From a virus, in the IMG/VR virus record IMGVR_UViG_3300032307_000370, positions 63,726 to 127,725 of that record: a DNA stretch of 64,000 bases. One strand, 5' to 3'. Below are positions 1 to 64,000 of the stretch, piece by piece (the stretch's first letter is position 1; each line of letters begins with the position of its first letter). A program made the position numbers and the translations under genes. A model generated the notes under the pieces. The model was given only the letters and a program-made list of their open reading frames with translations. It did not search any database and had not been told where the DNA came from.

Positions 1-1
1 G

Positions 2-409
2 TCTGTAATGAGAGCATTTGAGGCAATGTGTCACGAACTAAATTTGGTTGGGTGGACCGCAACACAAGGTAATAGAAGTTCTATCTCCTCTGAGGTTGTA
101 ACAACGGATCAGATGGGTGGATCTATTAAGAAAGCACAAGTTGGACACGTTATCATTTCCGTGGCTAAAACTTTACAACAAAAAGAAATGAAATTGGCAA
201 CTATTGCAATTACTAAATCAAGAATAGGTGATGATGGGGTTGTATTTGAGAATTGTAAATTTGATAATGCAATGTTGGAAATAGACACCGAAAGTTCAAT
301 GACATTCTTGGGATTAGAAGAAAAGCAAGAAGAAAGACAAAGACAAAGAGTTAAAGAATTGTTGGAAAAAAGACAACAAAGACAAAAAGACGAAACAAAA
401 AATAATTAA
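2..409 (+). CDS. Replicative DNA helicase (DnaB/T4 gp41-like), C-terminal part; 5' end lies outside the window
   Basis: Frame is open from base 2. [10 protein letters not shown]...[19 protein letters not shown] matches the C-terminal SF4 helicase motifs, followed by a charged tail. Confidence 0.8.
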
Positions 410-422
410 AAATTTAAAGAAA

Positions 423-1370
423 ATGGAAAAAATATTAGTTGAAAATCCTAATAGGTTTGTCATCTTCCCAATTGAGCATAATGATATTTGGGAATTTTAC
501 AAAATGCATCAAGCGGCTTTTTGGACCGCTGAGGAGGTTGATTTAACGAATGATATTCGTGATTGGGAAAAATTGACGGATAATGAGAAGTTCTTTGTAA
601 AGAACGTATTATCGTTTTTTGCGGCTTCTGATGGAATAGTTAATGAGAATTTAGCTGAAAACTTTTACCGAGAGGTACAATACCCTGAGGCTAAGTTCTT
701 CTATGGATTCCAATTAGCAATGGAAAACATTCACTCATTAATGTATTCGTTATTAATCGACACTTATATTAATGATCCAAAAGAAAAAGATGAGTGTTTT
801 AATGCAATTGAGAACTTACCTGCGGTTAAAAAGAAAGCAAATTGGGCGTTAAATTGGATTGATAATTCATCATTCCAAGAAAGATTAGTTGCATTTGCGG
901 CGGTTGAAGGAATCTTCTTTTCGGGATCATTCTGTTCTATTTTTTGGATGAAATCAAGAGGTATTATGCAGGGATTATGTAATGCTAACTCTTTAATTTT
1001 TAAAGATGAGAACTTACATTGTGATTTCGCGATACATTTGTTAAATAACCACTGTGATGAAAAACCATCAGAGAAAAGAATAAAAGAAATCCTTCTATCT
1101 GCTCTTGAGATTGAAAAAGAATTCATAACTGAATCATTACCTGTGTCACTAATTGGAATGAACTCAAATTTAATGAAACAATATTTGGAGTTTGTTGTGG
1201 ATGGATTACTTGTTAAACTTGGTTGTAGTAAACAATTTAATGTAGAACAACCATTTAAGTTCATGGAGCAAATTGCGGTTGAAACCAAAGGAAATTTCTT
1301 TGAATCAAGAACGATGGAATATCAAAAAGCAAAATTGAACGAAACTATCACGTTTGAAGAAGATTTTTAA
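423..1370 (+). CDS. nrdB: Ribonucleotide reductase class Ia beta subunit
   Basis: Di-iron motifs [31 protein letters not shown] and DENLH; W in AAFWTAEE; C-terminal NFFE. Confidence 0.97.
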
Positions 1371-1381
1371 ATAAAAAATAT

Positions 1382-3814
1382 ATGATGTCACTTAAAATAC
1401 TTAAAAGAGATGGGGATAATGTATCATTTAACCCACAAAAAATTTATAATCGTGTAAAACGAGCAGCAAAAGGTTTGAATGTCAATTCGGACGAGATTTT
1501 TATTAAGGTTATTACCTCAGTTCCAACTGAGGGTGAAATAACAACAAAAGAATTAGATAAACTTGTGTATGAAATTGCGGCTTCATATACTGGTAGTCAT
1601 CACGATTACTCAAGATTAGCATCATCAGTTGCTATTTCATCATACCATAAAGAAACTAACCCTAGTTTTTCTGAAACTATGATGATACTTTATAGTGATG
1701 GTATTATACACGATAAATTAATTGAAACCATTAAAGAATATGGTGAAGATACAATTGATGCTGTAATTAATCACGATAATGATTATAATTTTGATTACTT
1801 TGCTTGGAGATCATTACAAGAAATGTATCTATTAAAAAGACCTAATGGGGTTACGATAGAGAGACCACAACATATGTATATGAGAATTGCATTGTGGGTT
1901 ACCGAAAGTTTTGTTGAAGCGGTTGAATATTATAAATCATTATCAAACCAACTAATTTCTAAAGCAACACCAATTATGATCAATTCAGGTACAAAAGTAC
2001 CTCAATTGGCGTCTTGTGTTTTGCATTATAACAATTCAGATTCAAGAAAAGGATTGTTAGATACATTAACTGATATTTCAACATTCTCGTCAGACGCTGC
2101 GGGTATTGGATTATCAATGTCAAATATTAGAAGTAAGGAAAGTAGAATTTCAAGTTCAGGTGGATATGCTGGTGGTTTATTAAAGTATCTTAAAATTGTA
2201 AATGAATCATTACGTTTCTTTAATCAACAAGGACGTAGACCTGGATCTGCGGCGATTTATCTTGAGCCTTGGCATAAAGATATTATTGATCTATTAGATA
2301 TTAAAAAGAATACAGGTGCGGAGGAATTAAGGGCACGTGATTTATTTACCGCTCTTTGGTTACCTGATAATTTCATGAAAGCGGTAAAAAATAATACAGA
2401 TTGGTATTTGTTCTGTCCTAATGATATTATTAGTGCTGGATTGAAACCATTACAAGAATGTTATGGTGAAGAATATGAAGAAGTTTATAATAAAGCCGTA
2501 GAAATGGGGTTAGGTAAAAAAGTTTCGGCTCAAACAATATGGACTAAGATTATTGAATCTCAGGTAGAAACAGGAGTTCCTTATTTGTGTTCTAAAGATA
2601 GTGCAAATAGAAAAACAAACCATCAGAATATTGGGGTTATTAAACAATCAAACCTTTGTAATGAGATTTATCAGTACACCGATGAAGAAACAACCGCAAT
2701 CTGTACTCTATCATCTATTGTATTGAAAAACTTTGTTAAAAATAATAAATTTGACTTCCAATTGTTATTTGAGGAAGTTAGAAAAGTTGTTAGAACTTTA
2801 AATAAAGTTGTTGATATTAATAACTACTCAACACAAAAAGGATTGAAAGGTGGTTTAGAACAACGAGCAATCGCAATTGGCACACAAGGATTAGCGGATG
2901 TGTTCTATTTACTTGACATGATCTTTACTGACGAGGAGGCAAAAACTCTAAATAAACAAATCTTTGAGACAATTTATTATGGGGCGATTTACGAAAGTAA
3001 TGACTTATGTAAAAAAGAAAAATACAAACCATACAAATTCTTCAAAGGATCTCCAATGTCAAAAGGTATTTTCCAATATGATATGTGGGGATTAACTGAA
3101 AATGATTTATCCGGATATTGGGATTGGAATAAATTAAAGAATGACGTTTCAGAATACGGAGTATGTAATTCTTTATTTACGGCACAAATGCCGGTAGCAT
3201 CTTCAGCTAAGATTACTGGTTCATTTGAAATGACAGAACCGGCTCACTCGGCATTATTTAATAGAAGAGTTGTTGGTGGTGAAATTATGATTGTTAACAA
3301 ATATTTGATTGCTGACTTTGAGAAAATTGGTATTTGGTCTGAAGATTTAAAGAATGAAATTATAATGAATGAGGGATCAATTCAAAACATAAACTTTAAC
3401 AATTATTTAGATCCTGAGGATAAAAATTACAATAAGAAAGTAAAAAGAATCGAACACTTAATTCCTAAATACAAAACAATTTGGGAGATTTCACAGAAAG
3501 AATTAATTAATATGGCGGCAGACAGAGCACCATTTATTGATCAATCACAATCAATGAATATCTATATGTCTAACCCAACATTATCAAAGATTACCTCATC
3601 ACATTTCCATTCATGGGAAAAAGGATTGAAAACTTTATGTTATTATGTTAGAACTAAAGCAATTTCAACAGGGGCAAAACACTTAGCGTTAGATTTAAGT
3701 AAACGAGAAAAACCGAAGGTAACACCTGAACCACCAAAGGTTGATTTTTCAAATATGAATTTACCACCAAAACCTGATAGTTCAGAGTTTGAGTGTTTTG
3801 GATGTTCATCGTAA
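1382..3814 (+). CDS. nrdA: Ribonucleotide reductase class Ia alpha subunit with N-terminal ATP cone
   Basis: ATP cone KRDG..FNPQKI; ATP..NSGT; SCVL; QGRRPGS; SNLCNEI (radical Cys); CTLSS; KTLCYYVR; C-terminal CFGCSS. Confidence 0.97.
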   Translation: MMSLKILKRDGDNVSFNPQKIYNRVKRAAKGLNVNSDEIFIKVITSVPTEGEITTKELDKLVYEIAASYTGSHHDYSRLASSVAISSYHKETNPSFSETMMILYSDGIIHDKLIETIKEYGEDTIDAVINHDNDYNFDYFAWRSLQEMYLLKRPNGVTIERPQHMYMRIALWVTESFVEAVEYYKSLSNQLISKATPIMINSGTKVPQLASCVLHYNNSDSRKGLLDTLTDISTFSSDAAGIGLSMSNIRSKESRISSSGGYAGGLLKYLKIVNESLRFFNQQGRRPGSAAIYLEPWHKDIIDLLDIKKNTGAEELRARDLFTALWLPDNFMKAVKNNTDWYLFCPNDIISAGLKPLQECYGEEYEEVYNKAVEMGLGKKVSAQTIWTKIIESQVETGVPYLCSKDSANRKTNHQNIGVIKQSNLCNEIYQYTDEETTAICTLSSIVLKNFVKNNKFDFQLLFEEVRKVVRTLNKVVDINNYSTQKGLKGGLEQRAIAIGTQGLADVFYLLDMIFTDEEAKTLNKQIFETIYYGAIYESNDLCKKEKYKPYKFFKGSPMSKGIFQYDMWGLTENDLSGYWDWNKLKNDVSEYGVCNSLFTAQMPVASSAKITGSFEMTEPAHSALFNRRVVGGEIMIVNKYLIADFEKIGIWSEDLKNEIIMNEGSIQNINFNNYLDPEDKNYNKKVKRIEHLIPKYKTIWEISQKELINMAADRAPFIDQSQSMNIYMSNPTLSKITSSHFHSWEKGLKTLCYYVRTKAISTGAKHLALDLSKREKPKVTPEPPKVDFSNMNLPPKPDSSEFECFGCSS

Positions 3815-3836
3815 GATGGATCGCGTATCATCAAAG

Positions 3837-3868
3837 AAATCCCGGAGTAATTCGGGATTTTTTATTTT
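3837..3868 (+). terminator. Intrinsic terminator after nrdA
   Basis: AAATCCCGGA-GTAA-TTCGGGATTT 10-bp stem (one G-U) with GNRA loop, followed by a T-rich tract. Confidence 0.85.
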
Positions 3869-3900
3869 GTAATGTATTTATTCAAAAATTATTGAGAGTA

Positions 3901-3907
3901 TATTTAT
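3901..3907 (+). promoter_or_regulatory. TATTTAT putative late promoter element (second copy at 3875-3881)
   Basis: 5 nt upstream of the baseplate operon ATG; the same heptamer recurs before many structural genes. Confidence 0.55.
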
Positions 3908-3912
3908 TGAAT

Positions 3913-4371
3913 ATGGCAAATGGAATAACATATGGTATAAATTTCCCGTTTAGAGATTCGTTCGTTGGTAGATATTTAGATACTTCTAACGATAGTGATG
4001 AGGAAATAAGAAGTAATCTTGTACACTTATTATTAAGTAAAAAAGGGACAAGATATTTTTTACCCGATTTTGGATCAAGATTATATGAATATATCTTTGA
4101 ACCGTTAGATGGTCCAACATTTAGTGAGATAGAAAGTGAAATAAGGGATTCGGTTGCTAAATATATGCCGGGAATCTTAATTACTAGTATTAAGATTACT
4201 GACGCATCAATGGGGGAAGAAAATCAAGGTACTTATATAAACCAATATGGTGAGAAAGAATTTACGGTTCCAAACATTGCTCAATTAGAACACACGGCAA
4301 AAGTAAGAATTGATTATAGAAACACTAATAACGCTTTCAATTCAAGCGATTTTGTAATTATCAATATTTAA
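3913..4371 (+). CDS. Baseplate wedge protein, gp25/GPW-like
   Basis: GINFPF...IRSNLVHLLLSKKGTRYFLPDFGSRLYEYIFEP is the gp25 family signature. True start is ATG 3913, because the ORF-track extension runs through the terminator. Confidence 0.9.
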   Translation: MANGITYGINFPFRDSFVGRYLDTSNDSDEEIRSNLVHLLLSKKGTRYFLPDFGSRLYEYIFEPLDGPTFSEIESEIRDSVAKYMPGILITSIKITDASMGEENQGTYINQYGEKEFTVPNIAQLEHTAKVRIDYRNTNNAFNSSDFVIINI

Positions 4372-4377
4372 TAGTAT

Positions 4378-6216
4378 ATGGCAAATAAAAAAATATCGTA
4401 CACAACGAGAGATTTTGCGGGAATAAGAACTGAACTTATAAATTTCACAAGAACTTATTATCCCGATCTTGTTCAAAACTTTAACGATGCTGGTGTATTC
4501 TCAGTATTGTTAGATTTAAATGCTGCGGTAACAGACAACTTACAGTTCCAAATTGACAGAAGTATTCAGGAAACTGTTCTTCAATATGCACAACAAAAAT
4601 CATCGGTATATAATATTGCTAGAACATATGGATTAAAAATACCAGGATCAAGACCATCCGTGGCTTTAGTTGATTTCTCCATAACTGTACCGGCTTTTGG
4701 TGATAAAGAAGATTTAAGATACTGTGGTATATTAAGAAGAGGGTCCCAAGTGAATGGTGCAGGGCAACCATTTGAAACAGTTTATGATATTGATTTCGCT
4801 TCACCAACTAATGCTGAAGGATCACCTAATAGGGTAAAGGTGCCAAATTTTGACTCAAATAATAATATCATTAACTATACAATCACAAAAAGAGAAGTTG
4901 TTGTTAATGGTATAACAAAAGTTTTTAAGAGAGTTATAACACCAAATGATGTTAAACCATTCTTTGAATTATTTTTACCTGAGAAAAATGTTTTGGGTAT
5001 TACAAGTGTCTTACTTAAAGATGGGACGCAATATACTTCACCACCACCAAACCAAGAATTTTTAGGTTTGGAAAATAGATGGTATGAAGTACAAGCGTTG
5101 GCGGAAGATAGAGTTTTTGTTGAAGACCCAACAAAACCGTCAGATCAACCGGGAATTAAAGTTGGTAAGTATGTTGTAACGAACACTAAATTCATTAGTG
5201 AGTTCACACCTGAAGGATTTTGTAAATTAACGTTTGGGGGTGGAAATGTATCTGCTGATGAACAGTTAAGAGAATTTGCGAGAGACGGGGTAGGATTTGA
5301 CCTTAATAAGTATGTTAATAACCTTGCTTTAGGTAGTGCGTTAAAATCAAACTCTACGTTATTTGTTCAGTACAGAGTGGGTGGTGGACAAGCGACAAAC
5401 TTGGGGGTTAATATTATAACACAAATAGGTACAGTTTCATTTTTTGTGAACGGACCATCGGAATCAATAAATTCAACTGTTGTTAATTCACTTAGAGTAA
5501 ATAACGTAACTGCGGCAATTGGAGGGTCCAATCCTCCAACAACTGAAGAAGTTAGACAATACGTTACATATAACTTTGCTGCACAAAATAGGGCGGTTAC
5601 CATAAATGATTATGAATCTGCATTGAGAACAATGCCATCTCAGTTTGGGGCTCCCGGTAAAGTATCTATTGTTGAAGAAAATAATAAAATTAAAATTAAG
5701 ATGTTATCTTACGATACCACCGGTAATTTAACTGAAGTCGTTTCAAATACACTTAAAAGTAATGTTGCAAATTATTTATCTAATTATAGGATGATAAATG
5801 ATTACATTTCTGTTGAAACCGCTAATGTTATTGACTTAGCAATTGATGTTGACGTTATTTTGGACTCAAGTCAAAATCAAGGATCTGTTGTTGCTAAGAT
5901 CATTAATATAATCACTTCGTATTTTAGTCCTGCGGTTAGAGGTTTAGGTCAAAACGTTTACATCTCAGAAATACGACGATTAATCCAAAGTGAAAATGGA
6001 GTTATTTCAATATCCAATATACTTGTTTATAATAAAGTTGGTGGTCAATATTCGTCTTCTCAAACATCACAACCATATGAAGATGCATCAACAAAACAAA
6101 TCCAATTAATTGCGGATACTATCTTTGCGGAACCAACCCAAATATATCAAATTAGATATCCAAATAAGGATATTACCGTTAATGTTCTTAACTTTAAAAC
6201 GATTAATTTCGCCTGA
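4378..6216 (+). CDS. Baseplate wedge subunit (T4 gp6 / baseplate J-like)
   Basis: RDFAGIRTELINF N-terminus; YRVGGG; AIGGSNPPTTEEVR; AQNRAVTINDYE; lies directly after gp25. Confidence 0.9.
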   Translation: MANKKISYTTRDFAGIRTELINFTRTYYPDLVQNFNDAGVFSVLLDLNAAVTDNLQFQIDRSIQETVLQYAQQKSSVYNIARTYGLKIPGSRPSVALVDFSITVPAFGDKEDLRYCGILRRGSQVNGAGQPFETVYDIDFASPTNAEGSPNRVKVPNFDSNNNIINYTITKREVVVNGITKVFKRVITPNDVKPFFELFLPEKNVLGITSVLLKDGTQYTSPPPNQEFLGLENRWYEVQALAEDRVFVEDPTKPSDQPGIKVGKYVVTNTKFISEFTPEGFCKLTFGGGNVSADEQLREFARDGVGFDLNKYVNNLALGSALKSNSTLFVQYRVGGGQATNLGVNIITQIGTVSFFVNGPSESINSTVVNSLRVNNVTAAIGGSNPPTTEEVRQYVTYNFAAQNRAVTINDYESALRTMPSQFGAPGKVSIVEENNKIKIKMLSYDTTGNLTEVVSNTLKSNVANYLSNYRMINDYISVETANVIDLAIDVDVILDSSQNQGSVVAKIINIITSYFSPAVRGLGQNVYISEIRRLIQSENGVISISNILVYNKVGGQYSSSQTSQPYEDASTKQIQLIADTIFAEPTQIYQIRYPNKDITVNVLNFKTINFA

Positions 6217-6266
6217 TAATTTATTTTTCAAATAAAAGAATTATTTTTTGAAAATAGGAAATAAAC

Positions 6267-6273
6267 TATTTAT
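6267..6273 (+). promoter_or_regulatory. TATTTAT putative late promoter element
   Basis: 16 nt upstream of ATG 6290. Confidence 0.5.
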
Positions 6274-6289
6274 CAAGAAAGAATAAATA

Positions 6290-9200
6290 ATGCCAAAATC
6301 ATATAGAATACGTACAACACCTGGTACCGAGAAGACAATTAATATTCAGTTAGAGCAGGATTTTGAATTTTTGGAGATTTTATCTTTAAAGATTAATCAG
6401 GGTGACATATATAATAGAATGTGTTCTGATTACGGTGTTATAATCGGAAGGGTATTGGTGAACAATGGGTATGGAGTACCAAATGCGAGAGTTTCGGTAT
6501 TCATTCCAATTGACGACATTGATATTGACAACCCAATAATATCTGAACTTTATCCATATCAAACATTATCTGATGTAAGTGCCGATGGATATAGATATAA
6601 CTTATTACCTAAAGAACCGTCATACACAGGACACGCAGCTACAGGTACATTCCCATCTAAACAAGAAATTTTAACAGACCAATCTTATGTTGAGGTTTAT
6701 GACAAGTATTATAAATTCTCAGTAAGAACAAACGATAGTGGGGATTACATGATTTTTGGAGTCCCAACGGGAACCCAAACAATATTAATGGATGTTGACC
6801 TATCGGATATAGGTTGTTTTTCATTATCACCACAAGATTTAATAGATTCGGGTGTAGCTGTTGAATCACAAGTTAACGGATCTAAATTTAAGACATCTAC
6901 AAACCTTAACGAATTACCTCAGATTGTAACGTTAAATAAGATCATTGAAGTTGCTCCATTATGGGGGGAACCTGAAATTTGTTTATTAGGTATCACAAGA
7001 GCGGATTTTGATTTAACTGCGAGTGCGAATATTACCATAAAACCTAATGCTGTGTTTATGGGATCATTAATTTCAACTACCGATGATGATGCGGTTAGGG
7101 CAACAACTTGTAGACCAAAAAATGATACAGGTAATTTATGTGAATTAATTGCAGGACCCGGTCAAATATTAACAATTAGACAAACTATTGATGTGGATCA
7201 AGATGGTAGACCAATTCTTGAAACCCATGAATTAGATGAGGATGGTAAACTTATTGATGGTGACGGAACTTTTTTAATAAACGTCCCAATGAACTTAAAT
7301 TATATTATTACTAATGAATTTGGGGAACAAGTTTTGTCAAACGACCCTAAAAAAGGTATTCCAACTAAAGGTAAATATAGATTTAAATTTAAGTGGCAAA
7401 ATGAGCAGGGATTACAAAACTCATATTTAAGAGGTCATTATTTGGTTCCTAATATAAAAGAACACGGGTGGATTAACTCTTCTGTTGATCCATTAATAAA
7501 TTATTCGACAACACAATATCAGTTCACATTACCTAATGGTACTCTTACCGCAACATTCCCATTAAATAATACCTCAACAGGAGGATTGGTTTTAGATAAT
7601 AAAATTAATGTTGAAAGTTTTACAATTTTATTAAACGGTATACCATATTTTGGTGATTTGGAAAGTATTCCAATAACGGTTGTCCCAACAACTATCACAA
7701 TAAATGTGGTTCCTGTTAACCCTGGTACGTTAACTGAGTTTAATTATACATTTTATCAACAACCCACATTTAATGCCTTAAGATCATATGCATTTAGTTT
7801 AGATTGGAATGATTATGGTGATAATACAACGGTTGTTGGTCAACAAATGATACAAGAGGCAATTGATTGTGAAGATAAATTTTATGAATTTAATTACAAT
7901 AAAGTTTATACCACGGCAATGTTTTTAGATAGATACAAAAAAGGTGCTGGTAGAGCAAAACATTTAGGGATTAAAGAAATTGACGATAGAACTTGTAAAT
8001 CTACGGTTAATACATTTCCTGTTAATGATATAATTCGAAATTTTGATTTTATATTTTTTGTATTTAATTTATTAATTAATATCCTCGCTATACCAATATT
8101 AGTGATATTATTCCTTGCTCACTTTGTGGCTTGGTCTTGGCCGGTTTTAAAATATCTATTAGTGGTTTTAGGTATTTATTTTGGTTATCAGGCAATACAA
8201 GAAGGCATAACTGTTGTGAATTCAATTTTAGAGGGCACCACTGGTTTTGCAGTCCCTGGTGGTCCTGTAGTTAATGCGGGAGTTATTTTAAGAATTGCCG
8301 CACAACTTTTATCTGCGTTATTTAAGTTGGCATTATCGTTGGCATTTATTGCCTTTACTGCGATTTATTTAATAAAAATAACAAATTTCCCAAGAATTGG
8401 ATTACCAATGTTATCTTATCCTGAATGTACAAGTTGTGATTGTGATTGTGGTAATGCTGAGTTAGATGATGATATTGATGAGAATTCAGTTAATGCAAGT
8501 ATAGAAGAACAGCAAAATGGTTTGGATGATAGTGGAATAGAATATGCTCAATCAACATCATTTATTGCTCCTGTCAATTTATCTTCGGCTTATGATGTTA
8601 ATCACCCTAACTTAAATAACTTTCCGGGTGAAGATAGTAGTGATAATGACAAAGGTTATTTTTTCGCGGGAGCATCTTTATCAACAAACAAACAATATAA
8701 ATCACTTATTAATAGAGTTGTAGATGATGAAATAAGTGGTAATATTGTTGTGGATTCGGTTCTTGATTTTAGAAGATTGTTTTCTGGGTTTGATATTTTA
8801 TCAAGTACGACTGATCCTAATGCGTTTAATAAGTTTCACGCACCACAACCATTCTTATTTGCCGCTGAAAAAACAACAGGTTTGGATCATAGATGGTTTG
8901 GGTATCCAAGAAGTGAGACATATCCTCAAAAATTAAATGAATTTAATACTAGAGATAAATATTTTGGTAATATCGGAACAGGTGGTGGTTCTAACATAAT
9001 ACGAACTACGGTAAACCCCCAATTAAGTGTTGCTCCATATAACTTAGGTACTCAACCAACATTTACCGATCAAATCGTTGTTGTCTTAGCAAATGCGGGA
9101 ACAGCACAAAAATTAGGTATTGGTGAATTAGTTACATTCCAAGACCCTAATTTTGATAATGGACTTGTGATATCAAGAAAAGTAAACTTAACGGGAGCAA

Positions 9201-11965
9201 CAACAAATAGTTTTGGTAATAATGCGGTAACGGGAACAACAATATTATCTGCAGCACCAAATACAACATCTAATGTTGTTCCTATTGCGTCTAACATTAC
9301 TTATGCGAATCCTATAAATGGGCAAACATCCTCAGTTAGTATTAATATTTTACAAACAGGTGATACAATAACTGATTCTATTAAAGATGATTTCCTAAAA
9401 TACCCAACCGATATGGAGTATTTCCAAGTGATTACAGGTGTGAGTGTTTCTGATTTTATTAATATGTCTAGTGTTTCAAATACTAATTTATTTCCTAAAA
9501 GATTTTTAAGGCATCAAATTGTGTATACAATAAGTAATCCTTCAGTTGTTTCTCAGGTTCCACCATCCTCGTTTTCATTATCGTCTCCTATTATACCACC
9601 GGCAACGGTAAATGGATTCACATATAATAATGTGAGTGGTGTTGCGGCAATTGATGCGAATTACTTTGACTGTTTAGATAGTTTATCAAATGGTTTAAAT
9701 TATGAGGTAGTTATGTTTGTAAGGGGGGTTGATCCACACACTGAAAAACAAAATATAAGATATGATCTTTCTCGTATCTTTGGATATACGGGATGGAACC
9801 AACCTGGATTGTCAATAACTGGTGACTATTACTTAAATCAACCAATAAAACCTATTGCCAATTCTGCACAATCTGCACCACTAACACATAACACACCAAC
9901 AAATACGTTTAATAATTTATATTTCCCTTCCTTTACTTTTAATATTAGTCCTGCAATACCCGGAAATCCAAATTACACTGCGTTTACATCTACATTACCG
10001 TATTATTATTTATCAACAGATGATAATTTTGCAACAGGATATATACCTGTCAACGGGTTCCCGACCAAAGGATCTTTAGATGCAACTTTACAGACGTTAA
10101 TTGCGAATAGTAATTATACTTTACCAAGACAACAAACGGATTATATTGGTGGTGGATCATTTATTGCCTCATCGTTTAATAGTCCATATAATATTAATGG
10201 TATGTTTTATGGTCAAGTATCTTCTGAGGATGATTATGGTTATCCTACCTCTTTAAATAGTAATCAGTTTTTTGCGTTATATTCTACGGCATATTTTAAA
10301 TACCCAACATTACTTGGTGTTAATTTTAATAATAGAAGTAGAATAGTTATGAGAAGTGATAGATTACCAACATCAACTTGTGTTGAAAATGCTCCCGGTA
10401 ATAGAACGGCTTATGCGTTACATCAAAACAATAAATTTTGTTATTACAAAACCGATGGTGTTGGAAGTGAACAGACAAATAGTTTTGAAAGCAATTACGA
10501 TATTACAGGAAATTTAGATCAATTTAGTGGTAATACGGGATTAACGCAAACACTTACTTGTGATGGGTTAATATCTTTAGAATGTTATTCAGGTAGTGGT
10601 ACTAATGTCGGGGTTATACCTGCTAATCAATGTGCAATACCTGAAGATAGAGTAACTAAAGGATGTTATTGTTTATTAAATAAAAAATATCTTGTTGAAT
10701 ATGGCGCGGACGCTAGATTATTTATGGAATGGAAAACAAGATTTACATTAGTGTTTGCAACTTGTAGGGGGGTCTTTGCTCAAACATTCCAAAATAATTG
10801 GATAAATGGTACGTTATATATGCCGTCTTTCAATAAAAGATCAATATATCCATTAAATAATCTTACTAATGCATCAACACCTAAATATGAATATTGTAGA
10901 GATATTGTGGTTTATAATAATATAAGTAACAATTTTTATTATAGAAGTTCTCCATGGAGTGATAATTCGCAAGAGTTTATTGGTAAAGAAGTATCACAAC
11001 CGGCGAATTGGTTAACTCTTAATTTTAAACCTGGATATAACGATAAAAATATAATGTTCCCAACTACAATTTTAGATATGGGTCCAAGAGATTCATATAT
11101 AAGTGAAATTTGTAATAACCCAAATTTCAGAGGGTATATGAGTGATCAATTTAGGTCAACTAGTTATAATGAAAATGGTGATATAATACAATTAGGGTTT
11201 TTATCTAGAATATTAAATGAGAATTTTAGACAAGTTATGATACCTATAACCACTGGTGGTAATAATTCAGAAGGTAAAGGTATTACACAATTCTTTAATA
11301 GTAATAGAGGTGGTGATAGAATAGATGGTGATTTTGCTCAGGCGTTATCAATCAATTCTGAATTTAGAATTAACCCATTTATTGATGAAAATTACGGTAA
11401 CGTTGATATTTTCATTGGTGATGACGGTCAGACACCACCGGCTAGTAGACCTGTTTTTGGGGTATTTTATAGATCATCCAACATTGATTATGCTTATAGA
11501 AGAAAATTAACACCGGGTATTGAAATTTACAATTTATCTCCTTTACTACAAGATGCGTATGGGCACCCAAAAACTCAGGTTGTACCAAACTATAAATGGA
11601 TATTACAACCATCTAGTGTTATTTTTGGTGCTGAAGATAACAATTGGTATACAAACCCTAATCAAAGTGGTGGTATTGGGTTCTTTAAAAAAGGATATCA
11701 AGATTTAGATTATAGTGTTGACCCTTATTTTACGACACCGGCATTACAACCTGGCAATGCATTACCTTTATTACCCCAAGGTTTTATAACTAACTTTGAT
11801 CAAAACACATTATTACCTTCACCAACAATACCTGGTTCACCACTTGCGGTAAATGGTAATGTTTATTTAGTTGGAGCTCCAAGTCATTTTTATTTTGGAT
11901 TAAATAACGGAAAAACAGCAATGAATAGATTCATAAAAAAATATATTGATACAGCGGAAATATAA
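6290..11965 (+). CDS. Large baseplate/tail structural protein (1891 aa) with N-terminal carboxypeptidase-regulatory-like beta domain and an internal hydrophobic segment
   Basis: GRVLVNNGYGVPNARVSVF and TNDSGDYMIFGVPTG motifs; hydrophobic stretch at about 8045-8380; baseplate operon context. Confidence 0.6.
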   Translation: MPKSYRIRTTPGTEKTINIQLEQDFEFLEILSLKINQGDIYNRMCSDYGVIIGRVLVNNGYGVPNARVSVFIPIDDIDIDNPIISELYPYQTLSDVSADGYRYNLLPKEPSYTGHAATGTFPSKQEILTDQSYVEVYDKYYKFSVRTNDSGDYMIFGVPTGTQTILMDVDLSDIGCFSLSPQDLIDSGVAVESQVNGSKFKTSTNLNELPQIVTLNKIIEVAPLWGEPEICLLGITRADFDLTASANITIKPNAVFMGSLISTTDDDAVRATTCRPKNDTGNLCELIAGPGQILTIRQTIDVDQDGRPILETHELDEDGKLIDGDGTFLINVPMNLNYIITNEFGEQVLSNDPKKGIPTKGKYRFKFKWQNEQGLQNSYLRGHYLVPNIKEHGWINSSVDPLINYSTTQYQFTLPNGTLTATFPLNNTSTGGLVLDNKINVESFTILLNGIPYFGDLESIPITVVPTTITINVVPVNPGTLTEFNYTFYQQPTFNALRSYAFSLDWNDYGDNTTVVGQQMIQEAIDCEDKFYEFNYNKVYTTAMFLDRYKKGAGRAKHLGIKEIDDRTCKSTVNTFPVNDIIRNFDFIFFVFNLLINILAIPILVILFLAHFVAWSWPVLKYLLVVLGIYFGYQAIQEGITVVNSILEGTTGFAVPGGPVVNAGVILRIAAQLLSALFKLALSLAFIAFTAIYLIKITNFPRIGLPMLSYPECTSCDCDCGNAELDDDIDENSVNASIEEQQNGLDDSGIEYAQSTSFIAPVNLSSAYDVNHPNLNNFPGEDSSDNDKGYFFAGASLSTNKQYKSLINRVVDDEISGNIVVDSVLDFRRLFSGFDILSSTTDPNAFNKFHAPQPFLFAAEKTTGLDHRWFGYPRSETYPQKLNEFNTRDKYFGNIGTGGGSNIIRTTVNPQLSVAPYNLGTQPTFTDQIVVVLANAGTAQKLGIGELVTFQDPNFDNGLVISRKVNLTGATTNSFGNNAVTGTTILSAAPNTTSNVVPIASNITYANPINGQTSSVSINILQTGDTITDSIKDDFLKYPTDMEYFQVITGVSVSDFINMSSVSNTNLFPKRFLRHQIVYTISNPSVVSQVPPSSFSLSSPIIPPATVNGFTYNNVSGVAAIDANYFDCLDSLSNGLNYEVVMFVRGVDPHTEKQNIRYDLSRIFGYTGWNQPGLSITGDYYLNQPIKPIANSAQSAPLTHNTPTNTFNNLYFPSFTFNISPAIPGNPNYTAFTSTLPYYYLSTDDNFATGYIPVNGFPTKGSLDATLQTLIANSNYTLPRQQTDYIGGGSFIASSFNSPYNINGMFYGQVSSEDDYGYPTSLNSNQFFALYSTAYFKYPTLLGVNFNNRSRIVMRSDRLPTSTCVENAPGNRTAYALHQNNKFCYYKTDGVGSEQTNSFESNYDITGNLDQFSGNTGLTQTLTCDGLISLECYSGSGTNVGVIPANQCAIPEDRVTKGCYCLLNKKYLVEYGADARLFMEWKTRFTLVFATCRGVFAQTFQNNWINGTLYMPSFNKRSIYPLNNLTNASTPKYEYCRDIVVYNNISNNFYYRSSPWSDNSQEFIGKEVSQPANWLTLNFKPGYNDKNIMFPTTILDMGPRDSYISEICNNPNFRGYMSDQFRSTSYNENGDIIQLGFLSRILNENFRQVMIPITTGGNNSEGKGITQFFNSNRGGDRIDGDFAQALSINSEFRINPFIDENYGNVDIFIGDDGQTPPASRPVFGVFYRSSNIDYAYRRKLTPGIEIYNLSPLLQDAYGHPKTQVVPNYKWILQPSSVIFGAEDNNWYTNPNQSGGIGFFKKGYQDLDYSVDPYFTTPALQPGNALPLLPQGFITNFDQNTLLPSPTIPGSPLAVNGNVYLVGAPSHFYFGLNNGKTAMNRFIKKYIDTAEI

Positions 11966-13734
11966 TGGGAGTAAATGATACAACAAAAATTGTTTTAGGG
12001 TCATTGAGATACAAGGCATCTCCAAATACAGTATTATCTGTAAATGTTGATTTGAATCAAAACGAAAAAGAATTAATTGAATTTGATCGAAATGTTGATT
12101 TAAGTTTACAACAAGTTTTTACCGATGAGAGACAACAGGGTACGATTTTTAGACCGGTGACTAAATATTCAATAATATTTAAAAATGAATATACGGGATC
12201 AACAAATTATATCCCGTACAGAGATAATCTTTACTATACTAACGCGATTGGTAATACGATCTCGGCATATCCAGGTGGTAACTTACCACCCGCAGTTGCA
12301 AATCCGGCTGTTTTATGGGAAGGATATCCACAATATTTTGAATTTGATTTTATACGAACTGATAATAATGTTGTTGGATACACCGTACCGCCAAATAATC
12401 ATATAAATTTTGTTAACAAAAGTGCAAGTACATATAACTGGACTCATTATTTGAGTTATGCGTTTAAAAATGACCCAAATAAACAAATGTATGTTATTGA
12501 TAATACTACATCAACAAGTTGGGCTTGGGTTGCATCTGATGGAATACCTTTTATTATTAATCAAGGTAATGATGATTTTGGACCTGTTATATCATTTAGA
12601 TGTCCAATGAAACACGGGTTAAATATTAATGAATTTGTTGAATTATCTTTAACTTATAATAATACAAATATATTCCAAGTGATTAGTTTGGGGGATCCGG
12701 CTTTTGGTAGTGATGAATACATTTTTAATATATATAATATTGGATATGTTGGTACAACATTTAATAATGGTAATACTGGAACCTTTAAAAGAGTTATTAA
12801 TAGAAGTAATCTTAATGAAACCAAATCTGAATATTATGTAAGGGTTCATAAAATTTTAACAAATGCTGAAGATGCGGTTTTGGTTAAAGCTGGATTTGAA
12901 CAAAATATTTTTAACCCTAAAACTAAATTTGAAACTGCGGTATTAACACCAAATGGGGTTTCAAGATCCTCAGTTAAAGAAGGTGGACAAGCTTACTCAT
13001 TATCATTTAATGTTGATGTTGATGTTCAACCTCTTAGGGATAATCAAAATAGACCAATATCTGAATTATTTTTTACGACCATATGGAAAGGTTATTTTGG
13101 GTGGACAAATAAATTAAAACAAGGGTGGAATTTTAATATACCCCTTGCTAACTCAATCCCGAATCCTTGGTGGGATGTTTCAAATCCATTATCGAATGCA
13201 AATTTACCGACCAGTACATATAATAGTTTAACGGTTCCACCTGTTGGTCCATTTACATATACTGAAAATCTTAAATCAGGTGATTTAATTGATGGGGATT
13301 ATTGTGAATGGAATGATTATGAACAAACAGAAAGAGTTATCTCAAGATATAATAATAAAATAACGTTTAATCAAACATATTTTGGGTTAAATACTAATGC
13401 ACCACAATCGAATCAATTTGGGTATTATTATAACCCCCACGATCCGATAGTATTAAGGAGATATTCAACATATATTGAAGAAGGTGATCCGTTAAAGGTG
13501 GTTAACATACCTGATTATGCTTTTTATTCAAACTTATCAAATAGTTTTAGATGGAGAGATATATATCCATATGGGTTTGTTGATAATGATGGTGTTGGTG
13601 TTGATTATCCGTTTATAAATGGTAAACATTATCCATTTGTAAATACCATCTTTAGAATAATACCTGAAGGAAGTAATGTTGGTATTGATGACATAACCGT
13701 AATAGCAGAACCAATTGTAGATGATTGTGAATAA
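11965..13734 (+). CDS. Putative tail/baseplate structural protein
   Basis: 589 aa, beta-rich N/T/G/Y composition, translationally coupled to its neighbours. Confidence 0.5.
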   Translation: MGVNDTTKIVLGSLRYKASPNTVLSVNVDLNQNEKELIEFDRNVDLSLQQVFTDERQQGTIFRPVTKYSIIFKNEYTGSTNYIPYRDNLYYTNAIGNTISAYPGGNLPPAVANPAVLWEGYPQYFEFDFIRTDNNVVGYTVPPNNHINFVNKSASTYNWTHYLSYAFKNDPNKQMYVIDNTTSTSWAWVASDGIPFIINQGNDDFGPVISFRCPMKHGLNINEFVELSLTYNNTNIFQVISLGDPAFGSDEYIFNIYNIGYVGTTFNNGNTGTFKRVINRSNLNETKSEYYVRVHKILTNAEDAVLVKAGFEQNIFNPKTKFETAVLTPNGVSRSSVKEGGQAYSLSFNVDVDVQPLRDNQNRPISELFFTTIWKGYFGWTNKLKQGWNFNIPLANSIPNPWWDVSNPLSNANLPTSTYNSLTVPPVGPFTYTENLKSGDLIDGDYCEWNDYEQTERVISRYNNKITFNQTYFGLNTNAPQSNQFGYYYNPHDPIVLRRYSTYIEEGDPLKVVNIPDYAFYSNLSNSFRWRDIYPYGFVDNDGVGVDYPFINGKHYPFVNTIFRIIPEGSNVGIDDITVIAEPIVDDCE

Positions 13735-14542
13735 ATATAAAATAGTATTACCTGAGAATGATCAGTATTTAAACATTCCTTTAGAAATGAATTGGGATTT
13801 TCTTGGAAGGGATGATAGTATTGAGGACTACCAAACTACAATGGTTAAAGAAGTCGTTGGTGGGGTTAATGATTTTGAGGTCCTCCAATTTTCACATAAT
13901 GAATATGTTGATAATTTAAATTTTGAAAGAACAAATATAAATTATGAATTTTATTTTTATGATAATTCAGTACCAATAACATCACCTTTAGTTAATAGTA
14001 CGAATTGGAATAATAGTTATTTGGATGAGGGTTTTACGGTTGATGAGGTTTATTATTTTACAAAACCATTTACCAATTCATTTTTTAAATTGGACTTATA
14101 TGATACTGATGATGAAAAAACTCAAGTATTGTATTTGACAATTATCCTACCCGTCCAACAAGGATTTACACAGACGGCATCTTTATCTTCTTTATTATCA
14201 AATGTTGATATAAGACGACCAAAATTTAGTTTAGATTACGTTGGTGATAAAGAAGGGTTTCACATATATTGGTTAAGAAAACAAGTGTATATCAATATAA
14301 GTGAATTTTATATGAGTGCTAAATTTTTTGATGCGAAATTAGGTGTTTATGTGAGAATGACTAACACACCACAATCAAATATTGCAAACAAATTTACATT
14401 TAATCCTAATGATTATTTTTATTATAAGGTTAATTTGGATTATACAAATAAAACGTATGAAGTTTATGCGACTTCTAATTTAACACAGAGGGTTGGGATT
14501 GACGGATTCCCGATAATGTGGTATGAATATGTAAACCCATAA
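13721..14542 (+). CDS. Putative structural protein
   Basis: 273 aa, overlapping operon arrangement. Confidence 0.45.
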   Translation: MIVNKYKIVLPENDQYLNIPLEMNWDFLGRDDSIEDYQTTMVKEVVGGVNDFEVLQFSHNEYVDNLNFERTNINYEFYFYDNSVPITSPLVNSTNWNNSYLDEGFTVDEVYYFTKPFTNSFFKLDLYDTDDEKTQVLYLTIILPVQQGFTQTASLSSLLSNVDIRRPKFSLDYVGDKEGFHIYWLRKQVYINISEFYMSAKFFDAKLGVYVRMTNTPQSNIANKFTFNPNDYFYYKVNLDYTNKTYEVYATSNLTQRVGIDGFPIMWYEYVNP

Positions 14543-14543
14543 G

Positions 14544-15716
14544 ATGGAAGAACAAAAATATTATTTTAAAATATCACCCGAAAATGTTAAGAGGGACATT
14601 GTGGAGGTTGTGTATGTTGGTAATACCGAATATACATATAGTGCCGACCCATGCTGTTCAATAACATCGGTAACCCCAACAACATTAACAGGTTTTACGG
14701 GGGTTTATTCAGGGATGTCTCAGATATTATCAGGGGGGACAAACGGTCAATCATTATTAACTGGTTTAACCGTTCCAATCCTTTTAACTGAAGTTGCGAC
14801 TGATATAGGGTATTATTCGGTATTTGATGGTGCGATATTACAAAAAGAAGTTATAACCAACTTTTTATTTTCTGCAACAACAGGTAGTCCTTACACTTTT
14901 TATTTTTATAATACTTCGGATACGGAATTTAAGAAGTTTTTATCTGTTTCCACATATACTGTTGATTGGGGTGACGGGTCACCAATACAAAACGTAACAA
15001 GTCCAACACAATATACTCACGTTTATCCTGTGGTTAACCAAACATTCACAATTACATTAAAGGCAACATCACCATGGGGTATATCGGTAATTACCAAAAC
15101 GGTTACGGTACCATTTACGAATGTTCCTATATTAAACCCTAATGGTGTTGCAACATTTACACCTGCGGGAGGTAGTTGGGTGAATACGTCGTTCAGTTAT
15201 GACTATATTTTTTCAGGTGACTCAGGTACTGATGTGAATGATTATATAAGTTCAAATTATACGACCGTCCCATTTGTAATAACCGGATTTACTCAATCAA
15301 ACGTAAATGATTTGGTTGTGTATGGTCCAAAGTATAATTTATTTGGTGGGAAATTCAAATTAGGCATACAAGTAACGGGTTCATCGGAATCTGTGGGGAC
15401 TTATTGGGGTCCAGATCCAACAAATACATACACTGCATATACAATTAATGATATTCTTTATTATGATTATAATGATGGAACAACAATATACATTGTTGAA
15501 TCATCTGGTTTTACTCAGAATGATTTAATATTATCTGCAATAACCAAAAATGAGGCGTTACTTAATGTTGTTGATCAACCCGAAGTACAAACAGATGTGT
15601 ATGTTGAGAGAGGAAAAAACTCGGCATTAGAATTTGTTGAACGACTTGGTGAAGTAGATAATGTTGGGGATTTAGAAAAATATGGATATGGATTTTTTAA
15701 TGTTGAAAAACAATGA
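14544..15716 (+). CDS. Putative structural protein with PKD-like domain
   Basis: YTVDWGDGS...THVY PKD-type motif. Confidence 0.5.
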   Translation: MEEQKYYFKISPENVKRDIVEVVYVGNTEYTYSADPCCSITSVTPTTLTGFTGVYSGMSQILSGGTNGQSLLTGLTVPILLTEVATDIGYYSVFDGAILQKEVITNFLFSATTGSPYTFYFYNTSDTEFKKFLSVSTYTVDWGDGSPIQNVTSPTQYTHVYPVVNQTFTITLKATSPWGISVITKTVTVPFTNVPILNPNGVATFTPAGGSWVNTSFSYDYIFSGDSGTDVNDYISSNYTTVPFVITGFTQSNVNDLVVYGPKYNLFGGKFKLGIQVTGSSESVGTYWGPDPTNTYTAYTINDILYYDYNDGTTIYIVESSGFTQNDLILSAITKNEALLNVVDQPEVQTDVYVERGKNSALEFVERLGEVDNVGDLEKYGYGFFNVEKQ

Positions 15717-15766
15717 TTTTGAGTATTTATATTTAAACGATAAACAAACTTTAAAAAATAATAATT

Positions 15767-16675
15767 GTGGCTACAGGTAATTACGGAACAATAAGAAGTG
15801 CAGATGTGAGCCCTGATGACGTAGAAATAATTTTAAATTATACACCATCAAGAGACGAGACAGACAATTTCGTACTAACAAAATTAAATGCTAGTACAGT
15901 ATTAAGACCATATTTCCATAATGGGACTACTGGTGGTAATGCGAATGTTGAAATACTTGGGGGGTTATACAATCTTAAATTACCAACAGATCAATTTAAT
16001 CAATTAGGGATTTACACTTTATATATCAGACCTGCCGAAATCAGAACTAAAATTCTTGATTGTGGTATTTTATCTGCATTACCAAATGTAAAAGGTATTG
16101 TAATTGATATTAATAACGTACCTTCTAATTTTAGAAACAAATTTATTAATCAAGGTTTAGTTGGGTTTAGAGTTGAGTATCTAAATTCTGACGGAACTAA
16201 GATACCTAATTTCTTTAGAATTGTAACCTCATCGTTTTATTGTGAACCTGTTCTTGAAAATTTAACAAATACGAGTCAAAAGGCAATAAGATATAGATAT
16301 GTGGAAGCATCAACAAATTTAATTTTTTGTACTCTATCACCATCTTCATCACCTACCAATAAACCAAATGCAACACCATTTATTGGTCAACCTGATCAAA
16401 ACATTATTATATCAAATACATTCTTCAATCCAACCACGGTTGAAATTGAAATTGTTGAACATGACATCTCAACGTTAGCAATTGCTCTATATGGTAATCA
16501 AACTAAATCTATGGATGATGGTATATACACCATATACGATAGTGATAACAACATTTACAAACAATACAACCTTTACGAGATTAGAGATCAATTTAATAAT
16601 TTATTATATGAGGTAAGACAAGATAGAGGTGATAATATTGATTTTAGTAAAAACTTCTCAAATATAACTTCATAA
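15767..16675 (+). CDS. Putative structural protein (GTG start)
   Basis: 302 aa; TATTTAT at 15724-15730 upstream. Confidence 0.5.
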   Translation: MATGNYGTIRSADVSPDDVEIILNYTPSRDETDNFVLTKLNASTVLRPYFHNGTTGGNANVEILGGLYNLKLPTDQFNQLGIYTLYIRPAEIRTKILDCGILSALPNVKGIVIDINNVPSNFRNKFINQGLVGFRVEYLNSDGTKIPNFFRIVTSSFYCEPVLENLTNTSQKAIRYRYVEASTNLIFCTLSPSSSPTNKPNATPFIGQPDQNIIISNTFFNPTTVEIEIVEHDISTLAIALYGNQTKSMDDGIYTIYDSDNNIYKQYNLYEIRDQFNNLLYEVRQDRGDNIDFSKNFSNITS

Positions 16676-19600
16676 TGGCGGTAAACACATATAAATGTCC
16701 TCCTCAACCTGCCAGTGGGCAAGGAACCTTTTCAGACAACTTGGTTGGTTTCCAATTAGTTGATGGGGGAGGTCTTACCCAAGCAAATTTTGAATTTACC
16801 ACAAATATTTCCGAAAAACAAAACAGAACCTTTTCAATAGGATCATTTTCGGATCCAATATCGTTAGATAGTTTAGATATCAATAGTATTGAAGAATCAA
16901 AAAAATTAATTACAGATAATTTTAGAGTTTATCCTAATTTTGATTTAAGTCAGGTAACAAACTTTACTATGTTTGGTTCATTAACTAAAAGGTTATCGAC
17001 ATCTGTTACAAATATTATTAATTATTTTCCGGGAGCATTAGATATACAAAGCACGCAACCCAACTTTGTTACATCAATAACAGTTCAAAATGCGGTTTAT
17101 AATAGTGTGGAAGATGAGACATATTTTGAAATACCAATTTCGGTTATTAGAAACCCATTTGGTATTGATTATACCGTTAATGCAACAAGAAACTTAGAAT
17201 TAAGAGAAATACCAGTTTCATATTTACGAAACTTTACAACACAATATTTAAAATATTCATTGTTTTTTAATGATGTTGAATATCCTGTTTCTGATTTTAT
17301 ACCGGCACAACCAACAGATACTGTATTTAAAATATATGTTAATGGTAATCCATTTTTAAATGCTTCAAGTATTAGTGATAATTTCATAATAAGACCAAAA
17401 CAACTATATGTTAACAAAGTTTTTAACGAAAATTTAGATCAAGTTGAAAACTTCTTACTTAATAGAAATATGGTTCCTATATATAGTGCCTATTTCCAAG
17501 TCCCTGTTGAGAATGAAGATGGTACATACTCATATAGTCAGGAGGTTGCAATATTCCCATTAAATGGAACGTGGAACTTAGATATTGTTTCACCAAAATT
17601 CACAAATTATTTAACAAAATTAAATAATATTGCTGAATATATAGATTTATATAAAACAAACCTAATAACAAGATTTTTAACTGCAGACGCAATTAAAGAA
17701 TTTGATACTCCTGATAGAAAGATGGAGAAGATCTTACAGATCTACGGTAGAAGTTTTGATGAAACAAGAAAATTCATAACGGCACTTGCTAATATGAATT
17801 CTGTAAATTATAATGTTAAAAATGATATACCTTCACAATTACTTAAAAATCTTGCTCAAACATTAGGTTGGAATATAAACATATCTCCTATAACTAATGA
17901 CCAATTATTAAGTTCTGTATTTAGTGATGGAAGTAACGCGTTTACGGGATTACCTCAAGGTCAAACACCTGAGGAATTAAATTATCAATATTTTAGAAAT
18001 TTAATATTAAATTCCGCTTTCCTTTTCAAATCAAAAGGAACGAGAAAATCAATTGAAATATTATTAAGAATGGTTGGAGCTCCTGAAGCACTAACCGAAT
18101 TTAATGAACACGTATATGTTGCCGATCAAAAAATTAACTTAAGACAATTTGATATACAATATGCTCAAATATCCGGTGGTACATATTCTCAAGAATTACC
18201 TGTTTTAGATACAAACGATCTATTCTCAATTATGGGCGTTCAATACACAGGATTTACAACAACAACTGTAACTCAAGATGTTACTTTAACACTTATTGAT
18301 TACCCAATTGATAGTTTTGGATATCCAAGTATGCCGGTACCAACCGATACATATTTCTTCCAAATAGGTGGGGGTTGGTTTGAATCGACACCTCAACATA
18401 GAATGCCGGAACAAGTTGATTTAACTAATAGTGTGTTTACGGGCGCAAACCCTAACTACCAAACTAAGTTATTACCATTTAATTACGGTCAAGAATATTT
18501 AGAAAGATATCGTAGTTTTCCTTATATGAATTTAGGGTTTAATCTTAGAAAAACTGTTGATAACAAAAAAAGTTGGACGGATAATGAGAAGTATTTAAGA
18601 AAAAATTTTGATGGTAATTTCAATGCTTATTATGGAGTTTCTGATGATAGATTAGTTATAAATGTTAAGAACATTGATTTATTTATGAACCCAGCGCAAG
18701 GGTTGTTATATGATGTATGGACAATGTCGAGAAGATATAACTATCCGATTCCTGAACAAGGATTGTTTTATGTTGATCCTACATATTGTAATCCATACCC
18801 TAATATTGAATATCCAAATAGAGGGGGTATAGATTGGACAGTTATTGTTCCAAGACCAAAACAAAAAACATTTTTTGAGTTTGCCCAAACTTTTTGGAAA
18901 AACATGATTAATGTTAGGAATAGACAATTTATGACCGATGGTAAAACAAGTGGGTATCCAACTTTATCATCAATATATTGGAAATATTTAGAATCCGAAC
19001 AGGCGATCAATGTTCGTAATGATAATTTTAATTATCAAACAATGATTGATTATGTTGATGGTATGGGTGACTATTGGATTAGATTGGTGGAACAAATGAT
19101 TCCGGCAACAACAATATGGAATACTGGTGTTAAATATGAGAACTCTATTTTCCATAGACAAAAATTTGTGTGGAGAAGACAAAGAGGTTGTGAAATTATA
19201 CCGGTTCCTTGTAAACCTTGTAAATTAATAACTCAAATATTTTCATATGATTGCCCTGTACAACAAACAATAATAGGTCTTTATCCTTGGGATACAAATC
19301 CATCTATTACGTCTTTTGGGGCTTTATTGGGGGATTCTCTAACAACCTACGGTAATAATAATAATGTAGATATCAATAATGATTGTTTATTAAATACTTT
19401 AGAGAGTGATTGGTATATAGATATTAGAATTGACGGTAATCCAATAATAATATATGAATTCTTTAATGGGGTTGGTTATTCAAACCCATCGTTAAGTGCT
19501 CCGACACCAAACGATTGGCTTAATGGTTTATATGATGCTTTAGTCGGTTTACTTGATTACGGTTTGGATTATATTATTGATACTAATGATCAAACTATAA

Positions 19601-19692
19601 CAATATATAACAATAATTGTTTACCGTTAGATATTACCCAAAACTTTGAATTAAATGTTGGGATAAACTTTGATATTTTATGTAATCCGTGA
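16675..19692 (+). CDS. Baseplate wedge protein with P2 gpI / T4 gp7-like motif
   Basis: LKNLAQTLGW...LFKSKGTRKSIEILLRMVG is the gpI-like KGT motif. Confidence 0.6.
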   Translation: MAVNTYKCPPQPASGQGTFSDNLVGFQLVDGGGLTQANFEFTTNISEKQNRTFSIGSFSDPISLDSLDINSIEESKKLITDNFRVYPNFDLSQVTNFTMFGSLTKRLSTSVTNIINYFPGALDIQSTQPNFVTSITVQNAVYNSVEDETYFEIPISVIRNPFGIDYTVNATRNLELREIPVSYLRNFTTQYLKYSLFFNDVEYPVSDFIPAQPTDTVFKIYVNGNPFLNASSISDNFIIRPKQLYVNKVFNENLDQVENFLLNRNMVPIYSAYFQVPVENEDGTYSYSQEVAIFPLNGTWNLDIVSPKFTNYLTKLNNIAEYIDLYKTNLITRFLTADAIKEFDTPDRKMEKILQIYGRSFDETRKFITALANMNSVNYNVKNDIPSQLLKNLAQTLGWNINISPITNDQLLSSVFSDGSNAFTGLPQGQTPEELNYQYFRNLILNSAFLFKSKGTRKSIEILLRMVGAPEALTEFNEHVYVADQKINLRQFDIQYAQISGGTYSQELPVLDTNDLFSIMGVQYTGFTTTTVTQDVTLTLIDYPIDSFGYPSMPVPTDTYFFQIGGGWFESTPQHRMPEQVDLTNSVFTGANPNYQTKLLPFNYGQEYLERYRSFPYMNLGFNLRKTVDNKKSWTDNEKYLRKNFDGNFNAYYGVSDDRLVINVKNIDLFMNPAQGLLYDVWTMSRRYNYPIPEQGLFYVDPTYCNPYPNIEYPNRGGIDWTVIVPRPKQKTFFEFAQTFWKNMINVRNRQFMTDGKTSGYPTLSSIYWKYLESEQAINVRNDNFNYQTMIDYVDGMGDYWIRLVEQMIPATTIWNTGVKYENSIFHRQKFVWRRQRGCEIIPVPCKPCKLITQIFSYDCPVQQTIIGLYPWDTNPSITSFGALLGDSLTTYGNNNNVDINNDCLLNTLESDWYIDIRIDGNPIIIYEFFNGVGYSNPSLSAPTPNDWLNGLYDALVGLLDYGLDYIIDTNDQTITIYNNNCLPLDITQNFELNVGINFDILCNP

Positions 19693-22343
19693 GTTGTGGA
19701 CAAATACTATATAATCTTTATATAACTGGCGATTGTACTAATACAAACGTTGGTGAAATTTATATTGAAATAACCGGAGGAACCTCTCCTTATACTGTTT
19801 ATGAAGTTACGTCAACAGGATTATTACCAACATCTGCGGCAACCACAACTTATTATTTTAGTGGGATGTCTGCCGATACATATACTTTGGCAATACAGGA
19901 TTCTTGTATAAGTCCGGGACCTGATACAATATATTTAAATATACCAATATCGTCGGGCACAACAATAAGTGTAGAATCTGAAATAGATACTATATGTGGT
20001 ATTGATAATGGTGAGATTACATTTGGGTTTTCACCTTTTTACGGTTATGCTGAGGGATACTTATATGAAACAACAGATGGTTATATAACCAGCGGATCAA
20101 CAGGAACAAGTGGGTTAACATTCTCAAATTTATCTGGGGGTACCTACTATATTATTGGTGATGATGGGGCCGGGTGTACGGGATCAAGTGCTAGTGTTAT
20201 TATTTTAACATCAACAACCTTAGATTATGGGTTTTATGTGGTTGATGATGCTAGTTGTAATGCCGCTGGTGGTTCGGGTAAAATATTTGTTACCGGACAA
20301 ACAGGTGTTGGACCATATACGTATATTTGGAGTGATGGTCAGACAGGATCAACAGCGACAGGACTAACTATTGGTTATTATAATGTAACTGTGACTGATT
20401 CAACGGGTTGTTCTGCAACTAGTGGAACATCCGTTAATAATGTACCACCAATTGGTATATCTTCATTTACCACAACAGGTAGTACTTGTTTTAATAGTGA
20501 TGGTTCGGTTGAAGTTACGGTGACTGGAGGTACGGCTCCATTCTTTTTCTCAGGGTCTAATGGTGATACAATTATAACTTTTTCAAATTCATATATTTTT
20601 GAAAATTTATCTTCCGGAACATTAACGGTTACAGTTAAAGATGCTGGTTTGTGTAGTGATACTCAATCGGTATCGTTAATAACTCCAAATGGGTTTGCGG
20701 TATCGTCTATATCATCTACAAACTCAAATTGTGGTAGTAATGGATCAATAAATATATTAGTTAATACAGGATCACCAACGGGTACATTTACATACACAAT
20801 ATTAGATTCTTCAGGTAATACTGTTAATACGGTTACATTAGGAACTAATGCGACATTTAATAATTTACCATCTGACACGTATACGATATTAATTGATAAT
20901 AATTCCGGTTGTATTTATACAGGATCTACTACTATTGTTAATGTTAATTTATTTACAATAACTGCGGTTACAACTAATACTACTTGTGGTTTAAATAATG
21001 GAACGTTACAAATATTAACAAGTACTGGTGGAACATTACCATATAGTTATCAAATAACGGGATATGCGGTTTCTCCAATTAACAGTTATAATAATTTACC
21101 TTCAGGGTTTTATACTGTTACAGTTACTGATGCTAATGGATGTTCTCAAACAACAACATCATATGTTGGACCATCAAGCTCTGTTTCTTGTAATTTATTT
21201 ACTATACAACCTGTTAATGGAAATGATGGTGAAATTACTGCTTTGGTTAGTAGCGGAACACCACCTTTTACATATAATTGGAGTTCAAATGTCAATTCTC
21301 AAACAGGATCTACGGTTACTAATTTAAGTGCGGGAACTTATACATTACAAGTGGTTGATAGTGTTGGATGTGTGGTTAATAAAACAACAACATTAAATGG
21401 AACAATACTTTTAGGAAATTATCAAGTTTATAATATTAGTGATACTAATTTTGTTAATAGTGGAATTGAAGGTAGAAGAGGGATAGGTCAAATGTATAAT
21501 GAAGGGTTTTTTGATTTAACTGAAAATGATACTAATTGTATTCTTAATAGTGGGGAATTTATTATTGAAACCATAGTTAATGGTGAGGTAAAACAAAACT
21601 TATTTTACACATCAACGAGTATATATGATTTCCCAACAGACACTGAATGGACGGATGAAGTTAAAAGTATGTTATTATCGTATCCTGACATTGGAGAAGT
21701 TGATATAGATATTACTAAAAATAAAATGACGGTCGTTAATGATTGTAAGGATATTAATAAAAATTGTAATCAAACTAAATTCAATACATTAGCGGATGCT
21801 AAAGTTGTTGTTAATTTAATTATTAATTATGATATTTCTTGTGTTCAGTGTGATTACCCACCACCAAGTCCTACTATGACATCAACACCAACAAACACTC
21901 CGACAAAAACTCCAACACCAACACCAACAAATACGTTGACACCAACAAACACACCAACAAATACTCAGACAAACACATTAACACCTAGTGTGACAAAAAC
22001 AAATACACCTACACCCACATTAACAAACACTCAAACCCCAACGGTTACTCCAACGGTCACTCCAACATTAACAATGACACCAACGGTTACTCCAACATTA
22101 ACATTAACTCCAACTCCAAGTGGTAATTTTTCGGTTTTTGCGGTAATCTATTGTTGTGATTTAGTAACTAAAGAATGGGTGTTATTACCAACATCAACAT
22201 CTATTGGAACTGTAATAGTTGGTAACGACTTCCAATGTTATACGGTGGAATCAGTGGATCCACAACCAATAACTTTAACTTGGAGTGGATTATCATACGT
22301 TGATTGTGATCTTTGTATTGCCTCTTATCCTTGTAGCGCATAA
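19689..22343 (+). CDS. SprB-repeat tail/adhesin protein with Pro/Thr stalk and Cys-rich tip (GTG start)
   Basis: Repeats such as DGSVEVTVTGGTAPF, GEITALVSSGTPPFTYNWS and YTVTVTDANGCS; about 88-aa TPT tract. Confidence 0.7.
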   Translation: MSCGQILYNLYITGDCTNTNVGEIYIEITGGTSPYTVYEVTSTGLLPTSAATTTYYFSGMSADTYTLAIQDSCISPGPDTIYLNIPISSGTTISVESEIDTICGIDNGEITFGFSPFYGYAEGYLYETTDGYITSGSTGTSGLTFSNLSGGTYYIIGDDGAGCTGSSASVIILTSTTLDYGFYVVDDASCNAAGGSGKIFVTGQTGVGPYTYIWSDGQTGSTATGLTIGYYNVTVTDSTGCSATSGTSVNNVPPIGISSFTTTGSTCFNSDGSVEVTVTGGTAPFFFSGSNGDTIITFSNSYIFENLSSGTLTVTVKDAGLCSDTQSVSLITPNGFAVSSISSTNSNCGSNGSINILVNTGSPTGTFTYTILDSSGNTVNTVTLGTNATFNNLPSDTYTILIDNNSGCIYTGSTTIVNVNLFTITAVTTNTTCGLNNGTLQILTSTGGTLPYSYQITGYAVSPINSYNNLPSGFYTVTVTDANGCSQTTTSYVGPSSSVSCNLFTIQPVNGNDGEITALVSSGTPPFTYNWSSNVNSQTGSTVTNLSAGTYTLQVVDSVGCVVNKTTTLNGTILLGNYQVYNISDTNFVNSGIEGRRGIGQMYNEGFFDLTENDTNCILNSGEFIIETIVNGEVKQNLFYTSTSIYDFPTDTEWTDEVKSMLLSYPDIGEVDIDITKNKMTVVNDCKDINKNCNQTKFNTLADAKVVVNLIINYDISCVQCDYPPPSPTMTSTPTNTPTKTPTPTPTNTLTPTNTPTNTQTNTLTPSVTKTNTPTPTLTNTQTPTVTPTVTPTLTMTPTVTPTLTLTPTPSGNFSVFAVIYCCDLVTKEWVLLPTSTSIGTVIVGNDFQCYTVESVDPQPITLTWSGLSYVDCDLCIASYPCSA
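21858..22121 (+). repeat. Pro/Thr (TPTxTPT) low-complexity repeat tract
   Basis: PPPSPTMTSTPTNTPTKTPTPTP...TPTPS, with synonymously diverged codons. Confidence 0.9.
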
Positions 22344-22380
22344 AATACACTTTTAAAAAATAATTAGTATCTTTTAATTT

Positions 22381-23361
22381 ATGGAAGATATAATTTTTGT
22401 TACGGCACAACCTGATGTCCCTTATTTTCATTGGCAGGTTAAACTATATACCCATAATTTTATTGAAAAAGGTATCGACCCATGTCAAATCCACGTCGTT
22501 TTTGGTTTAACTAATGGACAAAAAGAACCATCTAAAGGTGCTTTAGAATTATGTGATTATGGTTTTAATGTACATTTTTATTATGATGATAGAATTGGTA
22601 AAAATTATATACCGAGTATAAAACCGTATTTAATATCAAGATGGTTGTACGAACATCCCGAATATGGTAAAACTTTCTTTTTACATGATGCGGATATTAT
22701 CTTTAGAGAATTACCTGATTTTGATAAATTAATGAAAGACGATACTTGTTATTTGTCGGATACGATTGGTTACATTGGGTACAATTATATTATGGATTGC
22801 TGTAAAAGGTATGAGAATGTTCACCCAAAATCAGAAAAAGGTCAATTATTAAAAGAAATGGCGAATATTGTTGGGTTGGATGTGGAAACAATAAAATTAA
22901 ATCAAGAAAATTCAGGTGGTGGTCAGTATTTGTTGAAAAATATGACATACGAACTTTGGGAAAAAATTTATATGGATTGCGTCCCACTTTATAAACAAAT
23001 GCATGATTACCATAAAAGACATCCAATTAGTCCTGGTGAGATACAATTTTGGACTGCCGAAATGTGGTCATTATTATGGAATTTGTGGTTATTTAATTAT
23101 AATACGAAAGTTGTTGATGACCTTAATTTTTCTTGGGCAACTGATGATATTACAGTTTACGAACAAAGACCTATTTTACATATGGCTGGAGTTACAGATA
23201 ATTTAAGAGGTACCAAGTTTTATAAGGGGGAATACATTAATATTGACCCCATTCAAAAATTAAAAGAGAACCCATCACATTTTGATTATATTGAAAAAAA
23301 TAGTACAACAATAAAATATATTGAAGTAATGAAATCATTCATTCAAAAAACAATAAATTGA
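22381..23361 (+). CDS. GT-A glycosyltransferase resembling plant Hyp-arabinosyl / Ser-galactosyltransferases (GT95/GT96-like)
   Basis: Ordered motifs YFHWQ, YIPSIKPYLISRWL, HDADIIFR (DxD), WTAEMWS and PILHM parallel the recalled SERGT1 motifs YFDWQ, YPAINKPVGVLYWL, LDADMIIR, WISEMYG and PVLMHY. Confidence 0.7.
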   Translation: MEDIIFVTAQPDVPYFHWQVKLYTHNFIEKGIDPCQIHVVFGLTNGQKEPSKGALELCDYGFNVHFYYDDRIGKNYIPSIKPYLISRWLYEHPEYGKTFFLHDADIIFRELPDFDKLMKDDTCYLSDTIGYIGYNYIMDCCKRYENVHPKSEKGQLLKEMANIVGLDVETIKLNQENSGGGQYLLKNMTYELWEKIYMDCVPLYKQMHDYHKRHPISPGEIQFWTAEMWSLLWNLWLFNYNTKVVDDLNFSWATDDITVYEQRPILHMAGVTDNLRGTKFYKGEYINIDPIQKLKENPSHFDYIEKNSTTIKYIEVMKSFIQKTIN

Positions 23362-23389
23362 TTATTTATATATTAAACAAATAACTTAA

Positions 23390-25459
23390 ATGGCGATAAT
23401 ATATCAGGTACAGAATACAAGTCCAAATATATACAATAATTTTACATTTATTGATGGTAATGCGATTAATAAAACATTGGATTTATTACCAAATGTGGTT
23501 TATTATATTAATGGTAATAGTGTTGTATCACCTGCGCCTTTTATTACTATACTAAGTTTAGGTAAAGAAAACATAAGATATTGCTTTCAAAGTTGTTGTA
23601 ATGGGGACATTATTGATTTTGATGGTAGTAATCAATATCCATTTATTACTTATCAAATTGGTGACACTTTATATTTTGACCAAGCAATTTCATCTTCAAA
23701 TCCCAATAATTATAAATCAGGTTGTTACGAATTAATAAGTAGTGGTGACACAAATACTTATTCATGTTCGGTTGCGGGATCTGAAAATGTTAGTGTTATT
23801 GTTTTTGATAGTACATCGTATGATGATTGTAGTACTTGTATTGTTGACCACAGTTGTTGTGCAAATTATTTAGTAACAAATCAGTCATCAACAAATGTAA
23901 AAACATCTGTTGAATTTACACCTTGTTGTGGTGAGAATAAAACATCGCCATATGTCATACCTTATCAGAGTGCAATCTCAATATGCAGTTCAACGGGAGT
24001 TAAAGTTTTAGGGGGGGATGTTCAAGTTATTAATAATGGTGATTGTCCTGATTGTCCTGTTACTCCAACGACTACTATATCACCACTTGTTACTACAACT
24101 ACAACATTAATACCACCACCCGTACCGCCAATTGAACCTCTTAATGAGTGTTCTGTGATAACTATATTCCCACTTGGGGTTGAATGTTTTACTGTTGACC
24201 CAACAACGGAAGATTCATTTGACGGGGCAATTACATTAGGTATAACAGGAGGAACACCACCATATGAGGTTGTTTGGGAAAACGGATCGTTAGCTCAATC
24301 ATTAAGTAATATTGGGGTTGGTTCATACAATTCAATAGTAACGGATTATTATGGTGATTTCACTGCTTATACTACTTGTGTTTTAAGTGCTGAAACACCA
24401 ATCATAACAACTACAACAACAAATATCTCACCATTACCTTCTTATCAAGATATATGTATTACAATAATAAGAGGTAATAAACAGAGTTCTTATGTTGAAT
24501 ATTATCAGTTTGATTTTAATGATTACATTGGTAACTACCCAACTTGGACAAATACGACAGATGGGTTAGGCATTGTGTGGAATGAAACGAATAATCAATG
24601 GGAAGTTTCTGGTTGGACAACAGGTCAATTAATTAATACTAATCCTGCGACACCACCATTAAGTGGGTGGGATTCTTTAGGATCTACGTTACCTGATAGA
24701 ATATTATCAATAACCGCTGTTTTAGGGTTGTGTCAATTATTGAGTACCCCTAATTTAACTATACGTGTAAATGATCCTGAATGTGGTTGTGATGGTAGTT
24801 TAATTTTAACACCATTCGGAGGAACACCACCATACCAATATTCAATAGATGGGGGAAATACATATGCTTCAACAACAATTTATAATGATTTATGTCAAGG
24901 GTCATATGTTGTGTATGTTAGAGATGCTTCAGGATTCACATATACTCAAACCGCAACTTTATCGGCACCTACGGCTTCGGTTAATTATATATTAACTATG
25001 TCTTATTTAGGTGGAAACACATTTGGAGTTAGTATTTCACCATCATTACCAATTGGTACTACGGTAACTTTTGATGTTATACATGAAAATACGTTTAATG
25101 TCGGACCTCAACCTTCAAGTGCAACATATAATAATGTGGTAACACTAAATGTTAATGGGTCACCTGTCCCTTATACTCCACCACCTGTAATAAATCAACT
25201 TTCACCTGTACCACAACCATTCCCTTGTCAAGGATCATTCCAATATAACACAACAAAACAATTTACTTGGGTTGGTTTATCAATGACATTTGGAACTATT
25301 ATAAATGGTTCATTTACAAATACAATATCACCTGTTTTACCTACACCACATTGTTTTGTGGCAACATCATCATATTACATTTATATTAATAATGTGAGGA
25401 TAAATAATGATTGTGATACAATAAGAGTTGTTAATCCTAAACCACCAAAAACTCAATAA
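23390..25459 (+). CDS. Cys-rich SprB-repeat tail/adhesin protein with Thr/Pro linkers
   Basis: DGAITLGITGGTPPYEVVW and DGSLILTPFGGTPPYQYSIDGG; TTTTT and PPP tracts; TATTTAT at 23363-23369. Confidence 0.65.
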   Translation: MAIIYQVQNTSPNIYNNFTFIDGNAINKTLDLLPNVVYYINGNSVVSPAPFITILSLGKENIRYCFQSCCNGDIIDFDGSNQYPFITYQIGDTLYFDQAISSSNPNNYKSGCYELISSGDTNTYSCSVAGSENVSVIVFDSTSYDDCSTCIVDHSCCANYLVTNQSSTNVKTSVEFTPCCGENKTSPYVIPYQSAISICSSTGVKVLGGDVQVINNGDCPDCPVTPTTTISPLVTTTTTLIPPPVPPIEPLNECSVITIFPLGVECFTVDPTTEDSFDGAITLGITGGTPPYEVVWENGSLAQSLSNIGVGSYNSIVTDYYGDFTAYTTCVLSAETPIITTTTTNISPLPSYQDICITIIRGNKQSSYVEYYQFDFNDYIGNYPTWTNTTDGLGIVWNETNNQWEVSGWTTGQLINTNPATPPLSGWDSLGSTLPDRILSITAVLGLCQLLSTPNLTIRVNDPECGCDGSLILTPFGGTPPYQYSIDGGNTYASTTIYNDLCQGSYVVYVRDASGFTYTQTATLSAPTASVNYILTMSYLGGNTFGVSISPSLPIGTTVTFDVIHENTFNVGPQPSSATYNNVVTLNVNGSPVPYTPPPVINQLSPVPQPFPCQGSFQYNTTKQFTWVGLSMTFGTIINGSFTNTISPVLPTPHCFVATSSYYIYINNVRINNDCDTIRVVNPKPPKTQ

Positions 25460-25478
25460 TTAACTATTTATATACAAA

Positions 25479-28013
25479 ATGGCTTATATAATAAAAAATA
25501 CATCAGGACTTGTTAACACTAGAGTGACAGATACAGGTAGATTAAAAATGTCCCAAGGGAATTTTAATATATCATATTTCCAAATTGGGGATAGTGAGGT
25601 ATCGTACGATAAAGTTTCTAGTAGTTATAATCAGGCAAATAGTTTTGTTTTGATACCACCATTTGGTAGTCAAAATAGTGATGGTGTACCAAAATCAAAT
25701 AAGCAAAACGTTAAATATCCTTATTATGTTGATGGAAATGTGGGAAATACCTATGGGATTCCTTATATGGACTCAACAGTTGAAAATGTGTTTAATAGGG
25801 CTCCTCTTAGAGGTTTTTTCTCAGGTAATACAACTGCAAGTACAATATCTTGGAGCGCATTAACCAGTAATAGTTATGTAAAAACATCTAATTATTTAGT
25901 GGATCCATTGTCATTAAATGGCACAAATGAAATAACATTAATATATTCAGGTTGTAATACTTCAACAATAGGGACATTTGAAGTTGGGGATTTTATTACA
26001 ATATATTTTGATGGTTTAGGTTGTCATAATTGTAGTTGCACTAACTTACCGACACCAACACCAACGGCATCTCAAGGGTCTACACCAACTCCTACACCAA
26101 CACCATCGGCGACTAGCGGAACTATTAATTGTGCTAGTCCTACGCCAACACCGACACCATCTAAAACGCAGTGTCTAACACCAACACCAAGTAGACAATG
26201 TCCGGCGCCACCGGATCCTGTTTGTTTAATGTCTATGTATAGTTGTTATCCTATTTTAACTTATAGAATAGTTGCGGTTTGTGATAACAAAATAACATTA
26301 GATAGAACAACTCCTAATTTTGGGTTAATAAGTAACGAATGTTGTTTCAGGGCTTTAATTTACCCTAAAACAATGACTGATTTATATGATAGTATAACAC
26401 CTAGTCCTCATTGGGATAATGATGTTATTAATTATGAGACAATATGTGATGTTGATCAATTTGATGTTAAAATTTGGAACATGAATATTCCGTGGACTGA
26501 AAGCCCTGCGGGATTACTATCAACTCAATTTGAAGATTATACTTATTTTGGTTCCGTAAATTATATTGGAAGTAAGGAGTATTTTGGTTATAATTCAAAT
26601 TCAGGGCAAACATTCTATGTAAATTCAACACTAAGTGCTGAAACTACTGACACATATTATTATAATTCTTTTGATGAGGTAGTTAAAGTTGAACCTGAAG
26701 AACAAAAAGCAATTGCGATTATACATTATACTAACCAAACAATTGATTTCTTCTATGGTGAGAAATTTGCGTTAGAACCGTATGACCCATCCAACCCTGC
26801 TGATACAACAGGTCAAGCAAGAAACTTTAAATTACATATTCCTTGGATTATGTGGCATAAAAATCCTGAATGTTGTTTTGGTGATACGTTTTGGGTAGAT
26901 CCTCCGGGATTTGATGGTAAAGGATTATTTGAAGTCCATTATATGGAATCAAATGTCAATAATGATATGAATAATCCGGGGTTAAGATATTTTCATTTAT
27001 GGGATACTCACCCTAATGATAATGGATTACCAAGTAGAATAGGAAAAGTTTTCCCTGATAGTCAAACTATTATTATTGACGATGAAGAGATTGTTGCCGC
27101 ATTATCTTATAAATCAAATAGAAATTGGACATTACCGGCACCACAAGTATCGTTAATTACTCCAAACATATGTGATACAACCTCATCTACAATAAATGGT
27201 ATATTAACGGGTAGCAATGAAACTATGTTCATCACATATCGTTTAACAAATGATTATGGATTTACAAATTCATTACATTGTAATTATTACTTACAAATTA
27301 CAGGTAACAATAATGATTGTAATCCTGATACATCTAAGAATGTTGCAATAAGATTTGCTGGTGAATTTGGTTGTTTAGTTGTACCTGGTTATAATCCAAC
27401 AACCACAACTACAACATATAGTCCTGTTACAACAACAACAACATATAATAGTCCTGTTACCACAACAACAACATTATGTCCTACCTGTGATATACCAAAT
27501 GGGTTTTATGCTACAAAATTTGAAGTATTGGCTCAAAAAGTACCAACAGGAACGAGACCTAACCCATCTAATTGGAGATTGATTGATTTTACTAATAGTA
27601 TAAGTGGTGACACAATCAATGGTTATATAACTGAAGATGCATTAACGGGAACTACATTTATAGTGACAGAATCATTATATAATTCGGCACCTTATTACAA
27701 TTTAAATAATTATATTGATTTAACACCACTTGGTAATACAAGTCCAAAATTAAACTTTGGGGATGAATATTATTTTTACGGTGGGATTGAAACTGACATT
27801 CAGGCAACTATATATGAGTTAATGTATAAAGTTAATTTAAATTATACTGAATTCCAAAATACATCTAACCCAACTTGGACACCGGGAACAAAATCATATA
27901 TTACTGAAATAGCGTTGTTGGATGATAAAAAAGACGTGTTAGTAGTTTCAAAATTACAATCACCTGTCTTAAGACAAGGTATCCAACAATTTTTAGTTAA
28001 GTTTGATTTCTAA
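25479..28013 (+). CDS. Tail fibre-base / collar-like structural protein with PT and poly-T inserts
   Basis: N-terminal VTDTGR..ISYFQIGD and C-terminal ITEIALLDDKKDVLVVSKL; TATTTAT at 25465-25471. Confidence 0.55.
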   Translation: MAYIIKNTSGLVNTRVTDTGRLKMSQGNFNISYFQIGDSEVSYDKVSSSYNQANSFVLIPPFGSQNSDGVPKSNKQNVKYPYYVDGNVGNTYGIPYMDSTVENVFNRAPLRGFFSGNTTASTISWSALTSNSYVKTSNYLVDPLSLNGTNEITLIYSGCNTSTIGTFEVGDFITIYFDGLGCHNCSCTNLPTPTPTASQGSTPTPTPTPSATSGTINCASPTPTPTPSKTQCLTPTPSRQCPAPPDPVCLMSMYSCYPILTYRIVAVCDNKITLDRTTPNFGLISNECCFRALIYPKTMTDLYDSITPSPHWDNDVINYETICDVDQFDVKIWNMNIPWTESPAGLLSTQFEDYTYFGSVNYIGSKEYFGYNSNSGQTFYVNSTLSAETTDTYYYNSFDEVVKVEPEEQKAIAIIHYTNQTIDFFYGEKFALEPYDPSNPADTTGQARNFKLHIPWIMWHKNPECCFGDTFWVDPPGFDGKGLFEVHYMESNVNNDMNNPGLRYFHLWDTHPNDNGLPSRIGKVFPDSQTIIIDDEEIVAALSYKSNRNWTLPAPQVSLITPNICDTTSSTINGILTGSNETMFITYRLTNDYGFTNSLHCNYYLQITGNNNDCNPDTSKNVAIRFAGEFGCLVVPGYNPTTTTTTYSPVTTTTTYNSPVTTTTTLCPTCDIPNGFYATKFEVLAQKVPTGTRPNPSNWRLIDFTNSISGDTINGYITEDALTGTTFIVTESLYNSAPYYNLNNYIDLTPLGNTSPKLNFGDEYYFYGGIETDIQATIYELMYKVNLNYTEFQNTSNPTWTPGTKSYITEIALLDDKKDVLVVSKLQSPVLRQGIQQFLVKFDF
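26049..26219 (+). repeat. PTPTP repeat tract
   Basis: PTPTPTASQGSTPTPTPTPS...PTPTPTPS...PAPPDP. Confidence 0.85.
27396..27482 (+). repeat. Poly-Thr tandem repeat (three units)
   Basis: PTTTTTTYSPVTTTTTYNSPVTTTTTLCP; near-identical DNA units agtcctgttac(a/c)acaacaacaaca. Confidence 0.85.
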
Positions 28014-28067
28014 TAAAAACTTTAGTTTTATATTCATCTAATTATATTATTATAAAATAATTATTAT

Positions 28068-28676
28068 ATGAGAACACCAATTAAAAACTCACCTAAAGTT
28101 TTAGGGTTAGATATTTCCACTAAAACCATAGGATGGGCGTTATTTGATATCAAGACACAAGAATTATTAGAATTAACTCACGTATCCCCAAGACCTAAAT
28201 CCAAAGATACTGAGGAAAATAAAATGTTAGAACTAATCCTTAAATCTGAAATTTTTAAAACAAAATTGGAGGAGTATAAGAAATTAGGGATTGTGAGCGT
28301 GATCATTGAGGAACCATTACTTAATTCTAACAATATTTACACTATTCAAACATTATTAAGATTTAATACATTAATATGTAAAACCATATATGATATTATT
28401 GGTATAGTTCCTGAATTTATATCCACTTATAATTCAAGGAAGTTTGCTTTCCCTGAGTTAGTTAAAGAAAACGATAAGAAGAAACACGTATTGTTTGGAG
28501 GTTTACCAAAAGACGTTGATAAAAAAATGATTATATGGGAACTTGTTGCAAAAAGAGAACCGCAAATCCAATGGCAATATACTAAAAATCAAACTCTTAA
28601 GAAAGAAAACTTTGATCAAACCGATGCTTACACCTGTGTGTTAGGGTATATGAGATCAAAAGGTATTTGGCAATAA
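28068..28676 (+). CDS. RuvC-like Holliday junction resolvase
   Basis: VLGLDISTKTIGWALFD, VIIEEP and DQTDAY give the RNase H-fold catalytic D/E/D; 202 aa. Confidence 0.8.
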   Translation: MRTPIKNSPKVLGLDISTKTIGWALFDIKTQELLELTHVSPRPKSKDTEENKMLELILKSEIFKTKLEEYKKLGIVSVIIEEPLLNSNNIYTIQTLLRFNTLICKTIYDIIGIVPEFISTYNSRKFAFPELVKENDKKKHVLFGGLPKDVDKKMIIWELVAKREPQIQWQYTKNQTLKKENFDQTDAYTCVLGYMRSKGIWQ

Positions 28677-28732
28677 TATCGGGTAAAATACCGATAATTT
28701 GGAATATCGTCTTTATAGACGATATTTTTTTT
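28677..28732. terminator. Double hairpin / bidirectional terminator between convergent genes
   Basis: TATCGG-GTAAAATA-CCGATA, then AATATCGTC-TTTATA-GACGATATT followed by a T-run. Confidence 0.75.
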
Positions 28733-30323
28733 ATGGACAAACCACTACATTATTTATTACACCGAAAGAGTTAACCTCAACTGCATAAATAACAACACCT
28801 GGTGCGGAAACTGATGATATGGCAATCCATTGGTTGTTTTGTCCCGAAACAGGTAAATTCGTACCATTATCTATTAATGTTGTTCCAATAGTTGGTGTTG
28901 GTGTTGAAGTTGTCCATCCGTTACTTGCAAATGAGAAATAATTACTACACGCTAAGACATCTGTTGACCACCAATTAGACCCACTTGTCCATTCATAAGA
29001 TGTTGGCTGACTTGTTAAAGATGGTGTAAGGGTCATTGTTGGTGTTGGGCTTGGGCTTGGACTTGGAAAACAAGGGGATCCCGTTTCACTAACAACTATT
29101 GCACCAAATAATGAATATGGTGTTGATAATGAATTAATGATTATGCTTTGGAAGGCATTTAATGTTTGAGATGATGATAATCCTGATAAGTCGGTGTAAA
29201 TATATGTTTGACCATTAATTGGTGAATTATTCGTTAATAAATATTGTGTACAAATAGCATTATTACAACATACTCCCACATTAGTAATTATTGCGCTACC
29301 CGTTGAAATTGTAGGTACTGTAGATGAACAAATGCGAACTATTCTATCACCCCAAGCTTGCCAACCCATTGATCCTGGTCTTAAATCTACTAATCTATTA
29401 TCTGAACAATCATTAAATGTGATAACTGAAAGTTGGGCACTACTATCAAAGTTTGATATTGTATATGAGTTACATAAACAAGGTTTTGTTGGTGTTGGAG
29501 TCATTGTTGGTGTTACGCTTGGTGTTGGTGTGATTGGAATACAATTTAAACAACTACCTTGACTTGAAGGTCCGTATTCTGTGGTAATTGTGATTTTATC
29601 ACCACCACTAATATTATCAACAATTGTTTGATAAATAAAACATGATGATTTACCATTAATTAAACCACCATAAACATCACCAATAACAAGTAGATTTCCG
29701 TTTGAATCAAATAAAGTTTGAGTTGTATAATATTCAATACCCGTAAAACAATCTTCAAACTTCTTACTTGTTGCACAAACAATAAATCCATCAACATTAT
29801 TAAATTTAGCTACACCATCATAATTACAAGGTCTATCAATTGGTGAAGAGGGTGTTGGTGTGTTAGTTGGTGTTGGAGTTGGGGTTGGTGAATAAGTATT
29901 TGCGGTTACATCTAAGGTAACTCCACCACATACATTAGTTGGGGTTGGAGTCATTGTGGGTGTAGGTGTTAGAGTAGAAGTTGGGGTGGGTGTTGGTGAT
30001 GGAGCAACATCACAATCAAATTCCGCATTAAAATCAATATCACAAGGTGCCGGTGTGGGAGGAGTTGGTGGACAATCTCCTTCAGATAAAATTGATGAGT
30101 AAAAATCGGGACAACTACTTGAAGTTGGGTTTGGACCAAACAAAATACAAGGATCCCCTAAGTTAGCGGCTAAACACCATCTATTTTCGGTTGATGAATA
30201 AAAAATATAGTAACCATTTGTGGCTCCCGTATAGTAATCTAAACTATTGTATAGACCATCAATGGTATATGTATCATCATATATCCCTGCATTACTAATA
30301 CATATATCTGTACTACAACTCAT
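28731..30323 (-). CDS. Cys-rich Pro/Thr-repeat structural/adhesin-like protein
   Basis: 530 aa with about five PTPT tracts separating Cys-containing modules. Confidence 0.65.
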   Translation of the reverse strand: MSCSTDICISNAGIYDDTYTIDGLYNSLDYYTGATNGYYIFYSSTENRWCLAANLGDPCILFGPNPTSSSCPDFYSSILSEGDCPPTPPTPAPCDIDFNAEFDCDVAPSPTPTPTSTLTPTPTMTPTPTNVCGGVTLDVTANTYSPTPTPTPTNTPTPSSPIDRPCNYDGVAKFNNVDGFIVCATSKKFEDCFTGIEYYTTQTLFDSNGNLLVIGDVYGGLINGKSSCFIYQTIVDNISGGDKITITTEYGPSSQGSCLNCIPITPTPSVTPTMTPTPTKPCLCNSYTISNFDSSAQLSVITFNDCSDNRLVDLRPGSMGWQAWGDRIVRICSSTVPTISTGSAIITNVGVCCNNAICTQYLLTNNSPINGQTYIYTDLSGLSSSQTLNAFQSIIINSLSTPYSLFGAIVVSETGSPCFPSPSPSPTPTMTLTPSLTSQPTSYEWTSGSNWWSTDVLACSNYFSFASNGWTTSTPTPTIGTTLIDNGTNLPVSGQNNQWIAISSVSAPGVVIYAVEVNSFGVINNVVVCP

Positions 30324-30324
30324 A

Positions 30325-30546
30325 TTATATATTTAAAGTATCTGTTACGATGCAATCATTATTATCTACCACTTTTACAACAAATTCGGTTAAACTTGCA
30401 TAAACTACCGGAATATCAAAACTATATGGTAAATCAACCGTATTAATGGTTGAAACATAAATACAAGTTGTTATAGGTGAATCACACACATAAACATCAA
30501 ATGGTTGTGCTCCCGTAACGTTGTTAATTGTTATATTTGTTGGCAT
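30325..30546 (-). CDS. Small Ig-like structural protein
   Basis: 73 aa beta-rich; TATTTAT on the minus strand at 30551-30557. Confidence 0.6.
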   Translation of the reverse strand: MPTNITINNVTGAQPFDVYVCDSPITTCIYVSTINTVDLPYSFDIPVVYASLTEFVVKVVDNNDCIVTDTLNI

Positions 30547-30582
30547 ATCTATAAATATAGAACTTATTAAAAACTTGTGAAG

Positions 30583-30611
30583 TTGATATGTTCTTTTATT
30601 TTACCTATATT
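30583..30611 (+). promoter_or_regulatory. Sigma70-like early/middle promoter of primase
   Basis: TTGATA-17 nt-TATATT, 7 nt before ATG 30619. Confidence 0.55.
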
Positions 30612-30618
30612 AATAAAA

Positions 30619-31518
30619 ATGGAAGAAAGCGAAGCAATAGTTGAATTACTGGAGGACCTTTTGGGTGATCATGGATTACATTACCCAAATAGAGGTCAAA
30701 TATCTTTTAATTGTCCTGTGTGCGATGAGGGTAGAAATAAACATAATTTAGAAATTAACTATATAAATAACGTTTATAAGTGTTGGTCATGTGGTGATGT
30801 TGATGGAACTCATGGTTCTTTAGGTAAATTGTTTGATAAGTATGGTAATAAAAAACTAAAAAAACTATTCAATGTTTTAAAACCTGAAACTATACAACCA
30901 AAAAAACGAAGAACAAAAAAATTAACTTTACCTGAAGGTTTTACATTATTTAAGGACTCAAGTCCAGTGTATCCTGTTAGAAGACAGGCGTATAATTATT
31001 TAAAAAATAGAGGTATAACTGATGAAATTATTGAAAAGTATAACATTGGTTTTTGTGATCGTGGAGATCATTTAGGTAGAATTGTTGTTCCATCGTATGA
31101 TATTAAAGGAGAGTTAAATTACTATATTGCAAGAAGTTGGGATCCAAAAAGTAGGTTTAAATATAAAAACCCTGAGGCAGAAAAAGATAAAATCATATTC
31201 AACGAAAGGTTAATTAATTGGGATAAAGACATATATCTGGTAGAGGGGGTTTTTGATGGGTTTTTCTTAGATAACTCAATCCCAATGTTAGGTAAACATA
31301 TGTCGGAAGTTTTATTTGAGAAAATCTATACAAAGGCAAAAGGTGATATAATAATAACTCTTGATGGTGATGCTTGGGATAATGCGGTTAAACTGTATCG
31401 TGAGTTAAATGGTGGTGAATTATACGATAGAATAAAAATCGTTCATTTACCCTTAGATAAGGATGTTTGTGATTTAAGAGGTAAAATTGAAGATTTTTTT
31501 GTAAAAATTAGGGATTAA
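30619..31518 (+). CDS. DNA primase (Zn finger plus Toprim)
   Basis: CPVC...CWSC; YLKNRGIT; LVEGVFD; TLDGDA. Confidence 0.9.
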   Translation: MEESEAIVELLEDLLGDHGLHYPNRGQISFNCPVCDEGRNKHNLEINYINNVYKCWSCGDVDGTHGSLGKLFDKYGNKKLKKLFNVLKPETIQPKKRRTKKLTLPEGFTLFKDSSPVYPVRRQAYNYLKNRGITDEIIEKYNIGFCDRGDHLGRIVVPSYDIKGELNYYIARSWDPKSRFKYKNPEAEKDKIIFNERLINWDKDIYLVEGVFDGFFLDNSIPMLGKHMSEVLFEKIYTKAKGDIIITLDGDAWDNAVKLYRELNGGELYDRIKIVHLPLDKDVCDLRGKIEDFFVKIRD

Positions 31519-31531
31519 CAAATAAATATGT

Positions 31532-31539
31532 TATCTTTG
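31532..31539 (+). promoter_or_regulatory. Bacteroidota-type -7 element
   Basis: TATCTTTG matches TAnnTTTG. Confidence 0.55.
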
Positions 31540-31557
31540 TAAGATTAAATAAAAATT

Positions 31558-32412
31558 ATGGATTTAAAAGAAGTTGCAAAAGAGATACGAGAAATCATAT
31601 CTCAGAAACAAAAAGAACTTAATTTGACTTTTGAGGAGGATTCTCACAAGTATACAATGATAGATGTTGATGGTAAATTAAGAGATGATTTCCCATCGGT
31701 GTCAAAAGTTCTAAAATCATTCTATGAGGAGTTTGATGCTGAAGGTATTTCATACAGAAAAGCAAATGGGGATCCTTATGAGCAACAACGATTGTTAGAT
31801 GAATGGGCGGCTGCGGGTGAATACTCGGTTAATGTTGGATCTCGTTCACATTTCTTTTTAGAAGAACACGTATTAAATGAGTTTGGTCTTGAGAAAGAAC
31901 TTAGACAACCTGTTTTTAATTGTGATGCGGAACAAATAGTTAAAAGTGATACTATGATCGTTGCTGGTAAAAATTATATTGAATTACTTAAAGAACGAGG
32001 ATGTGTTTTACTTGATACTGAGATTGTGTTGGGACACCCTGAATTAGGGTATACAGGACAACCTGATAAAGTTTGGTTAGTTATTGGTGTTAATGGTCAA
32101 GTTGGTATTCTTATTACCGATTGGAAAACAAACAAACCAAAAAACTTTGAAATAAATAAGTTCACAAAACAGATGAAAAAACCATTAACTCATCTTCCCG
32201 ACAATGCTCTTGGTCACTATAAAACACAATTACCACTATACGGTAAATTATTACTTAAAATGTTGGAAGGTTCTAAATATGAAAATATCCCATTGTTAGG
32301 TTGTATTATTGTGTTGATTACAGAAGAAAGAGAGTATGTTGAACATAGAGTTGATAAAAAGACAATTAATACTATCTTAGAGATGGATGTTAAACAATAT
32401 TTGAAAAAATAA
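31558..32412 (+). CDS. PD-(D/E)xK exonuclease (RecB/lambda-exo-like)
   Basis: PSVSKVL; H in SRSHFF; EIVL...GQPDKV...ITDWKTNK; QLPLY. Confidence 0.8.
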   Translation: MDLKEVAKEIREIISQKQKELNLTFEEDSHKYTMIDVDGKLRDDFPSVSKVLKSFYEEFDAEGISYRKANGDPYEQQRLLDEWAAAGEYSVNVGSRSHFFLEEHVLNEFGLEKELRQPVFNCDAEQIVKSDTMIVAGKNYIELLKERGCVLLDTEIVLGHPELGYTGQPDKVWLVIGVNGQVGILITDWKTNKPKNFEINKFTKQMKKPLTHLPDNALGHYKTQLPLYGKLLLKMLEGSKYENIPLLGCIIVLITEEREYVEHRVDKKTINTILEMDVKQYLKK

Positions 32413-32430
32413 ACGTAAAAAATATATTAA

Positions 32431-32643
32431 ATGGATGATATTATAAAACCTAGAATTGACCTTAAACAACAACCGACAGTTACTTGTGATGACTGCGGAT
32501 CTAAGTACTTTAAAGAGGTGGTACTATTAAAAAAAGTACCAAAATTATTAACAGGAAGTCAAGAAGACACAATCGTACCATTCCCAACTTATATGTGTAA
32601 TGCGTGTGGTTTTGTGAATGAGGATTTCATATTATTTGATTAA
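32431..32643 (+). CDS. Small zinc-ribbon protein
   Basis: CDDC...CNAC. Confidence 0.65.
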   Translation: MDDIIKPRIDLKQQPTVTCDDCGSKYFKEVVLLKKVPKLLTGSQEDTIVPFPTYMCNACGFVNEDFILFD

Positions 32644-32644
32644 A

Positions 32645-32791
32645 ATGGAAATCGGTAAAATGACAATAAGCGAGGCTTATCCTTATTTAAAAACTATATC
32701 GCTTGCGTATGGTTTAAAGTTAAATAGATCAAAAGATTTCAAATTAGCAAGAATTATTTTAGCGAACCTATATAGTAGGGAATTAGTATGA
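32645..32791 (+). CDS. Small hypothetical protein (48 aa, absent from ORF track)
   Basis: MEIGKMTISEAYPYLKT...SRELV fills the gap exactly and has an ATGA overlap with the next gene. Confidence 0.6.
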   Translation: MEIGKMTISEAYPYLKTISLAYGLKLNRSKDFKLARIILANLYSRELV

Positions 32792-33048
32792 CATATAAAG
32801 AATTTTATTTTTGGTTAGATGGGTTTGTAACCAATAGACATTGGACACAATATAGGAATGAAGAGATTACATTAATACTTCAAAAAATGAAGGAAGTTAA
32901 GGATGACGCATCTTCATTAGAAGATTTAAAAAAACGACCGGATTGGCTACCAATTCCTGTTCCTGTAAATCCATTTTCTCCAAACAAAGATCCATTAAGT
33001 CCGCCTTGGGAAATAACTTGCGAAACAAAAACACAATTAAATGATTAA
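32788..33048 (+). CDS. Hypothetical protein
   Basis: 86 aa, coupled at both ends. Confidence 0.55.
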   Translation: MTYKEFYFWLDGFVTNRHWTQYRNEEITLILQKMKEVKDDASSLEDLKKRPDWLPIPVPVNPFSPNKDPLSPPWEITCETKTQLND

Positions 33049-33820
33049 TAAAATTATACACTTTTCGGATTTACATATCCGTTTATTCAAAGACCATGAT
33101 CAATACAGATCAATTTTAGAGGTTGCAATTAGTCAATGGAAAGAATTAAAACCTGATAGAATTGTATTCACGGGAGATCTTGTTCATTCTAAAAACCAAA
33201 TGACACCTGAACTCATTGAGATGGTGAGTTGGTTATTAAAGGAATGTTCTTACATTGCTAAAACAATTATAATCCCTGGTAATCACGATTTTTTGGTGAA
33301 TAATACCGAAAGATTGGATGCGTTATCGCCAATTATAAATTCACTTAATAATCAAAATATCTTTTATTATAAAGATAGAGGGGTTTATGAGGATGAAAAT
33401 ATTAGTTGGTGCGTATATTCTCAATATCAAGGTAACATTCCACCTGATTTGAATGTTGCAACGGGAATTAAAATTGGGTTATTTCACGGACCAATACAAG
33501 GGATGAAAACCGACCTTGGATTTGATTTTGGTGAAGAAGCGTATGATGTTGATAAGTTCAACGGATTAGAAACTGTCTTGTGCGGAGATATACACAAAAG
33601 ACAAGAGTTTAAATTTAAAACCGGTAAAGGTTACATGATCGGAAGTCCAATACAACAAAACATTGGTGAAAGTATTGGTAAACATGGGTACGGTATATAT
33701 GATGTTGTATCGAAAGATTATATATATGTTGACTTACCAAACCCAAAACCGTTCTTAAAGTTCTCCATAAAATCATTTGAGGACATTGAGAATGGAACCG
33801 AAAAACTCCAAAATATTTAA
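33041..33820 (+). CDS. Metallophosphoesterase, SbcD/Mre11 (T4 gp47)-like
   Basis: SDLH, GDLVH, GNHD, LFHG and CGDIH motifs. Confidence 0.88.
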   Translation: MINKIIHFSDLHIRLFKDHDQYRSILEVAISQWKELKPDRIVFTGDLVHSKNQMTPELIEMVSWLLKECSYIAKTIIIPGNHDFLVNNTERLDALSPIINSLNNQNIFYYKDRGVYEDENISWCVYSQYQGNIPPDLNVATGIKIGLFHGPIQGMKTDLGFDFGEEAYDVDKFNGLETVLCGDIHKRQEFKFKTGKGYMIGSPIQQNIGESIGKHGYGIYDVVSKDYIYVDLPNPKPFLKFSIKSFEDIENGTEKLQNI

Positions 33821-34337
33821 GAAAGAAACAATGCAGGCGGTGTCTGCATTTTGTGAATCTGAAAACATTGAAGATGTTGATAATTTCATATACCTCTGCT
33901 TCAAACAAGGGTTTGATATAAAGAAATATGGTTTTTTAGGGGAGGGAGTTAGTAGGGAAGTAATAAAAGAAGTTGAGAAAATTGTTTATCAAACAGATGA
34001 TTCTCAGATAAATGAATTGTTGTTAAAAATACAACAATTAGAAAATGAAATGTCTAAAAAGGATAAAGAATTAGACGAACTTAGACGTAATTTAGACATA
34101 ATTTTAGACAAACCACCGGTTGAAATTATCAAAGAGGTGGAGATTCTTAAAGAAGTTGAGGTCTCAAATGATAAAATGGGAATGTTGCAGGAAACCCTAC
34201 AGGTTTTAAGAAAAGAACTGCAAACAAAAAACGAAAGAATTAAAGAATTAGAAAAAATAAACCGAGATCTTGAGAATACCTCGTCACAAACCAATGCGGT
34301 ATTTCTCAGGGGATCAAATTTAAACAATAGAATATGA
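33792..34337 (+). CDS. Coiled-coil protein with IKEVEKIV-type repeats
   Basis: EVIKEVEKIV and VEIIKEVEILKEVEV; probable start ATG 33792. Confidence 0.55.
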   Translation: MEPKNSKIFKKETMQAVSAFCESENIEDVDNFIYLCFKQGFDIKKYGFLGEGVSREVIKEVEKIVYQTDDSQINELLLKIQQLENEMSKKDKELDELRRNLDIILDKPPVEIIKEVEILKEVEVSNDKMGMLQETLQVLRKELQTKNERIKELEKINRDLENTSSQTNAVFLRGSNLNNRI

Positions 34338-34690
34338 TAGAATTATTAATTTGGATGATTGTGGCATATGGGATGACCACAATTTTAGTGTACGGTTCAA
34401 TCTTTAATGGGTTGAGAAATAATATTAAAACAGCGGGAACGAGTGAAGGATGGTTTTTAACAAGACCATTTTTTAAATTTGTGTCTGAGTTAATTTCTTG
34501 TATGTTATGTACGGGAACTTGGGTTGGATTTTTCCTTTCTTTAACTTTTTTTTCACCAATTTCACATTTCATTGGACTTAATGAATATTATTCCGTATTC
34601 TTTGATGGAATGTTATCGGCAGGTTCAGTTTGGGGCATAAATGCGATAATTGAATGGTTTGAGGAAAATAGACCAAGTAATAACAATTAA
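34334..34690 (+). CDS. Membrane protein, DUF1360-like
   Basis: Three hydrophobic segments with LISCMLCTGTWVG (CxxC..W). Confidence 0.6.
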   Translation: MIELLIWMIVAYGMTTILVYGSIFNGLRNNIKTAGTSEGWFLTRPFFKFVSELISCMLCTGTWVGFFLSLTFFSPISHFIGLNEYYSVFFDGMLSAGSVWGINAIIEWFEENRPSNNN

Positions 34691-34705
34691 ATAAATAATA
34701 ACAAA

Positions 34706-34948
34706 ATGGGAAAAGCGGCAAAAGCACACAGAGCAAAAGTTGAAAAACGAAACAGAAAAATTGCACAAGAAAAATATGCAATGAAGAAAGCGATTGAGAG
34801 AATGTTTGAGGCTCAAAAAATGGCAATGGAAAACAATGAGAATGTAAATGTTGAATTAAATGGTCAAGATTTAGGGTTTGAAGTTGTTGACACTATTGAG
34901 ATTAATGAACCACAAGTTGAAGAACAAATCTCTGAGTTAGAAAAATAA
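34706..34948 (+). CDS. Hypothetical protein
   Basis: 80 aa, basic N-terminus and acidic C-terminus. Confidence 0.55.
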   Translation: MGKAAKAHRAKVEKRNRKIAQEKYAMKKAIERMFEAQKMAMENNENVNVELNGQDLGFEVVDTIEINEPQVEEQISELEK

Positions 34949-34949
34949 A

Positions 34950-37322
34950 ATGGATTTGTTTAATCCCCCAAAATTATTTAATTACAATATAATGATAAAA
35001 GATTTAGATTTCTCTACGTTTGAAAATCCATCAATACAAGTTGTGTGGGAAGACGTACCTGAGAACTTCACACAAGACAAGATTAAGAGTGTTAAACATT
35101 ACTTCCAAAAGAAGTATAACACGACTAATGTCAATGTATTAACGAAAGTTAAAAACGTTGAGAAAGACACAATGCAAAGTATTGATGTATCTGTTAACGT
35201 TGCGGATGTTAATTACCAACTTGACTTGTTGAAAAAATTCTTAGAATCAAAAGGGTATAACGATTACTTGGATGATGTATTGAGAATTAATACGATGGTT
35301 GAGAATAAAATGACCGAGGAAGAAGTTGAGACAACTCAATTTAAGAAATGGTATATCAGAAATATTGAATTTTCTAATTTTTTATCTTATGGTGAGAACC
35401 AAAGATTGGATTTTGATAAATGCAACGGAGTTGTAGTTGTAGAATCAAATCCACCAAACTTTGGGGGAAAAACAGTTCTTACTGTGGATTTGTTAATGTT
35501 CTTATTTTTTAATGAAACAACAAAAACAACCAAGGCAGAAGAAATCTTCAACCGATTTACTGACAAAAACAAAGTAACGGTTAAAGGTGAGATCACAATT
35601 GATGGGGAAGAATACATTATTGTTAGAAACATTGAACGAAAACTTTCTAAGAAAGGTGAGTGGAATGTTAAAACAGAGTTGGACTTCTTCAAGAAATTAG
35701 CTGACGGGAGTTTACAAAACTTCACAGGAGAACAAAGAAGGGAAACTGAGGCGTTCATTAAGAATTCCATCGGTACAAAGGAAGATTTCCTTATGACCAT
35801 TTTAACTACGGCAACAAACCTTGAAGAATTGTTGGAATCAAAACCAACGGCAAGAGGTCAAGTGTTGTCTCGTTTTATGGGGCTTGAGTTTTTAAAACGG
35901 AAAGAGGAAGTTGCGAAAGAGGTGTATTCGGAATTTAATAAATCAAAATTATCTAACATTTATAATTCTGAAATGTTAAAAACGGATAACGAATCTTACA
36001 ATACTCAAATCGTTGAATTAAATGATCAAATTGGTGTATTAAAAACAGAGATTGACGATGTTGATGAGAAAATCCTAAAAGGGAAAGAATATCGTGATGA
36101 TATGTTAAAGAAAAAACATGGAGATATTGACCATGAAATCAGTTTGATGAACCCGACTAAAACTCAAGAGGAAATTGACTCTTTGGAACAAGAAAAAACA
36201 GGGTTTCAAAAGAAAGCAGAAGAACTTAAAGTTATTGAACCAAAAGAGTTTTATCACGAAGACCAACATGATAAAATTAAGGAGGATTATAACGATACTT
36301 TTAAGTTGAAAATTGAGCTTGATACACAGATCAATGAAATTGAGAAATTGAAGAGTTCTGTGAGTGATGGTATCAAATGTGAACACTGTGGAATTGAGTT
36401 AATGAACGCTTCAATAACCCAACAAAAAATCAGTCAACTTGCCGACTTTATCCGTCAAAGAGACGAAAAAAAAGGGTTAATGGCGGATTTAACCAACAAA
36501 GAACAAGCTTTTGTACAACTTAAAAAAGATTTTGATGAGTATGAGAAAAACAAACTTATCAAAGAGAAGTATGAATTAAGTATTGAAAGTTGTGACCTTA
36601 AGATTAGTACTTTAAAGGGTAAATTGGAAAGTTGGGGTAAAGTTCAGGACAAGATCAAAGAGAACACTAAGATTGACGAAATGTTAATCAAAGCGGATGT
36701 AAGATTAGATGAACTTGAAAACATCAAAAAAACCAAAAACTCTCAAATTTCTAATAACGAATATCAAATTAAATCGTTGAATGAGAAGATTGAGAACAAC
36801 AAAGGATTGATTGAAAAAATCAAATCTGAAGAAAGTAGAGAAAAAATCTACAAAATTTATTTGGAGGCGTATGGTAAAAACGGATTATCAAAAATCATTA
36901 TGAGGACAATGATGCCGTTAATTAACTCCGAACTCCAAAGATTGATGGAAGACAGTTGTTATTTCAAATTAGAGATTAGAATTAATGATAAAAACGAGGT
37001 TGAGTTCCTAATGGTTGATAATAGCACTGGTATTGAAAAATTAATGGTATCAGGATCGGGATATGAGAGAACAATCGCATCATTAGCGTTAAGATCAGTC
37101 CTTAGTAAGATCTGTACTTTACCGAAACCAAACATCGTGGTTTTTGATGAGGTATTCGGTAAAATATCAAACGACAATCTTGAAATGGTATCTGAGTTTT
37201 TCCAAAAAATTAAAGAATACTTTGGTAAAGTGTTCCTTATCAGTCACAATCCAATGATTAGTCAGTGGGGGGATACGATCGTTAAAATTACAAAAGAAAA
37301 CAATGTATCAAGAGTATTGTAA
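34950..37322 (+). CDS. SbcC/Rad50 (T4 gp46)-like SMC ATPase
   Basis: IEFSNFLSYG; Walker A GGKT; coiled coil with CEHC zinc hook; signature GSGYE; Walker B VVFDE; ISH. Confidence 0.92.
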   Translation: MDLFNPPKLFNYNIMIKDLDFSTFENPSIQVVWEDVPENFTQDKIKSVKHYFQKKYNTTNVNVLTKVKNVEKDTMQSIDVSVNVADVNYQLDLLKKFLESKGYNDYLDDVLRINTMVENKMTEEEVETTQFKKWYIRNIEFSNFLSYGENQRLDFDKCNGVVVVESNPPNFGGKTVLTVDLLMFLFFNETTKTTKAEEIFNRFTDKNKVTVKGEITIDGEEYIIVRNIERKLSKKGEWNVKTELDFFKKLADGSLQNFTGEQRRETEAFIKNSIGTKEDFLMTILTTATNLEELLESKPTARGQVLSRFMGLEFLKRKEEVAKEVYSEFNKSKLSNIYNSEMLKTDNESYNTQIVELNDQIGVLKTEIDDVDEKILKGKEYRDDMLKKKHGDIDHEISLMNPTKTQEEIDSLEQEKTGFQKKAEELKVIEPKEFYHEDQHDKIKEDYNDTFKLKIELDTQINEIEKLKSSVSDGIKCEHCGIELMNASITQQKISQLADFIRQRDEKKGLMADLTNKEQAFVQLKKDFDEYEKNKLIKEKYELSIESCDLKISTLKGKLESWGKVQDKIKENTKIDEMLIKADVRLDELENIKKTKNSQISNNEYQIKSLNEKIENNKGLIEKIKSEESREKIYKIYLEAYGKNGLSKIIMRTMMPLINSELQRLMEDSCYFKLEIRINDKNEVEFLMVDNSTGIEKLMVSGSGYERTIASLALRSVLSKICTLPKPNIVVFDEVFGKISNDNLEMVSEFFQKIKEYFGKVFLISHNPMISQWGDTIVKITKENNVSRVL

Positions 37323-37334
37323 AATACTTTACTA

Positions 37335-37378
37335 TAAGAAATAAATTCTTACTATAATGGTTAAGAAATAAATTCTTT
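37335..37378. promoter_or_regulatory. Tandem interrupted palindromes (operator-like)
   Basis: TAAGAA-ATAAA-TTCTTA at 37335-37351 and TAAGAA-ATAAA-TTCTTT at 37362-37378; 16-bp direct repeat with period 27. Confidence 0.55.
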
Positions 37379-37393
37379 ATTATATTTATAATT

Positions 37394-39748
37394 ATGAAAA
37401 AGAAAAGAATAAACGAAAGTAATTTACAAAATCAAGTTTGGTTACATTTTTATACCCAAGTTGAAAAAATTGGAACTATAGATTCTCAAAAAACGGATAA
37501 TGATAGAATCCATAATCTACTTAATGGTGCGTCAAAAACAGGAGGTAATGGATTGGGTAGACCTGAACACATTATAACAATTAATAAATATTTAAATTTA
37601 GTTTTGATTACCGAATTAAAAGGTGATACATCATTACATGGGGATGATAAAGATGATTTAAATAAAGTTAAATATGCGATTGATGGAGTTAAACATTATT
37701 CAAATGCTCTTTCTAAAGAATTTGATGTAATATCAATTGCTATTAGTGGTGATAGTATTGAAAATTCTAAAATAACTCATTTTTATCAACCAAAAAAAAG
37801 TGCGCAACCTATAAAAATACTTGGTAATAAACTTTTAGACATTGAATCATATATTGAATTTTACACAAAAAATGAGGTGGTAATATCTCAAGATTATGAA
37901 AAATTACGAAACTACGCTAATGAATTAAATTTGATGTTACATTCAAATAAAATATTGGAAAGTCAGAGAAGTCTTTTATTAAGTGCTATTTTAATGGGGT
38001 TGGATGTTGATGATTTTAAAGAAACTTATCAATTTATTAGTGATCCATCAAAATTATCTAAATTTTTACATTCTAATGTATGTGATTACATAAAAAAAGA
38101 AAGTGGGTTATCAAATGATAAAATAGATTTTGTTAATTCACAATTTAATTTTATTCTTAATGATGTTAGTTTGTGTACTAAACAAAATGTTTTAAAAAAT
38201 ATAATTTTAAATATAGATAAAAACATTAAAAGTTTTGTTGATACCTACAAATATAGGGATGTTTTGGGTGAGATTTATAATGTATTTTTAAGTTATTCAA
38301 ATTCAGATAAAGGGCTTGGAATTGTATTAACACCACCACACATTACTGAATTTGTTTGTGAATTAACACAAGTAAATTCAAAAAGTATAGTATTAGATAA
38401 TTGTACAGGAACAAGTGGGTTCCTCATTTCCTCAATGAAATATATGGTTGAAGATTGTAAAGGTGATGAGCAGAAAATTAAATACGTGAAAGAAAATCAA
38501 TTAGTAGGTGTTGAATACCAATCGCACATTTACGCTTTGGCGGTTTGTAATTTTATAATCCATAAATCATTTCCTAAAAATATTTTAAGTGGTTCTTGTT
38601 TTGATGAAAAAATAATTGATGAGGTTAGAGAAAAAAAACCAAACATTGGATTTTTAAATCCCCCTTATAAATCTGATAAAAAAAATGATATAGAAGAATT
38701 AGAATTTGTGTTAAACAATCTAAATAATTTACAAATTGGTGGAAAATGCGTTGCTTTATTACCGATGTCTTGTGCGGTGAGAGGAGATAAAAAAATACAA
38801 TTTTTAAAAGAAAAAATTTTGGAATCCCACACTTTAGAAGGGGTTTTATCTATGCCTGATGAGCTTTTTTACAACTCTAACGCTGGGGTAGTTTCATGTT
38901 TAATGATATTCACTTCAAACATACCTCATAATTTTGAAAAAGAAGTGTTTTTTGGTTATTATAAAGACGATGGATTTGTAAAACGAAAAAATTTAGGAAG
39001 AGTAGATTATTTTAATAGATGGGGAAAAATAAAAAATAATTGGATTAATAATTTTTTAAATAAAAAAGAAGAAAAAGGAGTTTCAGTAAAAAAATGTATA
39101 ACTAAAAATAGTGAATGGTCAGTTGAAAAATATTTAGTTACTGATTATGAAAGTTACACTAAAGATTTTTTTGAAAATGAATTACATGACTATTCAGCAT
39201 ATCTATTCAAAAGTAAAATATTAAATGGTGTTACCTCGGAAAAACTTTTAGAAGATGATATATCACTTTTTGAAAAAAGATGGGAACTTTATAAACTTAC
39301 TGATATTTTTACTATTACGGGGACTAAAACTACTAAACCGGATTTAATAAAAGATTTTGAATTTGGACCTTATCCTTATGTGACAACTCAGGCTAGTAAT
39401 AACGGTGTTGAAAAGTTTACTAATTATTTTACCGAATTAGGTGGTGTATTAACTATTGATAGTGCGGTTTTGGGTTATACTTCCTATCAGAAAGATAATT
39501 TTTTGGCATCAGATCACGTTGAAAAATTAACACCAAAATTTGATTTTAATATTTTCAGTATGTTTTTTTTAAAAACAATATTGAATTATGAACAATATAG
39601 GTTTAATTACGGTAGAAAAGCCAGTCAAACTAGGTTGAAAGAATTAAATATTTTTTTACCAACAAATGATCGTGGTGAGATTGATGTAGAATTTATGGAA
39701 AATTTTATAAAAACTTGCAACTACTCATTTAATCTAAAAAATATCTAA
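37394..39748 (+). CDS. Fused restriction-modification enzyme (BcgI-alpha-like REase + N6-adenine MTase + one TRD; Type IIG-like)
   Basis: PE...ELK nuclease motif; GIVLTPPH; motif I DNCTGTSGFL; NPPY; C-terminal HsdS-like TRD (WELYKLTDIF...YVTT..NNGV). Confidence 0.85.
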   Translation: MKKKRINESNLQNQVWLHFYTQVEKIGTIDSQKTDNDRIHNLLNGASKTGGNGLGRPEHIITINKYLNLVLITELKGDTSLHGDDKDDLNKVKYAIDGVKHYSNALSKEFDVISIAISGDSIENSKITHFYQPKKSAQPIKILGNKLLDIESYIEFYTKNEVVISQDYEKLRNYANELNLMLHSNKILESQRSLLLSAILMGLDVDDFKETYQFISDPSKLSKFLHSNVCDYIKKESGLSNDKIDFVNSQFNFILNDVSLCTKQNVLKNIILNIDKNIKSFVDTYKYRDVLGEIYNVFLSYSNSDKGLGIVLTPPHITEFVCELTQVNSKSIVLDNCTGTSGFLISSMKYMVEDCKGDEQKIKYVKENQLVGVEYQSHIYALAVCNFIIHKSFPKNILSGSCFDEKIIDEVREKKPNIGFLNPPYKSDKKNDIEELEFVLNNLNNLQIGGKCVALLPMSCAVRGDKKIQFLKEKILESHTLEGVLSMPDELFYNSNAGVVSCLMIFTSNIPHNFEKEVFFGYYKDDGFVKRKNLGRVDYFNRWGKIKNNWINNFLNKKEEKGVSVKKCITKNSEWSVEKYLVTDYESYTKDFFENELHDYSAYLFKSKILNGVTSEKLLEDDISLFEKRWELYKLTDIFTITGTKTTKPDLIKDFEFGPYPYVTTQASNNGVEKFTNYFTELGGVLTIDSAVLGYTSYQKDNFLASDHVEKLTPKFDFNIFSMFFLKTILNYEQYRFNYGRKASQTRLKELNIFLPTNDRGEIDVEFMENFIKTCNYSFNLKNI

Positions 39749-39767
39749 AAAATAGTATAATTACCTA

Positions 39768-39802
39768 AAAAAATTAGTACATATACCCAAAAAATTAGTA
39801 CA
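39768..39802. repeat. 14-bp direct repeat downstream of the R-M gene
   Basis: AAAAAATTAGTACA at 39768 and 39789 (period 21). Confidence 0.6.
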
Positions 39803-39819
39803 AGTTCTATTTTTTTGGT

Positions 39820-39827
39820 TATCTTTG
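39820..39827 (+). promoter_or_regulatory. Bacteroidota-type -7 element
   Basis: TATCTTTG upstream of the 39852-41144 unit. Confidence 0.55.
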
Positions 39828-39851
39828 TTGAAATAATTAAAACATAAAAAT

Positions 39852-40340
39852 ATGAAGTATTTACTCTTTGCTTATTATTCGGAAGGTGAAAAAACCGAAG
39901 AAGAAATTCACAAAATTGCGGAAGAATTGGCACCTATTGTTGATTCGGATGAAATAAAATATGTATATGGTCCATCACACGTAGTATTTAATTTTATTAC
40001 CGAAATGTCTTTAGAGGAATTGTCAATATATGTTGATATCGTCATTGAAGAGACAGGACCATTTAAGTATATTTTAATCCCAACCCCAAAACAAATTGCG
40101 TCAAACATGGATCCTGAACATTTAGAACATCTTATGCAAGTTAGAGGTGATAATGATGAGGGGGAAATATCGCCAAATTTCATAGAATTTCTAAAAGAAA
40201 GTTTTGCGGGAACAAACCCAAATGTTTGTTCTTTAACAATAGATGAGATCTTAGAAAAAATTAAACAAACTGGAGTTGGATCACTCTCCACACAAGAAAA
40301 AGAAAAATTAGATAATTATTCACAATCAATCCAAAATTAA
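39852..40340 (+). CDS. Hypothetical protein with DUF6576-like C-terminal helix pair
   Basis: IDEILEKIKQTGVGSLSTQEKEKL. Confidence 0.55.
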   Translation: MKYLLFAYYSEGEKTEEEIHKIAEELAPIVDSDEIKYVYGPSHVVFNFITEMSLEELSIYVDIVIEETGPFKYILIPTPKQIASNMDPEHLEHLMQVRGDNDEGEISPNFIEFLKESFAGTNPNVCSLTIDEILEKIKQTGVGSLSTQEKEKLDNYSQSIQN

Positions 40341-40343
40341 TTA

Positions 40344-41144
40344 ATGAAGGACAAAAACTTAGGAATACCCATTAACCAAGACGAAGTTTACCACTACCTT
40401 AAAGACATCAGAAAAATTAAAGTAATGACTCCCGACAGAGAGCGTGAGTTAGCGGTTAAAATGAAATCAAACGAGATTTCAGAAAGAGAGAGAAAACAAA
40501 TTGAGGAAGAACTTCTTACGGGTAACCTAAGATTTGTTATTACTGTTGCTAAACAGTATCAAAATCAAGGATTAGATCTACAAGATCTAATTGCCGAAGG
40601 AAATTACGGACTAATGAAGGCAATCAAGAATTTTGATTGGGGAAAAGACCTTAGATTTATATCATATGCGGTATGGTGGGTCAAACAATCAATCATCCAA
40701 TCCTTAAATGATAATGCTAGAACAATACGATTACCGGTAAATGTTGTTCAGGACCTTCATAGAGCTAAGAAAGAATTAGAACAATCCGGTAAGAAGTTAG
40801 AAGATAAGTTTTCCACTTTACCATCAATTATTGATTTAGATATGAGAATCAATGAAGAAGGGGATACCCTTATTGATATGATTGCTAATCAAGATGCGGA
40901 TGCTCCTGATGCCTCATTTCACACTAAAGACATTTTAAAAGAAAAGATGATGACTTTGTTGGATGTCTTGGATGATCGAGAAAAATCAATCATCGGTGAT
41001 TACTTTGGTTTGACAGGAACACCAAGAACTTTAGAAGACATCGGATCTGATTTTGGTTTAACAAAAGAACGAGTACGACAAATAAAAGAAAAAGCGTTGA
41101 GACGATTACGAAATGATAGTTCTGAATTATTTGATTATTTGTAA
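40344..41144 (+). CDS. RNA polymerase sigma factor, RpoD/SigA-like (no region 1.1)
   Basis: NLRFVITVAKQYQNQG; DLIAEGNYGL; RFISYAVWWVKQSI; TIRLPVN; TLEDIG..FGLTKERVRQIKEKALRRL. Confidence 0.93.
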   Translation: MKDKNLGIPINQDEVYHYLKDIRKIKVMTPDRERELAVKMKSNEISERERKQIEEELLTGNLRFVITVAKQYQNQGLDLQDLIAEGNYGLMKAIKNFDWGKDLRFISYAVWWVKQSIIQSLNDNARTIRLPVNVVQDLHRAKKELEQSGKKLEDKFSTLPSIIDLDMRINEEGDTLIDMIANQDADAPDASFHTKDILKEKMMTLLDVLDDREKSIIGDYFGLTGTPRTLEDIGSDFGLTKERVRQIKEKALRRLRNDSSELFDYL

Positions 41145-41145
41145 A

Positions 41146-41235
41146 ATGGGTTGAACCGAGATTACCCATACAACTCGGCGGAATGGGACACGAGGTTCCT
41201 GGGTGAAACTCCCCAATCTTATCTATATGGTAAGA
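41146..41235 (+). ncRNA. Candidate structured RNA (unassigned)
   Basis: About 50% GC non-coding island with several complementary blocks (ATGGGT/ACCCAT, CCGAG/CTCGG, TCTTATC/GGTAAGA). Confidence 0.4.
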
Positions 41236-41243
41236 TGAAACAC

Positions 41244-41273
41244 AACCCTCACTGGTACCGGTGGGGGTTTTTT
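41244..41273 (+). terminator. Intrinsic (probably bidirectional) terminator
   Basis: AACCCTCACTG-GTAC-CGGTGGGGGTT 11-bp stem plus T-run between convergent genes. Confidence 0.8.
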
Positions 41274-41721
41274 ATACCCATATAACTGTCTGCCAATCGG
41301 CGACTTTAAATGGATTTTCTTTTGATTCTCTAAAAACTGTAACAACCTTTAATGACCAAGACAAATCATCAGTTTGTATAGGATTGATTGCAATAGCAAT
41401 TTCCCACTTTAAAGATTTAACAACAAATCTCTTGTCTGTTCTTATTTCGTGGGATACTATTTTTTCTGCTATTTGATTTTTTGCTTTAAGTAAGATTTCT
41501 TTTATTTCAGAATTACTTATTTCTCTTTGATTATAATCGTAACTAAATTTACCGGTTAAATCCTCACCTCTACCCTCTAAATCAGGTCTAGTTCTTCTTG
41601 ACCACGAATGATTTAACCTGTCAACCTCAATTGAAAAATCAGAATTTACACTTACCGACATATTCCCGATAACTTTTTCAATTAATAAATGTTTCAATAT
41701 TGTATTCCTAAGTGATGACAT
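41272..41721 (-). CDS. Hypothetical protein
   Basis: 149 aa; minus-strand TATTTAT at 41728-41734. Confidence 0.6.
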   Translation of the reverse strand: MSSLRNTILKHLLIEKVIGNMSVSVNSDFSIEVDRLNHSWSRRTRPDLEGRGEDLTGKFSYDYNQREISNSEIKEILLKAKNQIAEKIVSHEIRTDKRFVVKSLKWEIAIAINPIQTDDLSWSLKVVTVFRESKENPFKVADWQTVIWV

Positions 41722-41771
41722 ATAATTATAAATACCTTATTATTGATATTTATAAACACATAACAATTATT

Positions 41772-42857
41772 ATGAAAGAAAAATTTTTACCTTGGTTTTT
41801 ATTATTTTGTGCCTTGGGACTATCGGCAACCGCGGCTTATTATAGTGTGGTAGGTCTATCAATAGTGTTTGTTGGAGTTGCAATACCTGTTATTATTATG
41901 GGTGGATTTTTAGAAGTATCTAAAATTGCGATTGCGACTTATTTACACGATAAATGGAAAGAAACATATGGAGCATTGAAAATTTACTTAACAATGGCAT
42001 TAATTATTTTGTCAGTCATTACATCTATTGGGATATACGGGTTATTAAGTACGGGGTTCCAATCAAACATTGCTAAATTGGAGATCAATGATAAAAAGAT
42101 CAAAAACATTGAAGTAAAAAAAGAACGATTTGAAGAAATCAAATTAGAATACACTAAAGAAAAAACTATCCTTGATAAGGACATCTCAAAGTTAAGGGAT
42201 GGTCTTTCAAGTAATACAACAACTCAAACGGTTGATAGACAAACAGGTCAAATTGTTACAAGAGCAAATAATGCTAATAGACAATCATTTGAAAGACAAT
42301 TAAAAACGGCTCAGGATAACAGAGATGTGATATCAGGTAAGATTGATTCGATGAATGATAGTATTACAAAGTTAGATATACAAATATTGGACATGGAATC
42401 TCAAGAGATTGAAGGTAATGAACTTGGAGCAATTAAATATGTGAGTGAATTGAGTGGATGGGGTCTTAATGAAGTGGCTAATTTATTTATATTGATTTTG
42501 ATCTTCGTATTTGACCCATTGGCGATCACTTTAGTTATTGCGACCAACCAAGCGTTTAAAGCAAATAGAAAACGTAAAGATGATGCGGAAATAGTTCCTG
42601 AAGAAAAGGTAGTTGAAATAATTAAAGAAGTTGAAAAAATAGTTGAGGTTCCTGTTGAAGTTATTAAAGAAGTTGAAAAAATAGTTGAGGTTCCTGTTGA
42701 AATAATTGTAGAAAAAGATAAGGTTGTTCCCGATTTTGAAGAATTGTTTGAATCGGATGATGTTTATATGGATACAGAAATAATTGAAGATACCACCACA
42801 ACTACGACCCAAGAAGGTCCTAAAGTATTAAGATACACTAAAAACAATGTTGGATGA
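41772..42857 (+). CDS. Multi-pass membrane / coiled-coil protein with EVEKIVEVP repeats
   Basis: Three N-terminal TM helices, a coiled coil, a C-terminal TM; probable start ATG 41772; TATTTAT at 41747-41753. Confidence 0.65.
   Translation: MKEKFLPWFLLFCALGLSATAAYYSVVGLSIVFVGVAIPVIIMGGFLEVSKIAIATYLHDKWKETYGALKIYLTMALIILSVITSIGIYGLLSTGFQSNIAKLEINDKKIKNIEVKKERFEEIKLEYTKEKTILDKDISKLRDGLSSNTTTQTVDRQTGQIVTRANNANRQSFERQLKTAQDNRDVISGKIDSMNDSITKLDIQILDMESQEIEGNELGAIKYVSELSGWGLNEVANLFILILIFVFDPLAITLVIATNQAFKANRKRKDDAEIVPEEKVVEIIKEVEKIVEVPVEVIKEVEKIVEVPVEIIVEKDKVVPDFEELFESDDVYMDTEIIEDTTTTTTQEGPKVLRYTKNNVG
42621..42701 (+). repeat. Perfect 39-bp direct repeat (period 42, 14 aa)
   Basis: attaaagaagttgaaaaaatagttgaggttcctgttgaa at 42621 and 42663. 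Confidence 0.9.
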
Positions 42858-43446
42858 ACTAACGAAATACGGGAACTTCCAATCGGAGGGGAGGAACGAA
42901 AACAAAAAACAAATTATCCTCACCAACACATCCCGAAACGTAAAGGATTATTTGCAATCACTAAAATATAGATATAACGGTAAATACGATAAAATACCAA
43001 ACTATATTGTAACTAGAGATGGTAAGATTTTACAGTTATTAGAGAATGATGAATACGGTAAATATAATGGTAATAAAAAAGTAGATGAGAATTCTATTAT
43101 TATTTCATTAGAGAATTTAGGTTGGTTAGAAAAAGAACCACTAAAAAATTCACACATTAATTGGATTGGGGATATTTATAATCAAAAGGTTTTTGAACGA
43201 AAATGGAGAGATTATTTCTTTTGGCAACCATATGTTGAGGAACAGTTAAAATTAACTGCTAAACTATGTCTTGAAATAACAAAAGAAACGTCAATCCCTT
43301 TAGTAAGTGTTGAACATAACACAAAAATAAATGGTGTTGAAAAAATTGAAGGTATTGTAACGAGAAGTAATTTTGATAGTGATTTTACTGATGTTACTCC
43401 GGCTTTTAATTTTGAATATTTTATAAAACAATTATACAATGAATAA
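42847..43446 (+). CDS. Amidase_2-like (N-acetylmuramoyl-L-alanine amidase fold), possibly degenerate
   Basis: YIVTRDGKILQL; NSIIISLEN; QLKLTAKL; EHN; DVTPAF. The first Zn-binding His position is Asn. Confidence 0.65.
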   Translation: MLDELTKYGNFQSEGRNENKKQIILTNTSRNVKDYLQSLKYRYNGKYDKIPNYIVTRDGKILQLLENDEYGKYNGNKKVDENSIIISLENLGWLEKEPLKNSHINWIGDIYNQKVFERKWRDYFFWQPYVEEQLKLTAKLCLEITKETSIPLVSVEHNTKINGVEKIEGIVTRSNFDSDFTDVTPAFNFEYFIKQLYNE

Positions 43447-44071
43447 CTACGACGAAATAAAAATGTTGGTTGAGGCTTCTAGACGAGCTTTATCTAAAAA
43501 ATTAAATGAAAGTCAGTCAACGGACATTCGTAAACAATATGGTTTATTAACGGAACAACCTGTTGAAGATCCTGAGGCGAGAATAAATATCATGAAAGAT
43601 ATTGAAGATAAAATTGAGGACGATACAGAATACGAAACCGCGGAAAACCCTGAAGATGATGAAAAAGAGTTTGATGATATAAAATCAGACAAAAAGAAGG
43701 CATATAGAATTTCTGGAGGCATAATGGTCATTCATAGTAAAGATACAAGTGATTTACAACTAACTACTGATGATAAACTTGCGTTTCAGGAAAGCATGGA
43801 TGAGTTCAAACAAGATGTTACTGAAATGGCAGATTTTAATAAATTAAATCTTTACCCAACAAATGTTGAGTGGTCAGGAAAAGTAACGGAATTGGACATT
43901 GAATTTTTCTTTTCAATTGGAGAAACAAATGGTGTGTATATTAATGGTACCATGATCAAACTTGATGATGAATTTAGTGAGATGACAACAAAATTAAAGT
44001 CGTATTATGATAAGTTCAAAACAAAATGGGCTAAAATTATATCAATGAGAAAAAAAGTTAGTGAGTCATGA
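43439..44071 (+). CDS. Acidic hypothetical protein (possible head component)
   Basis: 210 aa, coupled overlaps. Confidence 0.5.
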   Translation: MNNYDEIKMLVEASRRALSKKLNESQSTDIRKQYGLLTEQPVEDPEARINIMKDIEDKIEDDTEYETAENPEDDEKEFDDIKSDKKKAYRISGGIMVIHSKDTSDLQLTTDDKLAFQESMDEFKQDVTEMADFNKLNLYPTNVEWSGKVTELDIEFFFSIGETNGVYINGTMIKLDDEFSEMTTKLKSYYDKFKTKWAKIISMRKKVSES

Positions 44072-44421
44072 GAGAATTCTTAAGTAAAAATTTTAAATAC
44101 ATTATCACACCAATTTTAATTATATTAATTGGTGTAATGATTTATGACATCGCAAGTAAAGACAATGGAATGTCTAATGAAGATAAAAAAAGATTGGAAC
44201 AACTTGATAAAGATATTAATCACATGATTGAATATCAAAAACAATTAGATGTTAAAATTGAGATATACAATAAAGAAATTGAAAAAGTTGATTCTGTAAT
44301 TACAAACATAAAAATAAAAAAAGAAGTTGTTAATAACTACTACCAACAGAAAGGTGAAGAAATTAAAAACGCTGATGTTAAACAAATTGATAGTTTATTA
44401 CGATCAAGATACAAATTTTAA
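44068..44421 (+). CDS. N-terminal TM plus coiled coil (i-spanin-like)
   Basis: IITPILIILIGVMIY followed by a heptad coil; near the amidase. Confidence 0.4.
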   Translation: MREFLSKNFKYIITPILIILIGVMIYDIASKDNGMSNEDKKRLEQLDKDINHMIEYQKQLDVKIEIYNKEIEKVDSVITNIKIKKEVVNNYYQQKGEEIKNADVKQIDSLLRSRYKF

Positions 44422-44424
44422 AAT

Positions 44425-44823
44425 ATGAAAAACTTATTATTAATATTATTTTTTTCTGTGGTGTTTACCTCATTTGGTCAAGATACTACAGAAATTTGTT
44501 TACCATTTAGAGTTGGTAAACAAATCATGTTAGATTTAAATAGATTAGATTCCACAACAGCAGTCCTTAAATTATCTGAAGAGGAAAATGTACAGTTAAA
44601 TAAAAAGATTGTTTTATTGGAATCGGTTAATGATGTAATGGAGGAGAAAGTGAAGACGAGTGAATCCATAGTTCAAAAAACAAACGAGAAATTTCAAATA
44701 GTTGATAATATCAATAAAGATTTAACTTCGGAGAATAAGAAATTAAAAAGAAAAAATACAATCACTCAAATAGTTGCGGGAGTAATTATTGGGGTATTAA
44801 CCTATACTACAATATCTAATTAA
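44425..44823 (+). CDS. Signal peptide, coiled coil and C-terminal TM (spanin-like)
   Basis: MKNLLLILFFSVVFTSFG|Q...IVAGVIIGVLTY. Confidence 0.4.
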   Translation: MKNLLLILFFSVVFTSFGQDTTEICLPFRVGKQIMLDLNRLDSTTAVLKLSEEENVQLNKKIVLLESVNDVMEEKVKTSESIVQKTNEKFQIVDNINKDLTSENKKLKRKNTITQIVAGVIIGVLTYTTISN

Positions 44824-44824
44824 A

Positions 44825-45070
44825 ATGGCGTTAACTCAGGCGGATAAAAGGGAAATTGAAACACTTATTAAAAAAGAAATAAAAGATTTCTTGGGATCTT
44901 CTACTGCCAAACAATTTGAGGACAAATTAGTAGAAAGAATCTCAAAAGAGATGAAAAAAGGTAAGTTGGAAAAAGATGTTAAAGAATTAATAATTAAATC
45001 ATTTAGGGAATTTTATACCATAATGTACCAGCAAAGAAGTTTTTGGGAATCTAAATTTAAGAGTTCATAA
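44825..45070 (+). CDS. Hypothetical protein
   Basis: 81 aa, helical and charged. Confidence 0.55.
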   Translation: MALTQADKREIETLIKKEIKDFLGSSTAKQFEDKLVERISKEMKKGKLEKDVKELIIKSFREFYTIMYQQRSFWESKFKSS

Positions 45071-45831
45071 TGGATTTAATTAATTTATTTAATAAAGAAT
45101 ATAATAAAAATGCTACCGATTTGGGAGTTACTGGAACCGAATTGGCTAAACAGAGAAAAAATTTCCAACCAATGGCAGAAGAAGAAAAGAAGAAAAAAAC
45201 AAAACCACAGGATTACCTTAAAGATAAGAGTGATTTAAAAGATATTTTATTATTAGTAAAAAACAAAAAATTATCCGCTAATAAAATAAAAGTTGAATTA
45301 AAAAAAATGTTAGAGGAACCTGAAGATCTTAATGATTTTCTTAATTCATTATTGAAAGTAACAAAAGGTAAAAAAGAGGAACCTAAAGAAATGGGGGCGG
45401 TATCAGCCGGAGCATATTCAGGTCAACTTTTTTCCTCTAAAGAAATGAAAGAAGAGAAATATTGTGAAAAATGTAAAAACATAGAAAAAAATTGTACTTG
45501 TAATAGACCTAAAAAGGTTGAAACAAAAGAAGGTACTAGTACCTCATCATCAGGTCAATACTCAACTCCCAAGATGTGGGCGAAGTCAACTAGTAAAAAA
45601 GATTGGGGACCAAGCCGTAAAACACAATTACCTGGAGGTAAGTTTGTTCAAGTTAAGAAAAAGTGTAAAAAATTTCCTTATTGTAATCAGGGCGATATTA
45701 ACGCACTTAAAATCTTTGAAAATGAAGGGTTAAAGAAGGTAATATCAAATATAAGTGAATCTTATGGTCTCACAGAGAGTTATATTAGAAACATAATTTA
45801 TTTGGAGATGGAAAAATTGAATAAACATTGA
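45070..45831 (+). CDS. Lys-rich hypothetical protein with Cys clusters
   Basis: CEKC..CTC and CKKFPYC. Confidence 0.55.
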   Translation: MDLINLFNKEYNKNATDLGVTGTELAKQRKNFQPMAEEEKKKKTKPQDYLKDKSDLKDILLLVKNKKLSANKIKVELKKMLEEPEDLNDFLNSLLKVTKGKKEEPKEMGAVSAGAYSGQLFSSKEMKEEKYCEKCKNIEKNCTCNRPKKVETKEGTSTSSSGQYSTPKMWAKSTSKKDWGPSRKTQLPGGKFVQVKKKCKKFPYCNQGDINALKIFENEGLKKVISNISESYGLTESYIRNIIYLEMEKLNKH

Positions 45832-45854
45832 TATTTATATAAAAAAACAAGAAA

Positions 45855-47561
45855 ATGAAAGATAACAAATATTATGATGTTTTATTGAAAAAAATCCTCA
45901 ATGAAACTTTAGAAGATAAAGCAAATGAAGTAATGGAAAAATTAAAATTTAATAAACCAGGTTCTTCATTTGATTATGTTGAGGAAGGTGAAACTTGCGA
46001 ATGTGGATCACCTATGGTTGAAGGGCAATGTATGGAGTGTGGTTATATGAAAGATGGTGAAGTATTAGAAATTGGATTAGATGATCTTGAAGTTGATAAA
46101 AAATATAAATACAACCCAAAAAAGTTCAAGAGAGAAGAAAGTGGAAAAGAATTATCTTATAAAGGTAGGACTAATTACCCACAAGGAGGAACTCAACATA
46201 ACATATTCCAAGACGATATGATGGGTATGTTAGTACCTGATGAAGGTTTGGATGATTTTGATGAAATTGATATTGAAGAAATTACCGAAAGATTGTTAGG
46301 TAAACAAAAAAATATTGATAAAAATCGTAACGGTAAAATTGATGCCGAAGATTTTAAAATGTTAAGAAAAAAGAATGTAAAAAGAAAACACGATTCTGAA
46401 ATTGATGAAAATTTTTTAAAAAGAATTATAGGAAGAAAAGAAAAACCAATGGAGACACCAAAGTCAGAAAAAAACCAAGTTGGTTTCCGTTACGACCCCT
46501 CAGATTTTGACCCACATACAATGATGCACAGATCTGATATGGAAGCTATGGATAATGAATTTAGAAATAGAAGTAAAAATCCGCAACCCGCAGAAAACCA
46601 ACCTCGTGAAAAAAAATCAACTATGAGTCCTGAAGCAGAAAAAATGGATAAAGATTGGGGTGGTCTTGCATCAGTTATGGGTGTTGATCCTCGTGAAGCA
46701 CAAAGACTTTCAGACATGATGAAAGGCGAAACAAATGAAGTGGAGTTTGAAAAAGAAATGGAAGAAGGTAATGCGTTTACGGATAAGTTAAGACATACAC
46801 CAAAAGGTGGCAAATTTAAACTTGGCAATAAAGAATATACTGATAACTCTTCATTAGAAGAAGAAGTATTATATAGATTACAGTCAGGTAAAGATTCTGA
46901 ATTATTTACTGAAAGTGAAATTGTTGATATGATAGAACAAATTATTATGGAAGAAAAAGATAATATTAAAAAAGGTCAAACACCGGCTGGTTTAACGGCA
47001 TATGAAAAGGCTCATAAAGGATCGGGTAAAGAAAACGAAGATTATATGAAAGAATTCACTAAAAAGATTACGGAATATACTAAAGACGGATCAAAAGAAA
47101 AGTTTACAACAGAACCAAAACATTTCCCAAAAGGTAACGGTGAGTTAGAAAAAATGAGTAAAAAGGCATATGTTATGTCTGACGGTGGAAAAGAGTTTTT
47201 AGATGATTATATGAGACCTGGAATGGAAGATTTCGTTCCTGAAGAGATTGAATACGATGAAAATTGGGTAAAAGATAACATCAAAGGTTCGGCAAGAACT
47301 GGTAATAACCCTGAGTGGGCTAATGCGGAAGAAACTGGATTAGGTGAAAAATTAGTTAAAAAACAAAAAGCTAAAAAATTCCATAAAGCAAAAGAGACGG
47401 CATATAGAAAATCAAAACAACCTGTAACTGATGGTACTGGTGAGAATTCTGGAAGTGGTGTTAATATTAAACTTGAGAGTGTTGATAAAAAAACAGAAAA
47501 ATTAAATGAAGAATTTAATAGAATGAAAAGTTTAATTGGATACAACCAAAAGACCCAATAA
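45855..47561 (+). CDS. Highly charged putative internal head / scaffold protein with an EF-hand-like loop
   Basis: DKNRNGKIDAEDF; CECG..CMECG; C-terminal LNEEFNRMKSLIGY; TATTTAT at 45832-45838. Confidence 0.5.
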   Translation: MKDNKYYDVLLKKILNETLEDKANEVMEKLKFNKPGSSFDYVEEGETCECGSPMVEGQCMECGYMKDGEVLEIGLDDLEVDKKYKYNPKKFKREESGKELSYKGRTNYPQGGTQHNIFQDDMMGMLVPDEGLDDFDEIDIEEITERLLGKQKNIDKNRNGKIDAEDFKMLRKKNVKRKHDSEIDENFLKRIIGRKEKPMETPKSEKNQVGFRYDPSDFDPHTMMHRSDMEAMDNEFRNRSKNPQPAENQPREKKSTMSPEAEKMDKDWGGLASVMGVDPREAQRLSDMMKGETNEVEFEKEMEEGNAFTDKLRHTPKGGKFKLGNKEYTDNSSLEEEVLYRLQSGKDSELFTESEIVDMIEQIIMEEKDNIKKGQTPAGLTAYEKAHKGSGKENEDYMKEFTKKITEYTKDGSKEKFTTEPKHFPKGNGELEKMSKKAYVMSDGGKEFLDDYMRPGMEDFVPEEIEYDENWVKDNIKGSARTGNNPEWANAEETGLGEKLVKKQKAKKFHKAKETAYRKSKQPVTDGTGENSGSGVNIKLESVDKKTEKLNEEFNRMKSLIGYNQKTQ

Positions 47562-47608
47562 TTTACATATAACATATCTTTATTATAATTTCTCCATAGA
47601 CACAATCT

Positions 47609-48076
47609 ATGGAGAATTTTTTTAACTATATAACTCAACCAATGAAACCTGAAGATGTTGATATTTGGTTTAGGATTAATAATATAATTCCTGAAAAGAT
47701 GGATTTGTATTATGATTTCACGTTTTCATTATATTACTTAATAGTTGAAACATATTTAGGTGATGATAATAACGGAACTGAAACAAAAATCGTTATGACA
47801 GATGACGATAAAAAAAACCACTTTCAGTGGTGTTGGAAAAAAACCATAGAAAATTTTAATAAAGAAAGCATCGTCTTCAACGATAAAGGGGAACATCTTG
47901 ATTACTTCTTAGATTTTTTTATGGAAATATTTTATAACCAAAAAGAGGATAAAATAAAAAATTCAATAGGTACTTTTTTCACCGATGTATTTGACAGAAA
48001 GAAGCCTTTTACCAAATCAGATTTAGACATGATCTCAAGTATATATAAATCGTTAGATAAAAATATACTCTTATAG
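47609..48076 (+). CDS. Hypothetical protein
   Basis: 155 aa; preceded by TTTACA(47562)-16 nt-TATAAT(47584). Confidence 0.6.
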   Translation: MENFFNYITQPMKPEDVDIWFRINNIIPEKMDLYYDFTFSLYYLIVETYLGDDNNGTETKIVMTDDDKKNHFQWCWKKTIENFNKESIVFNDKGEHLDYFLDFFMEIFYNQKEDKIKNSIGTFFTDVFDRKKPFTKSDLDMISSIYKSLDKNILL

Positions 48077-48078
48077 TA

Positions 48079-48109
48079 TTTACAAACGGGATTTATTGAT
48101 TTAGATTTG
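48079..48109 (+). promoter_or_regulatory. Early/middle promoter
   Basis: TTTACA-17 nt-TAGATTTG (TAnnTTTG). Confidence 0.6.
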
Positions 48110-48143
48110 ATTATATAAAAATAAACAATTATTATTTTACACA

Positions 48144-48317
48144 ATGGAAACTTTAGAAAAAATTAAAACGTTAACAGAAGAATTAAATGTTGATGTTACT
48201 AAATTCTACGGTGGTAACAAAAGCGCTGGTACACGTGCTAGAAAAACATCACAAGAATTGAAAGCGTTGTTACAAACACTTAGAGGTGAGATTTTGGAAG
48301 CAAGAAAAAATGACTAA
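48144..48317 (+). CDS. Histone H1-like nucleoid protein (Hc1 family), 57 aa, absent from ORF track
   Basis: METLEKIKTLTEELNVDVTKFYGGNKSAGTRARKTSQELKALLQTLRGEILEARKND; GNKSAGTRARK is the family signature. Confidence 0.85.
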   Translation: METLEKIKTLTEELNVDVTKFYGGNKSAGTRARKTSQELKALLQTLRGEILEARKND

Positions 48318-48498
48318 TATTAATACAATATATTTATTTGTTTTTGTTTTCTCGGCAATCTTATTGATGAGAACGACGTTCAAATTTATTATCTCCTTAC
48401 TACAAGTTAATCCTGAAAGAATGGTTTTAAGTAGTAGGGAGATTCTATTCAATGGTTTAGCATTAAGTTATTTAATAACATATTTAATACAAGTATAA
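48310..48498 (+). CDS. Small two-TM membrane protein
   Basis: Start ATG 48310 (MTNINTIYLFVFVF...). Confidence 0.55.
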   Translation: MTNINTIYLFVFVFSAILLMRTTFKFIISLLQVNPERMVLSSREILFNGLALSYLITYLIQV

Positions 48499-48933
48499 AT
48501 GAGCTTATTTAAGGAATTTACAATATTATTCCCATATTTACAATCTGTTAGGAAGTTAAAAACATATCTTTCATTTGATATTGAGTTTCCAGAAAGTTGG
48601 AAATTACCTAAAAAATATGTCAATGAAGAAAAAGTGGTAGAAAATGAAAAATCAAAACAAGGATTTAGATTTTTCTCTTTTGTTTCTGAATTTGATGAAA
48701 ATTCGGTAGATGAGATAATATCAAATATAAAAAATATAATTGCTTACAACAAAGAACGAGAAGAAAAAGAAAGATTATTTCAGTTGAAAGTTGATGAGTT
48801 GAAGAAAATGTTTGAAAAAGAAAAATTAGGTAACTTACAAGCCTTAAAATTTGAAATCACTGAAGAAAAAATTGAATTAGATGACTCAGAAGAAACCATC
48901 AAGCCGGTTGGAGGGAATGCAACAGTGGCTTAA
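48499..48933 (+). CDS. Hypothetical protein
   Basis: 144 aa, operonic. Confidence 0.55.
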   Translation: MSLFKEFTILFPYLQSVRKLKTYLSFDIEFPESWKLPKKYVNEEKVVENEKSKQGFRFFSFVSEFDENSVDEIISNIKNIIAYNKEREEKERLFQLKVDELKKMFEKEKLGNLQALKFEITEEKIELDDSEETIKPVGGNATVA

Positions 48934-49087
48934 TAATGAAATCGAAAAAGATCAACTTGATTTAATAAATGAAAAAAATAGATTTATTGATCAAATTAAA
49001 AAAATAAAAAAAGAAGATATAATCCCTGTTAAACAAGAGATTAAATTAACAATATGGCAGAAGATCAAAAAAGTATTGATGGGATAA
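48881..49087 (+). CDS. Hypothetical protein
   Basis: 68 aa, overlaps both neighbours. Confidence 0.5.
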   Translation: MTQKKPSSRLEGMQQWLNNEIEKDQLDLINEKNRFIDQIKKIKKEDIIPVKQEIKLTIWQKIKKVLMG

Positions 49088-49377
49088 TTGAGAAGTTGGC
49101 ATTAATAACAGACGCAACTCAAACATTATTCCCAAATGGGAAAAGTGTAATAATCTTTGAATTACAATATGATGATTTTAAAAAAGTCCAATCAAACTTT
49201 AGACAAATTGATCAAGGGTATAATCAATTTAAAATAGATTTATCTGGTGTTGAGGTGGTGTTTATATTAGACGGAACATTTAAAGAACAAGAAGTACCAA
49301 AAGAAGAAAAAAAACAGAAAGGGTTTTTTTCTAAATTACTATCTCTTATAGGTGGTGAATCTACGGTAAAGAACTGA
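49054..49377 (+). CDS. Hypothetical protein
   Basis: 107 aa. Confidence 0.5.
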   Translation: MAEDQKSIDGIIEKLALITDATQTLFPNGKSVIIFELQYDDFKKVQSNFRQIDQGYNQFKIDLSGVEVVFILDGTFKEQEVPKEEKKQKGFFSKLLSLIGGESTVKN

Positions 49378-49974
49378 TTTAGAATAACCATTCTCAGATA
49401 AAAGATCATACATATACTTTTTCTGATCTTTAGACGAATCCTTTACCAAAATACAATCAATCCTTCCTTCATTTAACATATGTGATGATAGACAATCCAT
49501 TAACCTATCGCAATCATCTTCACTTTTAAGTGAAAAAAGAAATATCTTATCATCGTTTTGTATTACAATTTTGTTATTGAGTTTAGAAACCAATTTAACA
49601 CCAACTTTAGGTAAGTATTGTTTTAACATAGTTGGTACGGTTATTCTTTTTGATTTATTAACATCGTAAATTAATTCTTCTTTATTAAATTCGTTAATAA
49701 TAGTTATGTTAAAATCAGGATCCTCAAGATCAATTTTAATTTGTCTACCAAATTTATCCCTAACAAAATATGGTCTATGAGAAATGACCCTCTCTAAAAA
49801 TCCTATTTCATATTCGCAAGGTTTACCATTTTCAGTTCTGGTCCCAAAAATAACTGATTGGCTTTCCAAGAGTAAATTATCATAGAATTTTTTTGCTCTA
49901 TCAAATGTCTTGAATTTCTTGATAATTTTCTTTTTTGTTTTATTTTTAAACAATACGATTATATAGTTATCCAT
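49339..49974 (-). CDS. Hypothetical protein
   Basis: Probable start ATG 49974 (MDNYIIVLFKNK...); 3' end overlaps the convergent gene. Confidence 0.6.
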   Translation of the reverse strand: MDNYIIVLFKNKTKKKIIKKFKTFDRAKKFYDNLLLESQSVIFGTRTENGKPCEYEIGFLERVISHRPYFVRDKFGRQIKIDLEDPDFNITIINEFNKEELIYDVNKSKRITVPTMLKQYLPKVGVKLVSKLNNKIVIQNDDKIFLFSLKSEDDCDRLMDCLSSHMLNEGRIDCILVKDSSKDQKKYMYDLLSENGYSKSVLYRRFTTYKR

Positions 49975-50025
49975 TTTGATTATTATATATCTGTTAAATA
50001 TAAGTGTAAATAAGTTAAAATAAAT

Positions 50026-50955
50026 ATGGAAGATTATTATAGTGTATTGGGGGTTAGTGAAACGGCAACTCAAGATGAAATTAAAAAAGTATATAGAAAA
50101 TTAGTTAAGGAAAATCATCCTGATAAAGGTGGTGATGAAGAAAAGTTTAAAAAAATATCAACGGCATATGATACTATTGGCGACGAAAACAAACGTAGAC
50201 AATACGATCAACAGAAAAATAACCCATTCGGTAATATGGGTGGATTTGGTGGAGCGTCTATGGAAGATATGTTAAATAATATGTTCGGTGGTAATCGTAG
50301 ACAACAAAACAGAGTTCATGATACTGTTATAGACGTGAATGTTGGTGTGTTAGAATCTTATAAATCGGGAAAGAAAACAATCACTTACAATAGAAAAGGT
50401 AAGTGTGATCCTTGTAATGGTACTGGTGGTGAAAAGAAAGTGTGTCACACCTGTGGGGGTCAAGGATATACCGTAAAACAAATGGGATCTGGTATGTTTG
50501 TTCAGATTATGCAGGTTGCTTGTAATACTTGTAATGGTGTTGGAAAAATAACTACCGCAGCTTGTTATGCGTGTGGTGGTCAAGGTGCGAGAAATGAAAT
50601 AAAAACCGTGGATGTGCAATTACCACACGGTATTGATGACGGTCAGTTTTTAAGATTACAAGGACTTGGTGATTACAGAAATGGTGGTTACGGTAATTTA
50701 GTTATAAGAATTAGAGCTATAAACGAAGGTAATTTTGAAAAGTCAGGACCAAATTTAGTTTATAATGCTTTTCTAAACATTGAGGACTTCCAAAAAGGGT
50801 CTTTTGATGTACCCCACCCAGATGGAACTATGAATATTAAATTCCCTATTAATATAGATACCTCAATGCCTCTAAGAGTTAAAGGTAAAGGATTTAAATA
50901 CCAACAACAAGGTGATTTATTAATTAATCAATATCTTAAGTTTAACAGGTCTTAA
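50026..50955 (+). CDS. dnaJ: DnaJ co-chaperone (J domain, Zn finger, C-terminal domain)
   Basis: DYYSVLGV...HPD; four CxxCxGxG repeats; LRLQGLG. Confidence 0.92.
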   Translation: MEDYYSVLGVSETATQDEIKKVYRKLVKENHPDKGGDEEKFKKISTAYDTIGDENKRRQYDQQKNNPFGNMGGFGGASMEDMLNNMFGGNRRQQNRVHDTVIDVNVGVLESYKSGKKTITYNRKGKCDPCNGTGGEKKVCHTCGGQGYTVKQMGSGMFVQIMQVACNTCNGVGKITTAACYACGGQGARNEIKTVDVQLPHGIDDGQFLRLQGLGDYRNGGYGNLVIRIRAINEGNFEKSGPNLVYNAFLNIEDFQKGSFDVPHPDGTMNIKFPINIDTSMPLRVKGKGFKYQQQGDLLINQYLKFNRS

Positions 50956-51119
50956 AATAGAGATTTAATGTCGTATATTAATGACACTAAACCATAAATT
51001 GATAATCCAAACATTAACCCGCCGGCAATAAACACAAATTTTTGTGTTTTACCTGATGTTTGGTTACATTTTCTACATCCTGTTACTTGTGTTGCTTCAG
51101 TTTTCATATCTTCTTCCAT
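50952..51119 (-). CDS. Small membrane protein with CxxC
   Basis: MEEDMKTEATQVTGCRKC...FVFIAGGLMFGLSIYGLV; minus-strand TATTTAT at 51139-51145. Confidence 0.55.
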   Translation of the reverse strand: MEEDMKTEATQVTGCRKCNQTSGKTQKFVFIAGGLMFGLSIYGLVSLIYDIKSLF

Positions 51120-51152
51120 GTTTTCTTTTTTATTAATAATAAATATTATTGA

Positions 51153-51181
51153 TTGACATATAAACATAAAACTACTATTTT
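51153..51181 (+). promoter_or_regulatory. Sigma70-like promoter of the methylase
   Basis: TTGACA-17 nt-TATTTT. Confidence 0.65.
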
Positions 51182-51195
51182 TATATTAAAAAAAT

Positions 51196-52035
51196 ATGCT
51201 ATCATACATTGGAGGTAAAAGTAAAATCGGGAAATGGATCGTTCCTTTCTACGATAAAAATATGGAAACATATGTTGAAACATTTGGGGGGATGTTTTGG
51301 TGTTTCTTTAATATGGATCTTAAACAGTTCCCTAATTTAAAAAGAGTTGTATATAACGACTTCAACCCATTAAATTATAATTTATTTAAATGCATTCAAA
51401 ACCCTGAACGTTTATTAGTTGAAATAAATAATATACCGTGTCAACAAAAGGGTGAAGAAATTACGGATCCGATATATAAACAACAATTTGAATTATTCCA
51501 ATCGGAAATCTTTGGTAAAGATTTTATTGTGGGAGATACTGATTATGTTGTTGCTGCTAAATATGTTTATATTCTAACACAAGTATTTAGTGGGTCTAAA
51601 CCTGAAACATCAAATTTTATTGATTTAAAAGGTAAATACAAATCAAAATATCTTACTTTTAGAGATAAGTTATCAAAACCTGAATGGATTGAACATTTTC
51701 TTAAAATAACAGAAGTTGAGAATATGGACTTTGAAGATGTGATAAATAAATATGACTCACCAACAACTTATTTTTATGTTGATCCACCATATTGGAAAAC
51801 TGAGAACTATTATTCCAACCATGATTTTGATAGAGAAGATCACGAGAGATTGGCGAACACTCTTAAAGGTATGAAAGGTAAATTTTCACTATCTTATTAT
51901 AATTTTGATATTTTATGCGAATGGTTTCCAAAAAATGATTATCTTTGGCAAACAAAAGAATTTGCGAAAGCAGCTTCGGCAAAAAAAGGTGAAAAACAAA
52001 ATATGGGTGAGGAATTACTTATAATGAATTATTAA
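51196..52035 (+). CDS. Orphan DNA adenine methyltransferase (Dam/D12 class)
   Basis: YIGGKSK; YVETFGG; YNDFN; FYVDPPY; ELLIMNY. Confidence 0.9.
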   Translation: MLSYIGGKSKIGKWIVPFYDKNMETYVETFGGMFWCFFNMDLKQFPNLKRVVYNDFNPLNYNLFKCIQNPERLLVEINNIPCQQKGEEITDPIYKQQFELFQSEIFGKDFIVGDTDYVVAAKYVYILTQVFSGSKPETSNFIDLKGKYKSKYLTFRDKLSKPEWIEHFLKITEVENMDFEDVINKYDSPTTYFYVDPPYWKTENYYSNHDFDREDHERLANTLKGMKGKFSLSYYNFDILCEWFPKNDYLWQTKEFAKAASAKKGEKQNMGEELLIMNY

Positions 52036-52078
52036 TTTTTTTTTGTTTATTAGATATTTATAATATAAAAAACTCATT

Positions 52079-54028
52079 ATGGAATTAGTTGGACTCTTGT
52101 CAAAAATTGTTAAAGAAAACGTTAACGTTAAGAAAATATTATTAGAGTATCCGGAATCTACGGTAAAAAAATTATTGGATAAATTCACAAAAGAGACGGA
52201 TGATACCGAAGACGAAATCAAAAAAGTAATTTCTGATTTTGAGAGGTTCAAATCTTCATTTGATAATGAGGATAAGGATATCTTTAGACATAGTTATGAA
52301 AAATTAAAACAACTTGTTGCGGATAAATCCACAAAACAAAAAACCAAAAAAGATCTTGAAGGATTGGCCCAAGAATTTGTTACAAAACATAAAGGTGCCG
52401 ATTTACAATTAGTAAAAACAAATATCAAGAAGTATTTTGAATTAAAAACATTGTTTCCAGAACAAAAATTATTCAAAAAAGACGTTACCGATTTTACTCC
52501 ATCACAATTAAATGATATTGTTAATAGATTTTTTGGTAAGTTTGATGAAAATGGTGAAAACGAATTAACAAAAAGAATGACAGAAAAATTCATGAAGGAT
52601 AATCCGGATGATGATCCACTTACTGTTATTCTTCCAAGAGTAAAAAGATTTGTTAGACATTTTGAATCTATCCCATTAAACTCTAAGTTAAGTGCGTTTA
52701 TGACATTTGATGAGTTTGAACACATTGTTGATGGTTATACACCAATGGGTGAGGATGAATATAGTTTACCTGATATTGACTTAGAAGATGTTAATATTGC
52801 TTATGAGGATGATAATGTATTAATATTTGCTCCTGAGGAAAAACAACAATGTATTAACATTAGAAAAAAACACGCACCTGATAGAAGATGGTGTACATCT
52901 TGGGAAGGTTCATCCAACTACTATTACAATTATAGATTGAATCAAAATTTAACATTATATTATGTTATAAGTAAAAATTTACCTGAATCAGATGTTAATT
53001 ATGCTGTTGTTGTCCTTGTTGATAGATATGGTGATATGAGATTAGCTGACGGAACAAATTCAGGTAGATTTTCTGGTGGTCAAACAATTGATTGGGATGA
53101 AATTATTAGAAAAGTACCAGCATTAAAAGGTAAAAAAGAATATCTTGAACCAAAACCGTTTACAGCAGAGGATCAAGATAAAATGCAAAGATATAAATCA
53201 TACAACCTTAAAACTACGGATCCTGTTGAAGAATTAGGTAGTGTTGAGGAGGTTGAGTTATGGATGGAATTAAGAGGTCCTGATTTTAGTCATATAACAA
53301 ATGGGGATTTAATTTTTGGTAACCTTCCTGAGGAACTACAAAAGAAATATATTGGTCTTGGAACTGAATTAAGTGGAGGAATGGTTAAAATGCTTAAAGA
53401 TGGGGCAATGTCATACTATGTCTCAAAGAAAAAAGAAAAACTACTTACAAAAACTTTAAGTCAATTAACGTCGAGTGATATTGAGACAATTAAGACCAAA
53501 GAAATGAGACCATATTTTAGACAATTAAAGAGAAAATATGGTGAAGAATTAGTTGCTAAAGATACTGGAACATTCGTTCAATTAGAATACCCTAAAGATG
53601 ATGCTTCAAAATACATTGCGTTATTTGGTTTTGATGAGTATTTTGATTCTATTCCTGACAATGTTGAGTTCATTAATATGGAAAATAAATCAAATGACAC
53701 AATAAGTTTAGAATTACCGGAATCAATAGGTAGATTTACAGAACTTAAAACATTAGTGATAGATAACATGATTAAGTCACTTCCTGAAAGTATTGGAAAT
53801 TGTAGACAATTATCATTCTTAAATCTTACTAATAACTCACAATTGGATAAATTACCTGAATCAATTTCTAAGTTAACTTGTTTGGAGTTTTTCTCAATAA
53901 TGGGATCTGACCCAAATATTAAAATACCTAAGAAATTAGAGGAATATATGACACCAGATGAGGACTTCTGGTTGATCCACTTCCCTGAAGATATGAAAAC
54001 ACATTGTACCGGAATGGTAGGATTTTAA
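52079..54028 (+). CDS. Large protein with C-terminal leucine-rich repeats
   Basis: LPESIGRFTELKTL, LPESIGNCRQLSFLNL and LPESISKLTCL; central WCTS..YYYNY motif; TATTTAT at 52055-52061. Confidence 0.7.
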   Translation: MELVGLLSKIVKENVNVKKILLEYPESTVKKLLDKFTKETDDTEDEIKKVISDFERFKSSFDNEDKDIFRHSYEKLKQLVADKSTKQKTKKDLEGLAQEFVTKHKGADLQLVKTNIKKYFELKTLFPEQKLFKKDVTDFTPSQLNDIVNRFFGKFDENGENELTKRMTEKFMKDNPDDDPLTVILPRVKRFVRHFESIPLNSKLSAFMTFDEFEHIVDGYTPMGEDEYSLPDIDLEDVNIAYEDDNVLIFAPEEKQQCINIRKKHAPDRRWCTSWEGSSNYYYNYRLNQNLTLYYVISKNLPESDVNYAVVVLVDRYGDMRLADGTNSGRFSGGQTIDWDEIIRKVPALKGKKEYLEPKPFTAEDQDKMQRYKSYNLKTTDPVEELGSVEEVELWMELRGPDFSHITNGDLIFGNLPEELQKKYIGLGTELSGGMVKMLKDGAMSYYVSKKKEKLLTKTLSQLTSSDIETIKTKEMRPYFRQLKRKYGEELVAKDTGTFVQLEYPKDDASKYIALFGFDEYFDSIPDNVEFINMENKSNDTISLELPESIGRFTELKTLVIDNMIKSLPESIGNCRQLSFLNLTNNSQLDKLPESISKLTCLEFFSIMGSDPNIKIPKKLEEYMTPDEDFWLIHFPEDMKTHCTGMVGF

Positions 54029-54037
54029 TATAAAAAT

Positions 54038-54334
54038 ATGAAAAACATAGATGTTGAGATTTACATAAGTCAGATGATTACATTTTTTGAGAGTAACCCA
54101 TCTGACTTTATGGATTTAGTCGGAACCGCCCAAAAAGATGAATTCTTCCAAAAGATGAAAGAAAAGTCATTAGAAAATGTTGAAAATGGTGAAGATTTTA
54201 TTCTGACAAAACAACAAATTTTAGATATTGTCTTAGAATTGAAGGCACCTGAATTGGTGGAAAAGTTAGGTTCAATTGAAAAAATTGAACATCACATCAT
54301 GAAAACAAAATTTGGGGATATATTTTTAAATTAA
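54038..54334 (+). CDS. Hypothetical protein
   Basis: 98 aa. Confidence 0.55.
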   Translation: MKNIDVEIYISQMITFFESNPSDFMDLVGTAQKDEFFQKMKEKSLENVENGEDFILTKQQILDIVLELKAPELVEKLGSIEKIEHHIMKTKFGDIFLN

Positions 54335-54348
54335 TTTTTCAAAAAGTA

Positions 54349-54378
54349 TTGTAGGTTTAAAAAAAAATATTACCTTTG
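54349..54378 (+). promoter_or_regulatory. Early promoter with Bacteroidota -7 element
   Basis: TTGTAG...TACCTTTG (TAnnTTTG at 54371-54378). Confidence 0.55.
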
Positions 54379-54401
54379 TAGGGTAATTAAATTTTATACT
54401 T

Positions 54402-55157
54402 ATGTTATACACTCCAGAATTAATCAAAAAAGCGGCACCTTCAGTGTTTGCGACAGAACCATCAAACAAATTATCTAACAAGTATTCTTTTGTACCTACA
54501 GATCAGGTTATTGAGTATTTCCAAAGAGAAGGTTGGGATGTTTCATCTGTTAGTCAAACAGGAAGAGGAATTCATGCATTACATGAAGTTAAATTCCGTA
54601 ATGGTCAATTACCAAAAGTTGGTGACACGTTAGTTGAGGCAATTGTTCGTAACTCACACAATGGTACTTCAGGTTTCTCTTTAGGGGCCGGTCTTTACCG
54701 ATTGGTTTGTAGTAATGGACTTATTGTTCCGACATCCGTTTCAGAAAGATTTAATATTCGTCATAACTCTTTTACCTTAGATGAAGTTAAGGAGTTGAGT
54801 GAGAATTTTGCAAAAAAATTACCTAAGATTGAACATTCAGTTGGTAAAATGATGGAAAGAATCTTAACTTTTGATGAAAAGATTGATTTTGTTGAACAAT
54901 CATCTAAATTTAGATGGTCTATGGGATCTATCCCGAAAGAATTAAATGTTGAGGAGATTTTAACACCTTTGAGACACGAAGATTCGGGGGATGATTTATG
55001 GACAACATTCAACCTTGTACAGGAAAAATTTGTTCGTGGGGGTATTGAGTATAAAACAAAAACTGGTAGAAAGTCAAGTTTACGAAGTTTAAAAAATATT
55101 GCATCTTTAAACTATGTGAATACAAAACTTTGGGAAACGGCTGAAGCTATGTTGTAA
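54402..55157 (+). CDS. DUF932 / DUF945-family protein
   Basis: APSVFATEP...YSFVPT; NSHNG; GLYRLVCSNGL; LWTTFNLVQE; LWETA. Confidence 0.85.
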   Translation: MLYTPELIKKAAPSVFATEPSNKLSNKYSFVPTDQVIEYFQREGWDVSSVSQTGRGIHALHEVKFRNGQLPKVGDTLVEAIVRNSHNGTSGFSLGAGLYRLVCSNGLIVPTSVSERFNIRHNSFTLDEVKELSENFAKKLPKIEHSVGKMMERILTFDEKIDFVEQSSKFRWSMGSIPKELNVEEILTPLRHEDSGDDLWTTFNLVQEKFVRGGIEYKTKTGRKSSLRSLKNIASLNYVNTKLWETAEAML

Positions 55158-55162
55158 ATACT

Positions 55163-55188
55163 ATGGGGTCTACGGACCCCATTTTTTT
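55163..55188 (+). terminator. Intrinsic terminator
   Basis: ATGGGGTC-TACG-GACCCCAT perfect 8-bp stem with cUNCGg loop, followed by T6. Confidence 0.9.
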
Positions 55189-55193
55189 AGATT

Positions 55194-55529
55194 ATGGAAG
55201 ATAAATATTTTACAAAGGAAAAAGATTTTTTGGAGATTATTAAGAATAGATACCAAAAATTATATGGTATTATAAAAGTTAATAGTCACCTCATTTTAAG
55301 CCCTGAATTATTGATCCAAAAGGAATTTGTTATTGAATATCTTAATGGTGATGAATATAACGGAGAAATTAAATTCAATGAAGGGATATTCAAACACAGA
55401 TCTGGATTTTATATATATTTATCTAAGATTACATCAACAGAATTGAATTTTAATGTTAGAGTTTATTATGATGTTGAACAATTAGAAGAAGTAAAATTCT
55501 TCATAAAAAATTTATTAAAATTAAAGTAA
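55194..55529 (+). CDS. Hypothetical protein
   Basis: 111 aa. Confidence 0.55.
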   Translation: MEDKYFTKEKDFLEIIKNRYQKLYGIIKVNSHLILSPELLIQKEFVIEYLNGDEYNGEIKFNEGIFKHRSGFYIYLSKITSTELNFNVRVYYDVEQLEEVKFFIKNLLKLK

Positions 55530-55533
55530 AAAA

Positions 55534-55848
55534 ATGGAAATTACGAGTGTAGAATTACAAGAAAAAATTAACAAAGGTGAAAAGTTAATTATTGAATTTT
55601 GGGCAGAATGGTGTGGTCCTTGTAGAATGATGAAACCAATTTTTGAAAGAATCTCAAATGAAAATACTTCAGATGTACAAATGTACACGATGAATGTTGA
55701 TATGAATAGAGAAGTCGGTGCTTCATTAGGAATCAGAAGTATCCCAACTATTAAAGTAATTAACGGTGGTGAAGTAACAGAAACAAAAGTTGGTATGTTA
55801 AATGAGGGGCAACTAAAAGAGATGTTAACCGAATTAATAAATGGATAA
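55534..55848 (+). CDS. trxA: Thioredoxin
   Basis: FWAEWCGPC; IRSIPT. Confidence 0.93.
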   Translation: MEITSVELQEKINKGEKLIIEFWAEWCGPCRMMKPIFERISNENTSDVQMYTMNVDMNREVGASLGIRSIPTIKVINGGEVTETKVGMLNEGQLKEMLTELING

Positions 55849-56149
55849 GGTTGCGGTACTTTTTACGATGAAACAATGCCCGTTTTGTCATATGTTGAAA
55901 GAAATGTTAGACAAACAGGGCATTGAATATGTTGATCGTGATATTCACGAATATGAGGAAGAATACAACTTATTCGTTGAGGTTACCGAAAATGAATTTG
56001 TTCCGGCTTTTATGTTAATAGAATCTCCAGAAGATAACCCAACAACTAAGTTATTTGCTCCTGAGAGAGATTTTGAAGACATTAATGAAGGTGCTAAAAT
56101 CATTAAAGAATTTTTTGAAGATGGATTAGAAGACGATTACGTCCTCTAA
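55841..56149 (+). CDS. Glutaredoxin-like protein
   Basis: CPFC; FVPAF cis-Pro loop. Confidence 0.8.
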   Translation: MDKVAVLFTMKQCPFCHMLKEMLDKQGIEYVDRDIHEYEEEYNLFVEVTENEFVPAFMLIESPEDNPTTKLFAPERDFEDINEGAKIIKEFFEDGLEDDYVL

Positions 56150-56821
56150 TCTATCTTGAATTAAATATGGTTTTTCTCCTGTAGGGTCTAATATATCTTG
56201 TAAAAGATCATAATCCTCCACTTTAGTTTTAAAGTCCTCTAAATCAAAGTCAAATAGATCTAATATTAAAGATTTGATAATAGATTTATCTAAACCTGAT
56301 TTAGGGACGACTTTAATATTAAAATCCTCATCCTCATTTAACTTTTTTGTAAAAAATAATTGAACTTCATCGGTCATAATTGTACTATACATTTGATTAA
56401 ACATATAGTGAGTATAATAAACCATTAATCTACCACAATTTAAACTGTGACCATAAGGGAATTCTGAATTAATTGATATTTCACTTAAAGGTTCAGGTTC
56501 TTCGATGAAAGGGATTTTATTAACTTTAACCCAACCCTTCTCAATGTTAGGTATTTTTTGGTTATACTTTATAATATCAATAACATTTAGTGATTTAATT
56601 TCTAAATCATTTAAAATATCTTGAAATTTTTCGGTAAATTCATCTCTAATCAAATTTACGTCTAAAAATGTTTCACTTGTGGTTATACCATTTATAACAT
56701 AAAAAGATCCCACATCTGAAACTTGTATTATTGAATTTTCATTCTTATCAATTTTAGATAAAATGAAATCGGCAAATAAATTAACAATGCCTCTTTTTGA
56801 ATTTTTATTTATTAATCTCAT
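56126..56821 (-). CDS. Degenerate S-adenosylmethionine synthetase (MetK)-like protein
   Basis: ADFILSKI ~ SDAVLDAI; NGITTSETFLDV ~ [11 protein letters not shown]; lacks GHPD; only 231 aa. Confidence 0.45.
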   Translation of the reverse strand: MRLINKNSKRGIVNLFADFILSKIDKNENSIIQVSDVGSFYVINGITTSETFLDVNLIRDEFTEKFQDILNDLEIKSLNVIDIIKYNQKIPNIEKGWVKVNKIPFIEEPEPLSEISINSEFPYGHSLNCGRLMVYYTHYMFNQMYSTIMTDEVQLFFTKKLNEDEDFNIKVVPKSGLDKSIIKSLILDLFDFDLEDFKTKVEDYDLLQDILDPTGEKPYLIQDRLEDVIVF

Positions 56822-56882
56822 ACCTTTTTTTTACAATTGATATGGATTTTAAATGAATATATAAATAGTTAATTATTTTTAG

Positions 56883-57965
56883 TTAAATATATGAGGTTAA
56901 CATCTCATTTATATTTTTATCAACTTCTCGGTGATCAGGATAATCCGGTATTCTAAAATCTAAATATTCCATAGAGCCATCATCCATTAAATGTTTAATC
57001 ATCTGTGTGTATGACCCATGATATTCAAGAGAATCATCATTATATGTACCGGTAAATTCGGTTAAAAATGTATAGACATTACCAGAAAAATCACGTATTT
57101 TAATATATGGGCTATAATAAGTTTTATCATTTCTTGTATATTGTTCTTCAGTTATATTACCAATAAATAATCTTTCTAATTCTGACATAACATCATCATA
57201 AATTTCACTTTCATAAGCTGAGTTATATGAGTTATTATGGAGTGAATCTAATTCTTGTTTTAAATCGTTAAGATCCTCATCTAGAAGTAATTTCATTGAT
57301 TCCTCATCTCTAAGTAATTCACTTATATTTTCCGCCGTAATTGTAAATTCACCCGATTCGTTTGAAATACCCTCAAAAAAATCAGTATCATATTCCAAGG
57401 TTGATAAAGACTTATTACCAATATGTTCAAGTATGTAATTAGAGAGAACATCCAAGTTCTCTTTATTTAAAACTTCAATAACATCACTATACACATCATT
57501 GGTTGTATCCCAATATCGTTCCCAAAAATCCTCACCTAAAACTGATTTTGCAACATCATAAGGTGATGTGTCTCTACTATAAGACTTAAAAAATTCCGCA
57601 AGTTCTTCACGATCTTTTAAACGAAGATAATAATCTCCTTCACCTCTTATCTCTACATCAGTTAATATTTTATCACAAATAAAAGATAAAGTTTCTTTCG
57701 GATCTTTAGATAATTTATACAGGAGAAATTTATTCTCTAATTCATCAGGTACTGTATCATAGTCTAAATTATTTAAAAGACCTAAAGAATCTAAAAACTC
57801 CATTTCAGGAAATTCATCACTTGGAATCTGATTAACATCAATCCTATCTAAAAGGTTTTTACCTTTCAAAAACTTTAAAAACGTCGTAATTTTATTATTG
57901 AAAATGGGGGATATATCTTCCCAATCACCATTATTAAACGACCACAAAATACCTTTTAAATCCAT
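56883..57965 (-). CDS. Acidic hypothetical protein
   Basis: Probable start ATG 57965; minus-strand TATTTAT at 57975-57981. Confidence 0.6.
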   Translation of the reverse strand: MDLKGILWSFNNGDWEDISPIFNNKITTFLKFLKGKNLLDRIDVNQIPSDEFPEMEFLDSLGLLNNLDYDTVPDELENKFLLYKLSKDPKETLSFICDKILTDVEIRGEGDYYLRLKDREELAEFFKSYSRDTSPYDVAKSVLGEDFWERYWDTTNDVYSDVIEVLNKENLDVLSNYILEHIGNKSLSTLEYDTDFFEGISNESGEFTITAENISELLRDEESMKLLLDEDLNDLKQELDSLHNNSYNSAYESEIYDDVMSELERLFIGNITEEQYTRNDKTYYSPYIKIRDFSGNVYTFLTEFTGTYNDDSLEYHGSYTQMIKHLMDDGSMEYLDFRIPDYPDHREVDKNINEMLTSYI

Positions 57966-58033
57966 AACTAATATATAAATATAAAAAAAGGTGGAAAAAT
58001 AATTCTCCACCTCAACAAATAGCATTACACCTA

Positions 58034-58168
58034 TTACTTATTCTTGTAATATTTCTCAACAATTTTTTTCACAGATTCCTGAACCGTAGCATTTTGTGGT
58101 GCTGGTTGAGGTTGTGCTTGTGGTTGAGGTGCCGCTTGTGCTTGATTTTTTTTACATCCGCATCCCAT
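58034..58168 (-). CDS. Small MGCGC-motif peptide (44 aa, absent from ORF track)
   Basis: MGCGCKKNQAQAAPQPQAQPQPAPQNATVQESVKKIVEKYYKNK; own TATTTAT at 58200-58206 (minus). Confidence 0.7.
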   Translation of the reverse strand: MGCGCKKNQAQAAPQPQAQPQPAPQNATVQESVKKIVEKYYKNK

Positions 58169-58251
58169 AATCATTTGTTTTTATTAGGTTTATTTATCTA
58201 TAAATATCTAAAGATTATTATATTTGTAAATATTTGAATATTTATTGTTGT

Positions 58252-59784
58252 ATGTCAAGAGTTGTAAAAATTACGGAAAGTAACTTAATAAAAATTATTA
58301 AGAATATTATAAAAGAACAATCTGAGGGTGATGATGAATATTATGATATCACACCGGAACAATATTATAAATTATTAACCTCTGTTGGTAATCAAGCACA
58401 AGCAATACCTAGATTACCAATGTTTAAAGGTAAGAGAGTTAGAGTAGTTGGTAATTTAGATCTAAATGGTAAACCAATTAAAAGTTTAGGTGAATTAACG
58501 GTAACCGGTAAATTAAATATCCCATATACAAAAATTGAAAATTTAAATGGGGTTGATTACGGCCAACTTGGGTCTTATTATAGTACACCATATAACGATG
58601 AGATTGAAAGACGTAGAAAACAAAAAGAAAAAAATGATGCTGACCAAAGAAGAATTGATGATGAATGGAATTTAATGGATACCGACACCGAGGGTGAAAT
58701 GGCTCACGCTGTTTTTAATTATATGGTTAGTGAAGGTCAAATTGATGAGTTATCATACCCTGAAGTGGAAGAATTAATTGGGTTAAAAAGAAGATTAAAA
58801 GAACTTGAGGATAGAATAGAAGTAGAAACGGATGCTGACGTTGTAGACGAGTTAACCAATGATTACGATGAATTACAATATGATATAGATCAATTAGAAG
58901 ATAGAGATAATGATGTTTATGGTTTAATACCTGATGGAACTCATTGGGATATGCATGAGTTTAGATCTATACATGATGACACTAATGGAAATAGATATGC
59001 TGTTGGAACATATGCGGAAGCCGATAGATCCTTAAATGATTATTATGGTGATATGATAGATGATATGAGTAATAATTTTGATCGTAATACTTTATCTTAT
59101 CACATTGATGGTGATGAGGTTGCTGAATATTTTGAAGATTCGGTTAGAGAATGGGTATATAATGATCCTGATAATTATGATATTAAAAGAGATTTATCGT
59201 CATATCAAGAAAAAGAAATTAAGGAATTAAATTCTGAAAGTGAGGAATTAAATATTGAACTTGGACTAATAAGATACGGTATTTTACCACCATTAACTTT
59301 TGTTGTTAATAAAGATAATAATTGGGAATTTACCGATGGTGAAGGTAATAAAATAAATTACGAATTAACTTCGGATAATAATCACACCGTTTATATAAAC
59401 GGAACCCCAACCCTTAAAAATCCTGTTTATAAAGATGTTGATTGGGATGAAGTATCTGATATAATTGAGGAGAGAATTAGTGAGATTGAGGAAAGACTCA
59501 TAGATATACCTGACGATATTGAATTCATTAGAGATAATCCTGATGGTGATCCTGATGATGATGATGTTGATGAAAAAGTTGATGAAATACTTGAAGAAAT
59601 AAAAGATGATCCTGTTTCATGGTTAGATAATCATGGTATAGAATATACTAATTTTATTGATAAAGATTCCCTTAAAAGAGATTTAATTGATGAATCTGGG
59701 TATGGGGTATTATCATCGTATGATGGTACTTATGATGAAATTACTATAAATGATAATACCTACATTGTCTTTAGAATTGATTAA
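58252..59784 (+). CDS. Very acidic putative virion protein with two LRR-like repeats
   Basis: MSRVVKITESNLIKIIKNIIKEQ; GNLDLNGKPIKSLGELTVTGKLNIPYTKIENL; TATTTAT at 58239-58245. Confidence 0.6.
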   Translation: MSRVVKITESNLIKIIKNIIKEQSEGDDEYYDITPEQYYKLLTSVGNQAQAIPRLPMFKGKRVRVVGNLDLNGKPIKSLGELTVTGKLNIPYTKIENLNGVDYGQLGSYYSTPYNDEIERRRKQKEKNDADQRRIDDEWNLMDTDTEGEMAHAVFNYMVSEGQIDELSYPEVEELIGLKRRLKELEDRIEVETDADVVDELTNDYDELQYDIDQLEDRDNDVYGLIPDGTHWDMHEFRSIHDDTNGNRYAVGTYAEADRSLNDYYGDMIDDMSNNFDRNTLSYHIDGDEVAEYFEDSVREWVYNDPDNYDIKRDLSSYQEKEIKELNSESEELNIELGLIRYGILPPLTFVVNKDNNWEFTDGEGNKINYELTSDNNHTVYINGTPTLKNPVYKDVDWDEVSDIIEERISEIEERLIDIPDDIEFIRDNPDGDPDDDDVDEKVDEILEEIKDDPVSWLDNHGIEYTNFIDKDSLKRDLIDESGYGVLSSYDGTYDEITINDNTYIVFRID

Positions 59785-59825
59785 TATCTTTACAGAATAG
59801 TAAATTTTTATTATGTTTATGGTTA

Positions 59826-60608
59826 ATGGGAAGAAAGAAAAAAATAGAGTTTCTAATGAACACCGAATGGATGTTTGAAAAACCTATTGATCAAGAGCAC
59901 AAAGAATATAAATTACTATCGTACTTCCAAAAAATGGGAGAAAAATTAGACAACATGGAACTATATCCAAGTTTCATTGAATTGTCATTACATCTGGCAA
60001 ATATCCAAACTTTAATTAAAGATAAAAAAATCATCTATACTGATAAGAAATTTTCAACTATAGACGATGAGTTATTAGTTAAAGATCTGAAGATAAAAGA
60101 AATACCTAAATTAAATACGGAAGAAGGTGAAGAGTTTGCGAAAATTCTTACTTATAGCGCACCAAGAATGTTAGAATACTTCAATATTGCCAAATCAGTT
60201 TGGGAAATAGTTTTTGATAGTATTAACATGAGGGTAAAAAAAAATAAAGATAATGTTTTGGATAAAAAAGGGTATTTCTATTATGTTAACCCAAAAGATG
60301 AAATACATTATGTTTGGGAGTATGAAATAAAATCCGTTAATAAAAAATCACCTGAAAGTAAAACTTTAGTTAATTTAATTTATTCAGATAAAAAAAACGA
60401 TTTGACTATAACAAAAATTATTAATACATTTAGTCAATGGAACTTAGAGAACAAATCAAAGTTACCTCTTTTTGAAATGGTTTGTGATGGGGAATTTCCT
60501 ATAAACGAAACACTTTTACCATTATTTAAGAGAAAAATGATTAATTACGTTGGTCAGGTTCAAATGTTAGAAAACTACAAGAAAAACAAGGAACAATTAA
60601 ATTCTTAA
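59826..60608 (+). CDS. Hypothetical protein
   Basis: 260 aa. Confidence 0.6.
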   Translation: MGRKKKIEFLMNTEWMFEKPIDQEHKEYKLLSYFQKMGEKLDNMELYPSFIELSLHLANIQTLIKDKKIIYTDKKFSTIDDELLVKDLKIKEIPKLNTEEGEEFAKILTYSAPRMLEYFNIAKSVWEIVFDSINMRVKKNKDNVLDKKGYFYYVNPKDEIHYVWEYEIKSVNKKSPESKTLVNLIYSDKKNDLTITKIINTFSQWNLENKSKLPLFEMVCDGEFPINETLLPLFKRKMINYVGQVQMLENYKKNKEQLNS

Positions 60609-60609
60609 T

Positions 60610-60684
60610 ATGGACAAGATTTTTGAAGAACTAATTAAAAAAGATTCTAAAACCCCCAAATTTAAATCTCATGGGGTTCAATAA
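60610..60684 (+). CDS. Possible 24-aa peptide
   Basis: MDKIFEELIKKDSKTPKFKSHGVQ fills the gap between two genes. Confidence 0.3.
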   Translation: MDKIFEELIKKDSKTPKFKSHGVQ

Positions 60685-60853
60685 GAGATTTTTCACCAAA
60701 GAACATATTGTAAGAAATGTGAATAATATTGAGAGATATCTCAATGTTGATGCCGCATTCTTACGAGATGAATTTTCAAGAAAGGTCTATAAGTTATTTA
60801 ATGAGGGTAAAACAAAGGAAGAATTAATAAAATATATAAACGAAAATAAATGA
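60671..60853 (+). CDS. Hypothetical protein
   Basis: 60 aa; overlaps the glnII start. Confidence 0.55.
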   Translation: MGFNKRFFTKEHIVRNVNNIERYLNVDAAFLRDEFSRKVYKLFNEGKTKEELIKYINENK

Positions 60854-62157
60854 AAGTTAAATTAGAGTATGTATGGTTGGATGGGTACAAACCAGAACCC
60901 AACTTAAGGAGCAAAGTTAAAATTGTGGATTTTGAAACTATAAAAGACCAATTGAGAGATGGTAAAACTTCAATAGGAATGTGGAACTTTGATGGGTCAT
61001 CAACAAATCAGGCCGAGACCGGTAATTCAGATTGTTTGTTAAATCCTGTTAGAATCTACACAAAACAAGGGTTCCCAATGTATAACAGTACCGTTTATGT
61101 TTTATGTGAGGTATTAAACCCAGATGGGACACCTCATCAAACAAATAAACGATCAAATATTACTGATGGTTTTGATGATCTTTGGTTTGGGTTTGAACAA
61201 GAGTATTTTATTCGTGAGGAAGTAAATGGTAATATCTTGGGTCACAAAAGAAATATTCTTAAAGGACAAGGTGAATATTACTGTGGTGTTGGCCATAATG
61301 TTGTTGGTCGTGAATTTGTTGAAGAACATTTAGATATGTGTCTTGAGTACGGTATTGATATTACGGGAACAAACGCTGAAGTTGCTTTAGGGCAATGGGA
61401 ATATCAAGTATTTTCAAAAGGGAAACTAAATGGAGGTGATGACCTTTGGATGACAAGATACTTCCTATTTAAGATTGCGGAGAAATATGGTTACCATATT
61501 GAACTTCACCCAAAACCAATCACACACGGTGAGTGGAATGGTTCAGGTCTCCACACAAATTTCTCAACTGATATAATGAGAAATGAAAGTAATGAGAAAT
61601 ATTTTATGTCTTTATTCAACGCATTTGAATCAAGACACGAAGATCACATTAAGGCTTACGGATCAAATAATAACCTTCGTTTAACCGGTGAATATGAAAC
61701 ACAATCAATTGATAAATTCAGTTGGGGAGTGTCTGATCGTGGAGCGTCAATTAGAGTTCCTAAGGACACGGCAAAAGAATGGAAAGGATATGTTGAAGAT
61801 CGTAGGCCAGGATCAAATGCTGACCCATACAAAATCATTCGTGAGATTGTTAAATCATTGGATGTTACTCAGTTATTATATGATACAAAAAGTATGATCA
61901 ATAAAGATGTTGATATGAATGGTCTTAGTGAGAAGTATGGGACAATGTCTAACGAAGAATTATTAAAAGAATACCGAGAGGATGATGATTATGAGTTAGA
62001 TGGTGAAACCATGTTATCCAAAACAAATATTGAACCACAAGAAGAAATTGATTTGGTACAAAACTACATTGATAAAAGAGATAACAAAATTGTCAACCCA
62101 ATGCCGGATCTATTAAAAAATGCATTGATAAACGCTAAAAATTTAAACAATGGATAA
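60850..62157 (+). CDS. glnII: Glutamine synthetase type II with acidic C-terminal extension
   Basis: LEYVWLDG; WNFDGSST; GFEQEY; NAEVALGQWEY; HPKP...WNGSGLHTNFS; RLTGEYET; RGASIRVP; EDRRPGSNADPY. Confidence 0.92.
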   Translation: MKVKLEYVWLDGYKPEPNLRSKVKIVDFETIKDQLRDGKTSIGMWNFDGSSTNQAETGNSDCLLNPVRIYTKQGFPMYNSTVYVLCEVLNPDGTPHQTNKRSNITDGFDDLWFGFEQEYFIREEVNGNILGHKRNILKGQGEYYCGVGHNVVGREFVEEHLDMCLEYGIDITGTNAEVALGQWEYQVFSKGKLNGGDDLWMTRYFLFKIAEKYGYHIELHPKPITHGEWNGSGLHTNFSTDIMRNESNEKYFMSLFNAFESRHEDHIKAYGSNNNLRLTGEYETQSIDKFSWGVSDRGASIRVPKDTAKEWKGYVEDRRPGSNADPYKIIREIVKSLDVTQLLYDTKSMINKDVDMNGLSEKYGTMSNEELLKEYREDDDYELDGETMLSKTNIEPQEEIDLVQNYIDKRDNKIVNPMPDLLKNALINAKNLNNG

Positions 62158-62428
62158 AGAATGTGTATGTGGTGGAACAGGACCTTGTCAATGTCCTACA
62201 CCAAAATTAGAACAAGTAAATCACCCCCAACATTATGGTGGGGAAAATAACCCTTACGAAGCAATCAAAGTGATTGATGCTTGGGAATTAGGGTTTAGTT
62301 TAGGGAATACAGTAAAATATATAAGTCGTGCAGGAAAAAAAGGAAAAGACAAAGAACTTGAGGACCTCAGAAAGGCCCTCTGGTACCTCGAACACCACAT
62401 CAAAACAATCGAAAAAGACAGGTCTTGA
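62150..62428 (+). CDS. DUF3310-family protein
   Basis: VNHPQHY; GFSLGNTVKYISRAGKK; EDLRKALWYL. Confidence 0.88.
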   Translation: MDKECVCGGTGPCQCPTPKLEQVNHPQHYGGENNPYEAIKVIDAWELGFSLGNTVKYISRAGKKGKDKELEDLRKALWYLEHHIKTIEKDRS

Positions 62429-62720
62429 TACTGAGATTACAGTTTTAGATGCAATCACAACACCAAACGAATTAATCCGTGAAACCCTCATTAATTTTAT
62501 GTGGGGGTTACTTGGAAATTCAGTTGTGGTATTTGTATCTAAGGAAATGGACTTTATGGTTTTAATTAACTATATTATATATTATATCCTAATCTCTTAC
62601 ATAGTTAATAGAAAAAAATATGAAACTATGTTAGGTAAATTCATAGTACTTCCTGGATCTGCGGCAATAGGGGCTTTTACAGGATATAAGTTAGCGCAAA
62701 TAATAGTAAATTCATTATGA
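62328..62720 (+). CDS. Membrane protein (start uncertain)
   Basis: Three hydrophobic segments; the upstream ATG overlaps DUF3310 by 101 nt. Confidence 0.5.
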   Translation: MQEKKEKTKNLRTSERPSGTSNTTSKQSKKTGLDTEITVLDAITTPNELIRETLINFMWGLLGNSVVVFVSKEMDFMVLINYIIYYILISYIVNRKKYETMLGKFIVLPGSAAIGAFTGYKLAQIIVNSL

Positions 62721-63652
62721 AAATAGTTGTAACAGGAGGGGCGGGTTTTATAGGATCCGCATTTATTAATCATTTATTAGATAACTTTGAATGTGATGTT
62801 ATTTGTGTGGATAAACTAACATATGCTGGAAGTAGAGAGAATATTAAACATAATATATCATTTTTACAAAAAGACATTTGTGATGTAACAAGTGATGATT
62901 TAGGTGAATTTGATTATATTGTTCATTTTGCTGCGGAATCACACGTTGATAATTCAATTAAAAACGGATTACCATTTGTGAGAACAAATGTTGAAGGAAC
63001 TTTTAATTTATTGGAGATATCAAGAAAAAACAAAAAACTAAAAAAGTTTATACATATTTCAACAGATGAGGTATATGGTGACATGGACGAACATTTCTCT
63101 ATTAATCATACTGCAACTGAAACAAATGAAATTAAACCAAGTTCGTATTATTCCGCAACTAAAGCCGCATCTGATATGTTGGTAATGTCTGCTAACCGAA
63201 CTTATGGGTTACCTTACTTAATTACAAGAACCTGTAATAATTTTGGGGAACACCAATTTGAGGAAAAATTTCTCCCAACTATTGCGAGATCAATCAAAGA
63301 AGGTAAACCAATTCCGGTTTATGGTGACGGAAAACAAATAAGGGAGTGGATGTATGTTTATGATAATGTTAAAGTTATTTGTGATTTAATGTTTGATGAT
63401 GAGGTTATTAACCGAGTTATGAATATTGGGACCGGATTCAGAGTAACAAATTTGGATATTATTAAAACGATTGGATCAATCCTTAATCAGGATGTTCAAA
63501 TAGAGCACGTTGAAAATAGATTGGGTCATGATAAAAGATATGGATTAAACTCAAAACAAATGAAATTTTATTATTTAAATAAAGAAAAAACCGTTGAGTT
63601 TATGAATCTTTATGATTACTTAAAAAAAAATTATGGCAATGAAATGGAATAG
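62717..63652 (+). CDS. rfbB: dTDP-glucose 4,6-dehydratase
   Basis: GGAGFIG; DKLTYAG; HFAAESHVDNSI; STDEVYG; YSATK (YxxxK); NNFG; REWMYV; GHDKRY. Confidence 0.93.
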   Translation: MKIVVTGGAGFIGSAFINHLLDNFECDVICVDKLTYAGSRENIKHNISFLQKDICDVTSDDLGEFDYIVHFAAESHVDNSIKNGLPFVRTNVEGTFNLLEISRKNKKLKKFIHISTDEVYGDMDEHFSINHTATETNEIKPSSYYSATKAASDMLVMSANRTYGLPYLITRTCNNFGEHQFEEKFLPTIARSIKEGKPIPVYGDGKQIREWMYVYDNVKVICDLMFDDEVINRVMNIGTGFRVTNLDIIKTIGSILNQDVQIEHVENRLGHDKRYGLNSKQMKFYYLNKEKTVEFMNLYDYLKKNYGNEME

Positions 63653-63776
63653 AAATGAATGGCAAGGACGTTCAAAAGAACAGATTGAAAGAAATTATAA
63701 AGTATTTTGGATTGGAATAATAATATCTTTTTTCATTGGGGCTGGACTTTTAATTATTAATTTACTATCATTATAA
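63633..63776 (+). CDS. Small single-TM protein (47 aa, absent from ORF track)
   Basis: MAMKWNRNEWQGRSKEQIERNYKVFWIGIIISFFIGAGLLIINLLSL. Confidence 0.55.
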   Translation: MAMKWNRNEWQGRSKEQIERNYKVFWIGIIISFFIGAGLLIINLLSL

Positions 63777-63786
63777 AAAAAACAAA

Positions 63787-63996
63787 ATGGAATTAACACA
63801 ACAACAAATTGATGACATTGATAATATCCTTTTAACAATTGATGAGGACTTATCATTTGAAGAAAAACATGAGGAGGTAATGGATACGTGTTTAGATGAC
63901 GGGGTCTTCAATTTAGAAGACGATGAAGACGGAGATTTATACGAAGAGTATTCAAATTTAGTTTGGGATTATTTAGAAGAAAAAATAGAAGAATGA
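63787..63996 (+). CDS. Small acidic protein
   Basis: 69 aa, strongly D/E-rich. Confidence 0.55.
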   Translation: MELTQQQIDDIDNILLTIDEDLSFEEKHEEVMDTCLDDGVFNLEDDEDGDLYEEYSNLVWDYLEEKIEE

Positions 63997-64000
63997 TAGA

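Follow-up and report, generated by a model that had tools for sequence, protein, structure and literature searches.

Here we report the identification of a phage glycosyltransferase (GT) that is encoded among the tail-fibre genes of a giant uncultured phage, is probably a cytoplasmic, metal-dependent O-glycosyltransferase, and probably acts on threonine-rich tracts of the phage's own virion proteins. Its gene belongs to a large protein family whose members are found, in unrelated phages, inside structural modules and beside proteins carrying poly-Thr tags. Threonine is the common denominator of these tracts. The phage genome was analysed together with diverse viral loci that carry or lack the GT gene, with a structural model of the protein, and with searches for related enzymes of known families.

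The glycosyltransferase and its predicted active site

The window, i.e. the whole stretch of 64,000 nucleotides that was analysed, contains an uninterrupted, ATG-started open reading frame of 326 amino acids:

22381-23361, + strand: glycosyltransferase gene, 326 aa; soluble GT-A-fold protein assigned to phrog_4417, outside any Pfam family

The protein matches phrog_4417 (1.6e-70), a large family with 996 representatives at 50% identity that is listed with unknown function in PHROGs and has neither a Pfam model nor a name in either database. The literature on phage HPAT, DUF7164, and Thr-rich or O-glycosylated phage virion proteins yielded no paper that deals with the family. The 326-aa protein has no Pfam match at E <=10, and its phmmer search against the PDB returned one chance match only. 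A profile search of the PDB yielded only TALE-repeat artefacts, which were caused by weak matches recurring at profile positions 144-174 and were discarded. All the motifs reported in the initial annotation were located in the same order, namely YFHWQ (residues 15-19), YIPSIKPYLISRWL (76-89), HDADIIFR (102-109), GYIG (130-133), GGGQYLL (179-185), WTAEMW (224-229), and PILHM (264-268), and they are conserved positions of the phrog_4417 family, not chance strings. Among the best 150 profile-search matches listed, all strong family members with 28-67% identity, Y76, D103, D105, Y131, and G180 are invariant, and W18, Q19, P82, G179, Q182, Q222, W224, M228, W229, W233, H267, and G270 are conserved in at least 90%.

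The AlphaFold model of the protein (pLDDT 90.8) has the Rossmann-like alpha/beta/alpha sandwich with a central mixed sheet that defines the GT-A fold. The model opens with beta-strand 5-11 and includes neither a hydrophobic N-terminal segment nor a membrane segment, in agreement with the earlier statement that the protein lacks a signal peptide. The conserved positions fall into four elements of the putative active site:

22687-22695, + strand: DxD motif D103-A104-D105, after strand 98-101 of the model; both aspartates invariant
22909-22926, + strand: codons of N177-S-G-G-G-Q182, preceding strand 183-186; G180 invariant, G179 and Q182 at least 90% conserved
23044-23082, + strand: codons of Q222-F-W-T-A-E-M-W-S-L-L-W-N234, aromatic-rich; helix 223-237 in the model
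23179-23181, + strand: codon of H267 (motif I-L-H-M-A-G-V); H267 and G270 at least 90% conserved

D103 and D105 are the presumed ligands of a divalent metal and of the NDP-sugar diphosphate, and the conserved NSGGGQ (177-182) resembles the 'N-S/A-G' donor-sugar loop of GT8 enzymes. The aromatic-rich helix (222-234) is a candidate acceptor or sugar-face site, and H267 is a candidate third metal ligand that may be equivalent to the late histidine of GT8 enzymes.

The best solved-structure matches of the model are enzymes of the GT8 and GT24 families, and they include LgtC, WbbM, UGGT, GlyE, and XXYLT1. Compared with the retaining GT-A enzymes of these families, such as glycogenin, the Skp1 alpha-galactosyltransferase (6mw8), LgtC, the UGGT catalytic domain, GlyE, and the LARGE1 xylosyltransferase domain, the phage protein has a sequence identity of only 6-12%, and its family is distinguished by two long helical insertions (approximately 134-173 and 190-237) with conserved Trp/Tyr-rich sequence. 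The Pfam model Glyco_transf_8 (PF01501) had no match at E <=1 across the whole record, and the same model was positive in 6 control genomes.

Many members of the family are longer than the phage protein, with at least 450 aa in 90 of the 149 top representatives. Scans of the long forms (10, then 45 that were largely the same proteins, within a set of 104) revealed extra domains of the GT2, GT7C, GT6, and GT25 types in 11 family-member matches (6 Glyco_transf_7C, 2 Glycos_transf_2, and 1 each of Glyco_trans_2_3, Glyco_transf_6, and Glyco_transf_25), and several of the scanned long forms had no Pfam match. The fused proteins with a second GT domain would be glycan-building enzymes. The GT-A fold, the DxD motif, and these fusions to other GT domains together bear out the original identification of the protein as a glycosyltransferase. 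The phage genome also encodes a further, weakly matching GT2-like ORF and a neighbour with a faint GT90 resemblance; the GT2-like ORF showed no similarity to the C-terminal domain of one of the fused family members.

Threonine-rich tracts in structural modules

The GT gene is located between fibre-like genes whose products contain Pro/Thr tracts. The candidate acceptors in its neighbourhood, and one gene for nucleotide-sugar metabolism elsewhere in the window, are as follows:

19689-22343, + strand: upstream neighbour, SprB-repeat fibre/adhesin-like protein, 884 aa (SprB 4.2e-22; weak match to a virion structural PHROG); candidate acceptor whose Pro/Thr tract spans some 90 aa from residue 723
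23390-25459, + strand: downstream neighbour, SprB-repeat protein, 689 aa (SprB 2.5e-09); candidate acceptor with short TTTTT/PPP stretches under the strict tract threshold
25479-28013, + strand: 844-aa protein without a family match; candidate acceptor with (PT)n tracts at 198-231 and poly-Thr at 640-655
28731-30323, - strand: 530-aa protein without a Pfam match; candidate acceptor with five (PT)n tracts
62717-63652, + strand: NDP-sugar epimerase/4,6-dehydratase of the short-chain dehydrogenase type (PF01370 5.2e-58, PF16363 4.9e-52, phrog_540 nucleotide-sugar epimerase)

The last of these is a possible supplier of the donor sugar, and its link to the GT is tentative. The Thr/Pro-tract screen was passed by nine ORFs of this genome, the tail sheath among them, and the downstream SprB-repeat protein is a tenth candidate. 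The tracts are scattered across 127 kb and also occur outside the GT neighbourhood, thus their local clustering in the window partly reflects the place of the GT in the fibre module. Pro/Thr linkers are also common in fibre and adhesin proteins that are not glycosylated, which counts against the reading of these proteins as acceptors.

A similar arrangement was observed in five unrelated annotated phages, in which the GT gene is located inside the structural module and beside poly-Thr-tagged proteins:

Staphylococcus phage SA2: GT gene between the major tail protein (eight Thr at its end) and the tape measure
Enterococcus phage VFW: GT gene flanked by head and connector genes; poly-Thr tag at the end of the major tail protein
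Lacticaseibacillus phage R3.3: GT gene directly after the probable capsid gene (two terminal Thr runs); the tail protein is tagged too
Lactobacillus phage Iacchus: tagged ORF of 168 aa upstream of the GT gene
Chryseobacterium phage MA9V-3: two upstream ORFs with poly-Thr/Ser tracts of 69 and 29 aa

The relatives therefore have the layout of the virion glycosylation type, with a GT in or beside the structural module and tagged capsid or tail subunits. The initial annotation had proposed a peptide acceptor rather than DNA or lipopolysaccharide (LPS), and the context across unrelated phages favours a Thr/Pro-rich virion protein.

To quantify this association, diverse viral loci bearing the GT were compared with 76 GT-less IMG/VR loci that encode a homologous tail protein. 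The GT-less loci are mostly Firmicutes-type siphovirus modules and the GT-bearing loci mostly belong to aquatic large phages, so that the controls are unmatched in composition and ecology, and with this bound on the comparison strict poly-Thr/Ser tracts were found in 57 of 80 GT-bearing loci vs 0 of 76 GT-less ones, and loose tracts in 75 of 80 vs 11 of 76. Neither a poly-Thr tail nor a strict tract was present in any ORF of the 76 GT-less loci, and the tag was absent from five complete GT-less phages of five genera. When the GTs were clustered at 50% identity, Thr-rich tracts occurred in 10 of 10 clusters, and the contrast at the cluster level was only 9/10 vs 0/4 (p = 0.005). The relatives of the R3.3 capsid provide a case of gain and loss: the capsid tag is kept in 37 of the 38 GT-bearing relatives, and in the one complete GT-less relative, G352, a Big_2 Ig domain replaces it. 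The tail protein of G352 is still poly-Thr-tagged despite the absence of the GT, hence tags can persist without the enzyme.

Alternative acceptors and the relation to plant enzymes

Since the closest solved enzymes include the glycan-elongating UGGT, GlyE, and XXYLT1, the GT might add to a sugar that a different enzyme has put in place. It would then elongate a virion O-glycan begun by another phage or host enzyme, as these three do on protein-bound glycans, and the GT8/GT24 elongating enzymes among its best structural matches, the GT2-like and GT90-like genes of this genome, and the second GT domains fused to many relatives all fit such a role. We consider it unlikely, given that in three small-to-mid-size siphoviruses (38-89 kb) the tagged capsid or tail genes are immediate neighbours of the GT, whose flanks showed no other GT, and that G352 has lost the capsid tag along with the GT.

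Remodelling of host surface glycans by phage GTs is well established (reviewed in a reference cited in PMC12619734). Prophage-encoded GT-A enzymes such as TarP act in this way. Modification of a host envelope glycan (teichoic acid, cell-wall polysaccharide, LPS, or capsule), which would block superinfection or alter the receptor and leave the Thr tracts as unrelated linkers, is consistent with the presence of LgtC and WbbM among the structural matches. It is nevertheless improbable, as the gene belongs to late structural operons both in lytic phages and in temperate ones, away from the lysogeny and lysis modules, the modelled protein has no membrane segment, and the statistical and gain/loss link to the Thr tags would be left unexplained.

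DNA modification is frequent in large phages, which counts in favour of a role of the GT in escape from restriction, with hydroxymethylated or hydroxylated pyrimidines of the phage DNA as acceptors. DNA-hypermodifying GT-A enzymes of phages are described in two reports (PMC13326640; bioRxiv 10.1101/2023.12.21.572611) and count on the same side. We give this acceptor hardly any credence: homologues are encoded in temperate siphoviruses of 36-38 kb, between the capsid and connector genes, the families listed for 44% of the genome include DNA methyltransferases but no base hydroxymethylase, and both the link to Thr tags and the capsid-tag swap point to a protein.

The initial annotation likened the protein to enzymes of the plant families GT95 and GT96, on the assumption that its motifs follow the order presumably seen in SERGT1 and HPAT. 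This kinship was not confirmed. The Pfam HPAT model PF23452 (threshold 23.9 bits) had no match on the 326-aa protein or in a six-frame search of its own genome, and none in 116 relatives scanned singly (12 + 104) or in 49 family-bearing viral records; PF23741 (DUF7164) likewise found nothing in the phage's own genome. PF23452 was also absent from 301 genomes of the phylum of a metagenome-assembled genome (MAG) that carries a family member, a sample that is probably uninformative, with sizes of about 1 Mb that suggest a small-genome lineage. The best structural matches are the GT8/GT24 enzymes noted above, an outcome that the initial annotation had named as counting against its proposal; it is not decisive, as the PDB contains no GT95/96 structure. 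The single lead towards GT95/GT96 comes from the ESM-Atlas, where 18 of the 30 nearest named clusters carry PF23452, one of them a bacterial cluster in which 58% of members do so.

GT95 is related to GT96, and the plant and algal enzymes HPAT1-3 (GT95) and SGT1/SERGT1 (GT96) place the first sugar onto Pro-rich, hydroxyl-rich repetitive proteins (PMC8012813). The phage gene resembles them in the Pro-rich tracts that surround it and in its language-model neighbours, which often carry the HPAT domain. It differs in that the plant HPATs are anchored in the Golgi membrane (type II anchor), whereas the phage protein is soluble, and in that their acceptor is hydroxyproline (Hyp), whereas the likely phage acceptor is threonine. 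A Hyp acceptor of the plant kind is unlikely because no prolyl 4-hydroxylase-type 2OG-Fe(II) oxygenase (PF13640) was found in the 127.7 kb searched (44% of the genome). Despite the neighbour clusters, the relatedness of the two plant families, and the Pro-rich tracts, a true homologue of the plant-type Hyp O-arabinosyltransferase or Ser galactosyltransferase, with Hyp or Ser of extensin-like motifs as its acceptor, is therefore highly improbable; the silence of PF23452 on every relative tested, the missing membrane anchor, and the Firmicutes phage tags, which consist almost entirely of Thr and contain little Pro or Ser, argue in the same direction.

Proposed mechanism of virion glycosylation and its implications

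The initial annotation had further suggested that a host-like promoter drives expression of the enzyme before its substrates are made. The corresponding element was found:

22368-22375, + strand: TATCTTTT element, ending 5 nt before the ATG and lacking the final G

Its presence carries no weight, because TATCTTTK occurs 19 times in the window vs 15.6 expected. The element itself stands, and its promoter role is unsupported, given the lack of enrichment, the distance of 5 nt from the ATG, and the missing final G. Neither is TATTTATAT enriched window-wide (9 vs 6.1 expected), and a sigma-70-type scan gave matches no better than shuffles. No terminator separates the upstream fibre genes from the GT gene, and the idea of early synthesis is left unsupported.

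The following route is proposed, in which the acceptor, donor sugar, retaining chemistry, and biological pay-off are inferred. A soluble, cytoplasmic, divalent-metal-dependent GT-A enzyme of a retaining, GT8-like kind would be made together with the late structural genes. It would take an NDP-sugar and move the sugar to Thr, perhaps Ser, hydroxyls in the Thr/Pro tracts before or during assembly. The acceptors would be the adjacent fibre/adhesin-like proteins, other tract-bearing proteins genome-wide, and an insertion of the tail sheath. The resulting particle would carry mucin-like glycan brushes, and the pay-off may be shielding, linker solubility or stiffness, or adhesion.

The nearest precedent is the virion glycosylation of mycobacteriophages. 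The GTs of phages Che8, Corndog, and Myrna are thought to decorate their own particles (Freeman et al. 2023, Cell Host Microbe 31:1216, as cited in PMC12619734), with glycans located at the C-termini of capsid and tail-tube subunits (PMC12619734). In R3.3, SA2, and VFW the poly-Thr tags on the probable capsid and tail proteins are C-terminal like these sites, and would be predicted sites of glycosylation. The two systems differ in their hosts, as phrog_4417 is carried by phages of Bacillota and Bacteroidota and by aquatic giant phages. They also differ in position, since the tracts of this window are not C-terminal tags but Pro/Thr linkers inside fibre-like proteins and an insertion in the sheath.

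A broader scheme is possible, if rather doubtful. In it the enzyme would initiate a widespread, undescribed mucin-like Thr O-glycosylation in phages of Bacillota and Bacteroidota and in giant aquatic phages, with a portable poly-Thr or (PT)n 'glyco-tag' placed on capsid, tail tube, sheath, or fibre and interchangeable with Ig-like decoration domains, and it would share ancestry with GT95/GT96. A plant GT95/GT96 link, if demonstrated, would be informative about how extensin-type glycosylation arose. If glycosylation of the Thr tags is true, many phages build sugar-coated particles, and the carriers would span therapeutic candidates against Enterococcus and Staphylococcus, dairy phages of Lactobacillus and Lactococcus, and abundant freshwater giant phages. 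Immune recognition, particle stability, and adhesion to mucus or host glycans would then be affected, as would the reading of cryo-EM maps and virion proteomics, and the tag and the enzyme would together make a compact two-part tool for the cytoplasmic O-glycosylation of chosen proteins.

A GT8-like glycosyltransferase family of phages

The viral record from IMG/VR spans 127.7 kb, the window being its second half; CheckV puts its completeness at 44%, and the phage genome is therefore about 290 kb. Close relatives sit on contigs of 270-318 kb. The glycosyltransferase (GT) gene is an uninterrupted ORF at 22381-23361 (+) encoding a 326-aa protein, whose N-terminus is not hydrophobic, as the initial annotation had stated in denying it a signal peptide, and all seven motifs claimed there are present in the translation in the same order. 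The protein has no Pfam match, even at E <= 10, and matches phrog_4417 ('unknown function') over its full length (1.6e-70). A word-indexed search returned 1348 relatives, the number rising to 3507 in another search with a 38%-identical family member as seed, and a full HMMER search, run with a profile against 1.84 billion representatives, yielded 996 clusters at E <= 0.001, including 559 at E <= 1e-30. In an annotated phage collection, 77 records carry a family member with 33-38% identity to the window protein, labelled hypothetical in nearly all of them; their hosts are Lactobacillus, Enterococcus, Staphylococcus, Lactococcus, Clostridium, Lacticaseibacillus, Chryseobacterium, and Arcanobacterium. 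Full-text literature searches returned no paper on the family. Across 150 representatives, Y76, D103, D105, Y131, and G180 are invariant, while W18, Q19, P82, Q182, Q222, W224, M228, W229, W233, H267, and G270 are among the positions conserved in at least 90%, and this pattern identifies the motifs noticed initially as the conserved core of the family. An apparent TALE-repeat homology at profile positions 144-174 (approximately residues 150-182, before G-G-x-Q) was rejected as a repeat-summing artefact of repeated weak matches in profile searches of the PDB.

An AlphaFold2 model built from a 22-sequence alignment (mean pLDDT 90.8, pTM 0.90) was compared with known structures. The top Foldseek matches in the PDB were the catalytic domain of UGGT (GT24), WbbM, xyloside xylosyltransferase 1, and glycogenin (GT8), at E values of ~5e-7 to 1e-5 and TM scores of 0.41-0.50. 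In an exhaustive VIA-align search, the top matches were glycogenin (14.8), Skp1 alpha-galactosyltransferase 6mw8 (14.7), LgtC (14.2), UGGT (14.1), WbbM (13.7), LARGE1 (13.6), and GlyE (13.5), each aligned over 209-245 residues at 6-12% identity. The original call of a glycosyltransferase is thus borne out by a GT-A, GT8-like fold with GT8 and GT24 enzymes as the best solved structures, and we regard this class assignment as secure.

The initial annotation had further proposed a peptide O-glycosyltransferase resembling the plant families GT95 and GT96, which are related to each other according to a review (PMC8012813). The genomic context described below supports an enzyme that works like one, but membership in GT95/GT96 did not hold at the level of sequence models: the Pfam HPAT model (PF23452) matched neither the GT nor its genome in six frames, nor any of 116 singly scanned relatives and 49 family-bearing viral records. 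Best matches to GT8 or GT2 with no GT95/GT96 signal had been named as the outcome that would speak against the plant likeness; GT8/GT24 enzymes did come out on top among solved structures, but no GT95/GT96 structure appeared in the PDB searches, and this outcome is therefore not decisive. The only positive signal for a possible plant kinship comes from the ESM Atlas, where, of the 30 named clusters nearest to the protein, 18 contain PF23452, among them a bacterial cluster (58% of members) and a mainly viral one (10%), and six others contain DUF7164.

Thr-rich virion-type proteins in the window phage

The GT gene is set within a series of large genes, all in the same orientation. We use the term tract, or tag, for a poly-Thr, Thr/Ser, or Pro/Thr stretch in a virion-type protein, a candidate acceptor.

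Features around the GT gene and at the end of the record
19689-22343, +, upstream neighbour with SprB repeats, a weak match to a virion structural PHROG, and a strict Pro/Thr tract
23390-25459, +, downstream neighbour with SprB repeats and shorter Thr runs
25479-28013, +, ORF with strict Pro/Thr tracts
28731-30323, -, ORF with strict Pro/Thr tracts
62717-63652, +, NDP-sugar epimerase/4,6-dehydratase, 311 aa (PF01370, 5e-58; GDP_Man_Dehyd, 5e-52)

No other ORF of the window has a strict Pro/Thr tract, and all four tract ORFs, among 52 ORFs in total, lie within 7 kb of the GT. The whole 127.7-kb record holds six further tract-bearing ORFs at distances of up to 85 kb, one of them a tail sheath (PF04984 and PF17482) whose insertion holds two poly-Thr runs. 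Large virion-type proteins thus bear tracts throughout the genome, so that their clustering around the GT is only partly informative. This sheath, encoded beyond the window (L262:342-3671), is unusually large at 1110 aa, and its poly-Thr insertion precedes the sheath domains.

The donor sugar may be made by the phage itself through the epimerase/dehydratase encoded right at the end of the record, and further sugar genes may lie past the contig end. In the other half of the record (L264), a 534-aa ORF (1408-3012) with a weak GT2 match at the cut-off (21-24 bits) adjoins a 278-aa ORF (201-1037) whose resemblance to GT90 is faint (E = 0.005); this pair, ~70 kb upstream of the GT and flanked by two Pro/Thr-tract ORFs, may be a second glycosylation locus. 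A search of the 127.7-kb record (44% of the genome) for an oxygenase of the prolyl-hydroxylase type gave no match.

A host-like promoter element had been taken to suggest that the enzyme is made before its substrates. The element, TATCTTTT, is present at 22368-22375, yet nothing supports early timing: it ends 5 nt ahead of the ATG, its last base deviates from the Bacteroidota-type TAnnTTTG, its pattern is not enriched, and no terminator-like site was found in the 37-nt spacer separating the GT from the upstream fibre genes. Another element, TATTTATAT, occurs at 15724, 23363, 25465, and 45832 (+), 15-45 nt before the starts at 15767, 23390, 25479, and 45855, and thus precedes each of the two genes that follow the GT; it is a candidate promoter element of the phage, with nine occurrences window-wide against 6.1 expected, which is no enrichment. 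Bacteroidota-type -7-like boxes (TATCTTTG and TACCTTTG, +) lie at 31532, 39820, and near 54375, each ~20-27 nt before a gene start (31558, 39852, and 54402), and together with the SprB repeats they hint at a Bacteroidota host. Elsewhere in the window (1-6216 and 30577-62157), the genes include those for both ribonucleotide reductase subunits, thioredoxin/glutaredoxin-like proteins, a DnaJ-type chaperone, a glutamine-synthetase-like domain, a sigma-70 factor, several DNA methyltransferases, SbcCD-like nuclease subunits, a primase, and gp25-like baseplate wedge proteins.

Association of the family with Thr tags in other phages

Neighbourhoods of the family gene were inspected in five annotated phages of five genera.

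Family gene neighbourhoods
Staphylococcus SA2: GT between the major tail protein (eight C-terminal Thr) and the tape measure
Enterococcus VFW: GT between head and connector genes; major tail protein with a C-terminal poly-Thr tag
Lacticaseibacillus R3.3: GT immediately after a probable capsid gene (two terminal Thr runs); probable tail protein ending in six Thr
Lactobacillus Iacchus: 168-aa ORF with two terminal runs of seven Thr, two genes upstream of the GT
Chryseobacterium MA9V-3: two ORFs upstream of the GT with Thr/Ser tracts of 69 and 29 aa

In SA2, a 90-aa ORF (L086:5652-5924; 44% Thr, with a 55-aa poly-Thr tract) overlaps the end of the tail gene and looks like a frameshift extension that would yield a long-tagged minor form of the tail protein.

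Tags were absent from five complete phages, each encoding a homologous phi13-type major tail protein and lacking the family genome-wide (Paenibacillus, Bacillus, Clostridium, Butyrivibrio, and Streptococcus phages). Among 80 sampled IMG/VR loci with this tail protein, neither a poly-Thr tail nor a run of at least eight Thr/Ser with at least six Thr was found in any ORF within 10 kb at the 76 GT-less loci; the four GT-bearing loci, relatives of VFW, have two strong and two weak tags. Strict tracts occur at 57 of 80 diverse GT-bearing loci versus 0 of 76 GT-less ones, and loose Thr/Pro/Ser tracts at 75 of 80 versus 11 of 76, in sets that differ in host and habitat (Fisher p ~3e-24, computed over non-independent loci). 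At 50% identity, tracts accompany all 10 GT clusters (nine strict), with only four clusters of control tail proteins (p = 0.005).

Relatives of the R3.3 capsid in IMG/VR provide a closer comparison: 38 of 40 are accompanied by a GT, and 37 of these 38 retain the capsid tag. In the lone untagged GT-bearing relative (L302), the C-terminus reads as a frameshifted poly-Thr region; either the repetitive ACN run was misread in sequencing or the slip is genuine. Two near-identical Lacticaseibacillus-type siphoviruses differ at this point: G353 (L267) has the capsid tag and the GT, whereas in G352 (L265), rated 100% complete, no family member was found, the slot between the capsid and connector genes lacks the GT, and the capsid, 91% identical in its body, has a Big_2 Ig-like domain (2e-15) at its C-terminus in place of the tag. 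Tag and enzyme were thus lost together, with a classical decoration domain instead. The G352 tail protein retains its poly-Thr end, so that a tag can exist in the absence of the enzyme, which is evidence against strict one-to-one dependence.

Proposed role in virion glycosylation

Glycosylation of DNA by the family fits poorly with the capsid-tag swap and with a gene located between capsid and connector genes in temperate phages of 36-38 kb. Modification of the host envelope fits poorly as well, given a soluble enzyme encoded in the late structural operons of lytic phages. The main rival is a non-initiating enzyme that extends glycans. Among the best 149 of the 996 family representatives, 90 are at least 450 aa long, usually with the GT domain N-terminal. 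Pfam scans of 10 long forms, and then of 104 representatives including 45 long forms (largely the same proteins), gave 11 family-member matches to GT-type second domains (six Glyco_transf_7C, two Glycos_transf_2, and one each of Glyco_trans_2_3, Glyco_transf_6, and Glyco_transf_25), and several long forms had no Pfam match. The detected fusions accord with an enzyme having a part in glycan building.

The best explanation is O-glycosylation of virion Thr tracts, which we consider fairly likely with the GT as the initiating enzyme and quite probable if an elongating role is included. The closest precedent to this proposed role is in mycobacteriophages, whose capsid and tail-tube subunits are described as glycosylated at their C-termini in an account that cites Freeman et al. 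2023 (PMC12619734).
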